A stretch of 64,000 nucleotides of DNA from a virus (lineage: Duplodnaviria > Heunggongvirae > Uroviricota > Caudoviricetes). Shown here piece after piece: positions 1 through 64,000 of this stretch (position 1 is its first letter; the number at the start of each line of letters is the position of its first letter). The DNA is taken from IMG/VR virus record IMGVR_UViG_3300025387_000012, positions 1 to 64,000 of that record. The stretch is one strand, 5' to 3'. Under the pieces are notes generated by a model. That model was not told where the DNA came from and ran no database searches. It worked only from the letters and a program-made list of their open reading frames with translations. Both the position numbers and the translations under genes were made by a program.

Positions 1-475
1 TAACCGTGAAGGTGCCAGTGATAGAACCACCAGAGAGACACCACGTTGTAGCGCGAGTGTTTGTAGCAACGCTGGACGTCAGCGTCATGTTGCCACCGAC
101 GTAGTTTAGACGGTTGGTGTCAAGCGTCGAAAGAAAGTCTACGAGGCTTGGGCTGTTACCGGTTGGGTATGCAGCAACAACTGCGCCTTGGGCCATGTTT
201 GCGGCCGTCGGCATGCCGGTCGTAGCGGTATTCTGCCACGTCGCCATGTTGTTGATGATCGTTTGGACGTTTGCCCACGTTTGATCTACGCCGCCGACTG
301 ATACGTTAGCAAGAGCCGGTGAAGTCTGACCGTAACCGCGGTCACCGTAACCAACACCCCATAGATAACCTGCGACCTTCTGTGCGGCGGCCGAAGAGGC
401 CGCCGCCGAACCGGTCACACCCGCTAGGGCGTTAAAGTCCGTTGCTTGGGTTACTGAACCTTTTGTGTAAGACAT
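1..475 (-). CDS. tail fibre-like protein, N-terminal portion (3' end of gene lies beyond window start)
   Basis: Open frame on minus strand with ATG at 475-473 preceded by GGAGAA RBS; translation MSYTKGSVTQATDFNALAGVTGSAAASS...GYGDRGYGQT is Gly/Ala/Thr-rich like adjacent fibre gene; no stop before position 1. Confidence 0.5.
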   Translation of the reverse strand, partial: MSYTKGSVTQATDFNALAGVTGSAAASSAAAQKVAGYLWGVGYGDRGYGQTSPALANVSVGGVDQTWANVQTIINNMATWQNTATTGMPTAANMAQGAVVAAYPTGNSPSLVDFLSTLDTNRLNYVGGNMTLTSSVATNTRATTWCLSGGSITGTFTV

Positions 476-508
476 TAAGTGTTCTCCAGATCTTCTTTAT
501 CCTACTAT

Positions 509-3500
509 TTAAGCGTAGGTCGCGTTCAGAGTGCCGTACGAACCGGACGTGAACTGGACAAACATGATCTTACCACCATTTGGAAGGCTGAATGCAGCGT
601 TAGCAGCAAGGCTGTCGATTGCCAATCCAGATGCAGGATAGACGTTGATAGCCGCCCCCGTTGTGTTCCAGATGATAAAGGTTGTACCAAGCGAGTTAGG
701 AAGTAGGACACCACCTGTACCGCTCGATACTACGTTAAGTTCCTTAGACAGTGCGGTTGCTGTACCTTGGCTGCTACCAGCAGCCGCGATACCGCTTGCG
801 TTAGACTTCGAAATGTAACCGGTAGCCATAGCAAGGTTACCGTTGAAGCTATGCGTACCAGCGACGTAGCTGATAGTACCGCTATCACCCGTACCGGTAG
901 ATGCAGAGTAACCAATGTAGCCCTGACGGTTTGCGTTAGCAGCAAAGAATGCCAGATAACCAGTATGGGTAGCATCACCAGAGTTCATAATCATTTGACC
1001 AGAACCAGAAGGACCAGCGATAACAGTTGTGTTACCGGTGACGCTGTTGGTTGCTGTCAGGTACTGAGCATTGAAGACACCAGAATCAGTCAGAGATGCG
1101 ATGACTGCAGAAGCCGCGCTGTTGACATACTCAAGGGTGTTGTTGGCACCGTTTTGACGAATATACTTGTTAACGCCGTTAGCGGTAAGCAGCAGACCAG
1201 AAGTACCGGTAGCGTTGCTGTTGGTGATAGTCATACCAATCATTGACGCGATGTTGCCGGATACCTGCACGGACTGCAGAGATGAAGTGTTGATGGTGAT
1301 AGTACCAGTCTGCGTAATGTTACCGCTATCATCCATCTGCCAAGGAACCGCCGAGTATGCGCTGTTGACAAACTGCAGAAGACCGTTAACCGCGCGGATG
1401 GTCTTGTTAGGCGTGGTAGCACCGTTACCGACCAGCTTGACGTTAGCACCATTAGTGCCAGTGTCAGTGACGATCACCGTGTTAGTAGAACCGGTAGATG
1501 TAGCGGTAAGAGCTTGACCTGCACCAGAGTTCGTAGCGTTCAGAATGCTGGTGTTGGTAGTTCCAGTCATCGTGATCGTACCAGAACCGGCGATACGGAT
1601 ACCGACGTTAGTGGAAGACCAAGGAACCAGAGTCAGAACACCGTTACCGATTGCAGCTGCAGAGGCAACGATCGTAGTATCACCCGCCTGAACTGCTGGG
1701 TTGAAGGAACCGGCAGTGTTGGAAGGAACGATAGAAACAGTCTGACCGTTCTGATAGACAAACACGGTTGCAGTTGCAGAGTTAGCAGAACCACCAGAGT
1801 TAACTGTCAGAGTGCTCAGAGTACCAACGCTTGTCAGCGAAGATGCAGTGACGGTAGAGTTAAGAGTCGAACCAGTCAGAGTACCAGCAGCTGCAGTTAC
1901 CGTACCAGAACCACCAAGGGAGATTGCAGTGCCGTTAACCGTGATAGAAGAGTTGGTCAGTGCGCTGTTTGGAATGCTGGTGAAGTTGGTACCAGCGAAG
2001 GTTGGTGCAGCACCAGAGTTGATGTTCTGTGGAAGCGAGATCGTAACTGCGCCGGTAGAACCAGATACGGATACTTGGTTCGTGGTACCAGCAAGAGAGG
2101 TAACACCAGCATTGGTCAGGGTGATCGAACCACCGAGTGAAACAGAACCACCACCTGACATACCAGTACCAGCCGTAACTGTTACTGACGAGTTGGACAG
2201 TGCACCATTTGGAATACCAGTGAAGTTAGTACCGGTCAGAGTAGGTGCGGTCGACCAAGATGGGGTAGTACCACCAACGAGGACGCCAGATCCGGTTGCA
2301 AGCATTGAAGTTGCACCAGAACCAGTCTGATAAGGAATAGAACCAGCAGCACCACCAGCGAGGTTAGTTGCAGTGGTTGCAGCAGCAACGGTACCAGTGA
2401 TACCAACAGTGACTGCACCAGTAGAACCAGACAGGCTGATGTTCGTACCAGCAACAAGGGAGGTAACACCCGTGTTGGTGATCGTGACCGCGCCGGTTGC
2501 TGCAACGTTAGCAGACAGGCCGGTGTTGGAAGTGATCGAGGTAACACCAGCGTTGGTCAGGGTGACCGAACCGCCGAGTGCAACAGCACCACCACCAGAG
2601 AGACCCGTACCAGCAGTTACAGTGACCGAAGAGTTGTTTAGTGCGCTGTTAGGAATGCTGGTGAGCGAAGCACCAGAACCGCTGAAGCCAGTTGCAGTCA
2701 GAAGACCGGTAGATGGGTTGAAGGTCAGCGTAGAAGCAACTTCAGCTGGCAGGTTACCAGAGGTAGCCGTTACGAACGTTGGATAAACGGTCGCGTTGGA
2801 CGTTACAGCGGTAATGCCAATGTTGGTTGCGTTGGTTGCAGAACCAACAGACGAAGCAGATGGAGCGGACCACTGCAGACCAGAACCGGTAGAGGTAAGG
2901 ATGTAACCAGAAGTACCGATCGAAAGAGTGGTTGTGGTGTCGGTTGCAGACTGATAAACGATAGAACCAGCAGCACCACCAGCAATGTTAGTTGCCTTAG
3001 TTGCAGTAGAAGCGTTACCAGCAAGAGTAGCCGTAATCGTACCAGCAGAGAAGTTGCCAGATGCGTCACGAGCAACAATCGTCGAAGCGGTGTTCGTGTC
3101 AGTTGCGTTAGAAGCAATCGATGGGTTACCAGAAACACCATCAGCATTCGAGATCGAAAGACCAACGCCGCTTACGCCGAGCGTACGAGTTGAAACCGTA
3201 CCGCTACCAGTTCTAGAGATAAAGCCGGTAGTTGAGAGGTTAGAAACTGCAGTCAGGTTGCTGTTAAGACCTTGAGCATCGGTGATGCCATAACCAGCCA
3301 GAGTCGTTGGAGTATTCGAAACATACGAGAAGGACAGGTTAGCGTTACCGCCAGTGACACGACCGTAGGAGTCAACAATAACCTGTGCAAAGGTACCAGC
3401 GGTAACACCGGTAGTTGCAAGGTCGATGCTGTTCGAGTTGATTACGATACGGCTTGAAGAAGCGGTTGCAACAGCAATGGTGTTACCGGTATGGGTAAGA

Positions 3501-4717
3501 CCACCATTTACCGTAAGACCACCAGCGCGGCTGAAGAGCGTCCATACGATTGGCGAAGAGCCAACAGTGATGTTGCCAGTTCCAGTTACGATCCATGAGG
3601 TGTTTGCATTCGAGGTACCGAGCTCAACAAAGACGGTGTCGCCAACAGCAACTTCAACCGATGGAGAACCGTCAAAGTCAGTTGCGCGAGTCCAAGTGCC
3701 AGAATCAGCAACGTAGATACCGTTCTGAGTGCTGTCTGCCTGATCCTTAACCAGAACGCGGTTAGGAGAAACAACACCAACGCCGTCAATCGTTTGGTTA
3801 CCAGCGAGAGTGATTGGGCCGGTAGTTGCTGCGATTACAGATTGCTTAACCAGAACACCAGAAGCAAGACCATCGACGTAAGCCTTGGTCGTAAGGTGAG
3901 TAGAAGCAGTTGGGGTCTGACCACTTACTGGAACACTGAAGGTCCAAGAGCCAGTGATCGTCTCATTGTCAGCAACGCGAGCAAGCAGGCTGTCGTTCGT
4001 GATTTGGCTTTCAGCAATCGAAAGAGCCGACTGATACTGGGTAACGCTTGCCTGAGAGATACGAGCAGAAGCGAGAGTACCAGAGATGATTGCAGAAGAG
4101 TCAAGTGCGATTGGAGTATTCGAAAGAGCAGTTACACGGCCCTTGCTGTCGACGGTGATGTAAGGAACGTTCGATGCAGAACCGTAAGCACCAGCAGCAA
4201 CACCAGTCGTGCCGAGAGTTGCGGTGATCGAGGTCGTGCCAGAACCAGTTACGTCACCGGTAAGGGTGATCGTTTGGTTGCCAGTCAGGTAGGTGTTGGT
4301 GTCCAGCGACCAGGTGTCTGCAGCGGTCTTCTTAAGGAAGCCGGAGGTACCGACGAGAGCACCGATCGCAGTAAGGTCTGCATCCAGTGGCTGTGCATCG
4401 GTGATGCCATAACCAGACAGAGTGGTTGGGTTAGAACCGCCGGTTACGATACCGGTCGAGTTAACTGTGATGGACTTGTAGGTGCCTGGGGTAACTACAT
4501 CTGGAAGAAGACCAGAGATGCTGTCGCCCTGCTGAACCATGCGAACCCACTGCGCTGTCGCTCCTTCGTACAGGTAAAGGCCAATCGCATAGGTGCCAGA
4601 GGTGTTGATGTAAAAGAACTCACCATTATCTGGTGTAGCTGGGAAGGTTGCTCCAGTGTCAACCACGAGGTTCTGGATTTCAGAACCTTCTACGAGCTTA
4701 ATACCATGGAAAAGCAT
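509..4717 (-). CDS. large tail fibre protein (1402 aa), Gly/Thr/Ser-rich with internal repeats
   Basis: 1402-aa ORF. N-terminus MLFHGIKLVEGSEIQNLVVDTGATFP typical of fibre N-domains. Two GYGITDAQ motifs. ~100-aa internal repeats (IPNSALxNSSVTVTAGTG(L/M)SGGG...VTLTNAGVTS x2-3). CCAAGGAG RBS upstream on minus strand. Confidence 0.8.
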   Translation of the reverse strand: MLFHGIKLVEGSEIQNLVVDTGATFPATPDNGEFFYINTSGTYAIGLYLYEGATAQWVRMVQQGDSISGLLPDVVTPGTYKSITVNSTGIVTGGSNPTTLSGYGITDAQPLDADLTAIGALVGTSGFLKKTAADTWSLDTNTYLTGNQTITLTGDVTGSGTTSITATLGTTGVAAGAYGSASNVPYITVDSKGRVTALSNTPIALDSSAIISGTLASARISQASVTQYQSALSIAESQITNDSLLARVADNETITGSWTFSVPVSGQTPTASTHLTTKAYVDGLASGVLVKQSVIAATTGPITLAGNQTIDGVGVVSPNRVLVKDQADSTQNGIYVADSGTWTRATDFDGSPSVEVAVGDTVFVELGTSNANTSWIVTGTGNITVGSSPIVWTLFSRAGGLTVNGGLTHTGNTIAVATASSSRIVINSNSIDLATTGVTAGTFAQVIVDSYGRVTGGNANLSFSYVSNTPTTLAGYGITDAQGLNSNLTAVSNLSTTGFISRTGSGTVSTRTLGVSGVGLSISNADGVSGNPSIASNATDTNTASTIVARDASGNFSAGTITATLAGNASTATKATNIAGGAAGSIVYQSATDTTTTLSIGTSGYILTSTGSGLQWSAPSASSVGSATNATNIGITAVTSNATVYPTFVTATSGNLPAEVASTLTFNPSTGLLTATGFSGSGASLTSIPNSALNNSSVTVTAGTGLSGGGAVALGGSVTLTNAGVTSITSNTGLSANVAATGAVTITNTGVTSLVAGTNISLSGSTGAVTVGITGTVAAATTATNLAGGAAGSIPYQTGSGATSMLATGSGVLVGGTTPSWSTAPTLTGTNFTGIPNGALSNSSVTVTAGTGMSGGGSVSLGGSITLTNAGVTSLAGTTNQVSVSGSTGAVTISLPQNINSGAAPTFAGTNFTSIPNSALTNSSITVNGTAISLGGSGTVTAAAGTLTGSTLNSTVTASSLTSVGTLSTLTVNSGGSANSATATVFVYQNGQTVSIVPSNTAGSFNPAVQAGDTTIVASAAAIGNGVLTLVPWSSTNVGIRIAGSGTITMTGTTNTSILNATNSGAGQALTATSTGSTNTVIVTDTGTNGANVKLVGNGATTPNKTIRAVNGLLQFVNSAYSAVPWQMDDSGNITQTGTITINTSSLQSVQVSGNIASMIGMTITNSNATGTSGLLLTANGVNKYIRQNGANNTLEYVNSAASAVIASLTDSGVFNAQYLTATNSVTGNTTVIAGPSGSGQMIMNSGDATHTGYLAFFAANANRQGYIGYSASTGTGDSGTISYVAGTHSFNGNLAMATGYISKSNASGIAAAGSSQGTATALSKELNVVSSGTGGVLLPNSLGTTFIIWNTTGAAINVYPASGLAIDSLAANAAFSLPNGGKIMFVQFTSGSYGTLNATYA

Positions 4718-4848
4718 ATGTAGAAGTCTCCTTGGGGTTGTCCGCTTTTTAGTTTAGCTGCTCAATATTTCGAAGATATTTATCCTGACAGCTCGGAAAA
4801 AGAACTTTAGCTGCATAAATAGGCCGTGTCAATCTTTCAAGGTTTCCC

Positions 4849-5730
4849 ATGGTCACTTTCAAACAGTTCCTCGCCGAGGGCGGTCACGCTACGTCAAAGT
4901 ATGACACCCAGCGCGCAAACTCATCTGACATTAGGGCAGCCATTGCCTTTGTTTCAAAGGCACTCAGCATCTCGGAAGCAAGCCTGCATAAGGATTTGCT
5001 TGGATCTACCGAGCTTACCCTTCTCGGAAAGAAGAAGGACAGCGGTGACATTGACATTGCGTTCTCGCTTGAGGACAGCGATGTCGACAGCATCAACGCG
5101 AAGATGATGAAGGCAGTTGGTGGTGAAGGCGGCTACAATGCCGGCACGAAGGTTGGCTCCTACGCGGTCCCCGTCAACGGCAAGAAGGTCCAGGTTGACC
5201 TGATGTTCGTAAAGAACAAGGACTGGGCAAAGTTCATGTACCATTCCGCTGAGGGAAATGGCTCCTCCTATCCCGGTGCGGTTCGCAACATCATCCTCTT
5301 TACCGCCCTCGCCCACACGCAAGTTCCTGGAAAGGATTTCGTTCTCAGAGACGATGAGGGTAAGCCTATCGCCCGCGCATCAAAATCCATCGTCATGGAT
5401 ACGGGCATGAAGCGTCTCTTCAAGATGTCGAAGCTCAATCCCAAGACTGGTAAGTACAACAAGGGCATCGACACAGTAACTCCTGAGGAACTTGAAGCAC
5501 ATCTCAAGAAGATTGGTAAGTCGATTAAGTTTTCGAAAGAGATCGAGCACACTGACAACCCTGATGAGATCGCTGAATACATCTTTGGTAAGGGCGTCAA
5601 GGCTAAGGACTTGATGACCGCTGAGAATGTTATCCAGCACATCAAGAAGCTCAAGAATGCTCCTACGATCATTAGCGCTGCAAAATCCGAGCTAACCCGG
5701 CTGAAGCTCCCTGTTCCCAAGGAACTTTAG
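4849..5730 (+). CDS. Pol-beta superfamily nucleotidyltransferase-like protein (Lys-rich, lower GC than neighbours)
   Basis: GS-x13-DID motif (GSTELTLLGKKKDSGDIDIAF) plus downstream VQVDLMF acidic strand = minimal NTase fold signature. Followed by strong rho-independent terminator. Confidence 0.5.
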   Translation: MVTFKQFLAEGGHATSKYDTQRANSSDIRAAIAFVSKALSISEASLHKDLLGSTELTLLGKKKDSGDIDIAFSLEDSDVDSINAKMMKAVGGEGGYNAGTKVGSYAVPVNGKKVQVDLMFVKNKDWAKFMYHSAEGNGSSYPGAVRNIILFTALAHTQVPGKDFVLRDDEGKPIARASKSIVMDTGMKRLFKMSKLNPKTGKYNKGIDTVTPEELEAHLKKIGKSIKFSKEIEHTDNPDEIAEYIFGKGVKAKDLMTAENVIQHIKKLKNAPTIISAAKSELTRLKLPVPKEL

Positions 5731-5749
5731 TGCGTAACTAAAAAGACTG

Positions 5750-5778
5750 TTTACAAACAGCTGGACCCATGGTAATAT
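5750..5778 (+). promoter_or_regulatory. sigma70-like promoter, conserved phage family (TTTACA-N17-TAATAT)
   Basis: CTGTTTACA motif + -10; followed only by terminator 5819-5858. Confidence 0.5.
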
Positions 5779-5818
5779 AATTCTACCATGGTAAGTCTCC
5801 TTTGCAACCATGCCAACT

Positions 5819-5858
5819 AGAGGGGTCTTCTTCGGGAGACCCCTTCTTTTTTGGTTGA
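5819..5858 (+). terminator. rho-independent terminator
   Basis: AGGGGTCT-loop-AGACCCCT stem followed by TTCTTTTTTGG. Confidence 0.7.
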
Positions 5859-5904
5859 CGCCACGGTAAATAGATACATCAAATCAACATAAGGAATAGC
5901 GCGT

Positions 5905-6675
5905 ATGATGGGACTGTCGCTTAGAACCGCAGACGTTCGTAATCTTTTCAAGGCCCTTCTCGCAGAACGCCAGTTCACTTCTGTGAACCGCGAAGGCTCG
6001 ATGACCAACCTGGTTGGCAACACCACCATCGAGATCGTGAATGCATCCTTCATCGCCGACGAACCTTCCATCTTTGGAAAGGTAAACCAGAAATACGTCG
6101 AGCGTGAGGAACAGTGGTACAACTCCATGTCTCTCAACGTAAATGACATCCCAGGTGGACCTCCTCAGATTTGGTCTGCCGTCGCCGATGACAAGGGGTT
6201 CATTAACTCCAACTACGGTTGGTGCATCTACTCCCCACAGAATGGCTTCTCGGCGTACGCCAACGTCGCTGACATTGCGAACAACCCAGACCTCCACAGC
6301 GACTGTCAGTACAACCGCGCTCGTGACGAGCTTCGCAAGAACCCCGAGAGCCGTCGAGCCGTCATGCTCTACACTCGTCCTTCGATGTGGTTGGACTACA
6401 ATCGCAACGGACGTTCTGACTTCATGTGCACCAACGCGGTGCAATATCTGATCCGTCAAGGACAGCTCCACGCGATCGTGCAGATGCGTTCCAACGATGC
6501 AATCTTTGGATTTCGCAACGACAGAGCCTGGCAGCAGCACGTCCTTGAAAAGCTAGCAGCCGATCTGGAAGTTCCAGCCGGAAACCTCTACTGGAATGCT
6601 GGTTCCCTCCACGTTTACGAGCGTCATTACAGCCTCGTTGATCCGGTGGGCTACGGTGAAAGCACTCCAGGCTAA
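5905..6675 (+). CDS. 42: deoxycytidylate 5-hydroxymethyltransferase (dCMP hydroxymethylase, T4 gp42-like; ThyA fold)
   Basis: Strong similarity to T4 gp42 over whole length (IEIVNASFIADEP, INSNYGWCIYS, RPSMW.DYNRNGRSDFMCTNAVQYLIR, MRSNDAIFGFRNDRAWQ, GSLHVYERH). Asp in FRND aligns with ThyA Asn177/T4 dCH Asp179, implying cytosine specificity. Confidence 0.9.
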   Translation: MMGLSLRTADVRNLFKALLAERQFTSVNREGSMTNLVGNTTIEIVNASFIADEPSIFGKVNQKYVEREEQWYNSMSLNVNDIPGGPPQIWSAVADDKGFINSNYGWCIYSPQNGFSAYANVADIANNPDLHSDCQYNRARDELRKNPESRRAVMLYTRPSMWLDYNRNGRSDFMCTNAVQYLIRQGQLHAIVQMRSNDAIFGFRNDRAWQQHVLEKLAADLEVPAGNLYWNAGSLHVYERHYSLVDPVGYGESTPG

Positions 6676-6807
6676 TCCTCAGAGGGTTTGGAGAGAGAAA
6701 ATCCTCAGTCGCGGCGACGAAAATCGCGGCTGAGGAGCATATTTGACTTCTCTTTTCAGGGGAAGCATGATATAATCTTCTTCAGATATACGTTGAGGAG
6801 GACTACT

Positions 6808-7185
6808 ATGAAGCACGTTTATGTTTCTCGCGATGAGCTCAAGCTTTTGCTGTCGCGCCTAGATGATAACGACGCTACGCCTATCGAAAAGAAGGACCTT
6901 TTCGGTGGCAAGTTGGAGACCCTATATCTGACGCGTCGCAACATTCGAGTTCTCCTGTCGAAGCTGGATCGCAAGGCCAATGGCGAGGACACTGTCTGCA
7001 CCATCGTGAAGAACGATACCGTGCACCCTCTCTATCCCTGCAGCGTTCAGCTTTACGTGACGGCGATCGATGATCACACCACGCCTTCTCCTTCTGGCGC
7101 CCGTGTTCATGCCGTCGAGGATGAAGCCTACTACACCGAACGTGATGCAGGTCGCATGCATCCGTCAGACGAGGCAAACGTATGA
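6808..7185 (+). CDS. hypothetical protein
   Basis: ATG with GAGGAGGA RBS; extended -10 TGATATAAT at 6765-6773 upstream; no recognisable domain. Confidence 0.5.
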   Translation: MKHVYVSRDELKLLLSRLDDNDATPIEKKDLFGGKLETLYLTRRNIRVLLSKLDRKANGEDTVCTIVKNDTVHPLYPCSVQLYVTAIDDHTTPSPSGARVHAVEDEAYYTERDAGRMHPSDEANV

Positions 7186-7415
7186 ACAAATTCAACTACG
7201 TCGTAGCGGCTCCTTGGCCTGATGGTGGGGGTTCTCTCTGCGTCTACGCTTACCACGGTCAGGTCCAGTATGGAACCCAAGCTTCAGCTGAGGGCTTTCT
7301 GAAATACGTTCAGGAACAGATCAAGGCTGAAGAGGACAAGGGCAATCGCTATACGTTTGAACCCCGATCTACCGACTACCGCATCTACAAGATCGGGATT
7401 GAACTTGAGCGCTGA
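7182..7415 (+). CDS. hypothetical protein
   Basis: ATGA overlap with upstream stop (translational coupling). Confidence 0.45.
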   Translation: MNKFNYVVAAPWPDGGGSLCVYAYHGQVQYGTQASAEGFLKYVQEQIKAEEDKGNRYTFEPRSTDYRIYKIGIELER

Positions 7416-7659
7416 GGCTCACATTTTTCTGCTGCTTCTCCGGCTTTTCGGCGCGTTCGTCATTGCGATCCTCGCAATGATCTTCTTGCGGATCGCATGG
7501 GACATGCTGCTTCACGGCCCAGAACGCATTCGCGAGTATCAGCGCTGGCGGTACGAACATCGAAACGACATCAACGGCATGTATGTCGACAAGGAGGGCA
7601 AGATCGTCCTCGTGAAAAGGTTTGACGACAAAGTAAATGAAGTACGAAACCCAGATTAA
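7357..7659 (+). CDS. hypothetical small membrane protein (start uncertain)
   Basis: ORF with one predicted TM helix (LFGAFVIAILAMIFLRIAW); overlaps both neighbours, true start probably internal. Confidence 0.3.
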   Translation: MNPDLPTTASTRSGLNLSAEAHIFLLLLRLFGAFVIAILAMIFLRIAWDMLLHGPERIREYQRWRYEHRNDINGMYVDKEGKIVLVKRFDDKVNEVRNPD

Positions 7660-9376
7660 CGACGCCTTCAAACGCCTCGGATTTGTTCCTCGCGACGGTC
7701 AACGTGAAGCGGTGAACCAAATCCTCGAGGCGTTTATCGATGAGAAGATGGAGAATGTTATCCTCAACGCGTCGACTGGTACGGGTAAGTCGATCATTGG
7801 GGCTGCAGCCGCTGAAGCCCTGACAGCAGCTCGAGGTGGAGGTGATCACACGATCAAGTCCTCTATCTCTCTGACCGCAACAAACGTCCTCGCGAAGCAG
7901 TATGACGCTACGTTCCATGGTCTTGGAGATCAGGGAAAGTACGTGATGATCAAGGGCGCGAGCAACTATGACTGCGATGCCCTCTCAACTCCCGAAGAAA
8001 AGCAGAATGCGGAAGCCTGCGCTTGGTACACGATGGTGCAGAGCGGCTCTGAGTTCGAGCACATCATGGCGAAGCACTGCAACTCCTGCGAATACCTGCA
8101 GGTAAAGCGGAAGAAGAACCTCACTCGCCACCTCACCACGAACTATTCCTACTTCTTCATCGATCGAATGTACACGGGCAAGTTTGAAGACCGAGACCTT
8201 CTGATCTGGGACGAAGCGCACCTCATCAACGATCTGTTCTCCGAGCACAACGCAATCCACTTCTCTCAGAAGCGGATCCAAGCCATGCAGAAGGAGATAG
8301 CTGAAACGGTTACCCTTACCGATTTGGAGATCATGAAGATCCTAACTCAGGTCGCGGCAGACTGCGGCAAGAAGGACAAGATCACCGAGAAGAACTACCA
8401 AGCCTACCTCAACGCCATGGTAAAGGTCTACACCTACGCCAAGGAAGCAGGCGTGGTTATGGCTGAGCGAGCTCTTCGATCCAACCAGATGGGGCAGTAC
8501 TCGAAGCTTACCCGCTTTACCAAGAAGTATGAGGGTCTTCTCTGCAAGATCGATGACCTCTTCAAGTACGACTATCCTCACGTGTTCGAGTACAAGGAAG
8601 ATGAGTGCTCTGTCTCTGTGAAGCCGGTATTTGTCGGACAGATGATGAAGGCGCTTCAATGCTCTGCCCACAACCTCTTCATGTCGGCTACTGTCTCTCC
8701 TGAGTTCATGACTAAGACGCTGGACCTCGATCCTCTGAAGACGAAGTTCATCAAGCTTCCTCCGACGTTCCCCAAGGAGAGCAAGGAGGTCGTATTCTTC
8801 GATACGCTCTCACTCTCCTACACGTCCCTTCAGAACCCAGACACCGTCAAGGCTCTTCGCAAGAACGTTGCCAAGATCGTGAAGCACCACATCGACGATG
8901 GTGAGCGAGGCATCATCCTCACCCCATCATTCAAGCTTCAGAACGAACTGGTCGCCGAGCTTACGAGCCAACCGTCCTTCAAGAACTACAAGCTCTTCGA
9001 ACATCGTCAAGGCGAGAAGCTCGAGCACATTCTCGTCGCCTTCAAGAGCTACAAGGGCGGACCAGCCGTCCTTATCTCTCCCTCCATGTTTGAGGGCATC
9101 GACCTTCCAGGAGACCTCTCTCGCTTCCAGATTTTGGTGAAGGCTCCCTTCCCATCTCTTGGTGACAAGCGAATGAAGTTCATCCTCGACCACCATCCAG
9201 ACCTCTACAACGCGATCACCATCATGAAGATGGTTCAGGGGGCTGGGCGATCGGTTCGTTCGAAGGACGACTTTGCAGTCACCTACTGTCTGGACAAGAA
9301 CGCAGAGCGGCTGTTCAGTGGCAAGTCAAACATCTGGAAAGATGAGTTCACTCTTCGGTATACGAAGTTCCTGTAA
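7637..9376 (+). CDS. Rad3/XPD/DinG-family ATP-dependent DNA helicase (FeS-type)
   Basis: Walker A NASTGTGKS, DEAH box (LLIWDEAHLIND), motif VI QGAGRSVR; four-Cys cluster (CDALS...EACAW...HCNSCEY) between Walker A and B as in XPD/DinG FeS domain. Confidence 0.75.
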   Translation: MKYETQINDAFKRLGFVPRDGQREAVNQILEAFIDEKMENVILNASTGTGKSIIGAAAAEALTAARGGGDHTIKSSISLTATNVLAKQYDATFHGLGDQGKYVMIKGASNYDCDALSTPEEKQNAEACAWYTMVQSGSEFEHIMAKHCNSCEYLQVKRKKNLTRHLTTNYSYFFIDRMYTGKFEDRDLLIWDEAHLINDLFSEHNAIHFSQKRIQAMQKEIAETVTLTDLEIMKILTQVAADCGKKDKITEKNYQAYLNAMVKVYTYAKEAGVVMAERALRSNQMGQYSKLTRFTKKYEGLLCKIDDLFKYDYPHVFEYKEDECSVSVKPVFVGQMMKALQCSAHNLFMSATVSPEFMTKTLDLDPLKTKFIKLPPTFPKESKEVVFFDTLSLSYTSLQNPDTVKALRKNVAKIVKHHIDDGERGIILTPSFKLQNELVAELTSQPSFKNYKLFEHRQGEKLEHILVAFKSYKGGPAVLISPSMFEGIDLPGDLSRFQILVKAPFPSLGDKRMKFILDHHPDLYNAITIMKMVQGAGRSVRSKDDFAVTYCLDKNAERLFSGKSNIWKDEFTLRYTKFL

Positions 9377-9403
9377 TGTGGTATAATGGGACGAGGAAAA
9401 CAC

Positions 9404-9994
9404 ATGGCACTTAACCCCACAGCGTTCATGATCGAGGGGCTCGATCGTCTTGGCAAGTCCACCCTGATCAATGAGATCAGGCAGCGCCTCGGCTTTTATC
9501 AGGTCATCCACTACAGCAAGCCTGAGGTGCTTGACATGTGGTTCCAAGACAAGGTTGACAAGGGAGCTACCGCGGCTGAAGCCAAGGCGTATGCCCTCGA
9601 GTGGTACCAACGTCAGGGCTTCATCAACATGTTCGCGCTGATGCGGTCGTCTGCAAACATCATCTTCGATCGCGCCCATCTCGGAGAATGCGTCTACGCT
9701 CCCATGTATCGCGGGTACAGCGGAGATTACGTGTTCGAAATGGAGAAGCGCTATCCGGATGTTCTCGTCGGCCGCAATCGCTTGATCCTTCTGACTGAGG
9801 ACTTTGATCACAGTCAGCATTTCGTGGATGACGGTCTGTCATTCGATCCTACGAAGCGCCGCGAAGAGCAGAACCTCTTCATCAAGGCGTACAACAAGTC
9901 CAAGTTTCTCGATAAGCGGATCATCTGCGTAACGGATGTTCTGACTGGTGGGTATCGAGACAAGGAGGACATCCTAGAGGAAGCACTCGCATGA
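9404..9994 (+). CDS. thymidylate-kinase-like dNMP kinase (candidate hm-dCMP/dNMP kinase)
   Basis: P-loop FMIEGLDRLGKST matches Tmk motif (EGxDGxGKST); GAGGAA RBS 6 nt upstream of ATG 9404. Confidence 0.7.
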   Translation: MALNPTAFMIEGLDRLGKSTLINEIRQRLGFYQVIHYSKPEVLDMWFQDKVDKGATAAEAKAYALEWYQRQGFINMFALMRSSANIIFDRAHLGECVYAPMYRGYSGDYVFEMEKRYPDVLVGRNRLILLTEDFDHSQHFVDDGLSFDPTKRREEQNLFIKAYNKSKFLDKRIICVTDVLTGGYRDKEDILEEALA

Positions 9995-10257
9995 GCTACA
10001 GCGTCTTTTCCCTTACCGAAACACAGATGAATGAGCAGGCCAACAACGTGATGGAGCTTCTCGAGAAGCAGCTCTATCGCGACGGTCTAATCACCGACCC
10101 CAATCTTCTCAGCCGCAACTACACCATCACGCTCGTGAAGAAGGCATCTGTCTCTGACTGGTTCAAGAAGCATTTCTTGGGCCACGTGACTGATCAAGGT
10201 GGTGTGTTCGTGGTGTTCAAGAACGCGATCACCAACCCTGACGAGCCCAAAGAATGA
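9991..10257 (+). CDS. hypothetical protein
   Basis: ATGA-coupled ORF, no domain recognised. Confidence 0.45.
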   Translation: MSYSVFSLTETQMNEQANNVMELLEKQLYRDGLITDPNLLSRNYTITLVKKASVSDWFKKHFLGHVTDQGGVFVVFKNAITNPDEPKE

Positions 10258-10712
10258 AGAAGGTTTATCTGGCTGGCCCTATCACGGGCACATCGTGGAA
10301 TGAGAGTGAAGGCTGGCGCGACGAGCTAAAGCGTCTCGCTGAGATCAGTGGCATGTTCCACGAGGTCCGCTTCTTTAGCCCGCTCCGCGGCAAGACCTAT
10401 CTCCAGCAAGCCGCCACCATCTTCGACACTTATGACGACACGCTCTACTCGTCAGCCAAGGCGATTATGGAGCGTGACTTCCATGACGTCGAGACAGCAG
10501 ATGCCATCATCGCCAACTTCGATGGCGCCAAGAAGGTCAGCATCGGCACGGTCATGGAGATTGCATGGGCTCATGCCCGCCGTATCCCAGTAGTCGTCAT
10601 CACTGGCTCGGACACCTTCCACGATCACGCGATGATCCGTCAGGCCTCGTGGTACCGGGTAAATAACATTGAGACGGCGCTTGATGCGCTGTCCTATCTC
10701 TTCAACGAATAA
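10254..10712 (+). CDS. nucleoside 2-deoxyribosyltransferase / dNMP N-glycosidase (Rcl/DNPH1)-like protein
   Basis: N-terminal KVYLAGPITG motif characteristic of NDT/Rcl family; size 152 aa. Confidence 0.5.
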   Translation: MKKVYLAGPITGTSWNESEGWRDELKRLAEISGMFHEVRFFSPLRGKTYLQQAATIFDTYDDTLYSSAKAIMERDFHDVETADAIIANFDGAKKVSIGTVMEIAWAHARRIPVVVITGSDTFHDHAMIRQASWYRVNNIETALDALSYLFNE

Positions 10713-10720
10713 GGCATATC

Positions 10721-11842
10721 ATGAGGATCGCAGTAATCAAGCTTGGGTCCCGTATCTCGTTCAACGCGAACGATACTTCGGGTGGTAACGGTGAAGCGCG
10801 TAGCATCATCAAGATGCTGCAGCAAGGTGGGGCTGAGGTTCACATCTACACCAAGACCCTGAAGAAGGACAACCTTCTTCCAGAGTTTACCTGGCACAAC
10901 TTGAGTGATAGTCTCGATCTGCAGGTCCTTAACCGGTCGGATGCGCTGGTTATTCTGAACGGCAATGTCAACTTCTTTGGCGGAGCTGAGGATGTTGAGC
11001 AGCTGCGAAACTACGAGATCATTAACTATTTTGATGGTCCTGTCTTCTACATCTACTGCGATCCTGAGCTGACCCTCAAGCAGGTTTGGCCTTCAGTCGC
11101 CAAGAAGGAATGGGCTGGTAACTGGCGGCAGATCAATCTTGAGATCACCCGCAACGACATCATCTATCTCAGCCAGCCCCATGACGTTAAGAAGGTCTTC
11201 GAAAACTTCTCAAAGAACGAGATCATCCCGTCACAGGTCATCCACTATCCCTTCGAAAAGTTCCCATGCTTGAATGAGCGTCTCGAGTGGAACCCAGACC
11301 CTGAGGTCGACCTCTCCTATGGTGGTACGATGCGGGGTGGCAAGCGCGAGAAGAAGATGGTGAAGTTCTACTTCGGCCATCCCGAAGACATCAGCGTGGA
11401 GATGTTCGGCAAAATCCAAGAGAAGGACTTCTCTCCTAAGCACGCTCCGGCCGGTCTCCGTCGTCCTTCCTTTACTGGACCTATTCGCTATGACGAGATG
11501 CTGCCCAAGATGAACAAGGCCATGGCGCACTGCGTGATCGGCGATCCCTACTACGAGGAGATCAACGACATGGCACAGCGCGCCTACGAGAGCATCTGGT
11601 CAAAGGTCGTCACGTTCATCGACACCGATCTGGATCAGCTTCGTCGAGTGTATGGACGCGATCCAGTTCTGGCAGAGTTCCTCTACGTTTCAAGCCGCGA
11701 GGAACTTACTGACAAGCTACGTCTTCTAAAGGAAGACGTTAACCTTCGACGGACCATCCTTGCATCTCAGCTTGAGGCAATCAACTTCAACGCTGACGAG
11801 TACTGCAAGAACTTCGTCGACCTCATCAAGGCTCTAAGCTAA
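10721..11842 (+). CDS. bgt: DNA beta-glucosyltransferase (T4 BGT homologue)
   Basis: Collinear similarity to T4 beta-glucosyltransferase: MRIAVIKLG~MKIAIINMG, NGNVNFFGG~NSSINFFGG, YGGTMRGGKREKKMVKF~YGGSFRSGQRESKMVEF, PSFTGPIRYDEM~PVFTGKIPMNMV. Confidence 0.85.
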   Translation: MRIAVIKLGSRISFNANDTSGGNGEARSIIKMLQQGGAEVHIYTKTLKKDNLLPEFTWHNLSDSLDLQVLNRSDALVILNGNVNFFGGAEDVEQLRNYEIINYFDGPVFYIYCDPELTLKQVWPSVAKKEWAGNWRQINLEITRNDIIYLSQPHDVKKVFENFSKNEIIPSQVIHYPFEKFPCLNERLEWNPDPEVDLSYGGTMRGGKREKKMVKFYFGHPEDISVEMFGKIQEKDFSPKHAPAGLRRPSFTGPIRYDEMLPKMNKAMAHCVIGDPYYEEINDMAQRAYESIWSKVVTFIDTDLDQLRRVYGRDPVLAEFLYVSSREELTDKLRLLKEDVNLRRTILASQLEAINFNADEYCKNFVDLIKALS

Positions 11843-12522
11843 TGGCCACAGGCAGCCACCACGGCGATCCCATGCTAACAGACGAGGAGTACGTCGCCTG
11901 TCAGCTGGTCATTGAATGGATTCAAAAGCACGTCCAGGACAGTGAGGGCACGGACGTGTTTTGGCTGCCGACGCGGTTCGAGATGGCAGAATATCTCGCT
12001 GAGAATGCCAACGAGGAAACACTTGACACTCTCGAGATGATGCTCAAGTGGATTCGAACCGTCCGTGATGCCAACATGGTGTCGAGCGCTCCTCCCTTTA
12101 TCCCGGGGCGTGTTGACCTTATCAAGTCTCGCTTGTTCTGGCGCATTCGCAGTGGCAAGGAACCTCTTAAGTTCCCGCCTCCTTGCGCCTACTCATGCCC
12201 TTGGTACGAGCTCATCGATGAACCAGAGCGAGCTCACTGGGCATATGAGTGCTACATCCATAAGCCAGGTGAAGCGACCTTCTGGGGAACACTTAATAAA
12301 GCAATAGCCCACCTCGCGCAAGCGACATACACCGTCGAGACATGGAGTGATGAAGAAAACAGCGTCCCAGAAACAGTCTCCTTCGGAGAGTATCTCTTCA
12401 AGGTTTTCAAGGGCCCTTACCAGACTATGGCTCTTGATACTGCTACTGGACAGCCATATCGTAAGGATATTGAGGGTTGGTGGATACAATACATCGGAGA
12501 TAAAGATGGCGTTCGTACCTAA
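11842..12522 (+). CDS. hypothetical protein
   Basis: 226-aa ORF, no recognisable domain. Confidence 0.5.
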   Translation: MATGSHHGDPMLTDEEYVACQLVIEWIQKHVQDSEGTDVFWLPTRFEMAEYLAENANEETLDTLEMMLKWIRTVRDANMVSSAPPFIPGRVDLIKSRLFWRIRSGKEPLKFPPPCAYSCPWYELIDEPERAHWAYECYIHKPGEATFWGTLNKAIAHLAQATYTVETWSDEENSVPETVSFGEYLFKVFKGPYQTMALDTATGQPYRKDIEGWWIQYIGDKDGVRT

Positions 12523-12700
12523 CGGTCCCAAGGTAGGTGATCGAGTTCGCATTATGCACGACGTTCGCGTGCCAGCTGGCACCTACACGAAGGGTCATGA
12601 GTTCACAATCACGGGCTACAGCTTCCGCGGCCCTGACATGGTTGACGATGATGGTCGTCCGCTTTACGAAGCGTTCAACGTCACCATCGAAAAAATCTAA
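12506..12700 (+). CDS. hypothetical small protein
   Basis: GGAGA RBS before ATG 12506; 64 aa. Confidence 0.4.
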   Translation: MAFVPNGPKVGDRVRIMHDVRVPAGTYTKGHEFTITGYSFRGPDMVDDDGRPLYEAFNVTIEKI

Positions 12701-12706
12701 GGGCTG

Positions 12707-12735
12707 TTTACTTTTCCAGAGAAGCGTGTTACGAT
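12707..12735 (+). promoter_or_regulatory. promoter, conserved family variant (TTTACT-N17-TACGAT) driving long leader + CofD-like gene
   Basis: GGGCTGTTTACT. Confidence 0.45.
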
Positions 12736-12741
12736 CTTCTA

Positions 12742-12966
12742 ATGAGGATGTGTGCCCGAATCCCTTGATGGTCAAGACACACGTCCAATAGTCCGGAGGC
12801 TACCTCTGCCCGTAAGGGTGCAGTAACCAATCTGCTTAAACGCTAGACCACTGAGCGGTGTGGGCAAACCCGGCAAGTAGGTGGAAAGCCTACAACCTAT
12901 TTTTCTGATTGAACCTTTCCCGTAAATATGGGCGGGCCCGGAGGACGGGCGTAAAGGGAGAACACA
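12742..12966 (+). other. ~225-nt untranslated leader upstream of CofD-like gene (candidate structured regulatory RNA)
   Basis: No credible ORF; GC-rich repeated motifs CCGGAGG / CCCGTAA(G/A) (..CCGGAGGCTACCTCTGCCCGTAAGGGTG.. and ..CCCGTAAATATGGGCGGGCCCGGAGGACGGGCGTAAAGGG..). Confidence 0.35.
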
Positions 12967-14877
12967 ATGAACATCGTCATCCTCGCTGGTGGTACCGGCT
13001 CCATCGCCCTTCAGAAGGGTCTCTATGATCTGATCGACGCCCACTTCGATGGCATCGACACGAAGATCATCGTGAACGCCTATGACAATGGCCTTTCGAC
13101 CGGCGCGGTTCGACAGGTCATGGGCGGTCAAATCCTCGGTCCATCAGATGTCCGAAAGAACCAGACAACACGCCTGCAGCTCGAGGATCCAGAAAGTCCG
13201 TGGCACAACTTCCTCGGCATTCGATTTACGGCTCAAAGCTCTGAAGCCAAGGACTTCTGTGCGCGTGAGATCGACAAGCTTCGCGAAGCACTGACCCAGA
13301 AGAAGTCAGTAGCAGAAGCCGAGTTTGCTGTTCGCACTCTCTACCGCGCTCTAGATGTCTACTTTAGCGTTCCAGTTGCAACGAAGATCGACTACACCGA
13401 CTTCTCTCTTGCTAACATCATCTACGCCGGTCTTGCTCGCGCAAACAGAAACTCTCTTCGCGCTGCAGCATCCCACATGGCTGAGCTAATGGGCATCAAG
13501 GACAACGTCCTTCTCAATGATGACACGTCTCTCTTCCTCGGCGCCATTACTGAAAGTGGACGACGCATCACCGACGAAGGCGACATCGTCTCGTGGGGAA
13601 ACCTTGAAGACCCGTTCGTGGACATCTTCTTCACTGATGCAAATGGAAAGCCTTCTCGTCCAACTCTCTGTGATGAAGCATGGGACGCTCTCATCAATGC
13701 TGATCTGATCATCCTTTCATCTGGAACCCAGTGGTCCTCGCTGATCCCGACCTATGAGAGCATTCTCTTCCGTGAAGCGATGCACAAGGTCGCGGACATC
13801 GGACGAGCCAAGGTGCTGATGGTAATGAACCGCCAGCCAGACAAGGACAGCCCAGGTCAAGGCGCATCTGAGATCATCGAGCTCGTCGCGTCACGCTACT
13901 TCGCGCCAAAGCAGCTGCACGTTCTCATTGACGTGGAGGCTGATCCTATTATGCGAGAGATCACTGATGAGGCCGCTGACCTTGTCGCCGGCATCTATCC
14001 TTTTATCGGGCTTGATCTGTCCTTCATAACTGGCACTGAGAAAAAGGTTCACAACCCAGCGTTTCTGGCCAAGGCAGTATCCGAAACGTATTTCGGTGAT
14101 TACCTCAAGAGTGACTTCTTCATGTTCGACTACGATGACACTCTTGTCGGACGTGGCAACACAACTCCAAAGGCATCCAGCTTCAACATCAATGGCGTCG
14201 CCGGGCTTTCTCTGTTGGGTAAGGTTGCGATCTGCACGGGCAACTCTATCAAAGCCGTTAACCTTCGCACGCGCAATGCCTATCGCACACAGTCGATGCT
14301 CAGTCGACCACGTGTCACCGATCCTATGATCGTTTTTGCTGATGGTGGAGTGAATAAGTATCTCTACAATCCGATCATCACGGGGTATTCAAACACTGAT
14401 GATGACGATGCCATTCGATCGATCTTTGTTGAGTGCATCAACCCTGACTCTGTTATCCCGGCGACTGGAAAGCACAGCATCTCCACGATCATGTCATCAC
14501 TGATCAACAATGGCATTCCAATGTCGAAGATTGAGAATCGCGGTGGTGCCATGATCACGATTCGTCCAGTTGATACTGAGTATCGCAGGGCGCTGACAAA
14601 CTTCGTACAGCTTCTCACCAAGGGTTCAGGTCTTCTCGTCAGAGAAGCAGGTCGCTCGACTATCGAAATCCTCAACCCCAAGCTCACCAAGGTAGATGCT
14701 GTTCGGCACATCAAGCAGACTCTGAAGCCAGCCTCCATCACCTATGTGGGTGATGAGTTCAAGAGCGGTGGCAATGATGAGTGCATCAGGACAGTTGAAG
14801 GAGTGAAGTGTCTCGAAGTGAAGAACCCAGCACAGACCGCGTTTTTCATCAGCACGCTTCTGAACAGCCACCTATGA
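12967..14877 (+). CDS. CofD/YvcK (UPF0052)-like phosphotransferase domain fused to C-terminal HAD-like hydrolase domain
   Basis: N-term ILAGGTGSIALQKGL and VNAYDNGLSTGAVRQ match CofD/2-phospho-L-lactate-transferase family motifs; C-term FDYDDTL (HAD motif I), KVAICTGNS (motif II), GDEFKSGGND (motif IV). Preceded by ~225-nt leader. Confidence 0.6.
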   Translation: MNIVILAGGTGSIALQKGLYDLIDAHFDGIDTKIIVNAYDNGLSTGAVRQVMGGQILGPSDVRKNQTTRLQLEDPESPWHNFLGIRFTAQSSEAKDFCAREIDKLREALTQKKSVAEAEFAVRTLYRALDVYFSVPVATKIDYTDFSLANIIYAGLARANRNSLRAAASHMAELMGIKDNVLLNDDTSLFLGAITESGRRITDEGDIVSWGNLEDPFVDIFFTDANGKPSRPTLCDEAWDALINADLIILSSGTQWSSLIPTYESILFREAMHKVADIGRAKVLMVMNRQPDKDSPGQGASEIIELVASRYFAPKQLHVLIDVEADPIMREITDEAADLVAGIYPFIGLDLSFITGTEKKVHNPAFLAKAVSETYFGDYLKSDFFMFDYDDTLVGRGNTTPKASSFNINGVAGLSLLGKVAICTGNSIKAVNLRTRNAYRTQSMLSRPRVTDPMIVFADGGVNKYLYNPIITGYSNTDDDDAIRSIFVECINPDSVIPATGKHSISTIMSSLINNGIPMSKIENRGGAMITIRPVDTEYRRALTNFVQLLTKGSGLLVREAGRSTIEILNPKLTKVDAVRHIKQTLKPASITYVGDEFKSGGNDECIRTVEGVKCLEVKNPAQTAFFISTLLNSHL

Positions 14878-15671
14878 TCAAGAACGACCTCTTCATCATC
14901 GCAGCGGGCAAAGGCTCGCGAATGAAAACGAACGTGCCCAAGGCTCTCGTTCCAATCACTGACGAACCCTGCCTAACCACGACCCTTCAACAGGTCGCCC
15001 ATCGCTTTAACACCGTGCATCTCGTTACGAACAAGATGGTGCAGGACCAGTGGGAAGCCTACCTCGATGATCTCGCTGACAAATACCCAGAGCTAGCAGA
15101 GATAGTCGTTAACGTTCCGATAAACTCTGGACTTGGCGATGGTCATGCGACTCTCATGGGCATCAATGAAGCCGCTGAGATGTGCACGCTCTCATCCAAC
15201 GAGGTCGTGGTGGTCTGGGGAGACGTGTTCTTCCCCAACTCTGAGATCATGGACGAGCTGCTATCTCACGAGCTTCAAGGATCGGGACTTCTTCCTGCTG
15301 TAAGGGAAGACAACCCATACGTTTCACTTCTCGTTGATGAGCAGATGGCCTGCATCTCGGCCGACTTCTCCAAGTATGGTGAGACGCATCCTACCGGCTT
15401 TCACGACCAATCTGTCTTCCGCTTTAACCTTAGCCACCTCATCACGTCCTTGAACGCGCTTCACGCAGCATTCTGGAAGAATGGTCGCTACATTACCCCA
15501 GGCGGAGAGCTCTCACTTCTGTACACGTTCCACCATCTTTACAACACAGAATATCCGTGCTACGTGTATGAGACCGATTATCCCACGATGAGCTTCAACA
15601 CGGTTGAAGAGGTCGCCGACATCCAACAGGAGATAAAGAAGCGATGGACGTCAAAGCAAAGCCAGTCCTAG
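14874..15671 (+). CDS. MobA/CofC-like nucleotidyltransferase (sugar- or phospho-compound nucleotidylyltransferase)
   Basis: LFIIAAGKGSRM glycine-rich NTP-transferase loop; ATGA overlap with upstream CofD-like gene. Confidence 0.6.
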   Translation: MIKNDLFIIAAGKGSRMKTNVPKALVPITDEPCLTTTLQQVAHRFNTVHLVTNKMVQDQWEAYLDDLADKYPELAEIVVNVPINSGLGDGHATLMGINEAAEMCTLSSNEVVVVWGDVFFPNSEIMDELLSHELQGSGLLPAVREDNPYVSLLVDEQMACISADFSKYGETHPTGFHDQSVFRFNLSHLITSLNALHAAFWKNGRYITPGGELSLLYTFHHLYNTEYPCYVYETDYPTMSFNTVEEVADIQQEIKKRWTSKQSQS

Positions 15672-16309
15672 TTACCCTGACCGCACCGACCTGCTCTGGC
15701 AAGTCCCATCTGCTCAACCACATTCGTGCCGTTGGACTTCCCTGTCTTGTTTCGACAACGACAAGAAGGCCGCGTAAGGGTGAAGAGGAAGGGGTTGACT
15801 ACTACTTTATCTCTGACGAGGAGTCTCGTGAGATTGAAGCGAGAGATGGATTCGCTGAGCTGATGACCTACAATGGTTATCGCTATGGAGTTACGAAGGA
15901 AGAGTTTCATGATAAGCTTTCAAGGGGTCTCGCGTTTCTTATTGTGGAGCCGAAAGGTATTGACCACTACGTGCAGCCTGCTCTTGATGTTGGCGCCTCG
16001 CATGTAAAGCTGTTTGTCTTTGCTCCTCTAGAGGTCCGCGTTGAGCGCTTCAAGCAGCGTGTCGCCCGTGACCAAGCCGCCATTCTCCTTGCAGAGACCA
16101 GTGGCACGCCTCTCATGGAGCAGCTGAAATACCAGCGCGCTGAAGACACTCTCATGGCTCACATGAACCGCCTTGTCACGATGCTGACGACGGAGAGTGA
16201 TTGGCAGAGCCTAGTAGAATGGGATGAGGTCCTCGACGGGACAGACACTCCCGAACAAAATCTCCTCAACATCCTGGACACGGTACGCCGTAAACAGGAA
16301 GAGTGCTGA
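15644..16309 (+). CDS. guanylate-kinase-like nucleoside monophosphate kinase
   Basis: P-loop TAPTCSGKSHL plus TTRRPRKGEEEGVDYYFIS (classic Gmk TTRxxRxGExxGxDYxF motif). Confidence 0.65.
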   Translation: MDVKAKPVLVTLTAPTCSGKSHLLNHIRAVGLPCLVSTTTRRPRKGEEEGVDYYFISDEESREIEARDGFAELMTYNGYRYGVTKEEFHDKLSRGLAFLIVEPKGIDHYVQPALDVGASHVKLFVFAPLEVRVERFKQRVARDQAAILLAETSGTPLMEQLKYQRAEDTLMAHMNRLVTMLTTESDWQSLVEWDEVLDGTDTPEQNLLNILDTVRRKQEEC

Positions 16310-16343
16310 TCAAATCACGATCCAACCACGGGTAAATAAAACT

Positions 16344-16769
16344 ATGAGCACATCTGAAAACAACTGGGTGCAAGACATCCATGACATGCACACCAAGTTT
16401 GGTGTCCGTCCCGTAATCGCCGGCCTCAACAAGGAGAAGCTGGCAAAGTTCCTTGAGTTTCGTCTGAACTTCCTCCAAGAAGAGCTCGACGAAGCCAAGG
16501 AAGCTGCAGTCTCTGGCGATCCTTCCAAAGCAGAAGATGTAGTCGACGCAATGATTGACCTTTGCGTTGTTGCCATCGGAACGCTCGATGCTTTCGGTGT
16601 CGACGCGTATACTGCCTGGAACCGCGTTCATGAAAAGAACATGCAGAAAGAACCGGGCATTAAGCCAGAGCGTCCAAATCCTCTGGGTCTCCCCGATCTC
16701 ATCAAGCCAGCTGGCTGGACAGCTCCAACCCACGCTGACAATGTAGGCCTTCTCGACAAACTTTTCTAG
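16344..16769 (+). CDS. MazG-like all-alpha nucleotide pyrophosphohydrolase (candidate dCTPase)
   Basis: EExxExxDxxxDxxxYL-type MazG motif (LQEELDEAKEA...EDVVDAMIDL); in hmC phages such enzymes remove dCTP. Confidence 0.55.
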   Translation: MSTSENNWVQDIHDMHTKFGVRPVIAGLNKEKLAKFLEFRLNFLQEELDEAKEAAVSGDPSKAEDVVDAMIDLCVVAIGTLDAFGVDAYTAWNRVHEKNMQKEPGIKPERPNPLGLPDLIKPAGWTAPTHADNVGLLDKLF

Positions 16770-16776
16770 TCGGCTG

Positions 16777-16805
16777 TTTACATCCCATTAAAAATGTGAT
16801 ACGAT
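16777..16805 (+). promoter_or_regulatory. promoter, conserved family (TTTACA...TGTGATACGAT)
   Basis: CGGCTGTTTACATCC. Confidence 0.55.
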
Positions 16806-16829
16806 ACCCTAGTTAGAAAGGAGGCAATC

Positions 16830-17126
16830 ATGCTTCTTCTTGATGTGGTAGCGCTTGGCGCTGTCCTGTTTCTTCTCTGGATTTTGATCTTCCAAGTCTT
16901 GGTTCCCGTCATCAGTGGCCGTCCGCTGTTCCCTGCTTTTCGCAAGGACCCGCTGACCGTCAAGGTGGCGGCGACCCGCGATGTGGTGTCTAATCTAAAA
17001 GAGCAGAACGCCAATCTCACCGAACTGCAAACCCTGCTCTCTCAGCGTGCAAGCCTTGAAAAGCGAATCGCTGAACTCGAGAGCCCGCCGGCTGCCACCG
17101 GTGAAACCCAATCTCCTAAGGAGTAG
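16830..17126 (+). CDS. small membrane protein (NfeD-like partner of SPFH protein?)
   Basis: AAAGGAGG RBS; N-terminal TM helix; immediately upstream of SPFH gene. Confidence 0.5.
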   Translation: MLLLDVVALGAVLFLLWILIFQVLVPVISGRPLFPAFRKDPLTVKVAATRDVVSNLKEQNANLTELQTLLSQRASLEKRIAELESPPAATGETQSPKE

Positions 17127-17128
17127 AA

Positions 17129-18382
17129 ATGGCCGAAGGCAATGTTGTTAATCGCTTGGTGGGGAGAGGTGCTCTTATCACCGGTCTCGTCATCGGCGCA
17201 ATCGTTTTCTGCATCTTCGCGGTTCATCAATCATTCGTGAATGTTGACGCCGGCGAAATCGTTGTCATCCAGGCGCCAATCTCCGGTCAACTGACTGTCG
17301 TTTCCGATCCAGGTTGGAAGTGGCGCGGATTTGGTGCTGTGACTTCCTATCCTCGTCGTGCTCAGTTCAGCTTCTCTAGCAGAGCTGACCAAGGCAAGGA
17401 TGCTGATGAGTCTATCACCACCCGCTTCAACGACGGTGGTCACGCGAATATCTCTGGCACGATTAACTGGTCGATGCCTCTTTCGCCTGACAAGGTCATC
17501 GCGCTTCACAAGGACTTCCACTCCTTCCAAGCGATCGAACAGCAGCTCATTCGCACTCAACTTCAGAAGGTCATCTACAACGTTGGCCCGACGATGTCGT
17601 CGACTGAAAGCTCTGCCGAACGCAGACCGGAAATCCCGAAGTACATCGACGACCAAATGGTCAACGGTCCTTATCTGACCCGTACGGTTCAGCAGATGAT
17701 CGACGATCCTATCACCAACCAACCGAAGCAAGTTGCTGTTGTCCAAATCGCAACCGGTGCCGACGGCCGCCCTCTGCGCGAATCGATCTCGCAGATCAGC
17801 CGCTACGGCATTATCCTGCAGCCCGTCTCGATCAACCAGATCAAGTACGACGATGTTGTTGAAAACCAGATCAAGCAGCGTCAAGACGCTACCACTCAGG
17901 TTCAGATCAGCATCGCCAACGCCAAGAAGGCTGAGCAGCAAGCGATCACCACCGCCAAGGAAGGTGAAGCTGCAGCCGCAAAAGCCAAGTGGGAGCAGGA
18001 AACTTTGAACGCCAAGGACATCGCCGAAGCTGAGAAGAACAAGCAGGTTGCTGAACTTGCCGTGGCTACTGCCGCTGCAAAGAAGCAAGCCTTGATCCTC
18101 GAAGGTGAAGGTGAAGCTGCGAAGCGGAAGGCAATCCTTCTCGCCGACGGCGCCTTGGAAAAGAAGCTCGATGCGTATGTCAAGGTCAATGAAGCCTATG
18201 CAGACGCAATCAAGAATGCCAATGCCGGCGCATGGACCCCATCGGTCATCATGGGCGGCGCAGGTGGTGGCAATCAAGTCCACTCAGGCGCATCTTCTCT
18301 GGTCGACATGCTGACCGCGAAGACCGCATCTGAACTCGGACTGGATCGCACGATCACGCAAGGCGCAAAAGCTAAGCACTAA
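17129..18382 (+). CDS. SPFH/band-7 (prohibitin/HflK-like) domain membrane protein
   Basis: N-terminal TM then VDAGEIVVIQAPISGQLTVVSDPGWKWRGFGAVTSYPRRAQF typical band-7 start; C-terminal Ala/Glu/Lys-rich coiled coil; followed by terminator. Confidence 0.6.
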   Translation: MAEGNVVNRLVGRGALITGLVIGAIVFCIFAVHQSFVNVDAGEIVVIQAPISGQLTVVSDPGWKWRGFGAVTSYPRRAQFSFSSRADQGKDADESITTRFNDGGHANISGTINWSMPLSPDKVIALHKDFHSFQAIEQQLIRTQLQKVIYNVGPTMSSTESSAERRPEIPKYIDDQMVNGPYLTRTVQQMIDDPITNQPKQVAVVQIATGADGRPLRESISQISRYGIILQPVSINQIKYDDVVENQIKQRQDATTQVQISIANAKKAEQQAITTAKEGEAAAAKAKWEQETLNAKDIAEAEKNKQVAELAVATAAAKKQALILEGEGEAAKRKAILLADGALEKKLDAYVKVNEAYADAIKNANAGAWTPSVIMGGAGGGNQVHSGASSLVDMLTAKTASELGLDRTITQGAKAKH

Positions 18383-18407
18383 GCTCAGCGCCATCAACGA
18401 CTAAGAG

Positions 18408-18441
18408 AGTGGGAGCCTTAACCGGCTCCCACTTTTCGTTT
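18408..18441 (+). terminator. rho-independent terminator after SPFH gene
   Basis: AGTGGGAGCC-ttaacc-GGCTCCCACT then TTTTCGTTT. Confidence 0.75.
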
Positions 18442-18469
18442 GAGCAGGGATAAATAGTCGTACAACTCT

Positions 18470-19981
18470 TTGCCCCCTGGGATCACAATGAAACTATTCG
18501 ACCTTCACGAAGAAAAGAAAGCCTCCTCAGGGATGGCGCTTTCTAAGATCGTCTCCTACATCAGCCGTAAGATCGGCGTTGAGCTGTTGCGTATCCCTGG
18601 CGTGGAACACTTCCACAACTCCAAGGAGAACGGTTACGGTCTCCGCTATGTCGAAGCAGGTTCAACTCGCTGCATTCGTTTGAACTGGAACTCTGGAAGC
18701 GCAGCTTCTGGCGGTAAGATCAGCGATCTTTCGTCCATCGACGTCTTCTCTGGTAAGAACCACGATCCTACCTACACCATCTCTACGAAGGGTATTTCGA
18801 TCGTTCACGCTCTTCCAATGGTTGTTGCGATGCTGCAGGACCCATCGATTGGTAAGCACTTTGCATTCCCTGTCTCTGCTGAAATGGCTCTGTCAGAAGC
18901 GGTCCTCCTTGAAGTTGCTCGTGATGAGTACACTTCTGAAGGTGCACTCACAGACTTCCTCCATCAGCTGGCAAGCGGCAAGTCCTTTACCCGCTCTGAG
19001 TTCATTCAGCGCTACCACATCGTCCATGTCGGCATCTTCGACACGATCTATGACGACTTTGCTGATCGCTTCATCATTCGTGGTAAGCGTATCTCCCTCG
19101 CAAGCAATCAGAATCTGGACAGCCTGAAGGACAGCATTCTTTCCAAGGCTGGCGTCGTTGAGGTCAGCAAGGGCGGTACCAAGGAGGTCTACTTTAAGTC
19201 TCCTCAGGAAGAAGAACTTGAGAAGGAGGGCGGTGGCCAAAAGGTTCCTTACGCCGACACTCTCGAACACCTTGAAGGTCTGGTACAGGCCCTCATCAAG
19301 GGTTCCTTCAACGCACTGTTCGTTGCAGGTAAGGGTGGTACCGGTAAGACTCAGACCGTTGAGCGCGTGCTTCACTCTGCTGGTCTTACCGATGGTCATG
19401 GCTATTACAAGAACACCGGTTCAGCTTCTGCTGCCGGTGTTTACACCCTGCTCTACCATCACCGCAACGACATCATCCTCTTCGACGACTCCGATGGTGC
19501 ACTCGCCGACCAAGATGCTCGTAACCTGATCAAGGCTGCTACCGACACCAAGAAGTCTCGTAAGCTGGTTTGGAACAAGCGTTCCTCATTCATCTTCGAT
19601 CCAGAGTCTGAGGATCCAGATGCCTACGAAGGCGATCTGTCAATGGCTCCTAAGTACTTCGACTTCAAGGGTCGTATCATCTTCATCTCGAACCTTCCAC
19701 TGAACAAGCTGGACCCAGACGGTGCACTTCGCACCCGCGCGTTCATCATCAACGTCGATCCAACTGATGATGAGATGTTCGACTACATGGGCAAGATTCT
19801 CGACGACATCAAGCTTGAAGATGGTCTGACTCTTTCCAAGGAAGAGAAGGAACACGTCCTCACCGTCGTTAAGACGTCCAAGCGTAAGGGTGACGTATCC
19901 CTTCGTAAGCTCGTTCGCGCTCTCAACCTTGCCGCATCGGGGGCGCCAAACTGGGAAAAACTGGTTGAGTTGTACGCCTGA
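18470..19981 (+). CDS. P-loop NTPase of unknown function (paralog of 23110..24075)
   Basis: Walker A FVAGKGGTGKTQTV, Walker B ILFDDSDG, shared C-terminal block FDFKGRIIFISNLPLNKLDP with paralog; alternative start ATG 18488. Confidence 0.6.
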   Translation: MPPGITMKLFDLHEEKKASSGMALSKIVSYISRKIGVELLRIPGVEHFHNSKENGYGLRYVEAGSTRCIRLNWNSGSAASGGKISDLSSIDVFSGKNHDPTYTISTKGISIVHALPMVVAMLQDPSIGKHFAFPVSAEMALSEAVLLEVARDEYTSEGALTDFLHQLASGKSFTRSEFIQRYHIVHVGIFDTIYDDFADRFIIRGKRISLASNQNLDSLKDSILSKAGVVEVSKGGTKEVYFKSPQEEELEKEGGGQKVPYADTLEHLEGLVQALIKGSFNALFVAGKGGTGKTQTVERVLHSAGLTDGHGYYKNTGSASAAGVYTLLYHHRNDIILFDDSDGALADQDARNLIKAATDTKKSRKLVWNKRSSFIFDPESEDPDAYEGDLSMAPKYFDFKGRIIFISNLPLNKLDPDGALRTRAFIINVDPTDDEMFDYMGKILDDIKLEDGLTLSKEEKEHVLTVVKTSKRKGDVSLRKLVRALNLAASGAPNWEKLVELYA

Positions 19982-20037
19982 CGGAATAAAACAGCACTTC
20001 TCTATAAATACCTCCAAGGAAACTTAGGAGGTATTTT

Positions 20038-20847
20038 ATGTCTGAAACAAGAAGAGCATCTCAGAGAAACCACCACATCATTTACAGGACAACGTGTAGT
20101 GTAACTGGTAAGTGGTATATTGGAATGCATAGCACTGACAAACTTGATGACGGTTATCTTGGTTCAGGCATGCATCTTTGGCGATCGATTGACAAGTATG
20201 GAAAAGAACATCACTCTGTTGAAATCCTCGAGCATTATCCAGACAGAAAATCGTTGTCGGAAAGAGAAAGAGAAATTCTTGCTGAGGCTAAGAAACATCC
20301 GATGTGCATGAATATTGCTTGGGGTGGAGAAGGTTACTACGATCGTCCTCCCACCAAGGAAGAAACCCGGGAGAAACTTTCTAAGGCATCTAAGGGTTAT
20401 GTACGAACAAAAGAGTGGTATGAAAAGATTGCTGCTTCAAGAGCAAAGACCTGGACAACACATACTCCAGAAGCACGTGAGAAGATACGTCAAGCGCTTA
20501 CTGGAAAGACGCTAAGTGAAGAACATAAGCGCAAAATTTCAGAAGGCGGCACTGGCCAGAAGAGAACCGACGAAACCCGTGTAAATATCTCAAATGCTTT
20601 AAAGGGCAAGCCAAAGGTTCAACCTGCTTTCTCTGATGAACATCGAGAAGCTATTCGCCAATCTAGAATTGGCAAGAAGCATTCCGAAGAAGCAAAAGCC
20701 AACATGCGAAAGTCTAAAGATATGAGCAAGAATAAGCGACGCTGCACCGTAGATGGGATAAATATCTACGAATCTGTTAATGACCTTGTTTCAGCATTAG
20801 GAAGTGGCAGAAATGGATCAAGGTCTCCACTTTTCCGGTATATCTAA
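20038..20847 (+). CDS. GIY-YIG homing endonuclease with NUMOD3-like C-terminal repeats
   Basis: IYRTTCSVTGKWYIGMHS (GIY-YIG), conserved R/E; repeated SEEHKRKISEGGTG / TRVNISNALKGK / SEEAKANMRKS NUMOD3-like helices; TAGGAGG RBS. Confidence 0.75.
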   Translation: MSETRRASQRNHHIIYRTTCSVTGKWYIGMHSTDKLDDGYLGSGMHLWRSIDKYGKEHHSVEILEHYPDRKSLSEREREILAEAKKHPMCMNIAWGGEGYYDRPPTKEETREKLSKASKGYVRTKEWYEKIAASRAKTWTTHTPEAREKIRQALTGKTLSEEHKRKISEGGTGQKRTDETRVNISNALKGKPKVQPAFSDEHREAIRQSRIGKKHSEEAKANMRKSKDMSKNKRRCTVDGINIYESVNDLVSALGSGRNGSRSPLFRYI

Positions 20848-21297
20848 ATGCGCTTTGCCGAGTTCCTAGTCCAGGAAGCCTTTACCTCTCCCTACCCATT
20901 CACGTGGGCAAGGAAGGCAGACAAGCACTGGGGTGGCTCCTTCAAGACGAAGGACGGCGATAGCGTGCACGTTCATATCGCGGACGACCACGACCCAAAA
21001 ACACCAGGATTTGAAATCATCTTTGCAACGAACGACTCGATTGACATTACGGCTAAGGGCGATGGATTCAGAATCTTCGCAACCGTGATCGCCATGGTCA
21101 AGGAGTTCATAGATGCTGTTAAGCCTAACCGCCTGACATTCTCTGCGTTCAAGGACGAAGAGTCAGACAGCAATAAGTCCCGCGCGAAGCTCTACGCTGG
21201 TCTTTGCCAGCGTTTTGCTGAGAAGAATGGCTACACGTTCAAGCGGGTCATGCACGATGGCTACGACGATTTCGAGCTCACACGAAAACCCGACTAA
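20848..21297 (+). CDS. hypothetical protein with N-terminal MRFAEFLVQE motif
   Basis: ORF; N-terminus resembles motif shared with 21312, 36876, 37466, 37884 genes. Confidence 0.5.
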   Translation: MRFAEFLVQEAFTSPYPFTWARKADKHWGGSFKTKDGDSVHVHIADDHDPKTPGFEIIFATNDSIDITAKGDGFRIFATVIAMVKEFIDAVKPNRLTFSAFKDEESDSNKSRAKLYAGLCQRFAEKNGYTFKRVMHDGYDDFELTRKPD

Positions 21298-21311
21298 AAG
21301 GAAAATCACAA

Positions 21312-21698
21312 ATGCGCGTTGATGAACTATTCGAAGGCTCTGCCTCAGACCGCCGCATGGACCGTCTCGGTCGTTCATGGGCTATTCTTCCGGCTGGCCG
21401 CATCCTGTTCGGTAAGAACAAGGTCAGCATCAAGGACATGTCCACAGAATGGAAGAAGGGTACCGTCTATGTTGTAGACCTTAAGGGCCGCAACGTCTTC
21501 CTCTATTCGTCCGGCAACATTCCAAGCATCAAGATGGGTGACACGCACCGCGCTCACCACGATCAAACGTTTGGTGATCTGGGTTCTGCAAAAGTCCTCA
21601 ACATCATCCCTTACCACATGGTAGACGGTGAGCTGAAGATGGACACGGACAACGAACTCGGAACGAAGGATTCCTTCCCACTGTACGTCTTCAAATAA
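21312..21698 (+). CDS. hypothetical protein with N-terminal MRVDELFEG motif
   Basis: ORF with AAGGAAA RBS; shared N-terminal motif. Confidence 0.5.
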   Translation: MRVDELFEGSASDRRMDRLGRSWAILPAGRILFGKNKVSIKDMSTEWKKGTVYVVDLKGRNVFLYSSGNIPSIKMGDTHRAHHDQTFGDLGSAKVLNIIPYHMVDGELKMDTDNELGTKDSFPLYVFK

Positions 21699-21719
21699 GT
21701 CAACCTGACCATTATATAA

Positions 21720-21755
21720 TAGGGGCTCTGGGACATTCTCAGGGCCCCTTTTCCT
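21720..21755 (+). terminator. rho-independent terminator
   Basis: AGGGGCTCT...AGGGCCCCT stem (1 mismatch) + TTTTCC. Confidence 0.6.
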
Positions 21756-21756
21756 G

Positions 21757-21784
21757 TGTACATTCCCGCAGGACGTGATATTAT
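21757..21784 (+). promoter_or_regulatory. promoter, family variant (TGTACA-N16-TATTAT)
   Basis: CCTGTGTACATTCC. Confidence 0.5.
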
Positions 21785-21790
21785 AGCTTC

Positions 21791-22123
21791 ATGATTACGA
21801 AGCCGACCAAAACCCGTAAGCGTCGTTCAGACCGAAAGCACATCGTGTATGTGCTCACTAACAAGGTCACCGACGAAAAGTACGTGGGCATCACGGTCTG
21901 TGTGGATCGCTCCGGTAAGGAGACCCTCGCAGCTCGTTGGTGCAGGCACGTTGGTCGCGCTAAGAACCAGGACAAGAGCTGGAAGCTCTGTGAGTCCATT
22001 CGCGAGCACGGTCCTGAAGCCTTCGAAAAGGAAATCCTCCAGTTCGTTCGCGGTAAAGCCGAAGCCCACTCTGTCGAGACCGAACTTCGTAAGTCCGGTC
22101 AGTTCACTCTGAACACGGTGTGA
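21791..22123 (+). CDS. small GIY-YIG domain nuclease
   Basis: HIVYVLTNKVTDEKYVGIT...R..H..: GIY-YIG core; 110 aa. Confidence 0.55.
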   Translation: MITKPTKTRKRRSDRKHIVYVLTNKVTDEKYVGITVCVDRSGKETLAARWCRHVGRAKNQDKSWKLCESIREHGPEAFEKEILQFVRGKAEAHSVETELRKSGQFTLNTV

Positions 22124-22620
22124 CGATGACAAGACACGCTCGCTACATCCGACTTCAGAAGATGACCCTCGACGAAGGGTTGGCATACATCTCTCGCCAG
22201 CACTATCGAAAGATCGGTGGCTTCTGGATTGAAAAAGCCTCAAAGCCCTCCAACACGCGGCTGCACATGTTCAAAAGCGGACAAACACGGTGCGTTAGCT
22301 GCGGGTTGGAGGGTTCTCTTTTCCACATTGAGCGTCACAAGAATGACAAGGTGATGCCCTTCTCCATCAACCTCTATGGGGTTAGGGATGGAGAGGAAAT
22401 CATGATGACGTGGGATCACATCCTCCCCAAATCAATGGGAGGATCGAACCACCTTTCCAACGCCCAGTGCATGTGCGAGAAGTGCAACCAGAAAAAGGGC
22501 ACCGACATCAGTCTCGCTGACCTGATCAAGCTTTCCAAAATCCAAAACTTCTTGGAAATCCATAAGGCGCTGCCTATGGAACCCGTCTTTACGTTTGAAG
22601 GAGAATACGATGTCGCTTAA
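22120..22620 (+). CDS. HNH endonuclease
   Basis: WDHILPKSMGGSNHLSNAQCMCEKCNQKKG HNH motif with zinc-binding Cys pairs (CVSCG...CEKCN). Confidence 0.7.
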   Translation: MTMTRHARYIRLQKMTLDEGLAYISRQHYRKIGGFWIEKASKPSNTRLHMFKSGQTRCVSCGLEGSLFHIERHKNDKVMPFSINLYGVRDGEEIMMTWDHILPKSMGGSNHLSNAQCMCEKCNQKKGTDISLADLIKLSKIQNFLEIHKALPMEPVFTFEGEYDVA

Positions 22621-23038
22621 CCCCATCTCAGTTTCGTTCGATGAACTGATCGCCGACAATCAGCACCATCCGCTCCTGCGTCTCATGTGCGTTCGTCTTA
22701 AGGAAGAACCCTACATGACCCTCGGCACCTACTTCAAGGGACTGTCGGACCGAGACCTGGACATGCTGGCTGGTCTCGTCGAGGTCGCCACTATAAATCT
22801 GGAACCGTGGTCCTATCAGCAGGTCACGGTGATGGCTGAACTTCTGTCTCGTGCGGAAGCCTGCGAGGCTGAGACCGTGGAGGGCATCAAGATGAACGCC
22901 CGCATGTTCTGCCTTATCACCACGGCCGCGAACCTCGAGCGAAAGGGAATGGTGGATGTCATTTGGGAACACGCGTCCTTCGGACCAGAGTTCCTGGACA
23001 AGCAGGTCGTTCGGCTAAAGTCCCAACCTTCCCAATAA
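22610..23038 (+). CDS. hypothetical protein
   Basis: GAAGGAGAA RBS before ATG 22610. Confidence 0.5.
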   Translation: MSLNPISVSFDELIADNQHHPLLRLMCVRLKEEPYMTLGTYFKGLSDRDLDMLAGLVEVATINLEPWSYQQVTVMAELLSRAEACEAETVEGIKMNARMFCLITTAANLERKGMVDVIWEHASFGPEFLDKQVVRLKSQPSQ

Positions 23039-23043
23039 AGCTG

Positions 23044-23071
23044 TTTACATCCTGGTCGGTCTGTGTATAAT
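23044..23071 (+). promoter_or_regulatory. promoter, conserved family (TTTACA-N16-TATAAT, TGT extended)
   Basis: GCTGTTTACATCCTGG. Confidence 0.6.
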
Positions 23072-23109
23072 CACCTTAACATTGATTATACCACAACGGA
23101 GAATGCTGA

Positions 23110-24075
23110 ATGTCCAACGTTGCCCTCCTCTCCTTTGACAGCCGGATGAACAAGTGGACCGCCATGCACAATGGCCGGATCCTTGCAGCTTCTCCCACCA
23201 AGGAATACATCGTTCGCAACATCCGCGAAGGTCGTTGCAACAAGGCCAATCTGGTGGGTGTGACTGACGTTCGCGAGGTTGGTGAAACGATCATCAACCA
23301 TCAGGGCCGTCAGGAAAAAGTGGATCGCTTCGGCATCAACGAGCGTTTCGACTTCCTCACGGACTTCGTGAACATGGTTGCGGATCGCACCTCTCCCTCT
23401 CTTCTGGTTACCGGCGAAGGTGGCCTCGGCAAGACCTACACGGTGATGCGCGCCCTCAAGGACGCAGGCCTCAAGAACGTTTCCTATCACATCAGCAATC
23501 TCGAAGAAGGCGATGTGATCTCCGAGGAAGAAAATCGCGAGCTCTACGCCGTCGTGAAGGGCTATTCCACGGCGAAGGGTCTCTATCGAACCCTCTACGA
23601 AAATCGCGAGCGCATCGTTATCTTCGATGACTGCGATAGCATCCTCCGCGATCCTGTGGCTCTCAACCTTCTCAAGGGCGCCCTCGACAGCTACGATGTT
23701 CGGACGATCTCGTGGAACGCCGAGAGCTTTGGTGACGATGATCTGCCCCGCTCCTTCGACTTTAAGGGCGGCGTGATCTTCATCTCGAACCTCCCCATCT
23801 ACAAGATCGATCAGGCTGTTAGAAGCCGCGCAATCAGCGTGGACCTCTCGATGAACACGCAGCAGAAGATCGAGCGGATGGAAGCCATCATCACGAGCGG
23901 CTCCTTCCTCCCTGAATACGACCTTCAGACCAAGCGTGAGGCTCTCACCTTCTTGGAAACCATGAAGGACGAAGCCAAGGAGCTCTCCCTCCGCACTCTC
24001 ATCTCCGTCACCAAGGTGGCTGCCCGTGCCGGCGATTGGAAGCGCCGCGCAGAATATCTCCTCACGGCAGTTTGA
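23110..24075 (+). CDS. P-loop NTPase of unknown function (paralog of 18470..19981)
   Basis: Walker A LLVTGEGGLGKTYTV, Walker B VIFDDCDS, FDFKGGVIFISNLPIYKIDQ block shared with paralog. Confidence 0.6.
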   Translation: MSNVALLSFDSRMNKWTAMHNGRILAASPTKEYIVRNIREGRCNKANLVGVTDVREVGETIINHQGRQEKVDRFGINERFDFLTDFVNMVADRTSPSLLVTGEGGLGKTYTVMRALKDAGLKNVSYHISNLEEGDVISEEENRELYAVVKGYSTAKGLYRTLYENRERIVIFDDCDSILRDPVALNLLKGALDSYDVRTISWNAESFGDDDLPRSFDFKGGVIFISNLPIYKIDQAVRSRAISVDLSMNTQQKIERMEAIITSGSFLPEYDLQTKREALTFLETMKDEAKELSLRTLISVTKVAARAGDWKRRAEYLLTAV

Positions 24076-24090
24076 TCTGAAAGGGATCGA

Positions 24091-24282
24091 ATGTTAAAAG
24101 TTCTCATCCACAACCCCAAATTCCCAAGGGATCGCTCGAAGGCAGTGGAGCTCACTCGTGAGCAGACCGTTGCCACCCTCGAGTACATCACCTCGGCTTT
24201 GAATGAGGGAAAGAAACTCAAGGAGGACACGGTGATCCAGCTTCTTCAGGAAGCTGGACTGCCAGTCAAGTTCGATGGGTAA
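24091..24282 (+). CDS. hypothetical small protein
   Basis: ORF 63 aa. Confidence 0.4.
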   Translation: MLKVLIHNPKFPRDRSKAVELTREQTVATLEYITSALNEGKKLKEDTVIQLLQEAGLPVKFDG

Positions 24283-24523
24283 GCCCAAACACGAAAACCT
24301 CTTTCTCCTCATGATCGAGCTGGCAGACGGTCGATTGATGTTGGCAAACGGCGGCCCAGACCGCCATAACAAAATCCTCGTCGCGCGAAAGGGAAATCGA
24401 GACGCTCTTGAAAAGATCGGGCAGCGTATCCTCGATGAAGGCCTGGCCATTGGCTACCAAATCCTGATCACGGCCTCTCCCCCTGTCCGCACCTACAACG
24501 TCGAGGAAGTCCAGATCAACTGA
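24275..24523 (+). CDS. hypothetical small protein
   Basis: ORF 82 aa overlapping upstream stop. Confidence 0.4.
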   Translation: MGKPKHENLFLLMIELADGRLMLANGGPDRHNKILVARKGNRDALEKIGQRILDEGLAIGYQILITASPPVRTYNVEEVQIN

Positions 24524-24556
24524 CCTGAAAAAGTTGGCGAACCCGCCTCTTTCCTG

Positions 24557-24584
24557 TTTACATCCTGACCGAACAGTGTAAGAT
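24557..24584 (+). promoter_or_regulatory. promoter, conserved family (TTTACA-N16-TAAGAT)
   Basis: CCTGTTTACATCCTGACCGAACAGTGTAAGAT. Confidence 0.6.
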
Positions 24585-24616
24585 AACACTATCAAATGAG
24601 CAACTGAGGTTCTCAA

Positions 24617-24823
24617 ATGCTAAAGTCGAAGACAATCTTTACCGTTCGGATCGTCTACAAAGGCGGTTACGTTCACGATTTTGAAGTCCTCGACTTCTCT
24701 GTCAAGGGTGGTTCCTATTCCTGGAATGCCCTAAGCGAAACCAACAAGCCCCTTCAGCTGGGTGCAGATGAAATCGCAGCTGTTTGGGTTGTCAGTAAGC
24801 GTACGAAGTACTACCTGTTCTAA
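24617..24823 (+). CDS. hypothetical small protein
   Basis: ORF 68 aa downstream of conserved promoter at 24557. Confidence 0.45.
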   Translation: MLKSKTIFTVRIVYKGGYVHDFEVLDFSVKGGSYSWNALSETNKPLQLGADEIAAVWVVSKRTKYYLF

Positions 24824-24860
24824 ACCCCTGATGAAAACCCCGATGAAAGGAACTACGACA

Positions 24861-25217
24861 ATGCCCACTCTCGCTGATCTGATCGCCACCTACAACACCC
24901 TCGCCGTTGCCGCTGGTCTCCCGACTCGCAAGGGCTTCGACAACAAGGCCAAGGCTCTGGCTGCCATCGCTGCTCTGCAGCCGGCTCCCAAGGCTGCTAC
25001 TCTTCGAGTTCGCAAGGCCGGCGCCATCCGCGCCAAGGGTCCCCGCGGCTTCAAGATCGATTCTCCGGCGTGGCTGCGGTCCATCGCGGCTGGTAAGGGT
25101 ATCGCTCTTTCGCCGAGCAACCTGCCGAAGCTGCTGGACACCGCCGATGCCAAGGGTATCACGGTTTCGGCCGATATGACCCCGGCGGATATCGCGGCTG
25201 CTATCGCGGCTGCCTAA
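24861..25217 (+). CDS. Ala/Lys/Pro-rich basic protein (histone-H1/AlgP-like composition)
   Basis: AGGAA RBS 8 nt before ATG 24861; KAKALAAIAALQPAPKAATLRVRKAGAIRAKGPRG low-complexity basic repeats; GC-rich codon usage; followed by strong terminator. Confidence 0.45.
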   Translation: MPTLADLIATYNTLAVAAGLPTRKGFDNKAKALAAIAALQPAPKAATLRVRKAGAIRAKGPRGFKIDSPAWLRSIAAGKGIALSPSNLPKLLDTADAKGITVSADMTPADIAAAIAAA

Positions 25218-25238
25218 GCCGAATCGGCTCTTTCGCGG

Positions 25239-25270
25239 AAGCCCCATTCGAAAGGATGGGGCTTTTTGCT
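25239..25270 (+). terminator. rho-independent terminator after Ala/Lys-rich protein gene
   Basis: AAGCCCCAT-tcgaaagg-ATGGGGCTT + TTTTGCT. Confidence 0.8.
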
Positions 25271-25342
25271 GCCTCGGGACTGGTCGTTGGCGAGGATAAA
25301 TACTGAGACCATCCATCTCGTCCAAGTTCGGTGCCAGCCCAC

Positions 25343-26110
25343 ATGACACGAAAAATAGCCGTTTGTCTCAGCGGCCAGCCTCGCACATGGAAGAAGTGCT
25401 ACTCGACGTGGTTCGATGTCATGGACGGCTGGGGTGAGGTGGATTATTTCTGCCATTTGTGGAACTACAATAGCGACAGCAGCCTATCACAGTATGAGCT
25501 GGGTGACACCCCAGACACCTTGATCACGGCTGAAGAGATGCATGATATCCGCGAGACCCTTCATCCCAAGAAGCTTGTGTTCCAACCTAAAAAGAACGAT
25601 GTCATTCTTGGTGAGGGATTGGCAAACCCTGTCGCACCATGGGCGCACAGCCAGTTCTACAGCATGTGGCGAGTGGCAAACCTGAAGCGTCAGTACGAAA
25701 TCGAAAACGATTTTGAATACGACCTGGTTGTTCGACTTCGAACAGACCTGGTGCTACAGCCAAAGTTCATGCCGCCCGTCATGGCTCCTTCAACGCTCTA
25801 CGCAGTCCACACCCAACCGACTGATCCAGTTTATGGGGTCCCTCGGATTGGAGACATCTTCTTCTTGTCAGATAGCCTAACGTTTGATCACATCGCAATG
25901 TTCTACCACAGCCTTCGCTACATTGATGCTGATCACGTACTCCCCGGAAAGCCAGAGCTTTATGCCTTCCCACCAGAGGTTGCGCTCTATTACTATTGCG
26001 TCATGTCAGGCATCGACATTCAGCCGCTAAACGCCCTCGACATTAAGGTCATGAGAAGCCAAGAGCATCTTGCCAGAGTTGGAAAACTGCACCCATATGA
26101 AACCGCTTAA
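25343..26110 (+). CDS. uncharacterised 'AVCLSGQxRTW' family protein, paralog 1 (candidate glycosyl/group transferase)
   Basis: Shares N-terminal KIAVCLSGQPRTW, central YDLVVRLRTDL and DDIxFxSDS blocks with 3 paralogs in window. Confidence 0.55.
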   Translation: MTRKIAVCLSGQPRTWKKCYSTWFDVMDGWGEVDYFCHLWNYNSDSSLSQYELGDTPDTLITAEEMHDIRETLHPKKLVFQPKKNDVILGEGLANPVAPWAHSQFYSMWRVANLKRQYEIENDFEYDLVVRLRTDLVLQPKFMPPVMAPSTLYAVHTQPTDPVYGVPRIGDIFFLSDSLTFDHIAMFYHSLRYIDADHVLPGKPELYAFPPEVALYYYCVMSGIDIQPLNALDIKVMRSQEHLARVGKLHPYETA

Positions 26111-26903
26111 GATCGCAGTCTGCCTCAGCGGCCAGTCCAGAACGTGGAAGGCTGCGGTGAAGGGTACGCTTCAGCACTTTTCATCAGACCACCATCAGTA
26201 CTTTTTCTTTGGGCACACATGGGATGAGAACTGCTGGAAGACCCTGTTCTCTGGCAACCGCGATTACATTTTTGAGAAGCTAGACGCTGTCGCTCTCGAG
26301 AAAGACATTCGCGAATCCATTCCGATGAGTGGGCTGAAGATTGACCCACAGGCCGGCTGGATCGTCAATGGGCAATGGTGCACATGGGCTCCTATGCTGA
26401 AGAGCACCATGCTAGCCAACCACATGAAGACGCAGTACGAGATCGCAAACAACATGATGTTCGATCTTGTCGTGAAGACCCGCTGGGATGCCCTTTACGA
26501 TCCGCGAATGAAGTTCGAAAGCTTCATCCCGCTTCACACTCACCCTAACGCTCTCTACTGCATGGCCTCCGCAGATTTTGCGTACGAGTACCGTTTGCCA
26601 GCCGTCGACGACATCATGTACTTTGGATCTTCTACCGCCATGAACGTCATTGACAGCCTTTACCACTACTACACCACGTGTCAGCTAAATAACTTTGTCG
26701 GCGTAAAGTTTCCTTCTCAGGTTCTAGACAAGACGGTAGGCGTAGGTGTCCTTCTGTATAAGTGGGCCACTCGTAAAAATTTGCTCCTTTCCACCGGCAG
26801 ATTTAGGACACCAGGGGTTATCCGCAAGAACGTTGAGCACATGAACTGGCCAGAAGATTACGAGAAAATGAAGCACGCTTACATCCACTTCGAGGCTGTC
26901 TGA
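26097..26903 (+). CDS. uncharacterised 'AVCLSGQxRTW' family protein, paralog 2
   Basis: MKPLKIAVCLSGQSRTW, FDLVVKTRWDAL, DDIMYFGSS; overlaps upstream paralog by 14 nt. Confidence 0.55.
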   Translation: MKPLKIAVCLSGQSRTWKAAVKGTLQHFSSDHHQYFFFGHTWDENCWKTLFSGNRDYIFEKLDAVALEKDIRESIPMSGLKIDPQAGWIVNGQWCTWAPMLKSTMLANHMKTQYEIANNMMFDLVVKTRWDALYDPRMKFESFIPLHTHPNALYCMASADFAYEYRLPAVDDIMYFGSSTAMNVIDSLYHYYTTCQLNNFVGVKFPSQVLDKTVGVGVLLYKWATRKNLLLSTGRFRTPGVIRKNVEHMNWPEDYEKMKHAYIHFEAV

Positions 26904-27802
26904 TGACGCACACGATTTTTGCAAATGGCGACAGCTGGACTTTCGGCAGTGAAATCGCAGCCCCCGAGTTCCTTGCTCCTGATGGTAAGGGTGTTGGCAT
27001 GGGCAATCGCTTTACCCATGAGGGTGCCGACTACCTGCCGCATAATGACTTTTACCGCATCCCAAGGGTCTGGCCGTCTCGCCTAGGTGATATGCTCGGT
27101 GACGCAGAGGTGATCAACAAGGCTTGGCCTGCTAGAAGCAATGATACTATCTACCGCTCCACAATGGAGTGGCTGCTGACGAACTACATCACGCCCGGCA
27201 AGGATGTGTCTGACCTGACGGTAATCATTGGATGGAGCAGCCTTGAGAGAAAGAACGTCATCTTCGAGGACTTCGAAGGAAAGCTGTTCGAGTACACCAT
27301 TTGGCCAGCCATGAACCAAACCCACTACTACGATCTGCCGATGGTCAAGAAGTATTTCCAGATGCACGTCACCCATCTTTGGACTCAGCGTGAGTGTCTG
27401 ACCCGCTTCGTAGAACAGAACTTGTCACTGCACCTTCTGTGCAAGGCACATGGAATCAAGCATCACTTCTTCAACTCCTTCTATGTTCCTCGTGGTGAAG
27501 GCGGCAACTTCCATAAGTGGAAGGACCTTGACATCGCAACAGCGATCAAGCAGCTTTACGATCACAGGACAAACGGTTGGCTGGAACCGAACTACAACGA
27601 TCTTAAGGAGGTAGGCCGCCTTCTTCAAATGTGGGAATCTATTCCTGAAGAAGTGTTCCTCAACAAGAGCACTGGACTAACCTTCAAGACGCATGTTGAG
27701 CAAAACCTGCCGCACGAGCTTAGGTGGTGCGGCATTCACCCAAGTCCAGAGGGTCATGAGGTCTGGGCAAAACACCTTCACAAGCATCTGTTCAATGGGT
27801 AA
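26903..27802 (+). CDS. SGNH/GDSL-like hydrolase/acyltransferase-fold protein, paralog 1
   Basis: N-terminal FANGDSWTFG (GDS block I) and C-terminal HPSPEGHEVWA (DxxH-like block V). Confidence 0.5.
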   Translation: MTHTIFANGDSWTFGSEIAAPEFLAPDGKGVGMGNRFTHEGADYLPHNDFYRIPRVWPSRLGDMLGDAEVINKAWPARSNDTIYRSTMEWLLTNYITPGKDVSDLTVIIGWSSLERKNVIFEDFEGKLFEYTIWPAMNQTHYYDLPMVKKYFQMHVTHLWTQRECLTRFVEQNLSLHLLCKAHGIKHHFFNSFYVPRGEGGNFHKWKDLDIATAIKQLYDHRTNGWLEPNYNDLKEVGRLLQMWESIPEEVFLNKSTGLTFKTHVEQNLPHELRWCGIHPSPEGHEVWAKHLHKHLFNG

Positions 27803-28577
27803 GCTGGTAATCTGTGGCGACAGCTTTAACGCTGGCATTGGATGTCGTGACCTCTTCACACAGCCATACGGGATTCTTCTTGCGCAGAAGCTGGGATATG
27901 ATCCTATCATTCTAGCTCGTGGTAGCGCTAGCAACTTCGCTGTCTATCTTCAGGCGAAGTGGGCAGCTGAACATATCGTCAGCGAAGGCGATGTCGTTGT
28001 CATCAGCGTGACGAGCTACGACCGCATTGAGTGGATCGCTGAAGGGAAGAGCAATGCTCACCCAGCAACTCTAGGCGCCAACAACATTAACTATCACCAG
28101 TACCCTCCGCACCACGGGTACTACGACACGCGCCACTATCCTTTCTACTTTGAAGGCCGTGAAGAGTATGACCCTAAGCTGCTCACAGAGCAGATTCCAG
28201 CGTTCGATGACTACCTTGGCATCCACAAGAAGAAGCACCAAGGCAGCATCCAGTACTACAAGCGCCTACATTCAGAACCAGTTCCTAAGATCGAACTGAT
28301 GCTCGACTACTGCATGAACGTGATGGACTACGACATCAAAAGGCAATACGACATTGGTTTGATCTTCATGGCTTACACCATGCTGAAGAGAAAGGGCATT
28401 CGCTGCATCGTGCTCTCACATGATGAGATGGTCAAAGCAATGGTCGGTGAAGACACGGTCAGCATCAACTGGGGCGAGTACACCCTCAAGTACCCTGACA
28501 CGATTGGCAGTGGTCATGCTTCTGAGGAAGCACATGTTGAAATCGCGGACATTCTCTATGAGCATCTTCAGCCATGA
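27795..28577 (+). CDS. SGNH/GDSL-like protein, paralog 2
   Basis: LVICGDSFNAGIGC block I; clear paralog of 28574 gene (ILARGSASNFAVYLQA vs NLGRGGASNYAIYLQA). Confidence 0.55.
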   Translation: MGKLVICGDSFNAGIGCRDLFTQPYGILLAQKLGYDPIILARGSASNFAVYLQAKWAAEHIVSEGDVVVISVTSYDRIEWIAEGKSNAHPATLGANNINYHQYPPHHGYYDTRHYPFYFEGREEYDPKLLTEQIPAFDDYLGIHKKKHQGSIQYYKRLHSEPVPKIELMLDYCMNVMDYDIKRQYDIGLIFMAYTMLKRKGIRCIVLSHDEMVKAMVGEDTVSINWGEYTLKYPDTIGSGHASEEAHVEIADILYEHLQP

Positions 28578-29350
28578 AGATGGGATTCTGTGGTGACAGC
28601 TTTACCGCCGGCATTGGGTGCATGAATCTCTATGAGCAACCATATCCGATTCTTACGAGCAAGCACTTCAATGCTAAGCTGACCAATCTTGGCAGAGGTG
28701 GCGCAAGCAACTACGCCATCTATCTTCAGGCCATTCATGCTATTGAGGAGGTCAAGGTTGACATTCTGGTCATTAGCATGACAAGCATGGATCGCTTTGA
28801 CTGGATCGCTGAAGGTCATGACGCGGAATACATCACCGCCAGAAACATTAACTATCATGACTACGCACCATTCAACTTCCCTCAGCCAAACCATGACAAG
28901 CCACTCGTTCACCCATTTGCAAAAGACCCAGAGTATGATCCTCTTCTTCTGTCTCAGAACGTATCGACGATAGTTGAAGCGATCAAGAAGCCAGACATAG
29001 CAGCGCTTGCGCTCAAGAAGGAACCAAAGGCCAAGCTAAAGAAGATTCTTGACTTTTATGCTGATGTTCTTCCATGGCACGTCAAGATCAGCTATGACGT
29101 CGGGCTGATGGCAGCTGCCTACACCAGAGCAAAGAAGGCTGGGATCAACTGCATCGTCATTGGCTTTGAAAAGGAACTCCTCGCCACCATTCCACCCGAG
29201 GATTTGATTAACCATAACTGGTTTGCCTTCAGCCACCAGTATCCTGATTCAATCAAGAGCATGCACGCGAGTGAAGATGGGCATCAAGCCTTCTCTGAGA
29301 CCCTTATCAAAAGGATAGAGCAAAATGGCTATCACAACTCTGTACGCTAA
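28574..29350 (+). CDS. SGNH/GDSL-like protein, paralog 3
   Basis: GFCGDSFTAGIGC block I; C-terminal ASEDGHQAF (DxxH block V). Confidence 0.55.
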   Translation: MKMGFCGDSFTAGIGCMNLYEQPYPILTSKHFNAKLTNLGRGGASNYAIYLQAIHAIEEVKVDILVISMTSMDRFDWIAEGHDAEYITARNINYHDYAPFNFPQPNHDKPLVHPFAKDPEYDPLLLSQNVSTIVEAIKKPDIAALALKKEPKAKLKKILDFYADVLPWHVKISYDVGLMAAAYTRAKKAGINCIVIGFEKELLATIPPEDLINHNWFAFSHQYPDSIKSMHASEDGHQAFSETLIKRIEQNGYHNSVR

Positions 29351-30146
29351 TGGCTGCTCTTGGACTGCGGGAGATGGAGTAGAGCAGGATCCTTTCTTCG
29401 TTGAAATGTTCCCCAACATGACTCCCGTTCAAAAGCGAAATGCTCTAGGCCTTGACATCGCCAACTACGCGTGGCCTCGTTACCTTGCTGAACGACTTAA
29501 CATTCCTAACGTAGTGAATGATGCGATCGGCGGTGGCAGTAACGCTCGCGCATTCCGAATGACCCTTGAATATGTTGCTAAGCTTACTGAAGAGCAAAGA
29601 GCTGAAACTCTAGTCATCATCGGCTGGACAACGATTGAGCGCGGTGAAATCTACCTTCACGGTGAAACGAGTGTTGAAGGTCAAGGTGGCCCAGGCTGGT
29701 ATCGCTTCAACGCTGGTCAACCATTCACTGCCTACTACAACTGCTTCAGCAAATCCAAGCTCCAAAACCTCAATAAATACCATGAGCTATATGTCACTGA
29801 GGTATATGACGACGCTGCTGCGATCGAGATGAACTTTCTTCAGGTGTTCAGCCTGAAGAACACTCTTGAAAATCTTGGCGTCAAGTATCTGTTTTTCTCT
29901 GCTCTGAATGGTGGTCTATCAGGACCTCACCCATCAGCAGAAGTAAAACAGAAAGACTTGATGTTCACGCCACTTCTTCGCTGCAACAACATCATCGATC
30001 TGAAGTATTCGTACAATAGGTTTGTAGTAGAAAAACGGCTACCACTGTCTTCATGCATTCATCCACTCATTGAGACCAACAAAGTGTGGGCTGAGTATTT
30101 GGATAATGAGCTGAATGCTCGCAACATCTTAGGAGATCCTTCATGA
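29325..30146 (+). CDS. SGNH-like protein, paralog 4 (divergent: Cys replaces Asp in block I)
   Basis: LYANGCSWTAGDG aligns with ANGDSWTFG of paralog 1. Confidence 0.45.
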   Translation: MAITTLYANGCSWTAGDGVEQDPFFVEMFPNMTPVQKRNALGLDIANYAWPRYLAERLNIPNVVNDAIGGGSNARAFRMTLEYVAKLTEEQRAETLVIIGWTTIERGEIYLHGETSVEGQGGPGWYRFNAGQPFTAYYNCFSKSKLQNLNKYHELYVTEVYDDAAAIEMNFLQVFSLKNTLENLGVKYLFFSALNGGLSGPHPSAEVKQKDLMFTPLLRCNNIIDLKYSYNRFVVEKRLPLSSCIHPLIETNKVWAEYLDNELNARNILGDPS

Positions 30147-30247
30147 TCGACTTCTTTAAGAACATCATCTACCAAATCAAGAGCAAGATTAAGTACCACC
30201 AAAAGATGAAAGAAATCCGCAAGAGGGACCCGTATATCTACAAATGA
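30143..30247 (+). CDS. micro-ORF (34 aa, Lys-rich) translationally coupled on both sides
   Basis: ATGA overlaps with both neighbouring genes fill the 97-nt gap exactly. Confidence 0.25.
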   Translation: MIDFFKNIIYQIKSKIKYHQKMKEIRKRDPYIYK

Positions 30248-30939
30248 TTAAGGTCATCAGCAAATCTTCATCTGATCAAATCTACGCCAACACTTCCTAT
30301 ATCTTCTACAGAAGCTCTGTTGAAAACGGAAGTCTAATCTTTGGTGGTAACTTTGACAGGCTCGTGTACGTCGTGGATGGTGCTTTTACCGTTCAGGGCC
30401 ACGCACTTGAGCCCGGCGATACGGTGCAAATCAAGGGTCGCGTAACGTCTGTTGATGGCACTGGCACGCTCTACGTAGCGCAAGCCGCCATCCCGCATGA
30501 AGACATTCAGCAAATCGTCAAGATCACCAGGGCAGGTGCTCACTACAAGGTAGTGAAGCCGTGGGGCCATGAGCTATGGCTCAACGGCGAAGGTGCTCCA
30601 TTCTGCGCGAAGAAGATCTTCATCAAGGCCGGAAATCAGACAAGCCTGCAGTACCACAACTTCAAGGAAGAGACCAACCTTGTAGAAGATGGTCAGGTTG
30701 TTCTTGTCACGCAAGCAGACATGTCTGTCGCCATCGATGATGTGCAATCGCAGCATCTCCAAGAAACCACATTCGCTGGTCCAGTCTGCTTTCACGTTAT
30801 ACCTCGCACCATTCACAGACTGCGAGCCATTACTGACCTTAACCTTTTCGAAGTCTCTACACCGCATCTCGATGATGTCATTAGACTTCAAGATGATGCT
30901 AATCGTTCACACGGACGTATAGATAGCGAGCACCAATGA
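30244..30939 (+). CDS. cupin-fold sugar(-phosphate) isomerase-like protein
   Basis: KPWGHELWL motif typical of type II phosphomannose-isomerase/cupin sugar isomerases; conserved His/Gln (SLQYHNFKEE). Confidence 0.55.
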   Translation: MIKVISKSSSDQIYANTSYIFYRSSVENGSLIFGGNFDRLVYVVDGAFTVQGHALEPGDTVQIKGRVTSVDGTGTLYVAQAAIPHEDIQQIVKITRAGAHYKVVKPWGHELWLNGEGAPFCAKKIFIKAGNQTSLQYHNFKEETNLVEDGQVVLVTQADMSVAIDDVQSQHLQETTFAGPVCFHVIPRTIHRLRAITDLNLFEVSTPHLDDVIRLQDDANRSHGRIDSEHQ

Positions 30940-32444
30940 AGACCGTCGTACTCCTCACCGCTGGCACTGGAACTCGGATGGGGAAGTATTCGAGCGTCAT
31001 CAACAAGACGTTGCTTCCTATCAAAGACAAGGCGATCATCTCTCACATTATTTCTCAGTTTGATGCTGACACCGAGTTCGTAGTTGCGCTTGGTTACAAG
31101 GGCGACATGGTCAGAACCTACCTTGAGCTTGCCCATGAGACATCCAAGTTTACCTTCGTTGAGGTAGAAGACTTCGATGGTCCCGGTGCAGGTCCAGCGC
31201 AATCCCTCATTCAGTGCCGCGACAAGCTCAACGGTCCATTCTACATCATCGCGTGTGACGCCCATTACGAAGGGCTAAACAACATTGATGAGAGCACCAA
31301 CGTTGTTTGCGTTGCGCCAGTAAGCATCGAGCTTTCGCCGGCCTACTGCAATGTTGAGCTAGATGGATCAAGAATATCCAAGATCGTTGACAAGCAGTAC
31401 TGCACGAGTGGACTGGCTGTCAGTGGTGCGTTCTTCATCAAGGACACCGAACCTTTCTGGAACGCTTTGACTGGATCTGAGCTCTCGACCGGATGGTCTG
31501 TCCTTGAGACCCACGCCGTCGAACTGCCATGGCACGACCTTGGCACCTTCGACAAGTACCAAGCCTTCTACCTTGAGAACTCTCCCTATGACTTTAGCAA
31601 GACCGATGAGTTCCTCTACATCATCAATGGTAGAGTGATCAAGTGGTTCAGGGACAAGACGATCACTGACAACCGCGTCCTCCGTATTCAGGGTCGTGAG
31701 CACCTCTTCCCAACGATTGACTTCCAAAAGGACGGCTTCTACTCCTACAAGTTTGTGCCAGGTGAAGTACTCTATCAGTGCGTTACTCCTCAAATCTTTG
31801 AAGACTTCCTGAAATGGATGTCGTTTGAAGTATGGCCAGTTCGTCGAAGCACAAGCGTCAGACTTACTAACGCAATGTGCCGTGACTTCTACTATACGAA
31901 GACCATGAAGCGCTTGGATATGTTCCGTGACAAGTATCCAGACTTCAACCCCAAAGTCATTAACAATCAGGTGATGAAGGTTGACATGGACAATGGGTTG
32001 AAGCTCATTAACTGGAAAGCAGTCTGTGAAGAAGAGATGTACCAACGCTCTGCCTTTATTCACGGTGACTTGCAGTTTGACAATGTCATCTACGATGGTA
32101 GCAAGTTTACCATCCTTGACTGGCGCCAAGACTTTGCGGGCAATCTTCAGGTTGGCGATCTCTACTACGATGCTGCAAAGCTGCTTGGTGGCATGATCCT
32201 TAACTACGACCTCATCCGTCAAAACCAGTTCAGATTTACTGAAGACGGCGACAGCTGCACCTTCGCATACACCGCGCGTCATGAGTATCAGCCCCTTCGC
32301 GAAAGACTTCAGCACCTGCTGCCAAGTCCTATCATCGACGATCTTATCACGATCATCTTCCTCAACATGGCCCCGCTGCACTCAGCTCCCTTTGACAAGC
32401 TGCTCTACTGCCTGGCATTGGAGCGTCTCAATGGACTTGCTTGA
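30936..32444 (+). CDS. bifunctional sugar-phosphate nucleotidyltransferase / APH-ChoK-type kinase
   Basis: N-term VVLLTAGTGTRMG (sugar-1-P NTP-transferase G-loop); C-term HGDLQFDNVIYDGSKFTILDWRQDFAG (Brenner motif HGDxxxxN + DxxF of aminoglycoside/choline kinase fold). Confidence 0.65.
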   Translation: MKTVVLLTAGTGTRMGKYSSVINKTLLPIKDKAIISHIISQFDADTEFVVALGYKGDMVRTYLELAHETSKFTFVEVEDFDGPGAGPAQSLIQCRDKLNGPFYIIACDAHYEGLNNIDESTNVVCVAPVSIELSPAYCNVELDGSRISKIVDKQYCTSGLAVSGAFFIKDTEPFWNALTGSELSTGWSVLETHAVELPWHDLGTFDKYQAFYLENSPYDFSKTDEFLYIINGRVIKWFRDKTITDNRVLRIQGREHLFPTIDFQKDGFYSYKFVPGEVLYQCVTPQIFEDFLKWMSFEVWPVRRSTSVRLTNAMCRDFYYTKTMKRLDMFRDKYPDFNPKVINNQVMKVDMDNGLKLINWKAVCEEEMYQRSAFIHGDLQFDNVIYDGSKFTILDWRQDFAGNLQVGDLYYDAAKLLGGMILNYDLIRQNQFRFTEDGDSCTFAYTARHEYQPLRERLQHLLPSPIIDDLITIIFLNMAPLHSAPFDKLLYCLALERLNGLA

Positions 32445-33237
32445 TGTAGTTAAAACGGCAGGTGACGAGATCATCTGCGCGTCCCTCAGCCAGAAGCCAG
32501 GAAAGTTTGGAGCGACCATCCACAACGCCGGCTTCAAGCACCTTGGCCTAAACTATCGCTATGTCGGCTGCGCCGAAACCAATATCGAGCGCGGACTTCA
32601 GATCGCCAGAGAGCATGGCGTTCGCGGAGTAGGCATCTCAATGCCATTCAAGGTCGCCGCCCTCAACCTTATGGACGAGGTTCATGATACAGCGCTGTTC
32701 GCTGGAGCAGTAAATACAGTCGTAAATGATAACGGTTGGCTGACGGGATACAATACTGACGTTGCTGGCTTTAGCGCTCTTGCAGAGGAAGCAAACCTCC
32801 AGCGAGACGATCGCATCTGCATCCATGGATCAGGTGGGGTAGCTAGAGCCGTTCTTGTTGCGCTCAAGGATTACTCGGACGTGTCTATCTACGCCAGAAA
32901 CCAGCGTGAAGCTGCTGTTCTTGGCGACAAGTATGGCCGTCCTGTCTACCACTTTACCCATCCTAAGCGTGAACACGGTGCGGTCATTAACTGCACTCCA
33001 GTCGGTATGAATGATGAAGTTATCAGTTTCATTGACCTTGACGCCATGACAAAGTTCATCGACGTAATCGTGAAAGAAACGCCAAACGTTAGAGCGGTAA
33101 GAGCAGCTGGAAAGCCAGCCTTTACCGGCGAGACTATGGCTCTTCATCAAGCGTTTGCCCAGTTTGAGCTCTACACAGGTGTTAAGGCCCCAACCGAAGA
33201 AATGGTAAGAGCCCTAAATGCTGCATCCCAAACTTAG
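32431..33237 (+). CDS. shikimate/quinate dehydrogenase (AroE)-like NAD(P)-dependent oxidoreductase
   Basis: SLSQKPGKFGATIHNAGFKHLGLNYRY, GISMPFKVAAL, GAVNTVVNDNGWLTGYNTDVAGF - canonical AroE substrate-domain motifs; Rossmann GSGGVARA. Confidence 0.6.
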   Translation: MDLLDVVKTAGDEIICASLSQKPGKFGATIHNAGFKHLGLNYRYVGCAETNIERGLQIAREHGVRGVGISMPFKVAALNLMDEVHDTALFAGAVNTVVNDNGWLTGYNTDVAGFSALAEEANLQRDDRICIHGSGGVARAVLVALKDYSDVSIYARNQREAAVLGDKYGRPVYHFTHPKREHGAVINCTPVGMNDEVISFIDLDAMTKFIDVIVKETPNVRAVRAAGKPAFTGETMALHQAFAQFELYTGVKAPTEEMVRALNAASQT

Positions 33238-33703
33238 GCACTTCGTTGTTGACGTCGATGGCGTCATGACTACCGGACAGTTCATCTACACAGCTGACGG
33301 AAAGGTAGGTAAAGTGTTTGGGCCACATGACAGCGACGGCCTAAAGCTTATCAAGCATCTCATCAACATCCAGTTCATAACTGCAGACCAACGTGGCTTT
33401 GACATCTCAAAGAAACGCATCGTTGATGATATGGGTTATCCGTTGACCCTTGTCACTGAAGCAGAGCGCGAGAGCTACATTGAGCAGCTCGGGTTTGACT
33501 TCACGGCGTTTATGGGAGATGGCTACTACGACGCACCTGTCCTTCAGAAGTGCGCTATTGGCATCGCTCCAGCCAGTGCGCGCTATGAAGCAAAACGCGC
33601 CGCACGTTTCATAACGAGTTCACGGGCAGCTGAAGGCGCCTTGATGGACGCGTGCATCTATCTCAAGGGTATCCTGACACATGAGTACGACAAAGAAGAT
33701 TGA
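33218..33703 (+). CDS. KdsC-like HAD phosphatase (sugar-phosphate phosphatase)
   Basis: FVVDVDGVMTTGQFIY (DxDGVxTDG), ITADQRGFDISKKRIVDDMG, FMGDGYYDAPVLQKC (GDxxxD) as in Kdo-8-P phosphatase family. Confidence 0.65.
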   Translation: MLHPKLRHFVVDVDGVMTTGQFIYTADGKVGKVFGPHDSDGLKLIKHLINIQFITADQRGFDISKKRIVDDMGYPLTLVTEAERESYIEQLGFDFTAFMGDGYYDAPVLQKCAIGIAPASARYEAKRAARFITSSRAAEGALMDACIYLKGILTHEYDKED

Positions 33704-34697
33704 ACTTGAAGTTGGCATCGGGCCTATGAGCCTTGAAGTCATCGACGCGGTAGTGAAGTACGCGAACAAGAGAGATCGTGACCTCATGCTTATCGCCTCG
33801 CGTAACCAAATCGAGTGCGAGACGCTCGGCAGCGGTTATGTTGGTGGCCTGCACTCGAAGACCTTTGTTGACTATGTTCGCGGTAGAGACATGGATCGTC
33901 GCGTAAAGATTTGCCGCGACCACTGTGGTCCATACCTTCACGCTGCTGAGAAAGGCATGTCATATGAAGAGGCCATGGAGCGCGTCATCGAAAGTCTGAA
34001 GACCGACATGACCTGTGGCTTCGATCTTATCCACGTCGACACCTCGCTTGCTCCAGACCCTTACAAAGCGGCTGAGCTTATGTTCTCGACCCTTGAAAGG
34101 TCTAAGCGCGATCTCGAGTATGAGTTCGGCACCGAGGACAACGTGGGCACAGCTGTCTCCGCAAAGAAGTTTGAGCACGACATTCTGTTCGTAAAGCAGT
34201 TCGTCAACCCTCGCTTCGTCGTTGGTCAGACCGGCTCGCTCGTTAAGAGCATCCATCAGGTTGGTACCTTCGCTCCTGACACCGTCAAGCAGCTGGTTGA
34301 AATCGCCAACAAGCATAGCGTGAAGCTCAAGGAGCACAACGCAGATTACATCTCGCACGCTGAAGTCAATGAGCGCAAGAAGCTTGGTGTTGGTGCTATC
34401 AACGTAGCACCAGAGTTTGGTGTTGCTCAGACGCAGGTCCTGATCGAGCTTGCCAACCGTTGGAGACTTGAAGATGAGCTGAACAAGTTCATGAAGGTCG
34501 TCGTCAAGGGTGGCAAGTGGAAGAAGTGGAAGCACGGCACCGACTGGGATGACAAGCTGAAGTTCCTTTCCGCAGGTCACTACCACTTCACATCTCCCGA
34601 GTACATCCGCCTGGTTGACATGATCAACCAAAAGGAAAAGTTCGGTGCGGCAGTCGAGAAGAAGATCTTCAAGCTGATCGACAACTATGCAAAATGA
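33681..34697 (+). CDS. GatZ/KbaZ-like (tagatose-bisphosphate aldolase/kinase family) protein
   Basis: Collinear motifs with GatZ: GIGPMSLEVIDAV, LMLIASRNQIECETLGSGYVGGL, ICRDHCGPY, LIHVDTSL. Confidence 0.55.
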   Translation: MSTTKKIELEVGIGPMSLEVIDAVVKYANKRDRDLMLIASRNQIECETLGSGYVGGLHSKTFVDYVRGRDMDRRVKICRDHCGPYLHAAEKGMSYEEAMERVIESLKTDMTCGFDLIHVDTSLAPDPYKAAELMFSTLERSKRDLEYEFGTEDNVGTAVSAKKFEHDILFVKQFVNPRFVVGQTGSLVKSIHQVGTFAPDTVKQLVEIANKHSVKLKEHNADYISHAEVNERKKLGVGAINVAPEFGVAQTQVLIELANRWRLEDELNKFMKVVVKGGKWKKWKHGTDWDDKLKFLSAGHYHFTSPEYIRLVDMINQKEKFGAAVEKKIFKLIDNYAK

Positions 34698-35464
34698 AGG
34701 TTGCGGTCTGCATAAGCGGTCAGCTTAGGACTGGCCTTCGGTGTCTAGAAAATCAAGCTCACTTCTTGAGAGGGCTTGATGCAGACTTCTTCCTACATAC
34801 GTGGTCTACCAACACCAACAAGCGCTTTCCTCGCGATCATGAAGAGACACCTGTACCTCGTCAGGTCATAAAGGACTATGTCTCTGCTCTGAAGCCAAAG
34901 CGCTGGACGTTTGAAGATCAGCACCTCAACTTTAGAGGTGGCAAGGACATCGCGCCAGTAGCCCTTCACTATTCTTGGATGAAGAGCGTTCAGCTCAAGC
35001 AAGAGCATGAGCGTCACACAGGTGTCAGCTACGACGCAGTCATCAAGATCCGTCCTGACCTTCTTCTCAGGCCAGAAAGAAATCCAGCGTCAAGCATTCT
35101 CGAGAAGGTTTATGGTAAGCGCAAGCTCATCATTGAAAACATTCCTGAGTGGTGGAAGGTTATGGATTGGCATGATGATGTCATGTGGTTTGGTGACAAT
35201 GAGACCATGAACATGGCGACTGAATACTTTCAGCAGACCTATGTCGAGCGCACCAATGCTGAAGCATTTGGCTTCTTCGCAGACAAGAGAGGTGTTGATG
35301 TTGATGGCACCTATGAGTTCTCTTATGCCGTCTATCGAAAAGAATGCGAGCACTTTGACCCAATGACTCAATATGAAGAGTGCTTCGAGTGCGAGACACA
35401 CTACACCAGTACAGCGTGCACAACCTTGGCAACACCTGAAGAATCTCCGGACTACTACTCATGA
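34694..35464 (+). CDS. uncharacterised 'AVCLSGQxRTW' family protein, paralog 3
   Basis: MKVAVCISGQLRTG, YDAVIKIRPDLL, DDVMWFGDNETM. Confidence 0.55.
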   Translation: MKVAVCISGQLRTGLRCLENQAHFLRGLDADFFLHTWSTNTNKRFPRDHEETPVPRQVIKDYVSALKPKRWTFEDQHLNFRGGKDIAPVALHYSWMKSVQLKQEHERHTGVSYDAVIKIRPDLLLRPERNPASSILEKVYGKRKLIIENIPEWWKVMDWHDDVMWFGDNETMNMATEYFQQTYVERTNAEAFGFFADKRGVDVDGTYEFSYAVYRKECEHFDPMTQYEECFECETHYTSTACTTLATPEESPDYYS

Positions 35465-36294
35465 GGATTGCTCTTTGCTACAGCGGCCAGATCCGCACAG
35501 GTCGAAAGTGCATTGAAAACCAGATCAGGTTTCTCGGTGAGCACGCGAAGGCTGACACCTTCCTCCACACGTGGACCCACAACTCCAATCGAAAGTTCCC
35601 AGGCATCCGCGGAATAACCAGGGTACCACAGGAGCAGATTGACAGCTACGTTCAAGAGCTGAACCCAATCGCTTCTTTGGTTGAGGATCCAATCGAGCGT
35701 GGTATCTACGCAGCTCACGCTGCTTACTGGCCGCCTGCTCAGTCTCTCTTCTATTCGTGGCGTGAAAGCATCCGCATCATGCACGAGTATGAAGAGCAGA
35801 TGGGAATCAAGTACGACGTTGTCGTCAAGCTGCGCCCCGACATTATCTTCTCAGATCGTTGGAGACTAGAAGACGACCTTGAAGCTGCCGCGAGTGGAAA
35901 GTTTCTCATTCCCAAGTTGACGCACAATCCAACTTGGATGGATGATGAAAGAATCTACGATGACTTCTTTGTAACTACTGGCGACAACATGCGCAAGGCT
36001 CTTGGCTTCTACACGGAAGCTTTTGAGGACAAGACAACAGGTCACATTAACTTCGGCAGATGGCTGCACGATAATGGCATGTCTCCTGAGATGCCGTCAC
36101 GCTCCGAGTTCATGATCTACCGAAAGGAAGCCCAGGACCTTAACCCAATGGTGGACTACGACAAGATCGCTGTAGGCCTTACGCGACTGCGAGCCACAGG
36201 CCCATTCTTCTACAACGATCCCAACGCTAGGGTTAACCCTGATGCCGCGGTCATTATCATCCAGCCTGGTGAAAGCGCCGACTATTACAAATAG
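35461..36294 (+). CDS. uncharacterised 'AVCLSGQxRTW' family protein, paralog 4
   Basis: MRIALCYSGQIRTG, YDVVVKLRPDII, DDFFVTTGDNMR. Confidence 0.55.
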   Translation: MRIALCYSGQIRTGRKCIENQIRFLGEHAKADTFLHTWTHNSNRKFPGIRGITRVPQEQIDSYVQELNPIASLVEDPIERGIYAAHAAYWPPAQSLFYSWRESIRIMHEYEEQMGIKYDVVVKLRPDIIFSDRWRLEDDLEAAASGKFLIPKLTHNPTWMDDERIYDDFFVTTGDNMRKALGFYTEAFEDKTTGHINFGRWLHDNGMSPEMPSRSEFMIYRKEAQDLNPMVDYDKIAVGLTRLRATGPFFYNDPNARVNPDAAVIIIQPGESADYYK

Positions 36295-36308
36295 GCTGTT
36301 TACAATCT

Positions 36309-36339
36309 CATCAAAGCGATATACGATATCCGAATGACA
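36309..36339 (+). promoter_or_regulatory. promoter, conserved family (TTTACA...TATACGAT)
   Basis: GGCTGTTTACAATC. Confidence 0.5.
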
Positions 36340-36879
36340 AAGAAACACTTTACGAGTGACCTGCATTTTGGTCACGAGAACATCATCAAGTACTGCAAGC
36401 GTCCATGGAAAAACGCAAGTGACATGGACGAGGCCCTCATCGCCAACTGGAACAACGTGGTTGCGGATGATGACGAGGTCTACATTCTGGGCGACCTATT
36501 CTTCTGTAACGAGAAGAAGGCGTCTGAACATCTGTCGCGGCTCAAGGGAAAGAAGTTCTTTCTTCCTGGCAACCACGACAAGATGCTGCGCAAGTCGAAG
36601 GTCATGCTCGACAAGTTCGACAAGATTCTTCCAGACCTGCACGAGGAGTCCATCGACGGCATTCACGTCGTCATGTGCCACTATCCGCTCCTCACATGGA
36701 ACAGAGCCTTTCGCGGTTCGTTCATGCTTCACGGGCACAGCCACAACAGCATTCCCTTCGACAAGAAGCTGCGGCGTCTCGACGTTGGTGTCGACGCGCA
36801 GTACTACGTCCCAATCGAGTGGGATGAGATTAAGCGTAAGCTGGAAAAGGTAGACCCGACGGACGTCAGGGACTACTAA
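36334..36879 (+). CDS. calcineurin-like metallophosphoesterase
   Basis: FTSDLHFGHEN (motif I DxH), ILGDLF (GDxx), LPGNHD (GNH[DE]); downstream of conserved promoter 36309. Confidence 0.65.
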   Translation: MTKKHFTSDLHFGHENIIKYCKRPWKNASDMDEALIANWNNVVADDDEVYILGDLFFCNEKKASEHLSRLKGKKFFLPGNHDKMLRKSKVMLDKFDKILPDLHEESIDGIHVVMCHYPLLTWNRAFRGSFMLHGHSHNSIPFDKKLRRLDVGVDAQYYVPIEWDEIKRKLEKVDPTDVRDY

Positions 36880-37469
36880 ACGACCTTCTTCATCCAGAAG
36901 ATTTTGCCGAGGTTGACGCGCTTAGGTGTGCCGTCCTTGCTCTCTGGCTGTGGGATGATTCCTGTCTGCTTCAGATCGTGGAAGAACTTCTCTGACAGGT
37001 TGCGTGCTCTTATGCCGCGTGGGAACACATTAACGGGAATCATTGAGTCATAGCCATTGACCGCGCCGATCGCGTTCACGCGTCCACGGCCCTCATGACC
37101 AACGATCTTGAATCGAAGCGGCTCACCTTGCTCGTACTCCTCGTCATTGAAGTCGGCTAGGAAGAATGGCGTTCCAACCGGCACCCTCTTGCGAATCAGT
37201 GCTTCCATCTTCTCAGCATCTTCCTTGCGATCAGCAGGCGTGGCGAGCTCAAGGAATGTCTTTGGTGACATGAAGACCGTAAAGCCCATGTAGTCAACGT
37301 TCGAGTTCAGCGGTACGTTGCCGAGACCTTTGTGCGTGTCGAACGCGACGTCACCTACACGAAAGCGGTCCTCGATGTTCTGTGGGCTTGGGTTCGGTAG
37401 CGCGTCAAACTCTGACTGGGTCAGGTAGTGCGGCTCTTCGTGCTGCTCGAAAAGTTCAGCTAGCTTCAC
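36876..37469 (-). CDS. hypothetical protein (GTG start, N-terminal VKLAELFEQ motif)
   Basis: GTGA start/stop overlap with upstream gene, GGAG 7 nt upstream; shares ELFEE-type N-terminus with two upstream minus-strand genes. Confidence 0.4.
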   Translation of the reverse strand: MKLAELFEQHEEPHYLTQSEFDALPNPSPQNIEDRFRVGDVAFDTHKGLGNVPLNSNVDYMGFTVFMSPKTFLELATPADRKEDAEKMEALIRKRVPVGTPFFLADFNDEEYEQGEPLRFKIVGHEGRGRVNAIGAVNGYDSMIPVNVFPRGIRARNLSEKFFHDLKQTGIIPQPESKDGTPKRVNLGKIFWMKKVV

Positions 37470-37894
37470 TTGAAGACTCCAAATTTTCCAGGTGGATATC
37501 CCTTTGGCACGTGACCCCACACCCACAGTGAAGTTAGCTTGCGGGTTGGAACATCCTTGCCATCCTTATCCTTCTTCACCATAGGACCAGAGTTACCAGA
37601 CATTCGAGCGATAAAGGATAGCTGACGGCCCATCCAAGAGATGTCAGTCTTGTCCCATTCAGACAGTGGCTTCTCTCTCATTCTAAGAATGGCTCTTGCT
37701 GATTCACGACCTGTTCCAATGCCGAGCTTTTCAGCTTCCTTCTTTCGAAGACCTGCTTCCTGCCCGGTTTCTGTGCCTAGAAACTTCTTAAGCGTGTCTG
37801 ATGGCATGTTTACAAGCTCGCGCCAACGCTTGTACTTTTCCTTGACATCGTCGGAGATAGGTGCTTTTTCTTCGAAGAGTTCTTTAAGCAGCAT
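37466..37894 (-). CDS. hypothetical protein (N-terminal MLLKELFEEK motif)
   Basis: 142-aa ORF on minus strand. Confidence 0.45.
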   Translation of the reverse strand: MLLKELFEEKAPISDDVKEKYKRWRELVNMPSDTLKKFLGTETGQEAGLRKKEAEKLGIGTGRESARAILRMREKPLSEWDKTDISWMGRQLSFIARMSGNSGPMVKKDKDGKDVPTRKLTSLWVWGHVPKGYPPGKFGVFK

Positions 37895-38330
37895 CTTCCG
37901 GTTCCCAGTGCATGTCCTTCCTTGGTCCGCCCATCATCTTGAAGCCGTACTTCTTGTAGAACTTGATGAGCTTGGTCTGGCTGATGGCACCCTGATCGGT
38001 TGGGAAGAGGCTAAGCTTGATGCCTGCCTCGCGAGCTGCATCCTGAATAATCTTGAGAGCCTTGCCACCAACGCCTGAGCGCTGAGGGTACGCCTGAATC
38101 CACTTCAACTCAACCGCGTCACCCAGCTTTTTGTGAGGTGAAGGTACCAGCTCAAACAGCGCGAGCTCCTGCTTGCCAGCTTCCTTGTTCAGGTAGATGA
38201 CGTGCTGATGAGGGTTCATCGGACTCTCTTCGTACTTGTCGTACATCTTCTTGATGAACGCCTTAACTTTTGGTGATGGGCCGCTCAGCTGCAGTCTGAT
38301 AGGCTCTTCGAACAGTTCGCTAACTCGCAT
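37884..38330 (-). CDS. GNAT-family N-acetyltransferase-like protein (N-terminal MRVSELFEEP motif)
   Basis: QRSGVGGKALKIIQDAAREAG resembles GNAT motif A (Q/RxxGxG/A); C-terminal YKKYGF. Confidence 0.5.
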   Translation of the reverse strand: MRVSELFEEPIRLQLSGPSPKVKAFIKKMYDKYEESPMNPHQHVIYLNKEAGKQELALFELVPSPHKKLGDAVELKWIQAYPQRSGVGGKALKIIQDAAREAGIKLSLFPTDQGAISQTKLIKFYKKYGFKMMGGPRKDMHWEPEDAA

Positions 38331-38376
38331 GGTATCCTCCTAGGATTACCTATTTATCGTTGTGCGACGAGGGCTG

Positions 38377-38405
38377 TTTACATCCTCGAAAAAGCATGAT
38401 ACGAT
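38377..38405 (+). promoter_or_regulatory. promoter, conserved family (TTTACA-N17-TACGAT)
   Basis: GGGCTGTTTACATCCTCG. Confidence 0.55.
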
Positions 38406-38427
38406 CTGATTGTAATAGGAGAACGAA

Positions 38428-38886
38428 ATGACTGCCATCTTCAAGAAAGGCGAGATGCTCAGCAAGATGCTGGTCATCGCCACGAACGCCCATCACAACC
38501 AGTTTGATAAGGGCGGCAGTCCTTATATACTGCACCCTCTCGCGGTGATGTACCTCCTGGACAACCCCGACGAAGAGCAGCAGTGCATGGCTATCGGCCA
38601 CGACATCGTGGAGGATTGCGGGATTACCTACCAAGAACTCCGAGAAGCCGGTATCACCGAGCGGATCATCAAGGGCATTCAGTCCCTCACGAAGGTCCCT
38701 GGAGAAACCTACGAGGAGTACAAGGAAAAGGTAAAGGCGAACCCTGACGCCATCAAGGTGAAGATCGCCGACCTTACCCACAACACCGACGTTCGCCGCC
38801 TCAAGGGAGTTTCTCCCAAGGACATGGCGCGGATGGAGCGCTACTTCCACTTCTACATGGAACTTGTCAACCTTCAACGTAAGTGA
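38428..38886 (+). CDS. HD-domain phosphohydrolase (RelA/SpoT-HD / YpgQ-like)
   Basis: HHNQFDKGGSPYILHPLAV ... IGHDIVED: H..HD metal-binding signature. Confidence 0.6.
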   Translation: MTAIFKKGEMLSKMLVIATNAHHNQFDKGGSPYILHPLAVMYLLDNPDEEQQCMAIGHDIVEDCGITYQELREAGITERIIKGIQSLTKVPGETYEEYKEKVKANPDAIKVKIADLTHNTDVRRLKGVSPKDMARMERYFHFYMELVNLQRK

Positions 38887-38894
38887 GGCTGCAG

Positions 38895-39143
38895 ATGTCC
38901 ACCGACCTTTATGATCTTATGCGTGAGCGCATTATCGATTTTTGTGGGGATGAAGCGGGTTGCCTTGGACGATCTGATCGTCTGAAGCCAATCGCCGACT
39001 TCATCCTCGAGGAGATGGACGCAAGCCCCAAGCCGCGTGGACGGCGAAAGCAGTTGGACATCTCTATCATCGAGAACTTCTCCGATGGACAAATCTTCCG
39101 CCTTTTCCAGCTGGTCGCGGCCCTCGAACGAGCGACCTCTTAA
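38895..39143 (+). CDS. hypothetical small protein
   Basis: ORF 82 aa. Confidence 0.35.
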   Translation: MSTDLYDLMRERIIDFCGDEAGCLGRSDRLKPIADFILEEMDASPKPRGRRKQLDISIIENFSDGQIFRLFQLVAALERATS

Positions 39144-39832
39144 ACGTGTACCCTTCGTGCAAGGTGAGCGGCTCTGATCTTCTCCTTGTGTTCCTCAGAC
39201 ATTGGTCCACGCTTCTTCCCTAGCTTCGCCTCAGACATTTTCCTGCGAGCCTCCTCGCTTTTAGGAACACCCTTCTTCTGTTCAGACAGGATAGTCTTTG
39301 TGTCTTCGCTGTGAGAGCCCCAAGAGCCTCTCTTCTTCCCACGCGCTGACGCTGCCTGATTGGCAATATGTTCAGCCGTCTTTTTATATCCCCTCATAAA
39401 CTCACTGCGCTTTGCGTTAGCCTCAGGAGTTTGGATGCGAGTGGAAGGGTCTCTTCTTTTCGCGGCCTCAGATATTTTCCGACGGTGCTCCTCTGAAAAT
39501 TCCACGCGCGCGTAGAAGCGGGACATGTCGTACGTGCGATTGGTGACGAATGCCCTGTCGAGACGTTTGTTCGTATTTCGGACCATCAGGTTAAGAGCCG
39601 CGGTCATGCTGTATAAATCCTTTCCGACGGTCATCTTCGTCAGCAACAGGTGGCAGATGAAATGTTCCCTAGGAGTTAGCTTTACCAGGTTGTCTGGAAA
39701 ATCTGATCCTCCCATGGATTTTGGAACGATGTGGTGCTTTTCGTAGCGGCCCTCAAATCGGCTGTTTACATCCTGTTGGGCCTGTGATATGATAGAAAAG
39801 TAGCAGCGAGAGTATTTGTTCTCAAGGAACAT
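39140..39832 (-). CDS. HNH homing endonuclease with NUMOD-like repeats
   Basis: EKHHIVPKSMGGSDFPDNLVKLTPREHFICH HNH core; C-terminal repeats SEEHRRKISEAAK / SEDTKTILSEQKKG / SEEARRKMSEAKLG / SEEHKEKIRAAH. Confidence 0.7.
   Translation of the reverse strand: MFLENKYSRCYFSIISQAQQDVNSRFEGRYEKHHIVPKSMGGSDFPDNLVKLTPREHFICHLLLTKMTVGKDLYSMTAALNLMVRNTNKRLDRAFVTNRTYDMSRFYARVEFSEEHRRKISEAAKRRDPSTRIQTPEANAKRSEFMRGYKKTAEHIANQAASARGKKRGSWGSHSEDTKTILSEQKKGVPKSEEARRKMSEAKLGKKRGPMSEEHKEKIRAAHLARRVHV
39765..39793 (+). promoter_or_regulatory. promoter, conserved family, embedded in 5' coding region of minus-strand HNH gene; drives topo II large subunit
   Basis: GGCTGTTTACATCCTG...TGTGATATGAT. Confidence 0.55.
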
Positions 39833-39865
39833 AGCTCGACCTCCTAAAGCTTATTGGAGTTATTT

Positions 39866-41818
39866 ATGACAAAGAGCGTGGAACAAAAATACCGGAAACT
39901 GAACGAGGTAGAACACGTTCTCCTCCGTCCGGGCCGCTACATCGGTTCGATCACCCCTCACACCTCCACCGAATACATCCCCGTGGTTAAGTCCGCGTTG
40001 GACGTTACGATGGTGCGCAAGGAGATCACCTACAACCCCGGCTTCCTCAAGCTCTTCGACGAGGTCATCTCCAACTCGGCGGACCATTCGAAGCGCCCTG
40101 AAGGAAAGCACCTTGATACAATCCGCGTAGAGGTTGATGCCGAGAGCGGCGAGATCAGCATCTTCGACAACGGCGGTATCCCGGTCATCAAGCATAAGGA
40201 ATACGATCAGTGGGTTCCTGAGATGATCTTCGAGCTGCGAGCCGGCTCCAACTTCGACGATGACGATCAGGCGATGCTGACCGGCCAGAACGGCGAGGGT
40301 GCTGCTCTCACGAATATCTTCTCTCACAAGTTCGTTGTGGAAACCTGCGACGGCAAGAACAAGTTCCGCATGGTCTTCGAGGATCACTCCCAAGACCGAA
40401 AGGCAGCAAAGGTCCAGCCTGCCGAGGGAGCCAAGGGTTACACGCGCATCACCTACTCTCCTGACTTCGAGAAGCTGGGAATGACCGGCATCGATCAGGA
40501 CAACATGGACATGCTCCTCGCGCGGGTCTATCAGGTCGCGGCGGTGAACACCCACCTGAAGGTCTACTTCAACAGCGTACGCGTGATGACGCGCAGCTTT
40601 AAAGAGTACGTGGAGATGTTCGTCGGTCCTGAAGGCGAGTACGCCTACGACGAGACCGACCACTGGAAGGTGGCGGTTGCCGGTAGCGAGGATGGCTTCC
40701 AGCATATCTCCTTCGTGAACGGCACCCACACCAAGATCGGCGGCACCCACATCCTCTACGCGGGAATGCAGATTTGGGAAGCCATTCGCGCGCACATCAA
40801 GAAGAAGCACAAGGTCGACATCAAGCCGTCGGAACTCCGACAGCACATGACCCTCTTCATCGACGCGCAGATCGTCAACCCGCGCTACTCCTCTCAGACC
40901 AAGGAAGACCTGATCACCGAGGTCAAGGACTACAAGACGAGCTGGACCGTGCCGGACAAGATGATCCGCAAGATCATCCAGTCCTCGATCATCCAGTCGA
41001 TCCTTGATTGGGCGCAGGCCAAGGCCCATGCCGAGGAGCTCAAGGAGCTGCGCAAGCTCAACAAGGACACTGACAAGGCGGACCCTCGTCGAGTGCCGAA
41101 GTTCTCCGACGCTCTAGAAAAGAAGGACCGCAGCAAGTGCGTGCTCTTCCTGACCGAAGGGGATTCGGCTGCCAAGGCGGTACAGGCCGGTCGCGGCAAG
41201 AACCCCTACGTCGCCTCCTTCCCGCTGCGCGGTAAGCCCCTCAACGTCCGTGAGAAGGACGTCAAGCGCATCCTCGAAAACGAGGAGATCAAGAACCTGA
41301 TCACGATCATCGGCTTGAAGCTCGGTGAGAAGGTCACCTCGATCGACCAGCTGCGGTTCGGCAAGATCGCCTTTACGACCGACGCCGACGTCGATGGTGC
41401 CCACATCAGCGGTCTCCTCATGAACCTCTTCGACCACTTCTGGCCGGAGCTGTTCGAGCTTGGAGTGATCCACATCTTCCGTACCCCGCTCGTCAAGGTC
41501 AACCTTGGTAAGGGCAAGCCGACCCTCGAGATGTTCACCGAGCGGGAGTTCAAGGAATGGGAAGCTCGCGAGGGCCACAAGCTGAAGGGCTGGTCCTTCA
41601 AGTGGTACAAGGGATTGGGTACGAGTTCGGCCGCAGAGTTCAAGTACTATTTCGAGAACATGGAGGACTACATCTTCCGCATCGACATGGTCGATCACGA
41701 GGACAAGGACGCTATCGATCTAGCTTTCAATGGGCAACGGGCTGATGACCGCAAGGTCTGGCTGGAGACCCCTGCGGCTAACTTTGATGATTTTCTATTC
41801 GAAGCAGCAACTGTTTGA
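39866..41818 (+). CDS. 39: DNA topoisomerase II large subunit (GyrB-like ATPase+Toprim; T4 gp39-like)
   Basis: GHKL ATPase motifs (NSADH, IFDNGGIPV, GQNGEGAAL), Toprim DADVDGAHISGLL, EGDSA; GGAG RBS 6 nt before ATG 39866. Confidence 0.85.
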   Translation: MTKSVEQKYRKLNEVEHVLLRPGRYIGSITPHTSTEYIPVVKSALDVTMVRKEITYNPGFLKLFDEVISNSADHSKRPEGKHLDTIRVEVDAESGEISIFDNGGIPVIKHKEYDQWVPEMIFELRAGSNFDDDDQAMLTGQNGEGAALTNIFSHKFVVETCDGKNKFRMVFEDHSQDRKAAKVQPAEGAKGYTRITYSPDFEKLGMTGIDQDNMDMLLARVYQVAAVNTHLKVYFNSVRVMTRSFKEYVEMFVGPEGEYAYDETDHWKVAVAGSEDGFQHISFVNGTHTKIGGTHILYAGMQIWEAIRAHIKKKHKVDIKPSELRQHMTLFIDAQIVNPRYSSQTKEDLITEVKDYKTSWTVPDKMIRKIIQSSIIQSILDWAQAKAHAEELKELRKLNKDTDKADPRRVPKFSDALEKKDRSKCVLFLTEGDSAAKAVQAGRGKNPYVASFPLRGKPLNVREKDVKRILENEEIKNLITIIGLKLGEKVTSIDQLRFGKIAFTTDADVDGAHISGLLMNLFDHFWPELFELGVIHIFRTPLVKVNLGKGKPTLEMFTEREFKEWEAREGHKLKGWSFKWYKGLGTSSAAEFKYYFENMEDYIFRIDMVDHEDKDAIDLAFNGQRADDRKVWLETPAANFDDFLFEAATV

Positions 41819-42527
41819 GGGTGATTGAGCACTTATCCTGTTTTGAAACGTTTAGTGATCCGGGGATTACGCGAAGGTTGCAGTAGTGACCTGTAGTCTC
41901 TGGTGGTGTTCCATCGAGAAAGCCTTGGTGAATGGAATATTCGTGATCTACGTGCCATCCGCCAAGTTCGATGGCACCGCGCTTCTCAATGTTCTCAAGC
42001 AAGTGCAGTGGTTGCTTGTTGGTGATAGAGTGAACTTTTGAGCGGTACGCTTGGAAAGCTGGGACAAGATGTTCAGGAATGCACTGACCGTTTTTCCGCT
42101 TAGTGGCAAGGGACTTTTTAATTCGAGATTCAAGGGTACCTCGAGATCGTTGAGTACTAACTGACTTTTTGGAGATGGATTTCGCGAGGGCCGAGCCGTT
42201 AGCAGTAAGAGTGGCTGTTCTCTTTGCGGTAACGAAAGAGTGACGGCACGCTTCATTACAGAAGCGATGGTAGCAGCGCTTGCTCCAGTAGATTCTGCCA
42301 GTTAGACCAGTTCCGCAGTTCTCGCACAGCGGCTCCTTGGTGATGCCAAGGCGCAGGTTGAGAAGCCGTTCATAAGTAGAAGCAGATTCGTCGAGGTACA
42401 TAGTGGTGTGAATTAGTTTCTGTAGAAGGTCTGGTGTGAGACGTCGTTCAGCTGACTTGGTGACCTTCAGGTTCTTCCCAAGAATACCGGCTTCTGTCAG
42501 TTGTGATACAATGGACTTACGAGTCAT
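41778..42527 (-). CDS. freestanding HNH endonuclease inserted between topo II subunit genes
   Basis: C-terminal GGWHVDHEYSIHQGFLDG...NLRVIPGSLNVSKQDK HNH motif; Cys-rich zinc ribbon CENCG...CYHRFCNEAC; opposite strand to flanking topo genes. Confidence 0.6.
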   Translation of the reverse strand: MTRKSIVSQLTEAGILGKNLKVTKSAERRLTPDLLQKLIHTTMYLDESASTYERLLNLRLGITKEPLCENCGTGLTGRIYWSKRCYHRFCNEACRHSFVTAKRTATLTANGSALAKSISKKSVSTQRSRGTLESRIKKSLATKRKNGQCIPEHLVPAFQAYRSKVHSITNKQPLHLLENIEKRGAIELGGWHVDHEYSIHQGFLDGTPPETTGHYCNLRVIPGSLNVSKQDKCSITLKQLLLRIENHQS

Positions 42528-42563
42528 AGGACACCCAATAGAATTGCTTGGAGTATTTATAGC

Positions 42564-42863
42564 ATGGACGCGCTAAACCTATCCAAGGCGACCACACCCC
42601 GCCGCATCAGGGATATCCCTAACGATCCACCCGTTCAGTTCGTGGTGTTCGTCGAGAGCAGCTATTCAGTCGATGATGGCAGCAATACCTACACGACGAA
42701 CGACATCCTAAAGCCGCACTGCTTCTACACGAAGGAGCATCTCCAAAAGTGGATCGAGGAGGAGTACGCTAAGACCTCCTACGGTCCACGCCCGCAGTTC
42801 AAGGTCTTCGCCGTGAAGCCCATGCCGGTCACCGTCAAAACGGTGGTCGAGTTCGGAGAATAG
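42564..42863 (+). CDS. hypothetical protein
   Basis: ORF 99 aa. Confidence 0.45.
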   Translation: MDALNLSKATTPRRIRDIPNDPPVQFVVFVESSYSVDDGSNTYTTNDILKPHCFYTKEHLQKWIEEEYAKTSYGPRPQFKVFAVKPMPVTVKTVVEFGE

Positions 42864-42866
42864 TCC

Positions 42867-43064
42867 ATGGACGTCCTGCTCGTCATCGCCTTCGCCCTTT
42901 TCATTTCATGGGATCAGGCGCAGTCAGAAAAGCGGATCATGGCCGCCATCAAAGCCGTTGAGAAGAGGATCGATGACCTTGAACAGGAACAGGTTGACTT
43001 CGAAGAGGAGGCTGGCAGTCTGCTTGGCCTTCCTTGCTCTGACTGGATGCGCGACCACACCTGA
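42867..43064 (+). CDS. small N-terminal-TM protein (i-spanin-like architecture)
   Basis: GGAGAA RBS; MDVLLVIAFALFISW TM then charged helix KRIMAAIKAVEKRIDDLEQEQ. Confidence 0.4.
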   Translation: MDVLLVIAFALFISWDQAQSEKRIMAAIKAVEKRIDDLEQEQVDFEEEAGSLLGLPCSDWMRDHT

Positions 43065-43275
43065 GACGTTCGATCTCAACGGCGCCCCTCCTCCACAGGA
43101 CGAGGCAAGAGCCGACGAAGCGCAGCTCGTGCAGCGGCTTTTCTGGTTAAGAGCGGATATGGGACCAATCCAAATCTGCCACTACAGATCGCCAGACGGT
43201 TCAGAGTTCGAGACGATGCAGGACATCTGCTACGCCCACATCCCTGTCCCTTCGTGGGCACAGCACAAACATTAA
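42973..43275 (+). CDS. lipoprotein (lipobox LALTGC; o-spanin-like), overlapping previous gene out of frame
   Basis: Signal peptide KRRLAVCLAFLALTG|C followed by Pro-rich region. Confidence 0.4.
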   Translation: MTLNRNRLTSKRRLAVCLAFLALTGCATTPETFDLNGAPPPQDEARADEAQLVQRLFWLRADMGPIQICHYRSPDGSEFETMQDICYAHIPVPSWAQHKH

Positions 43276-43288
43276 CCAAACAAAAGTG

Positions 43289-43318
43289 TGTACACACGCC
43301 TTGAAGCAGGATATAATA
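43289..43318 (+). promoter_or_regulatory. promoter variant (TGTACA-N18-TATAAT) for gp52-like gene
   Basis: GTGTGTACACACG...GATATAAT. Confidence 0.4.
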
Positions 43319-43349
43319 AGCCATGAATGGTAAAAGGAGCGCCACACCC

Positions 43350-44699
43350 ATGTCAACGCAGTCCACTGGTCGTAGGATCAAGACGCGCCACTTCTTTGGC
43401 TCCGCGTTCAAGGAGTTCTCCCTCTACGACAACGTTCGTTCGATCCCTCTTCTGTTTGATGGGCTGAAGCCCTCACAGCGAAAGGCGATCTACGGGGTAC
43501 AGCTTCGCGGTGAAAGCGCCGGTGAAATCCAGGTCGAGCGTCTCTCTGCCGCGGTAGCAGCTTCGACTGACTACCACCACGGCACCGGCTCCATGGAGAG
43601 CACCATCATCGGCATGGCGAACAACTATGCCGGCACCAACAACATGAATATCTTCCAGCCGATCGGACAGTTCGGCTCTCGCCTTACGAAGGACGCGGCA
43701 GCTGGACGATACATCTTTACGAAGTTCGATCCCAACTTCCGCACGCTCTTCAAGAAGGAAGACGACGGCATCCTCGAGAACATCATGGTCGATGGGGATA
43801 AGATCGAGCCGAAGAACTACATCCCTCTTCTCCCTATCATGCTGATCAACGGCGCTCAAGGCACCGGCACTGGTCACGCGTGCTTCATCCTTAACTACCA
43901 TCCCAACCAAGTTCGAGATGCAGTCCTCGCGCATCTGACCGGCAAGAAGCTGAAGCCGAACACCCTGATCCCGTGGTTCAACGGCTTCAAGGGAACAGTC
44001 GAGCGCAACATGGAGACCGGTCAGGTCGTGGTTACCGGTAAGCTCGAGGTCGTCAACTCCACGATGATCAAGATCACCGAGCTGCCCGTCTCCGTCTACC
44101 TCGATCAGTACAAGGAGCACCTTCGCAAGCTCGAGGATGCCGGCTTCATCAAGGACTATGAGGACCACTCCTCGGACGATGGCTTCGAGTTCCACGTTCA
44201 AGTCCCTCGCTCCACTACGGCTCTCGACTACGAGACCCTTCTCCAGAAGTTCAAGCTGATCAGCCGAGACACGGAGAACTTTACCGTCTGGAACGAACGC
44301 GGTACCCTTGAGCGGTTCGAAAGTGCTGAGGCTCTCATTGAGCGCTTCACCGACTGGCGCATCGCCCGCTACGAAGACCGCCGTCAGATGCTGATCGCGA
44401 ACACGAAGGAAGCCATTCGCTGGATGAATGAGCGGCTCCGCTTCATTCTCTTCTACCTCGACAACGTGGACGAGTTCAAGGGCCGTCGCAAGGACGACCT
44501 CATCGAGCTCCTCCTCAAGAACGAGTTCGTCGACTACGATCGGCTTCTCCAAATGCCGATGTGGAACCTGACAAAGGACAAGATCGACGAGCTTCGCAAG
44601 CAGCTCGAGGAGCAGAAGAAGTACCTTGCTTCTCTCGAAGCCGATACCGCCATCGAGATGTACAAGCGCGAGCTCAAGGAGTTCAAATATGTCGCGTAA
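43350..44699 (+). CDS. 52: DNA topoisomerase II medium subunit (GyrA-like; T4 gp52-like)
   Basis: DGLKPSQRKAIY hallmark of type IIA topo A-subunits; AAAGGAG RBS before ATG 43350 (ORF opens at 43323). Confidence 0.8.
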   Translation: MSTQSTGRRIKTRHFFGSAFKEFSLYDNVRSIPLLFDGLKPSQRKAIYGVQLRGESAGEIQVERLSAAVAASTDYHHGTGSMESTIIGMANNYAGTNNMNIFQPIGQFGSRLTKDAAAGRYIFTKFDPNFRTLFKKEDDGILENIMVDGDKIEPKNYIPLLPIMLINGAQGTGTGHACFILNYHPNQVRDAVLAHLTGKKLKPNTLIPWFNGFKGTVERNMETGQVVVTGKLEVVNSTMIKITELPVSVYLDQYKEHLRKLEDAGFIKDYEDHSSDDGFEFHVQVPRSTTALDYETLLQKFKLISRDTENFTVWNERGTLERFESAEALIERFTDWRIARYEDRRQMLIANTKEAIRWMNERLRFILFYLDNVDEFKGRRKDDLIELLLKNEFVDYDRLLQMPMWNLTKDKIDELRKQLEEQKKYLASLEADTAIEMYKRELKEFKYVA

Positions 44700-45081
44700 G
44701 AAGATCAAGGTCGTCAAGGGCGAGTTCGGAGAATGGTACCGCCGTTCTCCGAACAGCAACGAGGTCGTCTCCGCCGCTGAAGGTAAGGTTCTTCTTGGGG
44801 AGTTCGGAGATGCCGACTTCACGGTCGAGCAGGTCATCAAGGCCCTTCAGCAGTTTGATCCGAAAGACCGCGTCTGCCTTGACAACCAAGAAGACGACGA
44901 GAGCTACCGCTCAGCCATCTTCATCTTCTCGCAGCGCACGAGGAAGCTCACGAAGGAAGAGCTGAAGAAGATCGCCGATCGAGAAGCCGAGCAGGCAGCG
45001 AGAGTCAAGAAGAGCCACGGCCTGATCGACCAAGTTCGGCAACGGTCTTATGAGCGGCTACTGCAGCAGGACAGCCAATGA
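44689..45081 (+). CDS. hypothetical protein
   Basis: ATG overlapping gp52-like stop region. Confidence 0.45.
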   Translation: MSRKKIKVVKGEFGEWYRRSPNSNEVVSAAEGKVLLGEFGDADFTVEQVIKALQQFDPKDRVCLDNQEDDESYRSAIFIFSQRTRKLTKEELKKIADREAEQAARVKKSHGLIDQVRQRSYERLLQQDSQ

Positions 45082-45515
45082 CCCACGCGAAGAAGCTTCT
45101 CGACATTCCTCCGCTCTTCGAGTACTACCGCGGTCGCATCTACCTGACCTACTTCTTCCTGCGCAGCTTCGACACCAATCCGAATTTCAACAACGATCCT
45201 TGGGAGAACCTGGAGTACCGTCAAATCTTCTTCGGCTTCGATCCCTCCGTTCTCGGTTGGTTCGGCACGAGCTCCTTCTACTACGATGGCAGCTTCATGA
45301 TTTGGTTCTCGCTCTTCGGATTTACGGTCGGTCACAGCGTCGTCTACGATTTCCAGTCTCTCTCCGAGACGCCCAGCGCGTTCATCCCCCCAGGAGCCGT
45401 ACCTCCCGCCCCCATCCCACAATCACCAACGCCCCCAACCGAGGGCAAATATTGGTTCGATACCCGGTCCGGCGCGCTAAAGGTCTACAAGGACGGCACA
45501 TGGCTCCCTTACTAA
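45078..45515 (+). CDS. hypothetical protein (Phe/Tyr-rich, Pro-rich linker)
   Basis: ORF 145 aa. Confidence 0.45.
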   Translation: MTHAKKLLDIPPLFEYYRGRIYLTYFFLRSFDTNPNFNNDPWENLEYRQIFFGFDPSVLGWFGTSSFYYDGSFMIWFSLFGFTVGHSVVYDFQSLSETPSAFIPPGAVPPAPIPQSPTPPTEGKYWFDTRSGALKVYKDGTWLPY

Positions 45516-45682
45516 TCGCCCTTAAGTACCTTATCGTCTCCGCCAACCTCGTCGCGTTCGGGTATCAGCTTCTCCAGTTCGCGAACACCCACGACAGCTA
45601 TCATCTCATTCTCGCCGCCATCAACGGGTTCGTGCTCGTCGTTCTCCTCCCACAACAGGTTCCTCACGACCATGAAGACTAA
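45500..45682 (+). CDS. hypothetical small membrane protein
   Basis: MAPLLIALKYLIVSANLVAFGY... two hydrophobic segments. Confidence 0.3.
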   Translation: MAPLLIALKYLIVSANLVAFGYQLLQFANTHDSYHLILAAINGFVLVVLLPQQVPHDHED

Positions 45683-46124
45683 AGACACAGTCATTCCCTC
45701 CGGCTACCGTCTAACCGTAACCACATGGGAGAACGATGCCGACAACTACCGCACAGTCGTGAAGGAAGGCCTCTCTAAATCAGATGCCGACTTCTTCACC
45801 GACCTGTGCAAGGCATTCCTCCATAGCACAGACTACGCGGGCCGCATCTGCAACATCCACGAAGCTGATGAGACAGACATCGTCAGAGTCTATTCCGTCA
45901 TAGTGCCTATTATGCTTAAGCACGCGCAGACGGAACATCAGCTGACAGACCCAGAGGATCCAGATGATGACGAGCTCTGCCTTATCGGTGATGAGTGCAG
46001 CGAGTTCCTTTATGATCTCGGTATCAGCGGCGGAGAGTTCTACACGCGAGTCGTAGAGAGCTTTAAGGTAGAGTACGTCGACACCCCTATCACACTCAAG
46101 AACGTAACGGCTGAGTTCGAATGA
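45672..46124 (+). CDS. hypothetical acidic protein
   Basis: ORF 150 aa. Confidence 0.45.
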   Translation: MKTKDTVIPSGYRLTVTTWENDADNYRTVVKEGLSKSDADFFTDLCKAFLHSTDYAGRICNIHEADETDIVRVYSVIVPIMLKHAQTEHQLTDPEDPDDDELCLIGDECSEFLYDLGISGGEFYTRVVESFKVEYVDTPITLKNVTAEFE

Positions 46125-46384
46125 CCGACCCTGACTGCATCTGTCAAGGTAACTGGCGCCTGTTAGTTAAGGAGTATGAGCCACTCTTTAACCGCCAGTA
46201 CCGCTCTGACCGCAATGGACAGACGTACACCTTCGTAGGACTGCTCCATGCTGAGCGCGACTACTATTACCTGATGTGGAACAAGGAGAGCACAGAGCTT
46301 CTCTCCTGCGTAGGGAACATCGACGGGTTCGGCTACACTCTTATAGAGGAGAACGACGATGAAGATCGAGATGACGATAGGTGA
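46121..46384 (+). CDS. hypothetical protein
   Basis: ATGA-coupled ORF 87 aa. Confidence 0.45.
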   Translation: MTDPDCICQGNWRLLVKEYEPLFNRQYRSDRNGQTYTFVGLLHAERDYYYLMWNKESTELLSCVGNIDGFGYTLIEENDDEDRDDDR

Positions 46385-46580
46385 CGCTCTCCAAGCGGTT
46401 GAGTCGCGGCTGAAGATGCTGGGCGACCTGCCAGAGCGCAACTATGAGGCAATGCTTCACCTGCACCGCATGAAGCAGCGTCTCGAAGGCATGGTGCTGT
46501 ATAAGTTCGGCTACAAGGGCTTAAAGGTCTTGCTAGATAATAACGATCTCGACGCTCTGACTAAGCGCCCTCTGTCCTGA
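46359..46580 (+). CDS. hypothetical protein
   Basis: ORF 73 aa. Confidence 0.4.
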   Translation: MKIEMTIGDALQAVESRLKMLGDLPERNYEAMLHLHRMKQRLEGMVLYKFGYKGLKVLLDNNDLDALTKRPLS

Positions 46581-46614
46581 ATAAATACAGAGGTACAGAC
46601 GAGGAAACTACGAC

Positions 46615-46926
46615 ATGGTCAGAAAACGTTCCGAGGCCTCACACGCGCCGCAGCGGGAGTTCAGCGAGAGCCACCTAAACGCACTAAGGGGCGGTGCTAA
46701 GCGCAGGCGGGATGAACAGATCGTAGGCAATTGGATCAGAGTAACCAACCCTGTCCTATACGCCCAGTTGCTCGGGGAGGCGACCACTCGGCCAACGTCC
46801 CCCGCCCTGGCCAACGTCCAACTCGCCCCAACTCCGGCCCAAGTGGAGCCAAGTCCCCGCGCGGCTCCCCAAGTGGTCAATGACGAAGACTTCCGCAAGC
46901 CCCCTCCTCGACTAGACATTAGATAG
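46615..46926 (+). CDS. hypothetical Pro-rich protein
   Basis: ORF 103 aa. Confidence 0.4.
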   Translation: MVRKRSEASHAPQREFSESHLNALRGGAKRRRDEQIVGNWIRVTNPVLYAQLLGEATTRPTSPALANVQLAPTPAQVEPSPRAAPQVVNDEDFRKPPPRLDIR

Positions 46927-46934
46927 GTTAACTC

Positions 46935-47096
46935 ATGGCTCTGAATAACACCTACCGACTGCCTGATACAGATGAACTGAATGAACAGCAGCGCGATCTA
47001 AGCTTAGCTGAGGTGCATCGTAAGCTTAAAGAGCTACCTCACTATGACTTCATTCAGCTGATGCAGAAGCTTTGTGAAGATAAGAACGACAGGTGA
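46935..47096 (+). CDS. hypothetical small protein (53 aa)
   Basis: ATG with AGG upstream; not in >=60 aa track. Confidence 0.3.
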   Translation: MALNNTYRLPDTDELNEQQRDLSLAEVHRKLKELPHYDFIQLMQKLCEDKNDR

Positions 47097-47104
47097 ACCT
47101 TCCC

Positions 47105-47290
47105 ATGAAAACAGTTATCGGCTATATGGATCGGACAGACTTCGATCACGAACTCGGTCATGCGTCTGACGGTAATAAGGTCTACCCATCTGTCGAAGCT
47201 CTGAAGCGGGATCGATCTTGCGTCGACGAGTGCGGCATTGTACAGGTGGCCGTGACCTTCATCTCTGTAATAGAAGAAGGTACGATGTGA
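47105..47290 (+). CDS. hypothetical small protein
   Basis: AGGTGA RBS before ATG 47105. Confidence 0.35.
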   Translation: MKTVIGYMDRTDFDHELGHASDGNKVYPSVEALKRDRSCVDECGIVQVAVTFISVIEEGTM

Positions 47291-47514
47291 GCGACGTCCA
47301 CACCACTCACTGCTGCCCTTTGTTCGGCTGTAAGTACGGCGACGAGGACTGTACCGTAGCTACAGGGCAAGCTGAAGCCGAGTACGAGTGTGAGGACTGC
47401 TGCTGTGAACGCTTCCATCCTAACCTACTGAAGGAAGCGAACGGCTGGTGGAAGAGTCTGACTGACGAGGAGAAGCGTTCAGTGTATCACTTCAGTGGGG
47501 CGAGAAGATGCTAA
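47287..47514 (+). CDS. Cys-rich small protein (probable zinc-binding)
   Basis: GTG within ATGTGA junction, GAAGAAGG RBS; 9 Cys in 75 aa incl. HCC, CKYGDEDC, CEDCCCERFH. Confidence 0.35.
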   Translation: MSDVHTTHCCPLFGCKYGDEDCTVATGQAEAEYECEDCCCERFHPNLLKEANGWWKSLTDEEKRSVYHFSGARRC

Positions 47515-47681
47515 GCTTTAAGGACGCGGTCACCGAGTGTTTGATCATTGGCTCAACTGCTGATGAGGTCATCGCTGAGCTCAAGCTTTACTTCAAGACA
47601 GATGATGTTGATCTGTCTGTAGACGAAGAGGGTCGCTTCCTAGTTAGAGTTGAACAGCGGTTCGTCTGCATCACGTTCTAG
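47508..47681 (+). CDS. hypothetical small protein (57 aa)
   Basis: ATG overlapping upstream stop; not in track. Confidence 0.3.
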   Translation: MLSFKDAVTECLIIGSTADEVIAELKLYFKTDDVDLSVDEEGRFLVRVEQRFVCITF

Positions 47682-47727
47682 TTTACTTTCTGCTGGCGCT
47701 GTGCTATAGTAGGAAGAACGACGGAGG

Positions 47728-47979
47728 ATGGTGATGCCTAAGCTCAAGTCGATTACCGTAGAATGGATTGAGACCGCCTGCTGTAGCGTTACCTTTACCG
47801 AAAGGGACCTAAAGGACTTCGAGCTGGAGTTCGGTAGGAGTCCCACTCAGGCCGACCTGAAGATGATCGCGCGTGGTTGTCCGACGGTGAACCTCTTTAG
47901 GGGTGATCGGCGGGATTACCACTTCGAGAAAGAGTATGAGGACGAGGTGAAGGTGGTCGACCTCACAAAGCGGCGCTGA
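47728..47979 (+). CDS. hypothetical protein
   Basis: GGAGGATGG RBS; 83 aa. Confidence 0.5.
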   Translation: MVMPKLKSITVEWIETACCSVTFTERDLKDFELEFGRSPTQADLKMIARGCPTVNLFRGDRRDYHFEKEYEDEVKVVDLTKRR

Positions 47980-47983
47980 GCTG

Positions 47984-48011
47984 TTTACATTCGGTTGAGA
48001 GTGTGATACAG
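47984..48011 (+). promoter_or_regulatory. promoter, conserved family
   Basis: GCTGTTTACATTCGG...GTGTGATACA. Confidence 0.5.
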
Positions 48012-48018
48012 TTGCAAT

Positions 48019-48225
48019 ATGAAAAGGAAGACCCTCACAGCGCGGACCCCAGCTGACCTTATCGATAAGATCAGGAAGGTGGAGGGCTGGCCTCGTGAAG
48101 AAGGTGACAGCCTGCGGGTGACGATCGCGGCGAGACCTGTCACCAATACTTCATCCACACGCCCGAAGGAAAGCGGCGTCAGACGGATTAGTCGCTCACC
48201 CACAAAATATATGATGCATCTCTAA
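48019..48225 (+). CDS. hypothetical basic small protein
   Basis: Downstream of conserved promoter 47984; overlaps 3' end of minus-strand GIY-YIG gene. Confidence 0.35.
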   Translation: MKRKTLTARTPADLIDKIRKVEGWPREEGDSLRVTIAARPVTNTSSTRPKESGVRRISRSPTKYMMHL

Positions 48226-48814
48226 CATCGGGCGTCATGTACTGAAGAAGATCTTCCCACGCTTCTTCGGTAGTAACTATCTTCTTTCTATTCAAGCCCG
48301 TCTTTATCGGACTGCCTTTGACGACAACAGCATTTGTTAATGGGTGACCTTGAAGCTTTCTGCGTTCAATCAGAAGACTTTCTTCCTTAAGTCTTTCTCT
48401 CTTGTCCTTAACCCCGACCAGCACCGCATCAAAGCTTAAAGACGCAGGATCTTCTGTTGCCAACCTTTTGTATACTTTTGCGGTAACAGCCTGTCCACTG
48501 ATAAAGAACACTTCATTGAGATGATCTCTACATCTCTTCCTGATGTTCTGAGCTTCACCTACATACACGACTTCTTTACCACAGCATATCTCATAGACGC
48601 CTGGCTCTTCAGGCAGTGCTTCAACTCTTTCAATAAGATCTTTACGTGCTTGAGAAAAACTGTGCCACGACATGTACATTTGGATCTGAGCTTCTTCTAC
48701 CTCAAGCTCAGCAAGTTCCTCTTCGTACTCTGTCTGAAGTCGGTTAAGACGATAGATGACTTTTCTCAAGCGCGCCTCAAGAACATCTCTTCGGGGGATG
48801 TTTGGTTCTCTCAT
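48188..48814 (-). CDS. GIY-YIG nuclease
   Basis: PGVYEICCGKEVVYVGEAQNIRKRCRDH: GIY-YIG with conserved Arg and Glu. Confidence 0.6.
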   Translation of the reverse strand: MREPNIPRRDVLEARLRKVIYRLNRLQTEYEEELAELEVEEAQIQMYMSWHSFSQARKDLIERVEALPEEPGVYEICCGKEVVYVGEAQNIRKRCRDHLNEVFFISGQAVTAKVYKRLATEDPASLSFDAVLVGVKDKRERLKEESLLIERRKLQGHPLTNAVVVKGSPIKTGLNRKKIVTTEEAWEDLLQYMTPDVRDASYILWVSD

Positions 48815-49027
48815 TTCTTAAAAACTCCTGCACCAGTTGCTGAAATTATTTATAGTTTTAGCCACTGATGCCTTCATTTAATATCATTAAAGGCAGCTGG
48901 TGCTGATGTTTTCGGGCTAAAGGGTACTGCTTTGCCCGCTTTTCGGTTTCCTCAGAACGCTCCGTATAGACCGTTTATATAAGGGGCGTTGAGCCGCCCT
49001 ATAGCAGAAACGAGCCAAACTTTCCTG

Positions 49028-49056
49028 TGTACATCACCGTCAGGTTGTGGTATTAT
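49028..49056 (+). promoter_or_regulatory. promoter variant (TGTACA-N17-TATTAT)
   Basis: CCTGTGTACATCACC. Confidence 0.5.
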
Positions 49057-49087
49057 CATTTCAACGATTGATGACGGAGCGACAACG

Positions 49088-49345
49088 ATGTTCACCAACG
49101 ACACCTACATCCTCTGCGCTGCTGGTTCGGTTACCACTCAGCGGTTGGACATCATGGTCTACGCCACGACCCACGAACGCGCCGTTGAAATCGCAAAGAC
49201 GATGGTGCAGTCGCTCGCGGCTGGAGAGTACTTCCACTTCGATCTGTACTTCATCAGCGCCAACACGGCAACGGCCGACAAGCCGATCGCGACCTTCACC
49301 ACGAAGAAGCCGCCGATCGAAGTTAGCGTAAAGGCGAACTTCTAA
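49088..49345 (+). CDS. hypothetical protein
   Basis: GACGGAG RBS; promoter variant at 49028. Confidence 0.45.
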   Translation: MFTNDTYILCAAGSVTTQRLDIMVYATTHERAVEIAKTMVQSLAAGEYFHFDLYFISANTATADKPIATFTTKKPPIEVSVKANF

Positions 49346-49354
49346 CATTTTCCT

Positions 49355-49382
49355 GTTTACATCCTGACCGTTCTGTATAAGA
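49355..49382 (+). promoter_or_regulatory. promoter, conserved family (TTTACA-N16-TAAGAT)
   Basis: CCTGTTTACATCCTGACCG. Confidence 0.6.
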
Positions 49383-49408
49383 TCAGAATAACAGATGGAG
49401 ACGCGCTC

Positions 49409-49636
49409 ATGATGACCGTTTCGGTATGGCCTAAGGGATACGCAGACTGGACCGGTCCGAGCACCTTCGAGGTTGCTGACGGTACCGAACGGTCAGTGAT
49501 CGACAAGATGGCGGCCGACAAGTACGGCTACTGGGCGAGAGTCTATTCTGTTCGGGAAAAATACGTTCCTTCAGCTCCGGTCATTCACGACGAAAAGATG
49601 AAGGCCTACATTCGCATGATGTCAAGGGACAGCTAA
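49409..49636 (+). CDS. hypothetical protein
   Basis: GGAG RBS; promoter 49355. Confidence 0.45.
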   Translation: MMTVSVWPKGYADWTGPSTFEVADGTERSVIDKMAADKYGYWARVYSVREKYVPSAPVIHDEKMKAYIRMMSRDS

Positions 49637-49637
49637 G

Positions 49638-50021
49638 ATGGACGTTTACGAGAACATTCTTGCCAACGCTTACGAGCCGAACCCCGGCTATCCCATCAAG
49701 TCTGATCGTGAGCGCGAGCTGGCCGTCATCCTCAACAAGCCGGTCAAGAGCCTGACGGCCGATGAGATGCGGAACATCGTCGACCTTCGCCATGAGTACG
49801 ACGAGCTGGTGGTGGCACGCACTGAAGCTGGCCAGCGCTACAACGCGGAGGTCAACCGGCTGCACAAGCAGTTCAAGGCCGACCTTGCGCTGCAGTTCTT
49901 CGGTGCAGCTGGTCATCCGAAGTCTGATCGGCTTTTCGGGCTGGCCTGGGAACACGGCCATTCTGGCGGTCTCGGCGACGTGTACCACTACTACTCCTCT
50001 TTCTCCGATCTGCTGAGCTGA
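49638..50021 (+). CDS. hypothetical protein
   Basis: ORF 127 aa. Confidence 0.45.
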   Translation: MDVYENILANAYEPNPGYPIKSDRERELAVILNKPVKSLTADEMRNIVDLRHEYDELVVARTEAGQRYNAEVNRLHKQFKADLALQFFGAAGHPKSDRLFGLAWEHGHSGGLGDVYHYYSSFSDLLS

Positions 50022-50026
50022 GGATC

Positions 50027-50236
50027 ATGATTCGCGCTGAACCCGTAGAAGCCGTCATCACGACCCTGCCGTGCAGCAAGTGCGGTGAGCAAACGCCGGC
50101 CTATCTGCTGGACGTCAAGGACGATGGCACCGGCAACTTCACGATCTTGGAATGCGAGCGCTGCTACGGACCTGGTTGGCTGCCGGCTTTTGTTGCGGCA
50201 GGCCGCTCTTTTCCTGTTTACATCCTGGCCGAATAG
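50027..50236 (+). CDS. hypothetical small zinc-ribbon-like protein
   Basis: CSKCG...CERCYG Cys pairs. Confidence 0.4.
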   Translation: MIRAEPVEAVITTLPCSKCGEQTPAYLLDVKDDGTGNFTILECERCYGPGWLPAFVAAGRSFPVYILAE

Positions 50237-50243
50237 TGTAATA
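50216..50243 (+). promoter_or_regulatory. promoter + shared leader cassette (..TATCAACTGGAGATG)
   Basis: CCTGTTTACATCCTGGCCGAATAGTGTAATAT. Confidence 0.6.
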
Positions 50244-50269
50244 TCACTATATCAACTGGAGATGCTCTC

Positions 50270-50563
50270 ATGGCCTTCGTCGTCTTCCACATCGAAACCA
50301 CTCAGATTCTCCGCGTCATCCGTCAGGGCTACTGGCAGGACGCCGTCTACAAGGAACGCGGTGGCGCTACTCGCGCGTTGAATGCCGCCGCTAAGGCTGG
50401 TCGGATCAACCCCGCGGAATACACCATCCTGCCGACGGACGAGTTCGCGAAGATCGAAAAGAAGCGGGTCGTCAAGAACCTGCTGAGCGGCGAGGATGTG
50501 ATCATCCCGGTCAACACGCCCTCCTGCTGCGACCCTTCGACGGAAACCTACTGGAGCATGTGA
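50270..50563 (+). CDS. hypothetical protein
   Basis: Promoter-leader cassette 50216 upstream. Confidence 0.45.
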   Translation: MAFVVFHIETTQILRVIRQGYWQDAVYKERGGATRALNAAAKAGRINPAEYTILPTDEFAKIEKKRVVKNLLSGEDVIIPVNTPSCCDPSTETYWSM

Positions 50564-50567
50564 GGCA

Positions 50568-50789
50568 ATGACCGACTACAGCGCGCGCCTCGATCTCTAC
50601 GTCATCATGGAAGAGGATCGCGCCGGCCATCGCTGCGTCCTCGACATGATCCGCATGGAGGACATCAGCCGGGCATCGGTCATTCGTCGCGCTCGCAAGC
50701 TCTGTCCGCCGGCCAGCCGGGTCATCGTGCTCGAGGACAATGATCCTACGAAGCCGGCAACCCCAATCTATAAGTCGAGGATCGCATGA
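50568..50789 (+). CDS. hypothetical protein
   Basis: ORF 73 aa. Confidence 0.4.
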   Translation: MTDYSARLDLYVIMEEDRAGHRCVLDMIRMEDISRASVIRRARKLCPPASRVIVLEDNDPTKPATPIYKSRIA

Positions 50790-50938
50790 AGTACCATTCC
50801 CCTTTCGACCTGCCTGACTATCGGAAGATGGTCGCTGGACCTGGCGCCAATCAACACCTACCGATCGTGCTGTCGGAGGGCATCTCCTACCGCGGCCATT
50901 CTCTCTGGACCAGCTTCAAGGCGTGGCTCGATCGGTAA
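50786..50938 (+). CDS. hypothetical small protein (50 aa)
   Basis: ATGA coupling; not in track. Confidence 0.3.
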   Translation: MKYHSPFDLPDYRKMVAGPGANQHLPIVLSEGISYRGHSLWTSFKAWLDR

Positions 50939-50975
50939 ACCGGCTGCATCACGACAAAAATTTTCAACTAACCTG

Positions 50976-51003
50976 TTTACATCCTGACCGAACGGTGTAT
51001 TAT
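50976..51003 (+). promoter_or_regulatory. promoter + shared leader cassette
   Basis: CCTGTTTACATCCTGACCGAACGGTGTATTAT. Confidence 0.6.
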
Positions 51004-51029
51004 CTCTCTATCAACTGGAGATAAAAGCT

Positions 51030-51446
51030 ATGATGCAGTCCGGAACCTACTACGTCGGTGATCTCTGCTACGTGTTCGACGATGAACGTTGGACCGATGT
51101 CTGCGACAAGATCATCGTGGGTCACAAGTGCCTTGATGGTGAGTTCACTCTGGACGATGGAACTACCTTCGCGATCTATTCGACGAAGTACGGCGATGGC
51201 CTTTACGAGGACAACTTCGGTCAGCGGATCGCCGTTGACTCTGGATCCATCGGCTGCGTCCTCGTAGATGCGATCGATGCCGACCGTCTGAAGGACATTC
51301 TGAACCGCAATCTGGCGGGCGTCTACACCTTCAAGACCGCGTTTGAGACCGGCTATGAAGATGACAACAACTCGGTCATCTCCTTCGGCAACACGGTCAT
51401 CGTGGATACGGACCCTCAGGAAGAAGACGAGGAGCAAGAGGACTGA
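51030..51446 (+). CDS. hypothetical protein with acidic C-terminal tail
   Basis: Promoter-leader cassette 50976; C-term DTDPQEEDEEQED. Confidence 0.5.
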   Translation: MMQSGTYYVGDLCYVFDDERWTDVCDKIIVGHKCLDGEFTLDDGTTFAIYSTKYGDGLYEDNFGQRIAVDSGSIGCVLVDAIDADRLKDILNRNLAGVYTFKTAFETGYEDDNNSVISFGNTVIVDTDPQEEDEEQED

Positions 51447-51704
51447 GAACCCAGACCCTCATCTTACCGCCCGCGATCTTCGAGGAGTTTGACCATGACA
51501 TCAGGTTCCTCGAAGAGACGCATGGGCTGGTTCGTAAATCAGTCCATCATCAGCCGGGCAATCGCTTCTCTATGAGAGGCGACACCTACACAATCACCTA
51601 CGGTGGGGCAGGGCGCTACAGTTCGTTTCAGAACCAAATGCACGTCCTCTGGGGGCGCATCAACAAAAAGTATCGCTTCACCGCCTGGCGCGGCAAATAA
51701 CCTG

Positions 51705-51732
51705 TTTACATCCTGGTAGAACGGTGTATTAT
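51705..51732 (+). promoter_or_regulatory. promoter + shared leader cassette
   Basis: CCTGTTTACATCCTGGTAGAACGGTGTATTAT. Confidence 0.6.
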
Positions 51733-51755
51733 CACTCTATCAACTGGAGACGGAC

Positions 51756-52016
51756 ATGTTCGACGATCTTGACCACAACGTTTTCCTCGAGTTCGCGAAC
51801 AACCTCGGTCGCGGCTATCTGAAGCTGTGGAAGGCAAGCGGCATCCTCATGACCCTTCGGGACTTTCCTGAGATCGCGAGTGACCCTCAGCGGCTGCGCA
51901 GCTACCTCGACAACTGCCTTCGCATGGAAGGCTTCCTTGACCCGCAGATCGAAGCCTGCGCCATCTTCTTCGAGCAGTGGGTCGACTACAAGACCACGTT
52001 TGGAAAGGTGAGCTAA
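51756..52016 (+). CDS. hypothetical protein
   Basis: Promoter-leader cassette 51705. Confidence 0.45.
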   Translation: MFDDLDHNVFLEFANNLGRGYLKLWKASGILMTLRDFPEIASDPQRLRSYLDNCLRMEGFLDPQIEACAIFFEQWVDYKTTFGKVS

Positions 52017-52186
52017 TGGAACACTTCACGTTTCGATTCCAAGGTGTGAACTTCAACGTCGAGTCGGATCACCACCTCAAGGCTATGTCAGAAGCCAATG
52101 ACTATTTCCGCCCGTTCGGTGGAGCCTGGTTCCGTATCGGCAACACCAACTGCTACGAGTGGCGAGTCGGCAACTTCTTCGATTGA
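52016..52186 (+). CDS. hypothetical small protein
   Basis: TAATGG coupling. Confidence 0.4.
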   Translation: MEHFTFRFQGVNFNVESDHHLKAMSEANDYFRPFGGAWFRIGNTNCYEWRVGNFFD

Positions 52187-52193
52187 GGGAACG

Positions 52194-52484
52194 ATGTCCA
52201 AGATCACCTACACCAACGGCTTCTCGGCGGTGAAGACCCTTCAGAGAGCCGCTGCCGATCCTCGCGTAATCGAGATCGAAGGAAACGGCATGGAGGAAGG
52301 TCGCGTCTTCATCCACCTTCGGCCAGGGTACGTCTTCTCTCTCAGCGAATGTTCCTGCCGTAGCGTAGGCAGCGCTAGAGAGGTTCGTGAAACAATGGCC
52401 TCTATCATGACCAGGGAAGAGTTCGAAAATAGCAGTTTACATCCTGGGCGAACAGTGTATTATCTCTCTATCAACTGGAGATGA
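52194..52484 (+). CDS. hypothetical protein
   Basis: GAGGGAA RBS; 3' end overlaps next promoter cassette. Confidence 0.45.
   Translation: MSKITYTNGFSAVKTLQRAAADPRVIEIEGNGMEEGRVFIHLRPGYVFSLSECSCRSVGSAREVRETMASIMTREEFENSSLHPGRTVYYLSINWR
52437..52464 (+). promoter_or_regulatory. promoter + shared leader cassette (overlaps 3' end of upstream ORF)
   Basis: CAGTTTACATCCTGGGCGAACAGTGTATTAT. Confidence 0.55.
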
Positions 52485-52488
52485 TCCA

Positions 52489-52737
52489 ATGGCCAAGGCA
52501 ATCGCTCTCTTCACCGGTATCGATACCTTCACTCGTCACGTTCACGTAGCGGTTCGTGAGGATGGCCAGCAGTTCTACCGCAACTACGGCAACTACGGCT
52601 TCAACGGCTACAGTAAGGGCTGGATGAAGTGGACTCGGTTGGGAAACCCTGTCACCATCAAGGACGATCACTGCGAGTGGGGGTTCAAGACCCTCAGCAG
52701 AGCTCCTTCGGCGAAAGGCATTAGGCTGCCCGCCTAA
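52489..52737 (+). CDS. hypothetical protein
   Basis: Promoter-leader cassette 52437. Confidence 0.45.
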   Translation: MAKAIALFTGIDTFTRHVHVAVREDGQQFYRNYGNYGFNGYSKGWMKWTRLGNPVTIKDDHCEWGFKTLSRAPSAKGIRLPA

Positions 52738-52745
52738 CTTTCCCT

Positions 52746-52773
52746 GTTTACATCCTGGGGAAACAGTGTAAGA
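52746..52773 (+). promoter_or_regulatory. promoter, conserved family (TAAGAT -10)
   Basis: CCTGTTTACATCCTGGGGAAACAGTGTAAGAT. Confidence 0.6.
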
Positions 52774-52802
52774 TCAGAATAACAGCTAACGAGGGCAGCC
52801 TA

Positions 52803-53003
52803 ATGGAATTTTCGACTCGCAAAGCAGCTCAGAAGTTCCTTGCGGATAAGGGGCTCTTCCTCGCAAACACCAGCCCTTTCTCTGACCAAGATCGAGAGTA
52901 CTGGGCGTTTGGTCAGCCAGGCGAAGGTAAGGATCGGCTCTACGATCACTCCGCTACCGTGACTCGCTGCGGCCGTACCTTCGTTGTATCAACCTTCTTC
53001 TGA
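52803..53003 (+). CDS. hypothetical protein
   Basis: Promoter 52746 upstream. Confidence 0.4.
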   Translation: MEFSTRKAAQKFLADKGLFLANTSPFSDQDREYWAFGQPGEGKDRLYDHSATVTRCGRTFVVSTFF

Positions 53004-53005
53004 GG

Positions 53006-53209
53006 ATGCAGATGCCCGAAGTCGAAACCATCGATCTCGAAATGCCCCGCTCTTGGGAACACTACATGATGACCTGTGATGGTGATCGGTACTCTGAGCG
53101 AGAGTGGCTGAAGATCGAGAAGTTCCTTTACACGAATGACATCGTTTACGGGGTGGAGGTTCTTTCCCGTACAGACGAGACCGTCATGATAAGGTGCCAG
53201 CGCGCATGA
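53006..53209 (+). CDS. hypothetical protein
   Basis: ORF 67 aa. Confidence 0.4.
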   Translation: MQMPEVETIDLEMPRSWEHYMMTCDGDRYSEREWLKIEKFLYTNDIVYGVEVLSRTDETVMIRCQRA

Positions 53210-53424
53210 CCCAGAAGTTCGAGGAAAAGAAGCTCGACACGATCTACGTGGAGGGTTCCCTTAGCTCGCTTATCAGTGACCTGCAGAGTATGCAGAGACG
53301 CTATGGCAAGGAAGGCTATGGCAACCTAACCGTCCGAAGCACGCGTACCTGCGGTCATCCGTTCTACTGCGAGTGCAGTGAGACGCCTACGCTCTTTGGT
53401 ACGAGGGCCGTAAAGGGAGAATAG
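53206..53424 (+). CDS. hypothetical protein
   Basis: ATGA coupling. Confidence 0.4.
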   Translation: MTQKFEEKKLDTIYVEGSLSSLISDLQSMQRRYGKEGYGNLTVRSTRTCGHPFYCECSETPTLFGTRAVKGE

Positions 53425-53452
53425 CTTGACGACGATTAGAGGAAACCTTATC

Positions 53453-53686
53453 ATGAATGTGTGGGTCGTCTACTACCACACGGAAAGTGGGGATGAGGGA
53501 GTCGCTGCGGTCTATAATCGCGAGCCGACAACCGAGGACCTTAACCATGTCTACCGCACCGTGCTCAGCAAGGAGATGGTGGATGAGGACGGGGATGGTG
53601 AGATGGTCAGCTACGCTCATCTCCGCGTCTATCCGTGCAGGGTCGAAACGCCTACTCCCGATCCAGTGCCAGTAAGGACGATATGA
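53453..53686 (+). CDS. hypothetical protein
   Basis: AGAGGAAA RBS. Confidence 0.4.
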   Translation: MNVWVVYYHTESGDEGVAAVYNREPTTEDLNHVYRTVLSKEMVDEDGDGEMVSYAHLRVYPCRVETPTPDPVPVRTI

Positions 53687-53817
53687 TCCTCGTTCTCGCA
53701 ATCATCGGCGGTCTCGCATTAGGAAACTGGCTCCTCGGAGTCGTGCTCGCCGCGATAGGGGTCGGAGAGTACCCCTGGCCGCTAGACGGAATCAGCCGCC
53801 GCAAAAGAGGCTATTGA
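53683..53817 (+). CDS. hypothetical small membrane protein (44 aa)
   Basis: ATGA coupling; single TM. Confidence 0.3.
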   Translation: MILVLAIIGGLALGNWLLGVVLAAIGVGEYPWPLDGISRRKRGY

Positions 53818-53820
53818 CTG

Positions 53821-53848
53821 TTTACATTCCTGCGGTTCGTGGTATAAT
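53821..53848 (+). promoter_or_regulatory. promoter, conserved family (TTTACA-N16-TATAAT; TTGACT just upstream)
   Basis: TTGACTGTTTACATTCCTG...GGTATAAT. Confidence 0.6.
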
Positions 53849-53878
53849 CAGAATACGAACTGCAGCGGAGAACTTTCG

Positions 53879-54031
53879 ATGGCTAACATTCGTCAGATCA
53901 TGAAGCTTCTGAACGTCTCTGAGGAAGCCGCTTTCCGCATCTTCGACAACATGTTCATCGACTTTAGTGAGTGCAGCCCTGCTGAGTTCAAGCGGGCCGC
54001 CACCGAAGCTAAGAAGAAGCTGGGGCTGTAA
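53879..54031 (+). CDS. hypothetical small protein (50 aa)
   Basis: GGAGAA RBS; promoter 53821. Confidence 0.35.
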   Translation: MANIRQIMKLLNVSEEAAFRIFDNMFIDFSECSPAEFKRAATEAKKKLGL

Positions 54032-54204
54032 TGACCAACGCTGAGAAGATCGCTCGCATCACCAAGGCGATTAACGCCATGACCGACTCCTACATCGACG
54101 AGGGTAACGCTGCTCTTGCCGAGAAGTCGAACAAGATGCTCGATGCCGATGATGACACGCTGGTCCAGCTCTACGACCTTATGGAGAGATGGCAGCGTGC
54201 TTAA
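54031..54204 (+). CDS. hypothetical small protein (57 aa)
   Basis: TAATG coupling. Confidence 0.35.
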   Translation: MTNAEKIARITKAINAMTDSYIDEGNAALAEKSNKMLDADDDTLVQLYDLMERWQRA

Positions 54205-54407
54205 GAAGGAACAGTGCATCCCTGGGGCGCTCCTTAAGATAAGGCCGCAGCCGAAGTCTGGCATTCCCGCTATGTACTCTGTCGGCGGTGATCAGAACCT
54301 CCCGTACGTTACGATGACAGAGTCCTCTGGCTCCTGGTTCGACGGTCACTGCGCTATCTATCCAGGTGCGATCGTTACCGTCGTTCGTGGACCTAAGAGA
54401 GTCCGCC

Positions 54408-54653
54408 ATGCCGCCAACACCACCCGTTCGGCCGGATGAGCCGATAGACGAAACCGAATGGATCAGAGGTCTCCGCAATCTTAATCGGTTGATCGAAGAG
54501 AAGTTGCGTGGTCACCGCCTCGTCAATCCACCCGCTGAAGTGGGCGAGGATGAGTTGGCGAAAGTGTTTTGGGATCAGGGAGCGCCCGACCCCAAAGACG
54601 GCGCCCGCGCCCTGCTGGCGAAATACCACATTACGAGGAGGGATGAGGGATGA
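54408..54653 (+). CDS. hypothetical protein (GC-rich segment)
   Basis: ORF; ends with TRRDEG motif repeated in next gene. Confidence 0.35.
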   Translation: MPPTPPVRPDEPIDETEWIRGLRNLNRLIEEKLRGHRLVNPPAEVGEDELAKVFWDQGAPDPKDGARALLAKYHITRRDEG

Positions 54654-54889
54654 GGCGCGATGAAGCAGTCGCAAAAGTCGAAGCAGACGTGGCGTGGAAA
54701 CTTTGGAAGCGCCTTTGCGAGACCGACCAAACACTTGCTGATTTGGCTGCGATTACTGGCAAAAGCGTAGCGGCTTTGGAATGGCTATTTTTGAATCCCG
54801 GCAGCGCGCTAGTGGGCGAAATCGGTCAAGTGTTTGGGGCCATGAATTGCCATGTCATCCCAACTTTTACGAGGAGGAATGAGGGATGA
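54650..54889 (+). CDS. hypothetical protein (GC-rich segment)
   Basis: ORF ending TRRNEG; duplicated junction. Confidence 0.4.
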   Translation: MRRDEAVAKVEADVAWKLWKRLCETDQTLADLAAITGKSVAALEWLFLNPGSALVGEIGQVFGAMNCHVIPTFTRRNEG

Positions 54890-55209
54890 GTGAGGTTGAT
54901 GACATCGTCGCCCGCATAGAGCGCCACGCTGAGGTTGGCTTCAGTCTTTGCAAGATCGAAGACACGCTCGCGATCATCACCGCCCTCCGTGCCGCACAGG
55001 CGCGGGAGCACCGGTTGCTGAGTGCGCTGACGCCGAGCGTGGAGACCAAGGCCGCTTACATAGGCGAGTTCAAATTTCCCTTCTGCATCAAGGATGAATT
55101 TGGCGACGACATGAAATTCACGCCGAACGTTCCGTGGGACACCATCAAGGAAATCATGGCTGCGATCCGCGCCCAAGCCCTTCAGGAGACCACCAATGCA
55201 CCGGAGTAG
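54886..55209 (+). CDS. hypothetical protein (GC-rich segment)
   Basis: ORF 107 aa. Confidence 0.45.
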   Translation: MSEVDDIVARIERHAEVGFSLCKIEDTLAIITALRAAQAREHRLLSALTPSVETKAAYIGEFKFPFCIKDEFGDDMKFTPNVPWDTIKEIMAAIRAQALQETTNAPE

Positions 55210-55666
55210 GGAAGAGTGGGCGGCGCGCGTTCGAAACGATTGGGTTGAAATTCCCGAATTGCTCGCCGCTGAAGACATCGCTGAACTCCACGCCCAGCTA
55301 GAAGCCGCACAGGCCGAGAACGAGCGCCTAAGCCAGTGCCTGACCTACGAGCAGCACCTTGCAGGCCGGGAGGGCACACACGGCCCTGACTGCCACCTGT
55401 GGGGGCCGAGGCATTACGAGTGCCTGAAGGCGCGCGTGGCGGAGTTGGCGGACGATGTGGAATTTTGGAAGCAGCGTTACTGGGAGGGTTGCGACCGGCG
55501 GAAGATTGACGAACCGGCGTTCCAAGAGCTGTTCAGCCGCGCCGAGGTTAATGCGGGTTACTCCGAGGATGACGAGAACGACGCCATCATCGGGCGTATG
55601 TTTATCAAACAACGTCACGCGCTCGCCGCCGCTGTTCTCCGCCACCAACTACAGGGAGGCCAGTGA
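55196..55666 (+). CDS. hypothetical coiled-coil protein (GC-rich segment)
   Basis: LHAQLEAAQAENERL motif shared with 58324 gene. Confidence 0.45.
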   Translation: MHRSREEWAARVRNDWVEIPELLAAEDIAELHAQLEAAQAENERLSQCLTYEQHLAGREGTHGPDCHLWGPRHYECLKARVAELADDVEFWKQRYWEGCDRRKIDEPAFQELFSRAEVNAGYSEDDENDAIIGRMFIKQRHALAAAVLRHQLQGGQ

Positions 55667-55831
55667 TGGCCTCCGCCGAGCGCGTGACCGTCGTGCAATC
55701 TCGCGTTCAATGGCCTCGCGAATCAGGTCGGTGCGGTCTTCATTCTCGCCAAGCACGGCGTCGATCTTGGCCCGCGTTCCGTCTGTCAACCGCAGCAGGA
55801 TCGTCTCGGCGTATAATTTTGGTCGGCCCAT
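55649..55831 (-). CDS. ribbon-helix-helix (CopG/Arc-like) transcriptional regulator
   Basis: MGRPKLYAETILLRLTDGTRAKIDAV...LIREAIEREIARR: beta-strand + two helices typical of RHH; only minus-strand gene in region; palindromic operator just upstream. Confidence 0.5.
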   Translation of the reverse strand: MGRPKLYAETILLRLTDGTRAKIDAVLGENEDRTDLIREAIEREIARRSRARRRPSLASL

Positions 55832-55846
55832 TTCGCATATCCGTTA

Positions 55847-55877
55847 TTGACACTGCGTCAGTGTATAGCGTATACAC
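55847..55877 (+). promoter_or_regulatory. canonical TTGACA-N18-TATACA promoter overlapped by perfect palindrome GTGTATAgcgTATACAC (candidate RHH operator)
   Basis: Inverted repeat 55861-55877 in divergent intergenic region between RHH gene (-) and 55903 gene (+). Confidence 0.5.
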
Positions 55878-55902
55878 GTTTCATGGACAAGGGAGGACGG
55901 AA

Positions 55903-56283
55903 ATGACCGCCATCGCCAATCTGATCTATTCGCAAACGCTTCTTTACCCGCAGGGCTACATAAGCGTTCGGCTTCAAGATGCCAAATACCGCAAAGCCCT
56001 GAAGCACCTCGGCGGCGGCTGGCGCGCCCCTATTCACGGGTGCTGGGTTTTTGCCGCCGACGATGGGACGCCGCTTGCGCAAGTCCGCACCCTTGGACAC
56101 CAGCTTCCGAAAAAGGACCGACGCTACGCGCTGCGCGTTCATGGTGTTTTGTTTACCCGGATGCAGCCGTTGGTCAGCACCAAGCGCCCGATCAATAGTG
56201 AAGTTGCGTCTTACCTGACGCCGAAAGAAGCAATGCAAGCCGGGTCGAAACTGATCGCGGACCTTCGGAAGGGAGACCAGTGA
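55903..56283 (+). CDS. hypothetical protein (divergent from RHH gene)
   Basis: AAGGGAGGA RBS before ATG 55903; upstream part of ORF-track frame looks non-coding. Confidence 0.45.
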   Translation: MTAIANLIYSQTLLYPQGYISVRLQDAKYRKALKHLGGGWRAPIHGCWVFAADDGTPLAQVRTLGHQLPKKDRRYALRVHGVLFTRMQPLVSTKRPINSEVASYLTPKEAMQAGSKLIADLRKGDQ

Positions 56284-57113
56284 TGGACCTGCGTGAAGAG
56301 ATATCGAAGGTCATGGGTGTCGTTGCCGCTGACGGCGCTCAAGCCGGATACGCCACTGAAGTTGTCATGGCCCTCATCGCCAAGGCGGGTGAGCCGGTGG
56401 CCGCACCTACTCAACGCTCAGACGGTGTTAGTCAACGCTCTGAAGGGTCTGTCGAGCCGGTGGCGTGGCGTGATGACCTCGACTGGCACGGTCAGTTCAG
56501 CCTGCACGACCCCGACCCGTCCGATGACCATTCGGCGCTCTATCTCGTCATGCCCAACGGTTTGATGGTTAACATCAGTTGCGACCCCCGCGAAGGCTTG
56601 GACGTTAAGCGCGGCAACTGGCTGGTGTCGGTGCTCAATGCGGGGTTGCTGTCTTCCGAACAGGCCACACAGGCGCGGGAAACTGTCCTCTCTGACACCG
56701 TGCGACGGATGGATGCGTGGCGAAAACAGTGCGCCGAACATGAGGCAACTATTCGCGCCTTACAAACGCGCGTAGCTGAACTGGTGGCCCTTACCGCCCC
56801 CGCCGCACCCACCCTTGACGCTGAGGCGGTGGCGCGGGTGATTGCTCCTTGGCCGTTCAAAATGGTCGAGGAAAGCATTGCAGACGGCATGTCGTGGGCA
56901 GGCATGTGTGTTCACTATCAGCACGCCATGTATCTGATCCAATCCGCCTACAGCACGGCCCACCAGATCATCGCCATGCAGGCCGCGCCGGTCGGGCCGG
57001 TGACGGAAACTGAAACTTCCCGAGCATGGACAATTGCGCTCGACGGATTGAATGGAAAGCTCGGCATGGAAGCCGCCCTTGAGGACTTCCTGAAGCGGAG
57101 GGGCGGAGCATGA
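56280..57113 (+). CDS. hypothetical protein (GC-rich segment)
   Basis: 277-aa ORF. Confidence 0.45.
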   Translation: MMDLREEISKVMGVVAADGAQAGYATEVVMALIAKAGEPVAAPTQRSDGVSQRSEGSVEPVAWRDDLDWHGQFSLHDPDPSDDHSALYLVMPNGLMVNISCDPREGLDVKRGNWLVSVLNAGLLSSEQATQARETVLSDTVRRMDAWRKQCAEHEATIRALQTRVAELVALTAPAAPTLDAEAVARVIAPWPFKMVEESIADGMSWAGMCVHYQHAMYLIQSAYSTAHQIIAMQAAPVGPVTETETSRAWTIALDGLNGKLGMEAALEDFLKRRGGA

Positions 57114-57337
57114 GCCAGCGAGAACAGATTGCTCGGATCATTGATCCCTTTGCGTTCGTATTGGCCGATGACGATTTGAATTGGCAAGTATCGCGTTAGC
57201 CGAAGCGGCTTTTGAACACAAAGGACCTTTTGAACAGGTCAGAGCCGCCCTTATTGCCGCAATGGAGAGTAAATAATACCTCACTGTGGATTTTCTTGAA
57301 AATCCAGTGCCATTGCCGCTAAAGCCTGGAGGTCAAA

Positions 57338-57613
57338 ATGATTATTTCAAGTTTTATTGGGGGATTGGTAGGTGGATTCTTTGCTAGTATTTTAACCGCC
57401 CATCGATATAAACAAAAAATTCGGCACATTCACGAACAACTAGAATCAAAGCTTTTGACATTTTCTTTTAAGAGCTCAAATGAAAGTTCTTCAACAACCA
57501 TCAAATCGCACGTGATAGCATGTGCTGAAACTGGGGAAGGTGTTCGAATAGAGATACCTATAAGCGATATTATGACGCTTCAAAAGCGCATGAACGCGCC
57601 GTCATGGCAATAG
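57338..57613 (+). CDS. hypothetical membrane protein (AT-rich segment)
   Basis: N-terminal TM MIISSFIGGLVGGFFASILTA. Confidence 0.35.
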   Translation: MIISSFIGGLVGGFFASILTAHRYKQKIRHIHEQLESKLLTFSFKSSNESSSTTIKSHVIACAETGEGVRIEIPISDIMTLQKRMNAPSWQ

Positions 57614-57638
57614 AAACAATCATTAGCTAAAATTCATG

Positions 57639-57666
57639 TTTACATCCTGGCCGTTCTGTGTAAAAT
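57639..57666 (+). promoter_or_regulatory. promoter, conserved family (TTTACA-N16-TAAAAT)
   Basis: CATGTTTACATCCTGGCCG. Confidence 0.55.
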
Positions 57667-57691
57667 TAGAAAATCAGAACGAGGGATAAAG

Positions 57692-58264
57692 ATGATCGAG
57701 ACAAAAGCCGCTACCTCTCTCCTTATTGGGGTTTCAGTTGCATCGCTGGGAATAATTTGCCAGATATCAAACATGCTGTCTGATTACCAAACTCGTCCCG
57801 CTATCCAGTTTTACCATCCATCTTTGCCAGCATCTCCAAAAATTCCTCTGCAGAACGTTGAAACTCCTCAGGATATTGCCAACAGATCAATCAAATGTCT
57901 AGCAGAAGATGTTTACTATGAGGCGAGAGGTGAACCAGAACGTGGGCAGATAGCAGCCGCATATGTCGTTATGAATAGAGTTCAAAACGAACTCGGAGGA
58001 GATGTTTGCCGAACCATCTGGAAAAGTCATCAATTTTCATGGACCGATAACATTCATCGTCCTGAGATCAATGATATGACTGCCTGGCAAAAGGCGTACT
58101 CCGTAGCCTCTAAAGTGTATCGACTTAGGGTAAATGATCCAACTAATGGTGCAGACCATTATCTAAACAAGGCCAAGGTTCATACTCTCCCCAAATGGGT
58201 GAAAAAGGGAAAAAATATCGTTAAGATAGCTAATCACACATTTATGCAGCTCATGACCCACTAG
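57692..58264 (+). CDS. SleB-type cell-wall hydrolase (Hydrolase_2 family) with N-terminal signal/TM
   Basis: IKCLAEDVYYEARGEPERGQIAAAYVVMNRV matches SleB family core (CLAxxxYxEARGE...AVAxVVxNR). Confidence 0.6.
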   Translation: MIETKAATSLLIGVSVASLGIICQISNMLSDYQTRPAIQFYHPSLPASPKIPLQNVETPQDIANRSIKCLAEDVYYEARGEPERGQIAAAYVVMNRVQNELGGDVCRTIWKSHQFSWTDNIHRPEINDMTAWQKAYSVASKVYRLRVNDPTNGADHYLNKAKVHTLPKWVKKGKNIVKIANHTFMQLMTH

Positions 58265-58267
58265 CTG

Positions 58268-58295
58268 TTTACAATCCTGCGGTTTATGATAGAAT
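58268..58295 (+). promoter_or_regulatory. promoter, conserved family (TTTACA-N16-TAGAAT)
   Basis: GCTGTTTACAATCCTG. Confidence 0.45.
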
Positions 58296-58323
58296 AAAAT
58301 CATATCAAAAAGGAGGTACAACA

Positions 58324-58665
58324 ATGAACCGGACTAATGAGTGGATCAAGACGCTGAACCTTGAAGACGCGAAACAAACTGCTGATCTGATCGCCTCCCT
58401 TCATGCCCAGCTAGAAGCTGCACAGGCGCGCGTTTCAGAATTGGAAGCGGAAAAGGCGCGCTGGGATGGGAACGATTTTCTGTCAGCTACATGCATAGGC
58501 CTTCTAAATGGTGAGCTTGTTTCTTCTCTAGACAAAAATGATGTCCTTAAAGAGGCTCTAGAGTTTGCTGCTTTAGAATTAGAAAGTTCGGCTGAAGTGC
58601 ATAAATGTGAGGTATGCCGAAACGCTTCAATTTATATTGACGGAATTCTCGAAAATAACAAGTAA
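58324..58665 (+). CDS. hypothetical coiled-coil protein
   Basis: AAAGGAGG RBS; LHAQLEAAQARVSELEAEKARW. Confidence 0.45.
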   Translation: MNRTNEWIKTLNLEDAKQTADLIASLHAQLEAAQARVSELEAEKARWDGNDFLSATCIGLLNGELVSSLDKNDVLKEALEFAALELESSAEVHKCEVCRNASIYIDGILENNK

Positions 58666-58668
58666 AAT

Positions 58669-58699
58669 AAAGCGTGGGCGGAATAATTCCGCCCACGCT
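58669..58699. terminator. 12-bp perfect hairpin (AAGCGTGGGCGG/CCGCCCACGCTT), possible bidirectional terminator
   Basis: A-tract upstream / no U-tract downstream on + strand; U-tract on minus strand. Confidence 0.45.
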
Positions 58700-58987
58700 T
58701 AAGGATTTAATCCCAAAAAACGGATCAGCTTTTGTCTGTTTTCGGCAAATCAAGAGGAAATTAGAACATGTATGAACATGATGTCATCATCGCTCTAGTA
58801 ATTTACTGTGTTGTTCAGTCGATTTTAATCAATTCGCAAAAAAAATTAATTGAAAAGCAATCTGTTTTAATTAAGGGCTTAAAGGAAATCTTAAACGAGT
58901 GAAGAGTTTGTCTGGGACAGATAGAAAGTGATCCGTTGCTGATTATCTGAGGCGTAAATACCAGCGGATGTTCTTGGAGAAAATCTA

Positions 58988-59185
58988 ATGGCAGTACCAT
59001 ATTATCAGGTTCTGGTGGTCATCGAGTTCAACGGTCAGGTTGCGACAACCTCAATGGGCTTCAACAACGAGCGGGATGCCGAGACCGCGATTGAACAGGT
59101 AACGACCAAGAAGCCAGACAGCCGCTGGCCAACGATCACGGTCAGAAGAGCCTACGTGCCTTCATGGGAACTTCCCAACAATTAA
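58988..59185 (+). CDS. hypothetical small protein
   Basis: GGAGAAAA RBS. Confidence 0.4.
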   Translation: MAVPYYQVLVVIEFNGQVATTSMGFNNERDAETAIEQVTTKKPDSRWPTITVRRAYVPSWELPNN

Positions 59186-59358
59186 GAAATGAGCAAACGT
59201 AAATGTTGCCCCGCGACCACTTTCTCAAAAACTTTGTCCCACCACCTCCCCCTCCGCCCCCAAAGAGGAGGCCTGCAGTAGCATTTTTCACATTAATAGG
59301 AATCCTCTTCATAGCGGTTACCGTGTTGTGTGGACTCCTCGATATGATGGGTATCTAA

Positions 59359-59697
59359 ATGCAGGAGTTTTGCGAAACGCTGAAGAAATCCGGGCAGCTT
59401 CACAACGACATCCAGGCTGAAGCCGAGCAGAAGGTTCTGGATCGCCTCGCGAAGAACAAGGCGTACCGTGATCGCGAAGATCGTCTCTCTAAAAACTGGC
59501 TCTACGTGATCTTCCTTCTGCCGGGCCCGGCCCAGTACATCGACACCATCACTGACGACATCAAGTGCGAGGGACTCCTTCGTGATCTCGGATGGTCGCA
59601 GGATCGAATCGACAAGCTCATGCAAAACAGATACACACTAGGAGAAAATAATGCAGGTAGTTCCAAGCGTCGTCTTCAAGACCCGCGTTCGCGATGA
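59359..59697 (+). CDS. hypothetical protein
   Basis: ORF 112 aa; 3' end overlaps peroxiredoxin gene. Confidence 0.4.
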   Translation: MQEFCETLKKSGQLHNDIQAEAEQKVLDRLAKNKAYRDREDRLSKNWLYVIFLLPGPAQYIDTITDDIKCEGLLRDLGWSQDRIDKLMQNRYTLGENNAGSSKRRLQDPRSR

Positions 59698-60175
59698 ATT
59701 CATTGGTGGACCGAATCCTTTCCGTTGGCAGGACGTTACGTCCTTTGATCTCTTCGGTGGCAAGCGCGTCGTTCTCTTCTCGTTGCCCGGAGCGTTCACG
59801 CCAACCTGCTCGACAATGCAGCTTCCCGGTTTTGAAAAGAACTATGACGAGTTCAAGAAGCTCGACATCGACGAAATCTACTGCATCAGCGTCAACGACA
59901 GCTTCGTCATGAATGCCTGGGCAAAGTCGCAGAACCTCGAGCATGTCAAGGTCATTCCTGATGGCTCAGGCCGCTTTACCGATGGGATGGGCATGCTGGT
60001 CGACAGGGACAATCTCGGCTTCGGTCGCCGTAGCTGGCGCTATGCCGCGGTGGTCGACAACGGCGCTATCGAGATGCTCACTGAAGAGCCAGGCCGCTGC
60101 GACAACTGCGAGACCGATCCCTATGGCGCGACAGCACCAGACGCGATCCTCGAATATCTGAGGACTCCTCGCTAA
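59651..60175 (+). CDS. peroxiredoxin (Prx5-type, AhpC/TSA fold)
   Basis: LPGAFTPTCS peroxidatic-Cys motif of Prx5/PrxD subfamily; GGAGAAAA RBS. Confidence 0.7.
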   Translation: MQVVPSVVFKTRVRDEFIGGPNPFRWQDVTSFDLFGGKRVVLFSLPGAFTPTCSTMQLPGFEKNYDEFKKLDIDEIYCISVNDSFVMNAWAKSQNLEHVKVIPDGSGRFTDGMGMLVDRDNLGFGRRSWRYAAVVDNGAIEMLTEEPGRCDNCETDPYGATAPDAILEYLRTPR

Positions 60176-60199
60176 GGAATAAAGCCATAACGGGGGCTA

Positions 60200-60227
60200 T
60201 TTACATCCTGGGAAAACAGGGTAAGAT
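60200..60227 (+). promoter_or_regulatory. promoter, conserved family (TAAGAT -10)
   Basis: CTATTTACATCCTGGGAAAACAGGGTAAGAT. Confidence 0.55.
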
Positions 60228-60253
60228 CATAATATCAACAGGGAGTGTTTGCA

Positions 60254-60457
60254 ATGACCCTTGAAGAAATTATTGATGAAGCTCACGAGGACATGGAAAC
60301 TGCCATGGAAACCTGGGCTACCTGCGATGAAGATTTTGCCGAAGCGGCAAGCTTCATCTGTGAGACATCGGTTTCTTCCTACGGTCGCCAAATCTCCTGG
60401 CGCTGGAGCAACTGGGGCGGTGTTGAGTTTTTCGCAGCTGAACAGGAAGTCGCGTAG
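60254..60457 (+). CDS. hypothetical acidic small protein
   Basis: GGGAG RBS; promoter 60200. Confidence 0.4.
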   Translation: MTLEEIIDEAHEDMETAMETWATCDEDFAEAASFICETSVSSYGRQISWRWSNWGGVEFFAAEQEVA

Positions 60458-60459
60458 CT

Positions 60460-60630
60460 ATGAAGTACGAAAATAAGGGGGAGCAGCCCGTGTCTAACAA
60501 GACTCGGGTGGTTGTCTACCTCAGAGGCTGGGTTGGGAATGGTCCCGCTCGGTGGGAAGGGTTCGCCAAGGATGTCGATTGGCAAATCCTTGGCGAGGAT
60601 CAAGACATCCTTTGGTGGGATTACGCCTAA
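60460..60630 (+). CDS. hypothetical small protein (56 aa)
   Basis: More protein-like than overlapping track ORF 60512..60700. Confidence 0.3.
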   Translation: MKYENKGEQPVSNKTRVVVYLRGWVGNGPARWEGFAKDVDWQILGEDQDILWWDYA

Positions 60631-60696
60631 AGCTTTCCCGGTCGGCCGCCATGAAAAGGCCGACAGCGCCTACAACGAACTCGTAAGGGAAAACCG

Positions 60697-60999
60697 ATGA
60701 AGCGTTATCCGCACGTTAACTATGAGCGCATGAAGCGACCTGTCGCGATTACAACGTTGACATATGATCTCGAGGGATCAGTCGAGGGCGCGATTGAGAC
60801 GCTTCAGCGGTACCAGAAGGAATACCCTGGCTGCACGCTCTCCTATGAGGACGTCGCTGACTCGTATTCACCAGAACGAATGGGTCTCGTCCTCTACGCG
60901 AATGTGGACGAGACCGATACCGAGATGGCGGCTCGCATCCACGGTGAAGAGCGCGAGCGCAAAGAGTTTGAACGCCTCAGGGAGAAATACGGCAAATGA
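60697..60999 (+). CDS. hypothetical protein
   Basis: ORF 100 aa. Confidence 0.45.
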   Translation: MKRYPHVNYERMKRPVAITTLTYDLEGSVEGAIETLQRYQKEYPGCTLSYEDVADSYSPERMGLVLYANVDETDTEMAARIHGEERERKEFERLREKYGK

Positions 61000-61157
61000 T
61001 CGTTTACGTCCTCCTCGTTTTCATCGCGTGGAACAACCCGATCAAGGTTGACAACATCGCGTCACTCCAGGAGTGCCAGCGGCTTGGAGCGCAGATCGGC
61101 GGCATGGACCGGGGCGGATACGAGTACAAGTGCTTCGCGGTTCAAAAAGCGCGATGA
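60996..61157 (+). CDS. hypothetical small membrane protein (53 aa)
   Basis: ATGA coupling. Confidence 0.3.
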   Translation: MIVYVLLVFIAWNNPIKVDNIASLQECQRLGAQIGGMDRGGYEYKCFAVQKAR

Positions 61158-61363
61158 GGTGGAAAGAATGGGACATCTCTGACTTCCTCGGCCGTCCCTG
61201 GTGGCTGCAGGTGAAGATGCGGTTCTGCCTTCATCGCTACGTCGAGCATGAGGAAAACAGCGCGAAGCGGAAGTGCGAGAAGTGCGGACGCGTCGAATGG
61301 CTCTTTAGCAATCCGTATCCGAGGATTGGGGAACCGAAGTACTTCTGGAAAGAGATGTTTTAA
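61154..61363 (+). CDS. hypothetical small protein with CxxC pair
   Basis: ATGA coupling; KCEKCG. Confidence 0.35.
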   Translation: MRWKEWDISDFLGRPWWLQVKMRFCLHRYVEHEENSAKRKCEKCGRVEWLFSNPYPRIGEPKYFWKEMF

Positions 61364-61420
61364 CGGTGTACTTTCCGCTGAACGCGTGTTAAGATGCTTT
61401 ATTAGAAGAAGGAAAACCCG

Positions 61421-61717
61421 ATGAACCGCAATCCTACCTATGACAAAGTCCGCGTCGGCGATCAGTTCGTCTCCTCGCTCTCTAACTTCAAGGGCAAGGG
61501 CTGGTACCACGTTTCTACCGTGGTCAAGATGGAAGAGCCTTCTCCGCGATACAAGCCGATGCCCGAATCGGTTCTCGCCGGTCTCAAGAAGCCCATTCCC
61601 CAACGCGATGTTCCCATGGACCGCGTCGTTTATGTCGATATTAGGACCTCCACCGGTATCTTCGTCGATCGCGCGAAGCGCATGTGGGTCAGCCAGCTTC
61701 TCGAAGGAAAAATCTGA
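61421..61717 (+). CDS. hypothetical protein
   Basis: ORF 98 aa. Confidence 0.45.
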   Translation: MNRNPTYDKVRVGDQFVSSLSNFKGKGWYHVSTVVKMEEPSPRYKPMPESVLAGLKKPIPQRDVPMDRVVYVDIRTSTGIFVDRAKRMWVSQLLEGKI

Positions 61718-61992
61718 TGGCGGAAATGACTGCAATCGAGATCGAATGCGACTCGTGCAAGGGCACAGGTCTCTACGTTGGGTTCATGGAAGGTAAAGGC
61801 CAAGCCGTTATCTGCGTGAACTGCCGCGGTAGTGGCGGACGCTGGCTCCACTACATTCCCTTCACAGGGCGGAAGAAGCGAGAAGGCATCGAGCGCATCC
61901 GCAGTGGTACTGGGATGATCATCGACCAACCGACTGAAGGTTCGTGGATGACATATGCAAAGTTCGAGGAACTGATCCCCCTCAAAAACTAA
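61717..61992 (+). CDS. small DnaJ-type zinc-finger protein (CxxCxGxG x2)
   Basis: CDSCKGTG and CVNCRGSG repeats; AAGGAAA RBS; TGATG coupling. Confidence 0.45.
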   Translation: MAEMTAIEIECDSCKGTGLYVGFMEGKGQAVICVNCRGSGGRWLHYIPFTGRKKREGIERIRSGTGMIIDQPTEGSWMTYAKFEELIPLKN

Positions 61993-62023
61993 TTCCCTCG
62001 AAAAACTAATTCCTCTTTTCCTG

Positions 62024-62051
62024 TTTACAACCTGGTGGAACAGTGTAAGAT
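62024..62051 (+). promoter_or_regulatory. promoter + shared leader cassette
   Basis: CCTGTTTACAACCTGGTGGAACAGTGTAAGAT...TATCAACTGGAGCTG. Confidence 0.6.
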
Positions 62052-62076
62052 CATTATATCAACTGGAGCTGATACG

Positions 62077-62325
62077 ATGACCAATGAACAACACCTCCAC
62101 AGCTACATTGAAAGCCGGAACGCTCTGGCCCACTTCTTCCGCGGTCAGCGCGTCTTCGATGCGAATGACCTTTCCTACTGGGACATCACCGCGCTCCTCG
62201 AGTGCATCGAGTGCGATCTCTCCCCTGAAAATCTCTGCTGCGACGGTGAACTCCGCGGTCGCGCTCTTCAACAGAAGCAAGCCCGCCTTCTTGGTGCCAA
62301 GGCGGCTCTTGAGGCTCGCGTCTAA
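62077..62325 (+). CDS. hypothetical protein
   Basis: Promoter-leader cassette 62024. Confidence 0.4.
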   Translation: MTNEQHLHSYIESRNALAHFFRGQRVFDANDLSYWDITALLECIECDLSPENLCCDGELRGRALQQKQARLLGAKAALEARV

Positions 62326-62447
62326 TGGAACCGTGGCTCATTCTGATCGGCATCCTCGCTGCGGTCTACGTGACCACTATCATGATTTGCTCTCGATGGG
62401 CCAGGCCTCACATCGTCAAGTTCTTCGACTGGCTTGATCGTAAATGA
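62325..62447 (+). CDS. hypothetical small membrane protein (40 aa)
   Basis: TAATG coupling. Confidence 0.3.
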   Translation: MEPWLILIGILAAVYVTTIMICSRWARPHIVKFFDWLDRK

Positions 62448-62452
62448 TCCGT

Positions 62453-62480
62453 TTACATCGCTCGAAAAGCGGTGTATAAT
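62453..62480 (+). promoter_or_regulatory. promoter, conserved family (TTTACA-N16-TATAAT)
   Basis: CCGTTTACATCGCTCG...GGTGTATAAT. Confidence 0.55.
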
Positions 62481-62507
62481 GTGATTTGAAGATGCGTTAA
62501 ATAGGAG

Positions 62508-62978
62508 ATGAACTTGAAAGACTTTCTCAAAGGCGTAGCGAGCTGGATGTTCGTGGTCGGCCTTCTCGTTGGCTGGGTCTACACCCGCTGGCCCGCCTTC
62601 CTCTACTTCTACGGGCTGCTGATTACGATCGCCACGTTCGCGATGGCAATGGTTCCGCTCGGCGCCTACCTCGCTGTCAAAATCAGCAGCGACAACATCA
62701 TCAAGGTTCTCAAGGGAGCCAAGGGGATGGTGGACACGATGAACAAGCAGTCGATCCCCTCCAAGCTGTGGGCTTGGACTAACGCGATCGGCTACGTCTC
62801 GTTCTTCATCTACTACAACCTCTTCGTTCTCCTCACGATCTTCCTGATCTATCATACCCTCGTGTTCGGTATTCGCTGGGCAGCTCGCACCTGGGTGAAG
62901 GGCGTTGAAGAGGCGGCTGCCGAAGATGGCATGACCCTCGAGGAAGCCTTCAAGAAAATGGAAGAAGAAGCCGCATGA
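62508..62978 (+). CDS. hypothetical polytopic membrane protein
   Basis: 3-4 hydrophobic helices; promoter 62453. Confidence 0.45.
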   Translation: MNLKDFLKGVASWMFVVGLLVGWVYTRWPAFLYFYGLLITIATFAMAMVPLGAYLAVKISSDNIIKVLKGAKGMVDTMNKQSIPSKLWAWTNAIGYVSFFIYYNLFVLLTIFLIYHTLVFGIRWAARTWVKGVEEAAAEDGMTLEEAFKKMEEEAA

Positions 62979-63919
62979 CTCGTGAAGAAGCCAGACGCCT
63001 CCTTGGAGTTTCGCCCGGCTTCAGTGAAGCCGATCTGAAGACGGCTTGGAAGAAAGCCGCGATGGAACACCATCCGGACCGCGGCGGTGATGAGGAGATG
63101 TTCAAGAAGATTAGCCAGGCACATGATCTTTTGCAGCGCTCCGTAAATCCCGCGTCTGGCGCCCGCTACAACGCTCACTCCAACGGTGGAACTTCTTGGA
63201 GAGGCGGTACTTCTGCCGACGAGGACTACTCCTACGAGGACTTTAAGCCTCAGTGGGGGTCAGGCATGTCGGAGGAACAGGCCTCTGAGCTGATGCGCAA
63301 GATGCGCGAACAGTTCGAGGAACAAATCCGCCAGGCCCATGTCAATCGAAAGTACTACCACGAAATCTTCTTCGACGTTTCAATCGAGGAAGCGTTCAAG
63401 GGATGCAAGCACTCCATCAACATCACCACCCGCGCTGGTAACATCGTCAAGGAGATCGATGTTCGGGCCGGAGTTATGGAGAACGAACTCATCACGATCG
63501 TTGAGGACGGCAACATCGTCTATCGCGTCTTCGTGAAAATCCGTTCCGAGTACATGATCGACTGGGGCCAGATGGGTAACCCCTTTGATCGTGGCAATAT
63601 CACCAAGATGCTGCAGGTTTCCCCATTCAAGATGATCACTGGCGGCTGGGAAGTCGTGAAGATGATTGATGGTGGAAGCGTGAAGGTCTACATCCCCGCG
63701 GGAAGTCCCGTTAATACCCTCCTCAAGGTTGGTGAAAAGGGCTACTGGAGAGGTGACAAGCTCGAACATCGTGGCCACTGCTTTCTCCGTCTAATCCCAA
63801 AAATTCAAAAGCTTGGGGATATGCCTAAAGAGGATGTGATCGAGTTCCAAAAGATTTTGCGAGAGCACACAGAGGCAGTGGAAAAGAAAAGTGGTCCGAC
63901 CATTGAGGTTAAAATCTGA
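62975..63919 (+). CDS. J-domain (DnaJ-like) protein
   Basis: N-terminal J domain: LGVSPGFSEADLKTAWKKAAMEHHPDRGGDEEMFKKISQAHDLL with HPD tripeptide. Confidence 0.7.
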   Translation: MTREEARRLLGVSPGFSEADLKTAWKKAAMEHHPDRGGDEEMFKKISQAHDLLQRSVNPASGARYNAHSNGGTSWRGGTSADEDYSYEDFKPQWGSGMSEEQASELMRKMREQFEEQIRQAHVNRKYYHEIFFDVSIEEAFKGCKHSINITTRAGNIVKEIDVRAGVMENELITIVEDGNIVYRVFVKIRSEYMIDWGQMGNPFDRGNITKMLQVSPFKMITGGWEVVKMIDGGSVKVYIPAGSPVNTLLKVGEKGYWRGDKLEHRGHCFLRLIPKIQKLGDMPKEDVIEFQKILREHTEAVEKKSGPTIEVKI

Positions 63920-64000
63920 GCTCATTGAATTCGACTACCTCGGACTTCGCAAGATCATCAGTGGGGGCCAGTGTGGTGCGGACAGGGGCGGGCTTGAAGC

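Follow-up and report, generated by a model that had tools for sequence, protein, structure and literature searches.

The window, a 64,000-nucleotide stretch of a Caudoviricetes virus (IMG/VR record IMGVR_UViG_3300025387_000012), carries on its + strand a coupled array of 14 overlapping open reading frames that extends from about 25343 to 36294:

25343..26110, + strand: GT-A-fold (nucleotide-diphospho-sugar transferase fold) paralog 1 (phrog_13607, E 1.2e-19)
26097..26903, + strand: GT-A-fold paralog 2, overlapping paralog 1 by 14 nt
26903..27802, + strand: SGNH/DUF6071 paralog 1, a GDS-type esterase or acyltransferase fold (PF19547, E 2.5e-14)
27795..28577, + strand: SGNH paralog 2, with a GDSF motif, overlapping SGNH paralog 1 by 8 nt
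28574..29350, + strand: SGNH paralog 3 (PF13472 Lipase_GDSL_2, E 4e-4, under the Pfam cutoff)
29325..30146, + strand: SGNH/DUF6071 paralog 4 (PF19547, E 2.8e-17)
30143..30247, + strand: basic 34-residue ORF bridging SGNH paralog 4 and the cupin gene, with an ATGA overlap at each end
30244..30939, + strand: type II phosphomannose-isomerase (PMI)-like cupin, 231 residues (PF01050)
30936..32444, + strand: N-terminal sugar-1-phosphate nucleotidyltransferase (NT) fused to a C-terminal APH-fold kinase, 502 residues (PF12804 and PF01636)
32431..33237, + strand: SdhL-type shikimate-dehydrogenase-like oxidoreductase, 268 residues (PF08501 and PF18317)
33218..33703, + strand: KdsC-family capless C0 HAD phosphatase, 161 residues (match to 1j8d)
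33681..34697, + strand: GatZ-like class II aldolase-fold metalloenzyme, 338 residues (PF08013, E 9e-9)
34694..35464, + strand: GT-A-fold paralog 3 (phrog_13607, E 4.8e-9), with an ATGA overlap with the GatZ-like gene
35461..36294, + strand: GT-A-fold paralog 4, with an ATGA overlap with paralog 3

An earlier note on this DNA had described a compact pathway of five coupled genes at 30244-34697. All five ORFs are indeed found there on the + strand, and every junction between them overlaps (by 4, 14, 20 and 23 nt), but the limits proved too narrow, as the array also takes in the four GT-A-fold and four SGNH/DUF6071 paralogs. Promoter and terminator scans added nothing to the gene overlaps as evidence for an operon, and no transmembrane segment was found in any of the 14 array proteins, all of which are soluble. 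Two starts differ from the mechanical ORFs: GT-A paralog 1 (ORF from GTG 25331) probably starts at ATG 25343, and for the reductase (ORF from 32281) we chose ATG 32431, which fits the 268-residue gene called in L002. This phage relative and another, L010, show full synteny with the window cassette and keep the 34-residue ORF with an identical C-terminus, KMKEIRKRDPYIYK. The array shares its + strand block with replication and nucleotide genes.

When aligned, the four GT-A-fold paralogs have invariant SGQxRT, HxW and RxD motifs, and their phrog_13607-type family comprises 6304 representative clusters. Paralog 2 matches PF25072 (DUF7796) weakly and is syntenic in both phage relatives, while the model of paralog 4, of moderate confidence (pLDDT 76.8), fits nucleotidyltransferases about as well as GT-A glycosyltransferases. 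Among the SGNH proteins, paralog 1 has its GDS motif at residues 9-11 and accompanies the SdhL-type cassette at 8 viral loci; paralogs 2 and 3 are 37% identical, and the latter displays GDS, GGASN and DGH blocks.

The domain calls made earlier for the five central genes (cupin, NT/kinase fusion, AroE-like, KdsC-like and GatZ-like) hold in Pfam, PDB and Foldseek matches. All NCBIfam scores lie far under the equivalog cutoffs, and thus no cassette member is assignable to a specific known activity. The cupin, a homolog of the ManC PMI domain, matches PF01050 (MannoseP_isomer) with 25.8 bits against a cutoff of 23.6 and TIGR01479 (GMP_PMI) at the C-terminal part. KPWG, the block S134-x-Q136-x-H138-xx-K141-x-E143, H191 and a DDV-R tail show 90-100% conservation among 133 orthologs, and we propose the protein as a candidate isomerase of ketose phosphate to aldose phosphate. 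The functional pairing of a PMI-type cupin with a nucleotidyltransferase recalls the bifunctional PMI-GMP enzymes ManC and AlgA, and in some genomes cupin and nucleotidyltransferase are fused (cupin-NT-kinase in P0082/L006). Unlike in ManC/AlgA, the cupin is N-terminal or encoded separately, the NT domain is of the NTP_transf_3 type, and the role of phosphomannomutase would be taken by a kinase and a phosphatase.

The NT-kinase fusion has more than 1100 homologs. Its PF12804 (NTP_transf_3) match covers residues 4-109 and its PF01636 (APH) match residues 326-420, with GxGxR, K24, D108, HGDxQxxN and DWRxDF invariant in 26 diverse homologs. For the NT domain, which matches PDB 5xhw, the best specific named equivalog is HddC (34.8 bits against a cutoff of 300), with weak matches to IspD, ribitol-5-P cytidylyltransferase and inositol-1-P cytidylyltransferase. 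By hhalign, each half aligns with the RB69 AfhE analogue at 91.7% probability (NT to p053, kinase to p052), and the kinase half has a specific motif in common with the AfhE-type sugar-phosphate 1-kinase. GT2-NT-kinase fusions also exist among the homologs. The APH fold is also that of choline and alcohol kinases, and some sources label homologs of the fusion 'choline kinase'. The HAD protein, best matched by KdsC (1j8d, E 8.7e-13), has the DxDxT motif and scores 47 bits with TIGR01670 (cutoff 107); all 103 orthologs keep D12, D14, D101 and D105. We propose that it strips the terminal phosphate from a sugar bisphosphate.

The dehydrogenase has the shikimate-dehydrogenase domains that led to its description as AroE-like, a label that can be refined to the SdhL branch, its best PDB match being 1npy (HI0607 SdhL, E 1.2e-45). 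It has the catalytic Lys/Asp pair and NADP-binding motifs in common with HI0607, and 76 orthologs conserve K72, D108, GxG and R154; the cofactor is probably NADP(H). NCBIfam scores stay under every equivalog cutoff, including that of SdhL (192 bits against 306). The family also includes a 5-ketofructose reductase (7cok), and we know of no physiological role for SdhL itself. The SdhL branch occurs without the usual shikimate context, and the window gene lies in a sugar cassette, not near aro genes.

For the GatZ-like protein, the AlphaFold model (pLDDT 95.8) places 3txv and 2fiq, both of the GatZ family, on top in Foldseek (TM about 0.8), with class II FBP aldolases next, and hhalign with E. 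coli GatZ gives 96.4% probability; the Pfam match is confined to the first ~105 residues, and in NCBIfam the protein reaches 28.8 bits where the cutoff is 568.8. Enzymes of the GatZ family epimerise fructose-6-P at C4, with a catalytic Asp and a metal bound by His/Glu/His (PMC11907403). These residues align with D80, H81, E152 (and E148) and H219 of the window protein, in which D80-H81, E148 and H219 are invariant across 140 orthologs. In its fold, its catalytic Asp-His pair and its Glu and second His, the window protein thus agrees with GatZ/KbaZ (PMC11907403; 2fiq, 3txv), whereas it is ~80 residues shorter, does not conserve GatZ Glu44 and, unlike E. coli GatZ, retains the aldolase-type Glu at the ELG position (E148). 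The C1-phosphate loop of true aldolases, HG[AG]SG, reads HNADY in the window protein and HSTDY in GatZ. A GatZ-type site without this loop argues for a ketose monophosphate 4-epimerase or an aldol-transfer enzyme, and the missing loop argues against a hexose-bisphosphate aldolase. Fold and hhalign uphold the GatZ-like identity; the hexose-bisphosphate chemistry, one of the options attached to it earlier, is disfavoured.

Relatives of the fusion are encoded on 237 genome_contigs stretches, from which 80 cellular loci of many phyla were kept (CPR, DPANN, Bdellovibrionota, Planctomycetota and others), and on 273 IMG/VR stretches, with 80 viral loci examined. Of the 48 complete cellular neighbourhoods, 46 contain the cupin, 47 the GatZ-like gene, 42 the HAD and 44 a reductase (SdhL-like or SDR), and 37 have all five functions together. 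The most constant partner of the fusion is the GatZ-like gene (71/80 cellular and 74/80 viral loci). Gene order is permuted across lineages; locus L090 shows the phage order. A non-orthologous classical SDR stands in for SdhL within the cassette in 17 cellular loci, which marks the reductase step as integral in cells; in viruses, where 28 of 80 loci have an SdhL-type reductase, the step is optional, and the GT-A-like paralogs co-vary with SdhL (11/12 loci). In cells, the cassette is part of envelope-glycan loci that also encode Wzx-like flippases, GT1/GT2 enzymes and methyltransferases, and at 15 loci a GT2-like gene lies within the cassette. In viruses, the islands around the cassette contain genes for a GDP-mannose dehydratase, an RmlC-like epimerase and a C-methyltransferase, and some of the contigs, which carry UvsX and AHCY, look T4-like and marine. 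Genes resembling GDP-mannose 4,6-dehydratase (GMD) flank 40/80 viral cassettes when ORFs are clustered and 20/80 when a single representative is used in tblastn; the window module itself has none.

We consider it likely, with a probability of roughly 0.7, that the five genes form one co-evolving cassette leading from a central ketose phosphate to a nucleotide-activated sugar. This pathway, as the earlier note had conceived it, is supported by co-conservation, fusions, invariant catalytic residues and the AfhE/AfhF precedent. The GatZ-like metalloenzyme would reshape a ketose omega-phosphate by retro-aldol/aldol chemistry, either epimerising C4 (e.g. fructose-6-P to tagatose-6-P) or moving a C1-C3 unit onto another aldose phosphate to give a longer ketose phosphate, and the PMI-type cupin would turn the ketose phosphate into an aldose phosphate. 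The APH-fold half would then phosphorylate the anomeric hydroxyl, the KdsC-type HAD would take the terminal phosphate off the resulting sugar 1,omega-bisphosphate, and the N-terminal half of the fusion would join the sugar-1-phosphate to an NTP. One carbonyl/alcohol redox tailoring step, at some point in this order, may be the work of the SdhL-like NADP(H) enzyme; an isomerase-kinase-phosphatase-NT route needs no reductase, so the scheme leaves the reductase of 44/48 complete cellular neighbourhoods unexplained. The activated sugar would pass to the four GT-A-fold paralogs, with ester chemistry by the four SGNH paralogs possible.

Nucleotide-heptose synthesis proceeds through GmhA, HldE (or HddA plus HddC), GmhB and HldD, and corresponds one-to-one in its isomerase, anomeric kinase fused to a nucleotidyltransferase, terminal phosphatase and NADP-dependent tailoring enzyme. 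The families differ: cupin here and SIS there, APH as opposed to PfkB or GHMP, a KdsC-type as opposed to a GmhB-type HAD, SdhL or classical SDR as opposed to extended SDR, and a domain order reversed from that of HldE. The KdsC type of the HAD was counted against the scheme. AfhE/AfhF and an arabinose-5-phosphate isomerase make up the UDP-D-arabinofuranose pathway of phages RB69, DLP3 and HY126 (PMC13326640). That pathway is likewise phage-encoded, with an N-terminal nucleotidyltransferase/C-terminal APH-like kinase protein, a HAD phosphatase and a sugar-phosphate isomerase, and runs from ketose-P through aldose-P, 1,omega-bisphosphate and 1-phosphate to the NDP-sugar. BLAST found no similarity between it and the window cassette, in which the isomerase is a cupin and not a SIS-domain protein, the HAD is KdsC-type and not GmhB-like, GatZ-like and SdhL-like enzymes are extra, the neighbouring transferases are GT-A-like and not GT-B, and no base-modifying enzyme lies alongside. 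The nearest analogue is AfhE/HldE-type logic, in which a phosphorylated sugar is phosphorylated again before its terminal phosphate is removed; the earlier comparison with heptose activation thus survives, whereas that with LicA/LicC is superseded. In the lincosamide GDP-octose pathway (LmbR/LmbN/LmbP/LmbK/LmbO) of an actinomycete antibiotic cluster (PMC4351081), similar in logic, a C-C bond enzyme makes an unusual ketose phosphate ahead of isomerase, kinase, phosphatase and nucleotidyltransferase. It may serve as a model for the GatZ-like step as aldol transfer, although LmbR is a class I transaldolase and not of class II aldolase fold, and its setting is not a viral or surface-glycan cassette. 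In the window cassette, most steps fall to other protein families than in the heptose, UDP-arabinofuranose and GDP-octose routes, with a GatZ-type metal enzyme and a reductase added.

That the genes are unrelated metabolic morons, adjacent by chance, has in its favour only that each family has housekeeping members too. We regard this as virtually excluded: the grouping is far beyond chance, and co-conservation, permuted synteny, gene fusions and overlapping frames contradict it. The earlier note would have given up its pathway for morons lacking co-conservation; instead, the grouping recurs in phages and across the 80 cellular and 80 viral loci. An improbable alternative is that the product is an NDP-alditol or other NDP-polyol or cyclitol and not a glycosyl donor, by TarI/TarJ, CDP-glucitol or LicA/LicC-type logic: the SdhL-like enzyme would reduce a ketose phosphate, the polyol would be dephosphorylated and rephosphorylated or directly nucleotidylated, and the phospho-polyol transferred. 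Such a scheme accounts for the reductase of the cellular neighbourhoods and accords with the alcohol kinases of the APH fold, the weak cytidylyltransferase matches and the absence of shikimate context, but it has no role for a PMI-type cupin that is fused to the NT-kinase in some genomes, most viral cassettes lack the reductase, the fused or embedded transferases are GT2 or GT-A and not TagF/LicD-type phosphotransferases, and the kinase has the AfhE-type motif. Less probable still is that the cassette does no more than replenish an ordinary nucleotide sugar, such as GDP-mannose via mannose-1,6-bisphosphate, with the GatZ-like and SdhL-like proteins as auxiliary carbon-flux enzymes. The kinship of the cupin to ManC and the GMD-like genes flanking many viral cassettes fit this, yet the mannose route needs no GatZ-like enzyme, here the most constant partner with invariant metal and catalytic residues, and the window module has no GMD gene.

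Even if the cassette makes an activated glycosyl donor, its acceptor might be phage DNA, a doubtful but real possibility in which the GT-A-like paralogs would put the sugar on 5-hydroxymethylcytosine or glucosyl-hmC and the hypermodification would block host nucleases. The window encodes a close homolog of T4 dCMP hydroxymethylase (PDB 1b49, E 1.8e-70, with the cytosine-specifying Asp retained), a T4 beta-glucosyltransferase-like protein (PF09198), a MazG/PRA-PH-like NTP pyrophosphatase and nucleotide kinases, from which the phage DNA is predicted to contain hydroxymethylcytosine. The sole characterised phage pathway with such an NT-kinase fusion and HAD serves DNA arabinosylation (PMC13326640), and the solubility of all 14 proteins and the placing of the array among replication and nucleotide genes point the same way. 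However, some 19-24 kb separate the module from the hydroxymethylase gene and some 13 kb from the beta-glucosyltransferase-like gene, whereas in RB69 and DLP3 the sugar genes adjoin the base-modifying enzyme. In none of the 80 viral loci did a hydroxymethylase homolog turn up at a distance of 10 kb or less from the cassette, which there lies in sugar-gene islands, and cellular cassettes belong to envelope-glycan loci. In cultured phages, the GT-A-like family occurs in Synechococcus phages only, the S-SM2 match being to a gene annotated for capsular polysaccharide biosynthesis. Context thus favours a cytoplasmically assembled glycoconjugate, either a host envelope glycan precursor or a virion protein, over hydroxymethylcytosine DNA, on which the sugar could possibly end up. 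If the phage does synthesise its own NDP-sugar, it would glycosylate independently of the host sugar-nucleotide pool.

The five plus-strand ORFs at 30244-34697 that an earlier note had picked out as a sugar-activation unit are present exactly as described. Pfam assigns them, in order, as a MannoseP_isomer cupin, an NTP_transf_3+APH fusion, a protein with shikimate dehydrogenase N- and C-terminal domains, an HAD hydrolase and a GatZ_KbaZ-like protein, and NCBIfam yields the same family assignments for all five. Because each NCBIfam score falls far under the curated equivalog cutoff, none of these proteins can be assigned to a specific known activity. Neighbouring cassette genes overlap by 4, 14, 20 and 23 nt, and the overlaps continue on both sides, so that the genes of the unit are real but its boundaries were drawn too narrowly: 14 ORFs at ~25343-36294 abut or overlap one another, in the order two phrog_13607 paralogs, four SGNH/DUF6071 genes, a 34-aa ORF, the five cassette genes and two further phrog_13607 paralogs. 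No membrane segment is predicted in any of the 14 array proteins. The phrog_13607 family comprises 6304 representative clusters (E <= 1e-3) and is distantly related to Pfam DUF7796; a GT-A fold is predicted for the flanking paralogs (henceforth the GT-A-like family) from a model built from seven sequences only. A PDB sequence search with one SGNH paralog gave no match. The short ORF lies immediately before the cupin gene:

30143-30247, +, 34-aa highly basic ORF MIDFFKNIIYQIKSKIKYHQKMKEIRKRDPYIYK, in ATGA overlap with both neighbours

The phage relatives L002 and L010 keep it with an identical C-terminus; in four viral loci further removed, it was looked for and not seen.

Scans for sigma-70 promoters and intrinsic terminators came out at or below shuffle expectation and are uninformative on the transcription unit. 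The T4 late-promoter motif TATAAATA occurs in three copies in the window, vs 0.29 expected from shuffles, none of them beside the sugar module:

20003-20010, TATAAATA copy
42554-42561, TATAAATA copy
48847-48854, TATAAATA copy

One copy is located just upstream of a NUMOD3 homing-endonuclease-like gene (20038-20847, +). This gene and a second homing-endonuclease-type gene, with HNH motifs (22120-22620, +), sit between paralogous AAA-like genes (18470-19981 and 23110-24075, phrog_1250), homologs of which adjoin the cassette in nine other viral loci. The window further encodes an SPFH/Band 7 domain protein of 417 aa (17129-18382, +) and a 1402-aa protein (509-4717, -) with head-decoration or structural (Ig-like) PHROG matches. 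PADLOC gave no hits. Just downstream of the module lies a metallophosphoesterase gene (36334-36879, +), which is 36% identical to a gene of Xanthomonas phage BUDD (L172, 18539-19030). We rejected it as a module member because this homolog adjoins topoisomerase II in BUDD, a phage without the module; it is a backbone gene, preceding topoisomerase II in BUDD too, and stands outside the sugar module.

The NT-kinase fusion carries PF12804 (residues 4-109) and PF01636 (residues 326-420) on a single polypeptide, and the GxGxR motif, K24 and D108 of its NT half, together with HGDxQxxN and DWRxDF of its kinase half, are invariant in 26 diverse fusion homologs. The kinase half matches generic APH and not PF01633 (E <= 0.01), a family matched by one distant homolog. 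The cupin scores above the gathering score of PF01050 (25.8 bits vs a cutoff of 23.6), and its 133 orthologs show 96-100% conservation of the PWG and SxQxHxxRxE...H motifs (K105-P-W-G, S134, Q136, H138, K141, E143 and H191). An acidic C-terminal tail, a usual feature of type II PMI, is conserved too. For the reductase, the best PDB match is HI0607 SdhL (1npy, E 1.2e-45), whose family includes 5-ketofructose reductase. The protein matches PF08501 and PF18317, and 76 orthologs keep K72 and D108, the catalytic Lys/Asp pair of AroE, along with G131xG133 and R154, in line with a Rossmann NADP site. It stays below the equivalog cutoffs (TIGR00507, 144.4 bits vs 200.2; NF009202, 192.3 vs 306), and no aro-pathway context was found for its gene, which has sugar-pathway neighbours in every locus examined. 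The HAD protein belongs to the capless KdsC type and carries DxDxT (1j8d, E 8.7e-13), and residues D12, D14, D101 and D105 of DxDxT/GDxxxD are invariant in 103 orthologs; it too scores below the KdsC cutoffs (TIGR01670, 47 bits vs 106.95; NF007019, 37.8 vs 208), and no KdsA, KdsB or KdsD partners were seen in the cassette neighbourhoods.

An AlphaFold model of the GatZ-like protein (pLDDT 95.8) gave as closest Foldseek matches the GatZ-family structures 3txv (E 1e-17) and 2fiq (E 3e-17), with TMq of 0.79-0.82, followed by class II FBP aldolases. At the sequence level, a PDB search matched just the N-terminal third of 2fiq, PF08013 covers residues 20-124 only, and TIGR02810 reaches 28.8 bits vs a cutoff of 568.8. 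Alignment by hhalign to E. coli GatZ (96.4% probability) pairs D80-H81, E152 and H219 with GatZ D87-H88, E171 and H257. Residues D80, H81, E148, H219 and N241 are 100% conserved in 140 orthologs, and E152 is <90% conserved in the large ortholog set. Compared with the true aldolase GatY (hhalign, just 31.7% probability), the middle His ligand (GatY H180) is missing, with QVG in its place. The HG[AG]SG loop, with which class II aldolases hold the DHAP C1 phosphate, is replaced by HNADY, and GatZ has HSTDY there. Lacking both the middle His and the loop, the protein was rejected as a true bisphosphate aldolase; the earlier note had taken the GatZ- and KdsC-like members to point to hexose-bisphosphate or higher-carbon sugar chemistry, but bisphosphate aldolase activity is unlikely. 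A 2025 study proposed D87, H88, E171 and H257 of GatZ as catalytic base and Zn ligands, and demonstrated by genetics that GatZ and KbaZ turn fructose-6-P into tagatose-6-P (PMC11907403). Judging from the active-site residues, we infer a ketose substrate whose C1 hydroxyl is free and whose phosphate is distal, which would lead to retro-aldol/aldol chemistry: either C4 epimerisation or transfer of a C1-C3 unit to a new aldose phosphate.

In one of three characterised pathways that run through ketose-P, aldose-P, aldose-1,omega-bisphosphate and aldose-1-P to NDP-aldose, ADP- and GDP-heptose are made by GmhA, HldE or HddA/HddC, and GmhB, and then by the NADP-dependent HldD. The same order of intermediates is followed in the lincomycin GDP-octose pathway (LmbR/N/P/K/O), whose ketose phosphate is assembled beforehand by a transaldolase (PMC4351081), and in the UDP-arabinofuranose pathway of RB69-like phages, with AfhE as an NT-kinase fusion and AfhF as an HAD (PMC13326640). 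Most likely, the cassette maps function for function onto this heptose, octose and arabinose activation logic, each step being one that we infer from sequence comparison. The GatZ-like enzyme would supply or edit a ketose phosphate, the cupin would isomerise ketose-P to aldose-P, and the APH domain would act as the anomeric kinase yielding aldose-1,omega-bisphosphate. The KdsC-type HAD would then be the terminal phosphatase releasing aldose-1-P, the NTP_transf_3 domain would be the nucleotidyltransferase forming NDP-aldose, and SdhL or an SDR would serve as redox tailoring enzyme. Sugars compatible with the data include D-talose or D-galactose via tagatose-6-P, a manno-type heptose or octose, and L-arabinose via pentulose 4-epimerisation.

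Like AfhE, the window fusion has an N-terminal NT and a C-terminal APH-like kinase. Its halves align by hhalign with RB69 p053 and p052, the NT and kinase halves of the AfhE analogue, at 91.7% probability each, and the two fusions share a D[PW]RxxF[GA]xxxxGxxxYDxAK stretch. BLAST of the RB69 arabinose genes against the window was negative except for the ThyA homolog, and only profile comparison links the fusions. Other features differ: whereas the AfhE/AfhF pathway employs a SIS-domain arabinose-5-phosphate isomerase, the isomerase candidate in the window is the cupin, and tblastn with RB69 p055 (the SIS isomerase) gives no hit in the window (E <= 1); AfhF is a GmhB-like HAD, whereas the window HAD belongs to the KdsC family, and RB69 p051 (the AfhF-type HAD) has no match in the window. 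Moreover, the RB69 sugar genes adjoin a ThyA-type cytosine modifier and GT-B arabinosyltransferases, whereas the cassette lies ~24 kb from the ThyA-family gene at 5905-6675 and is flanked by genes of predicted GT-A fold. The heptose/arabinose activation logic is familiar; here other enzyme families carry it out, and two further chemistries are added.

Homologs at E <= 1e-3 number 1118 for the fusion and 1205 for the GatZ-like protein, nearly all with generic names at most. In the phage L002 (232 kb) the fusion is 88% identical and synteny is full, flanking paralogs included; L010 (identical to L092; 358 kb) has full synteny with a fusion at 60% identity. Downstream of the module, L002 encodes BLUF (blue-light sensing FAD) domain and DUF3140 proteins (16947-17375, -, and 16531-16950, -), with equivalent window ORFs at ~36876-38330 on the minus strand. 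When one genome per species was scanned, 237 stretches proved to encode fusion relatives, and 80 cellular loci were kept from them, belonging to CPR bacteria, DPANN archaea, Bdellovibrionota, Planctomycetota, Verrucomicrobiota, Elusimicrobia, a Legionella MAG and SAR86.

Table. Cassette partners within +/-10 kb of the fusion in 80 cellular loci (all MAGs or SAGs) and in the complete subset of 48 loci with >=5 kb on both sides, counted by tblastn with phage queries (E <= 1e-5), which undercounts divergent partners.
Cupin: 71/80 cellular loci; 46/48 complete loci
GatZ-like: 71/80 cellular loci; 47/48 complete loci
HAD: 63/80 cellular loci; 42/48 complete loci
SdhL-like: 49/80 cellular loci; 34/48 complete loci
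SdhL-like or SDR: 66/80 cellular loci; 44/48 complete loci
All five functions: 50/80 cellular loci; 37/48 complete loci

Gene order is permuted among the cellular lineages, with an Andersenbacteria locus (L090) showing the phage order. Gene fusions join the cupin to the NT-kinase (766 aa, P0082/L006) and a GT2 to the NT-kinase (P0057), and a GT2-like gene is located within the cassette in 15 cellular loci. Thus the view that the five genes are co-conserved and not unrelated morons is borne out by the 37 complete cellular neighbourhoods holding all five functions, by the fusions and by synteny. In 17 cellular loci, all of them lacking a detected SdhL-like gene, a classical 240-aa SDR adjoins the fusion, and in 13 of the 17 it falls within the cassette span. 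This is non-orthologous displacement, and since the SDR replaces the SdhL-like gene, the redox step belongs to the pathway in cells. The plain route to an NDP-aldose needs no reductase, yet one lies near the fusion in nearly all complete neighbourhoods (44 of 48); because the plain route leaves this enzyme unneeded, we retain an NDP-alditol or polyol as an alternative product, albeit a distinctly improbable one. The cellular flanks contain GT1/GT2 genes, methyltransferases, Wzx-like flippases and radical-SAM enzymes, as surface-glycan loci usually do.

An IMG/VR scan with a single-protein query found nothing, whereas the alignment-based scan retrieved 273 stretches encoding fusion relatives. 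The viral loci keep the order cupin, NT-kinase, (SdhL), (HAD), GatZ-like.

Table. Cassette genes in viral loci (best 80 of the 273 IMG/VR stretches).
GatZ-like gene: 74/80
Cupin: 61/80; a shorter PMI-type cupin in 37
KdsC-type HAD: 41/80; a different small HAD in 20
SdhL-like gene: 28/80

The SdhL-containing viral version co-varies with the GT-A-like family (11/12 loci) and the SGNH family (8/8), and the extended module is therefore itself a recurrent unit among viruses. Those sharing it are distantly related, their fusion proteins being ~32-34% identical. Following the GatZ-like gene in the SdhL-less viral cassettes examined (L104, L105 and L122 among them) is an unannotated ~363-aa family with no Pfam match (12985-14076 in L105, and 28 other viral loci), which may be the transferase of the SdhL-less viral lineage.

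The hmC genes of the window bear on what the sugar may be attached to. The ThyA-family gene at 5905-6675 (+) encodes a close homolog of T4 gp42 dCMP hydroxymethylase (PDB 1b49, E 1.8e-70) that retains the cytosine-specifying Asp, and further genes of interest are:

9386-9994, nucleotide kinase-like protein
10254-10712, nucleoside 2-deoxyribosyltransferase-like protein
10721-11842, T4 beta-glucosyltransferase-like protein
16224-16769, MazG/PRA-PH-type NTP pyrophosphatase

By homology, these genes form an hmC toolkit, and the phage very probably replaces cytosine with glycosylated hmC. Beside them, a CofD-like protein of 636 aa (12967-14877, +; 2-phospho-L-lactate transferase family, PF01933, E 7e-17) is directly followed by an NTP_transf_3/IspD-like (CofC-like) gene (14808-15671, +) and a guanylate-kinase-like gene (15644-16309, +). 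With a nucleotide-activated donor, the CofC/CofD-type pair could pass on a phospho-linked group, and it may represent a second, unusual modification pathway.

Given that the phage makes hmC DNA and that an all-soluble module would suit a DNA acceptor, the cassette sugar might be placed on hmC DNA, but we consider this unlikely. Cellular cassettes sit in envelope-glycan loci, and viral ones share their islands with genes for GDP-mannose dehydratase, RmlC-like proteins and C-methyltransferases, some of them on contigs of T4-like and marine look with UvsX and AHCY. Among cultured phages, the GT-A-like family was found only in Synechococcus phages, with the S-SM2 match at a gene whose annotation is capsular polysaccharide biosynthesis, and in a comparative review jumbo-phage clusters of this sort are interpreted as modifying the outer polysaccharides of the host (PMC7824862). 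The module is also 13-24 kb from the hmC genes, whereas the two are adjacent in RB69. The acceptor is more likely a non-DNA glycoconjugate, either a host envelope precursor or a virion protein, which we favour over DNA. Slightly more doubtful again than a DNA acceptor as such is its elaborated form, in which an undescribed NDP-sugar (a C4-epimerised or chain-extended, manno-configured and redox-tailored aldose), possibly esterified, would be put onto hmC or glucosyl-hmC by the GT-A-fold and SGNH paralogs. If true, a DNA-borne cassette sugar would constitute a new class of DNA sugar hypermodification and give SdhL-type shikimate dehydrogenase-like and short GatZ-like proteins a first physiological role.

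Searched by megablast, 50,697 phage records gave no match to the region, and no cultured phage carrying the cassette was found by megablast or by tblastn of the fusion and the GatZ-like protein. The tblastn search of cultured phages yielded three kinds of record: a marine single-cell virus, partial Enterococcus phage matches and unverified 'Listeria phage' contigs. In the first (L001, MH319741.1, Marine virus AG-345-E15, single-cell-derived and unannotated), the fusion and GatZ-like genes lie in a large sugar island (4704-17167) with two SDR epimerase/dehydratases, a GHMP kinase and separate nucleotidyltransferase (HddA/HddC-like), an extra APH kinase, an HAD and a 2OG-Fe(II) oxygenase. The last kind (L011, OR846727.1, 9001-10056, and three similar records) holds a GatZ-like homolog at ~31-34% identity without other cassette genes, on unverified, unannotated wastewater contigs named 'Listeria phage LM 4-11-1 / 4-14-1' whose origin is doubtful. 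The nearest isolates by topoisomerase II, the Xanthomonas phages BUDD and X1 (57% identity), both lack the module, which is an accessory island relative to them. Literature searches on the gene combination, DUF6071 and HI0607/SdhL found no publication describing the cassette.

The cassette occurs widely among microbes and viruses that have been little studied. Should the scheme hold, it represents a widespread, as yet unnamed route to an activated sugar (at least 237 genome-collection stretches, 273 IMG/VR stretches and >1100 homologs), in which unrelated enzymes have re-created the heptose/arabinose activation logic. It would also tie the SdhL (HI0607) branch and the short GatZ-like proteins, both without a settled physiological role, to a concrete, testable pathway. 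The cassette is hosted by CPR bacteria, DPANN archaea, predatory bacteria and many aquatic phages, whose surface glycans are almost unknown, and the identity of the sugar would open up their chemistry. In phages, the product could underlie remodelling of host-surface or virion glycans, or a new DNA modification affecting restriction and defence evasion.
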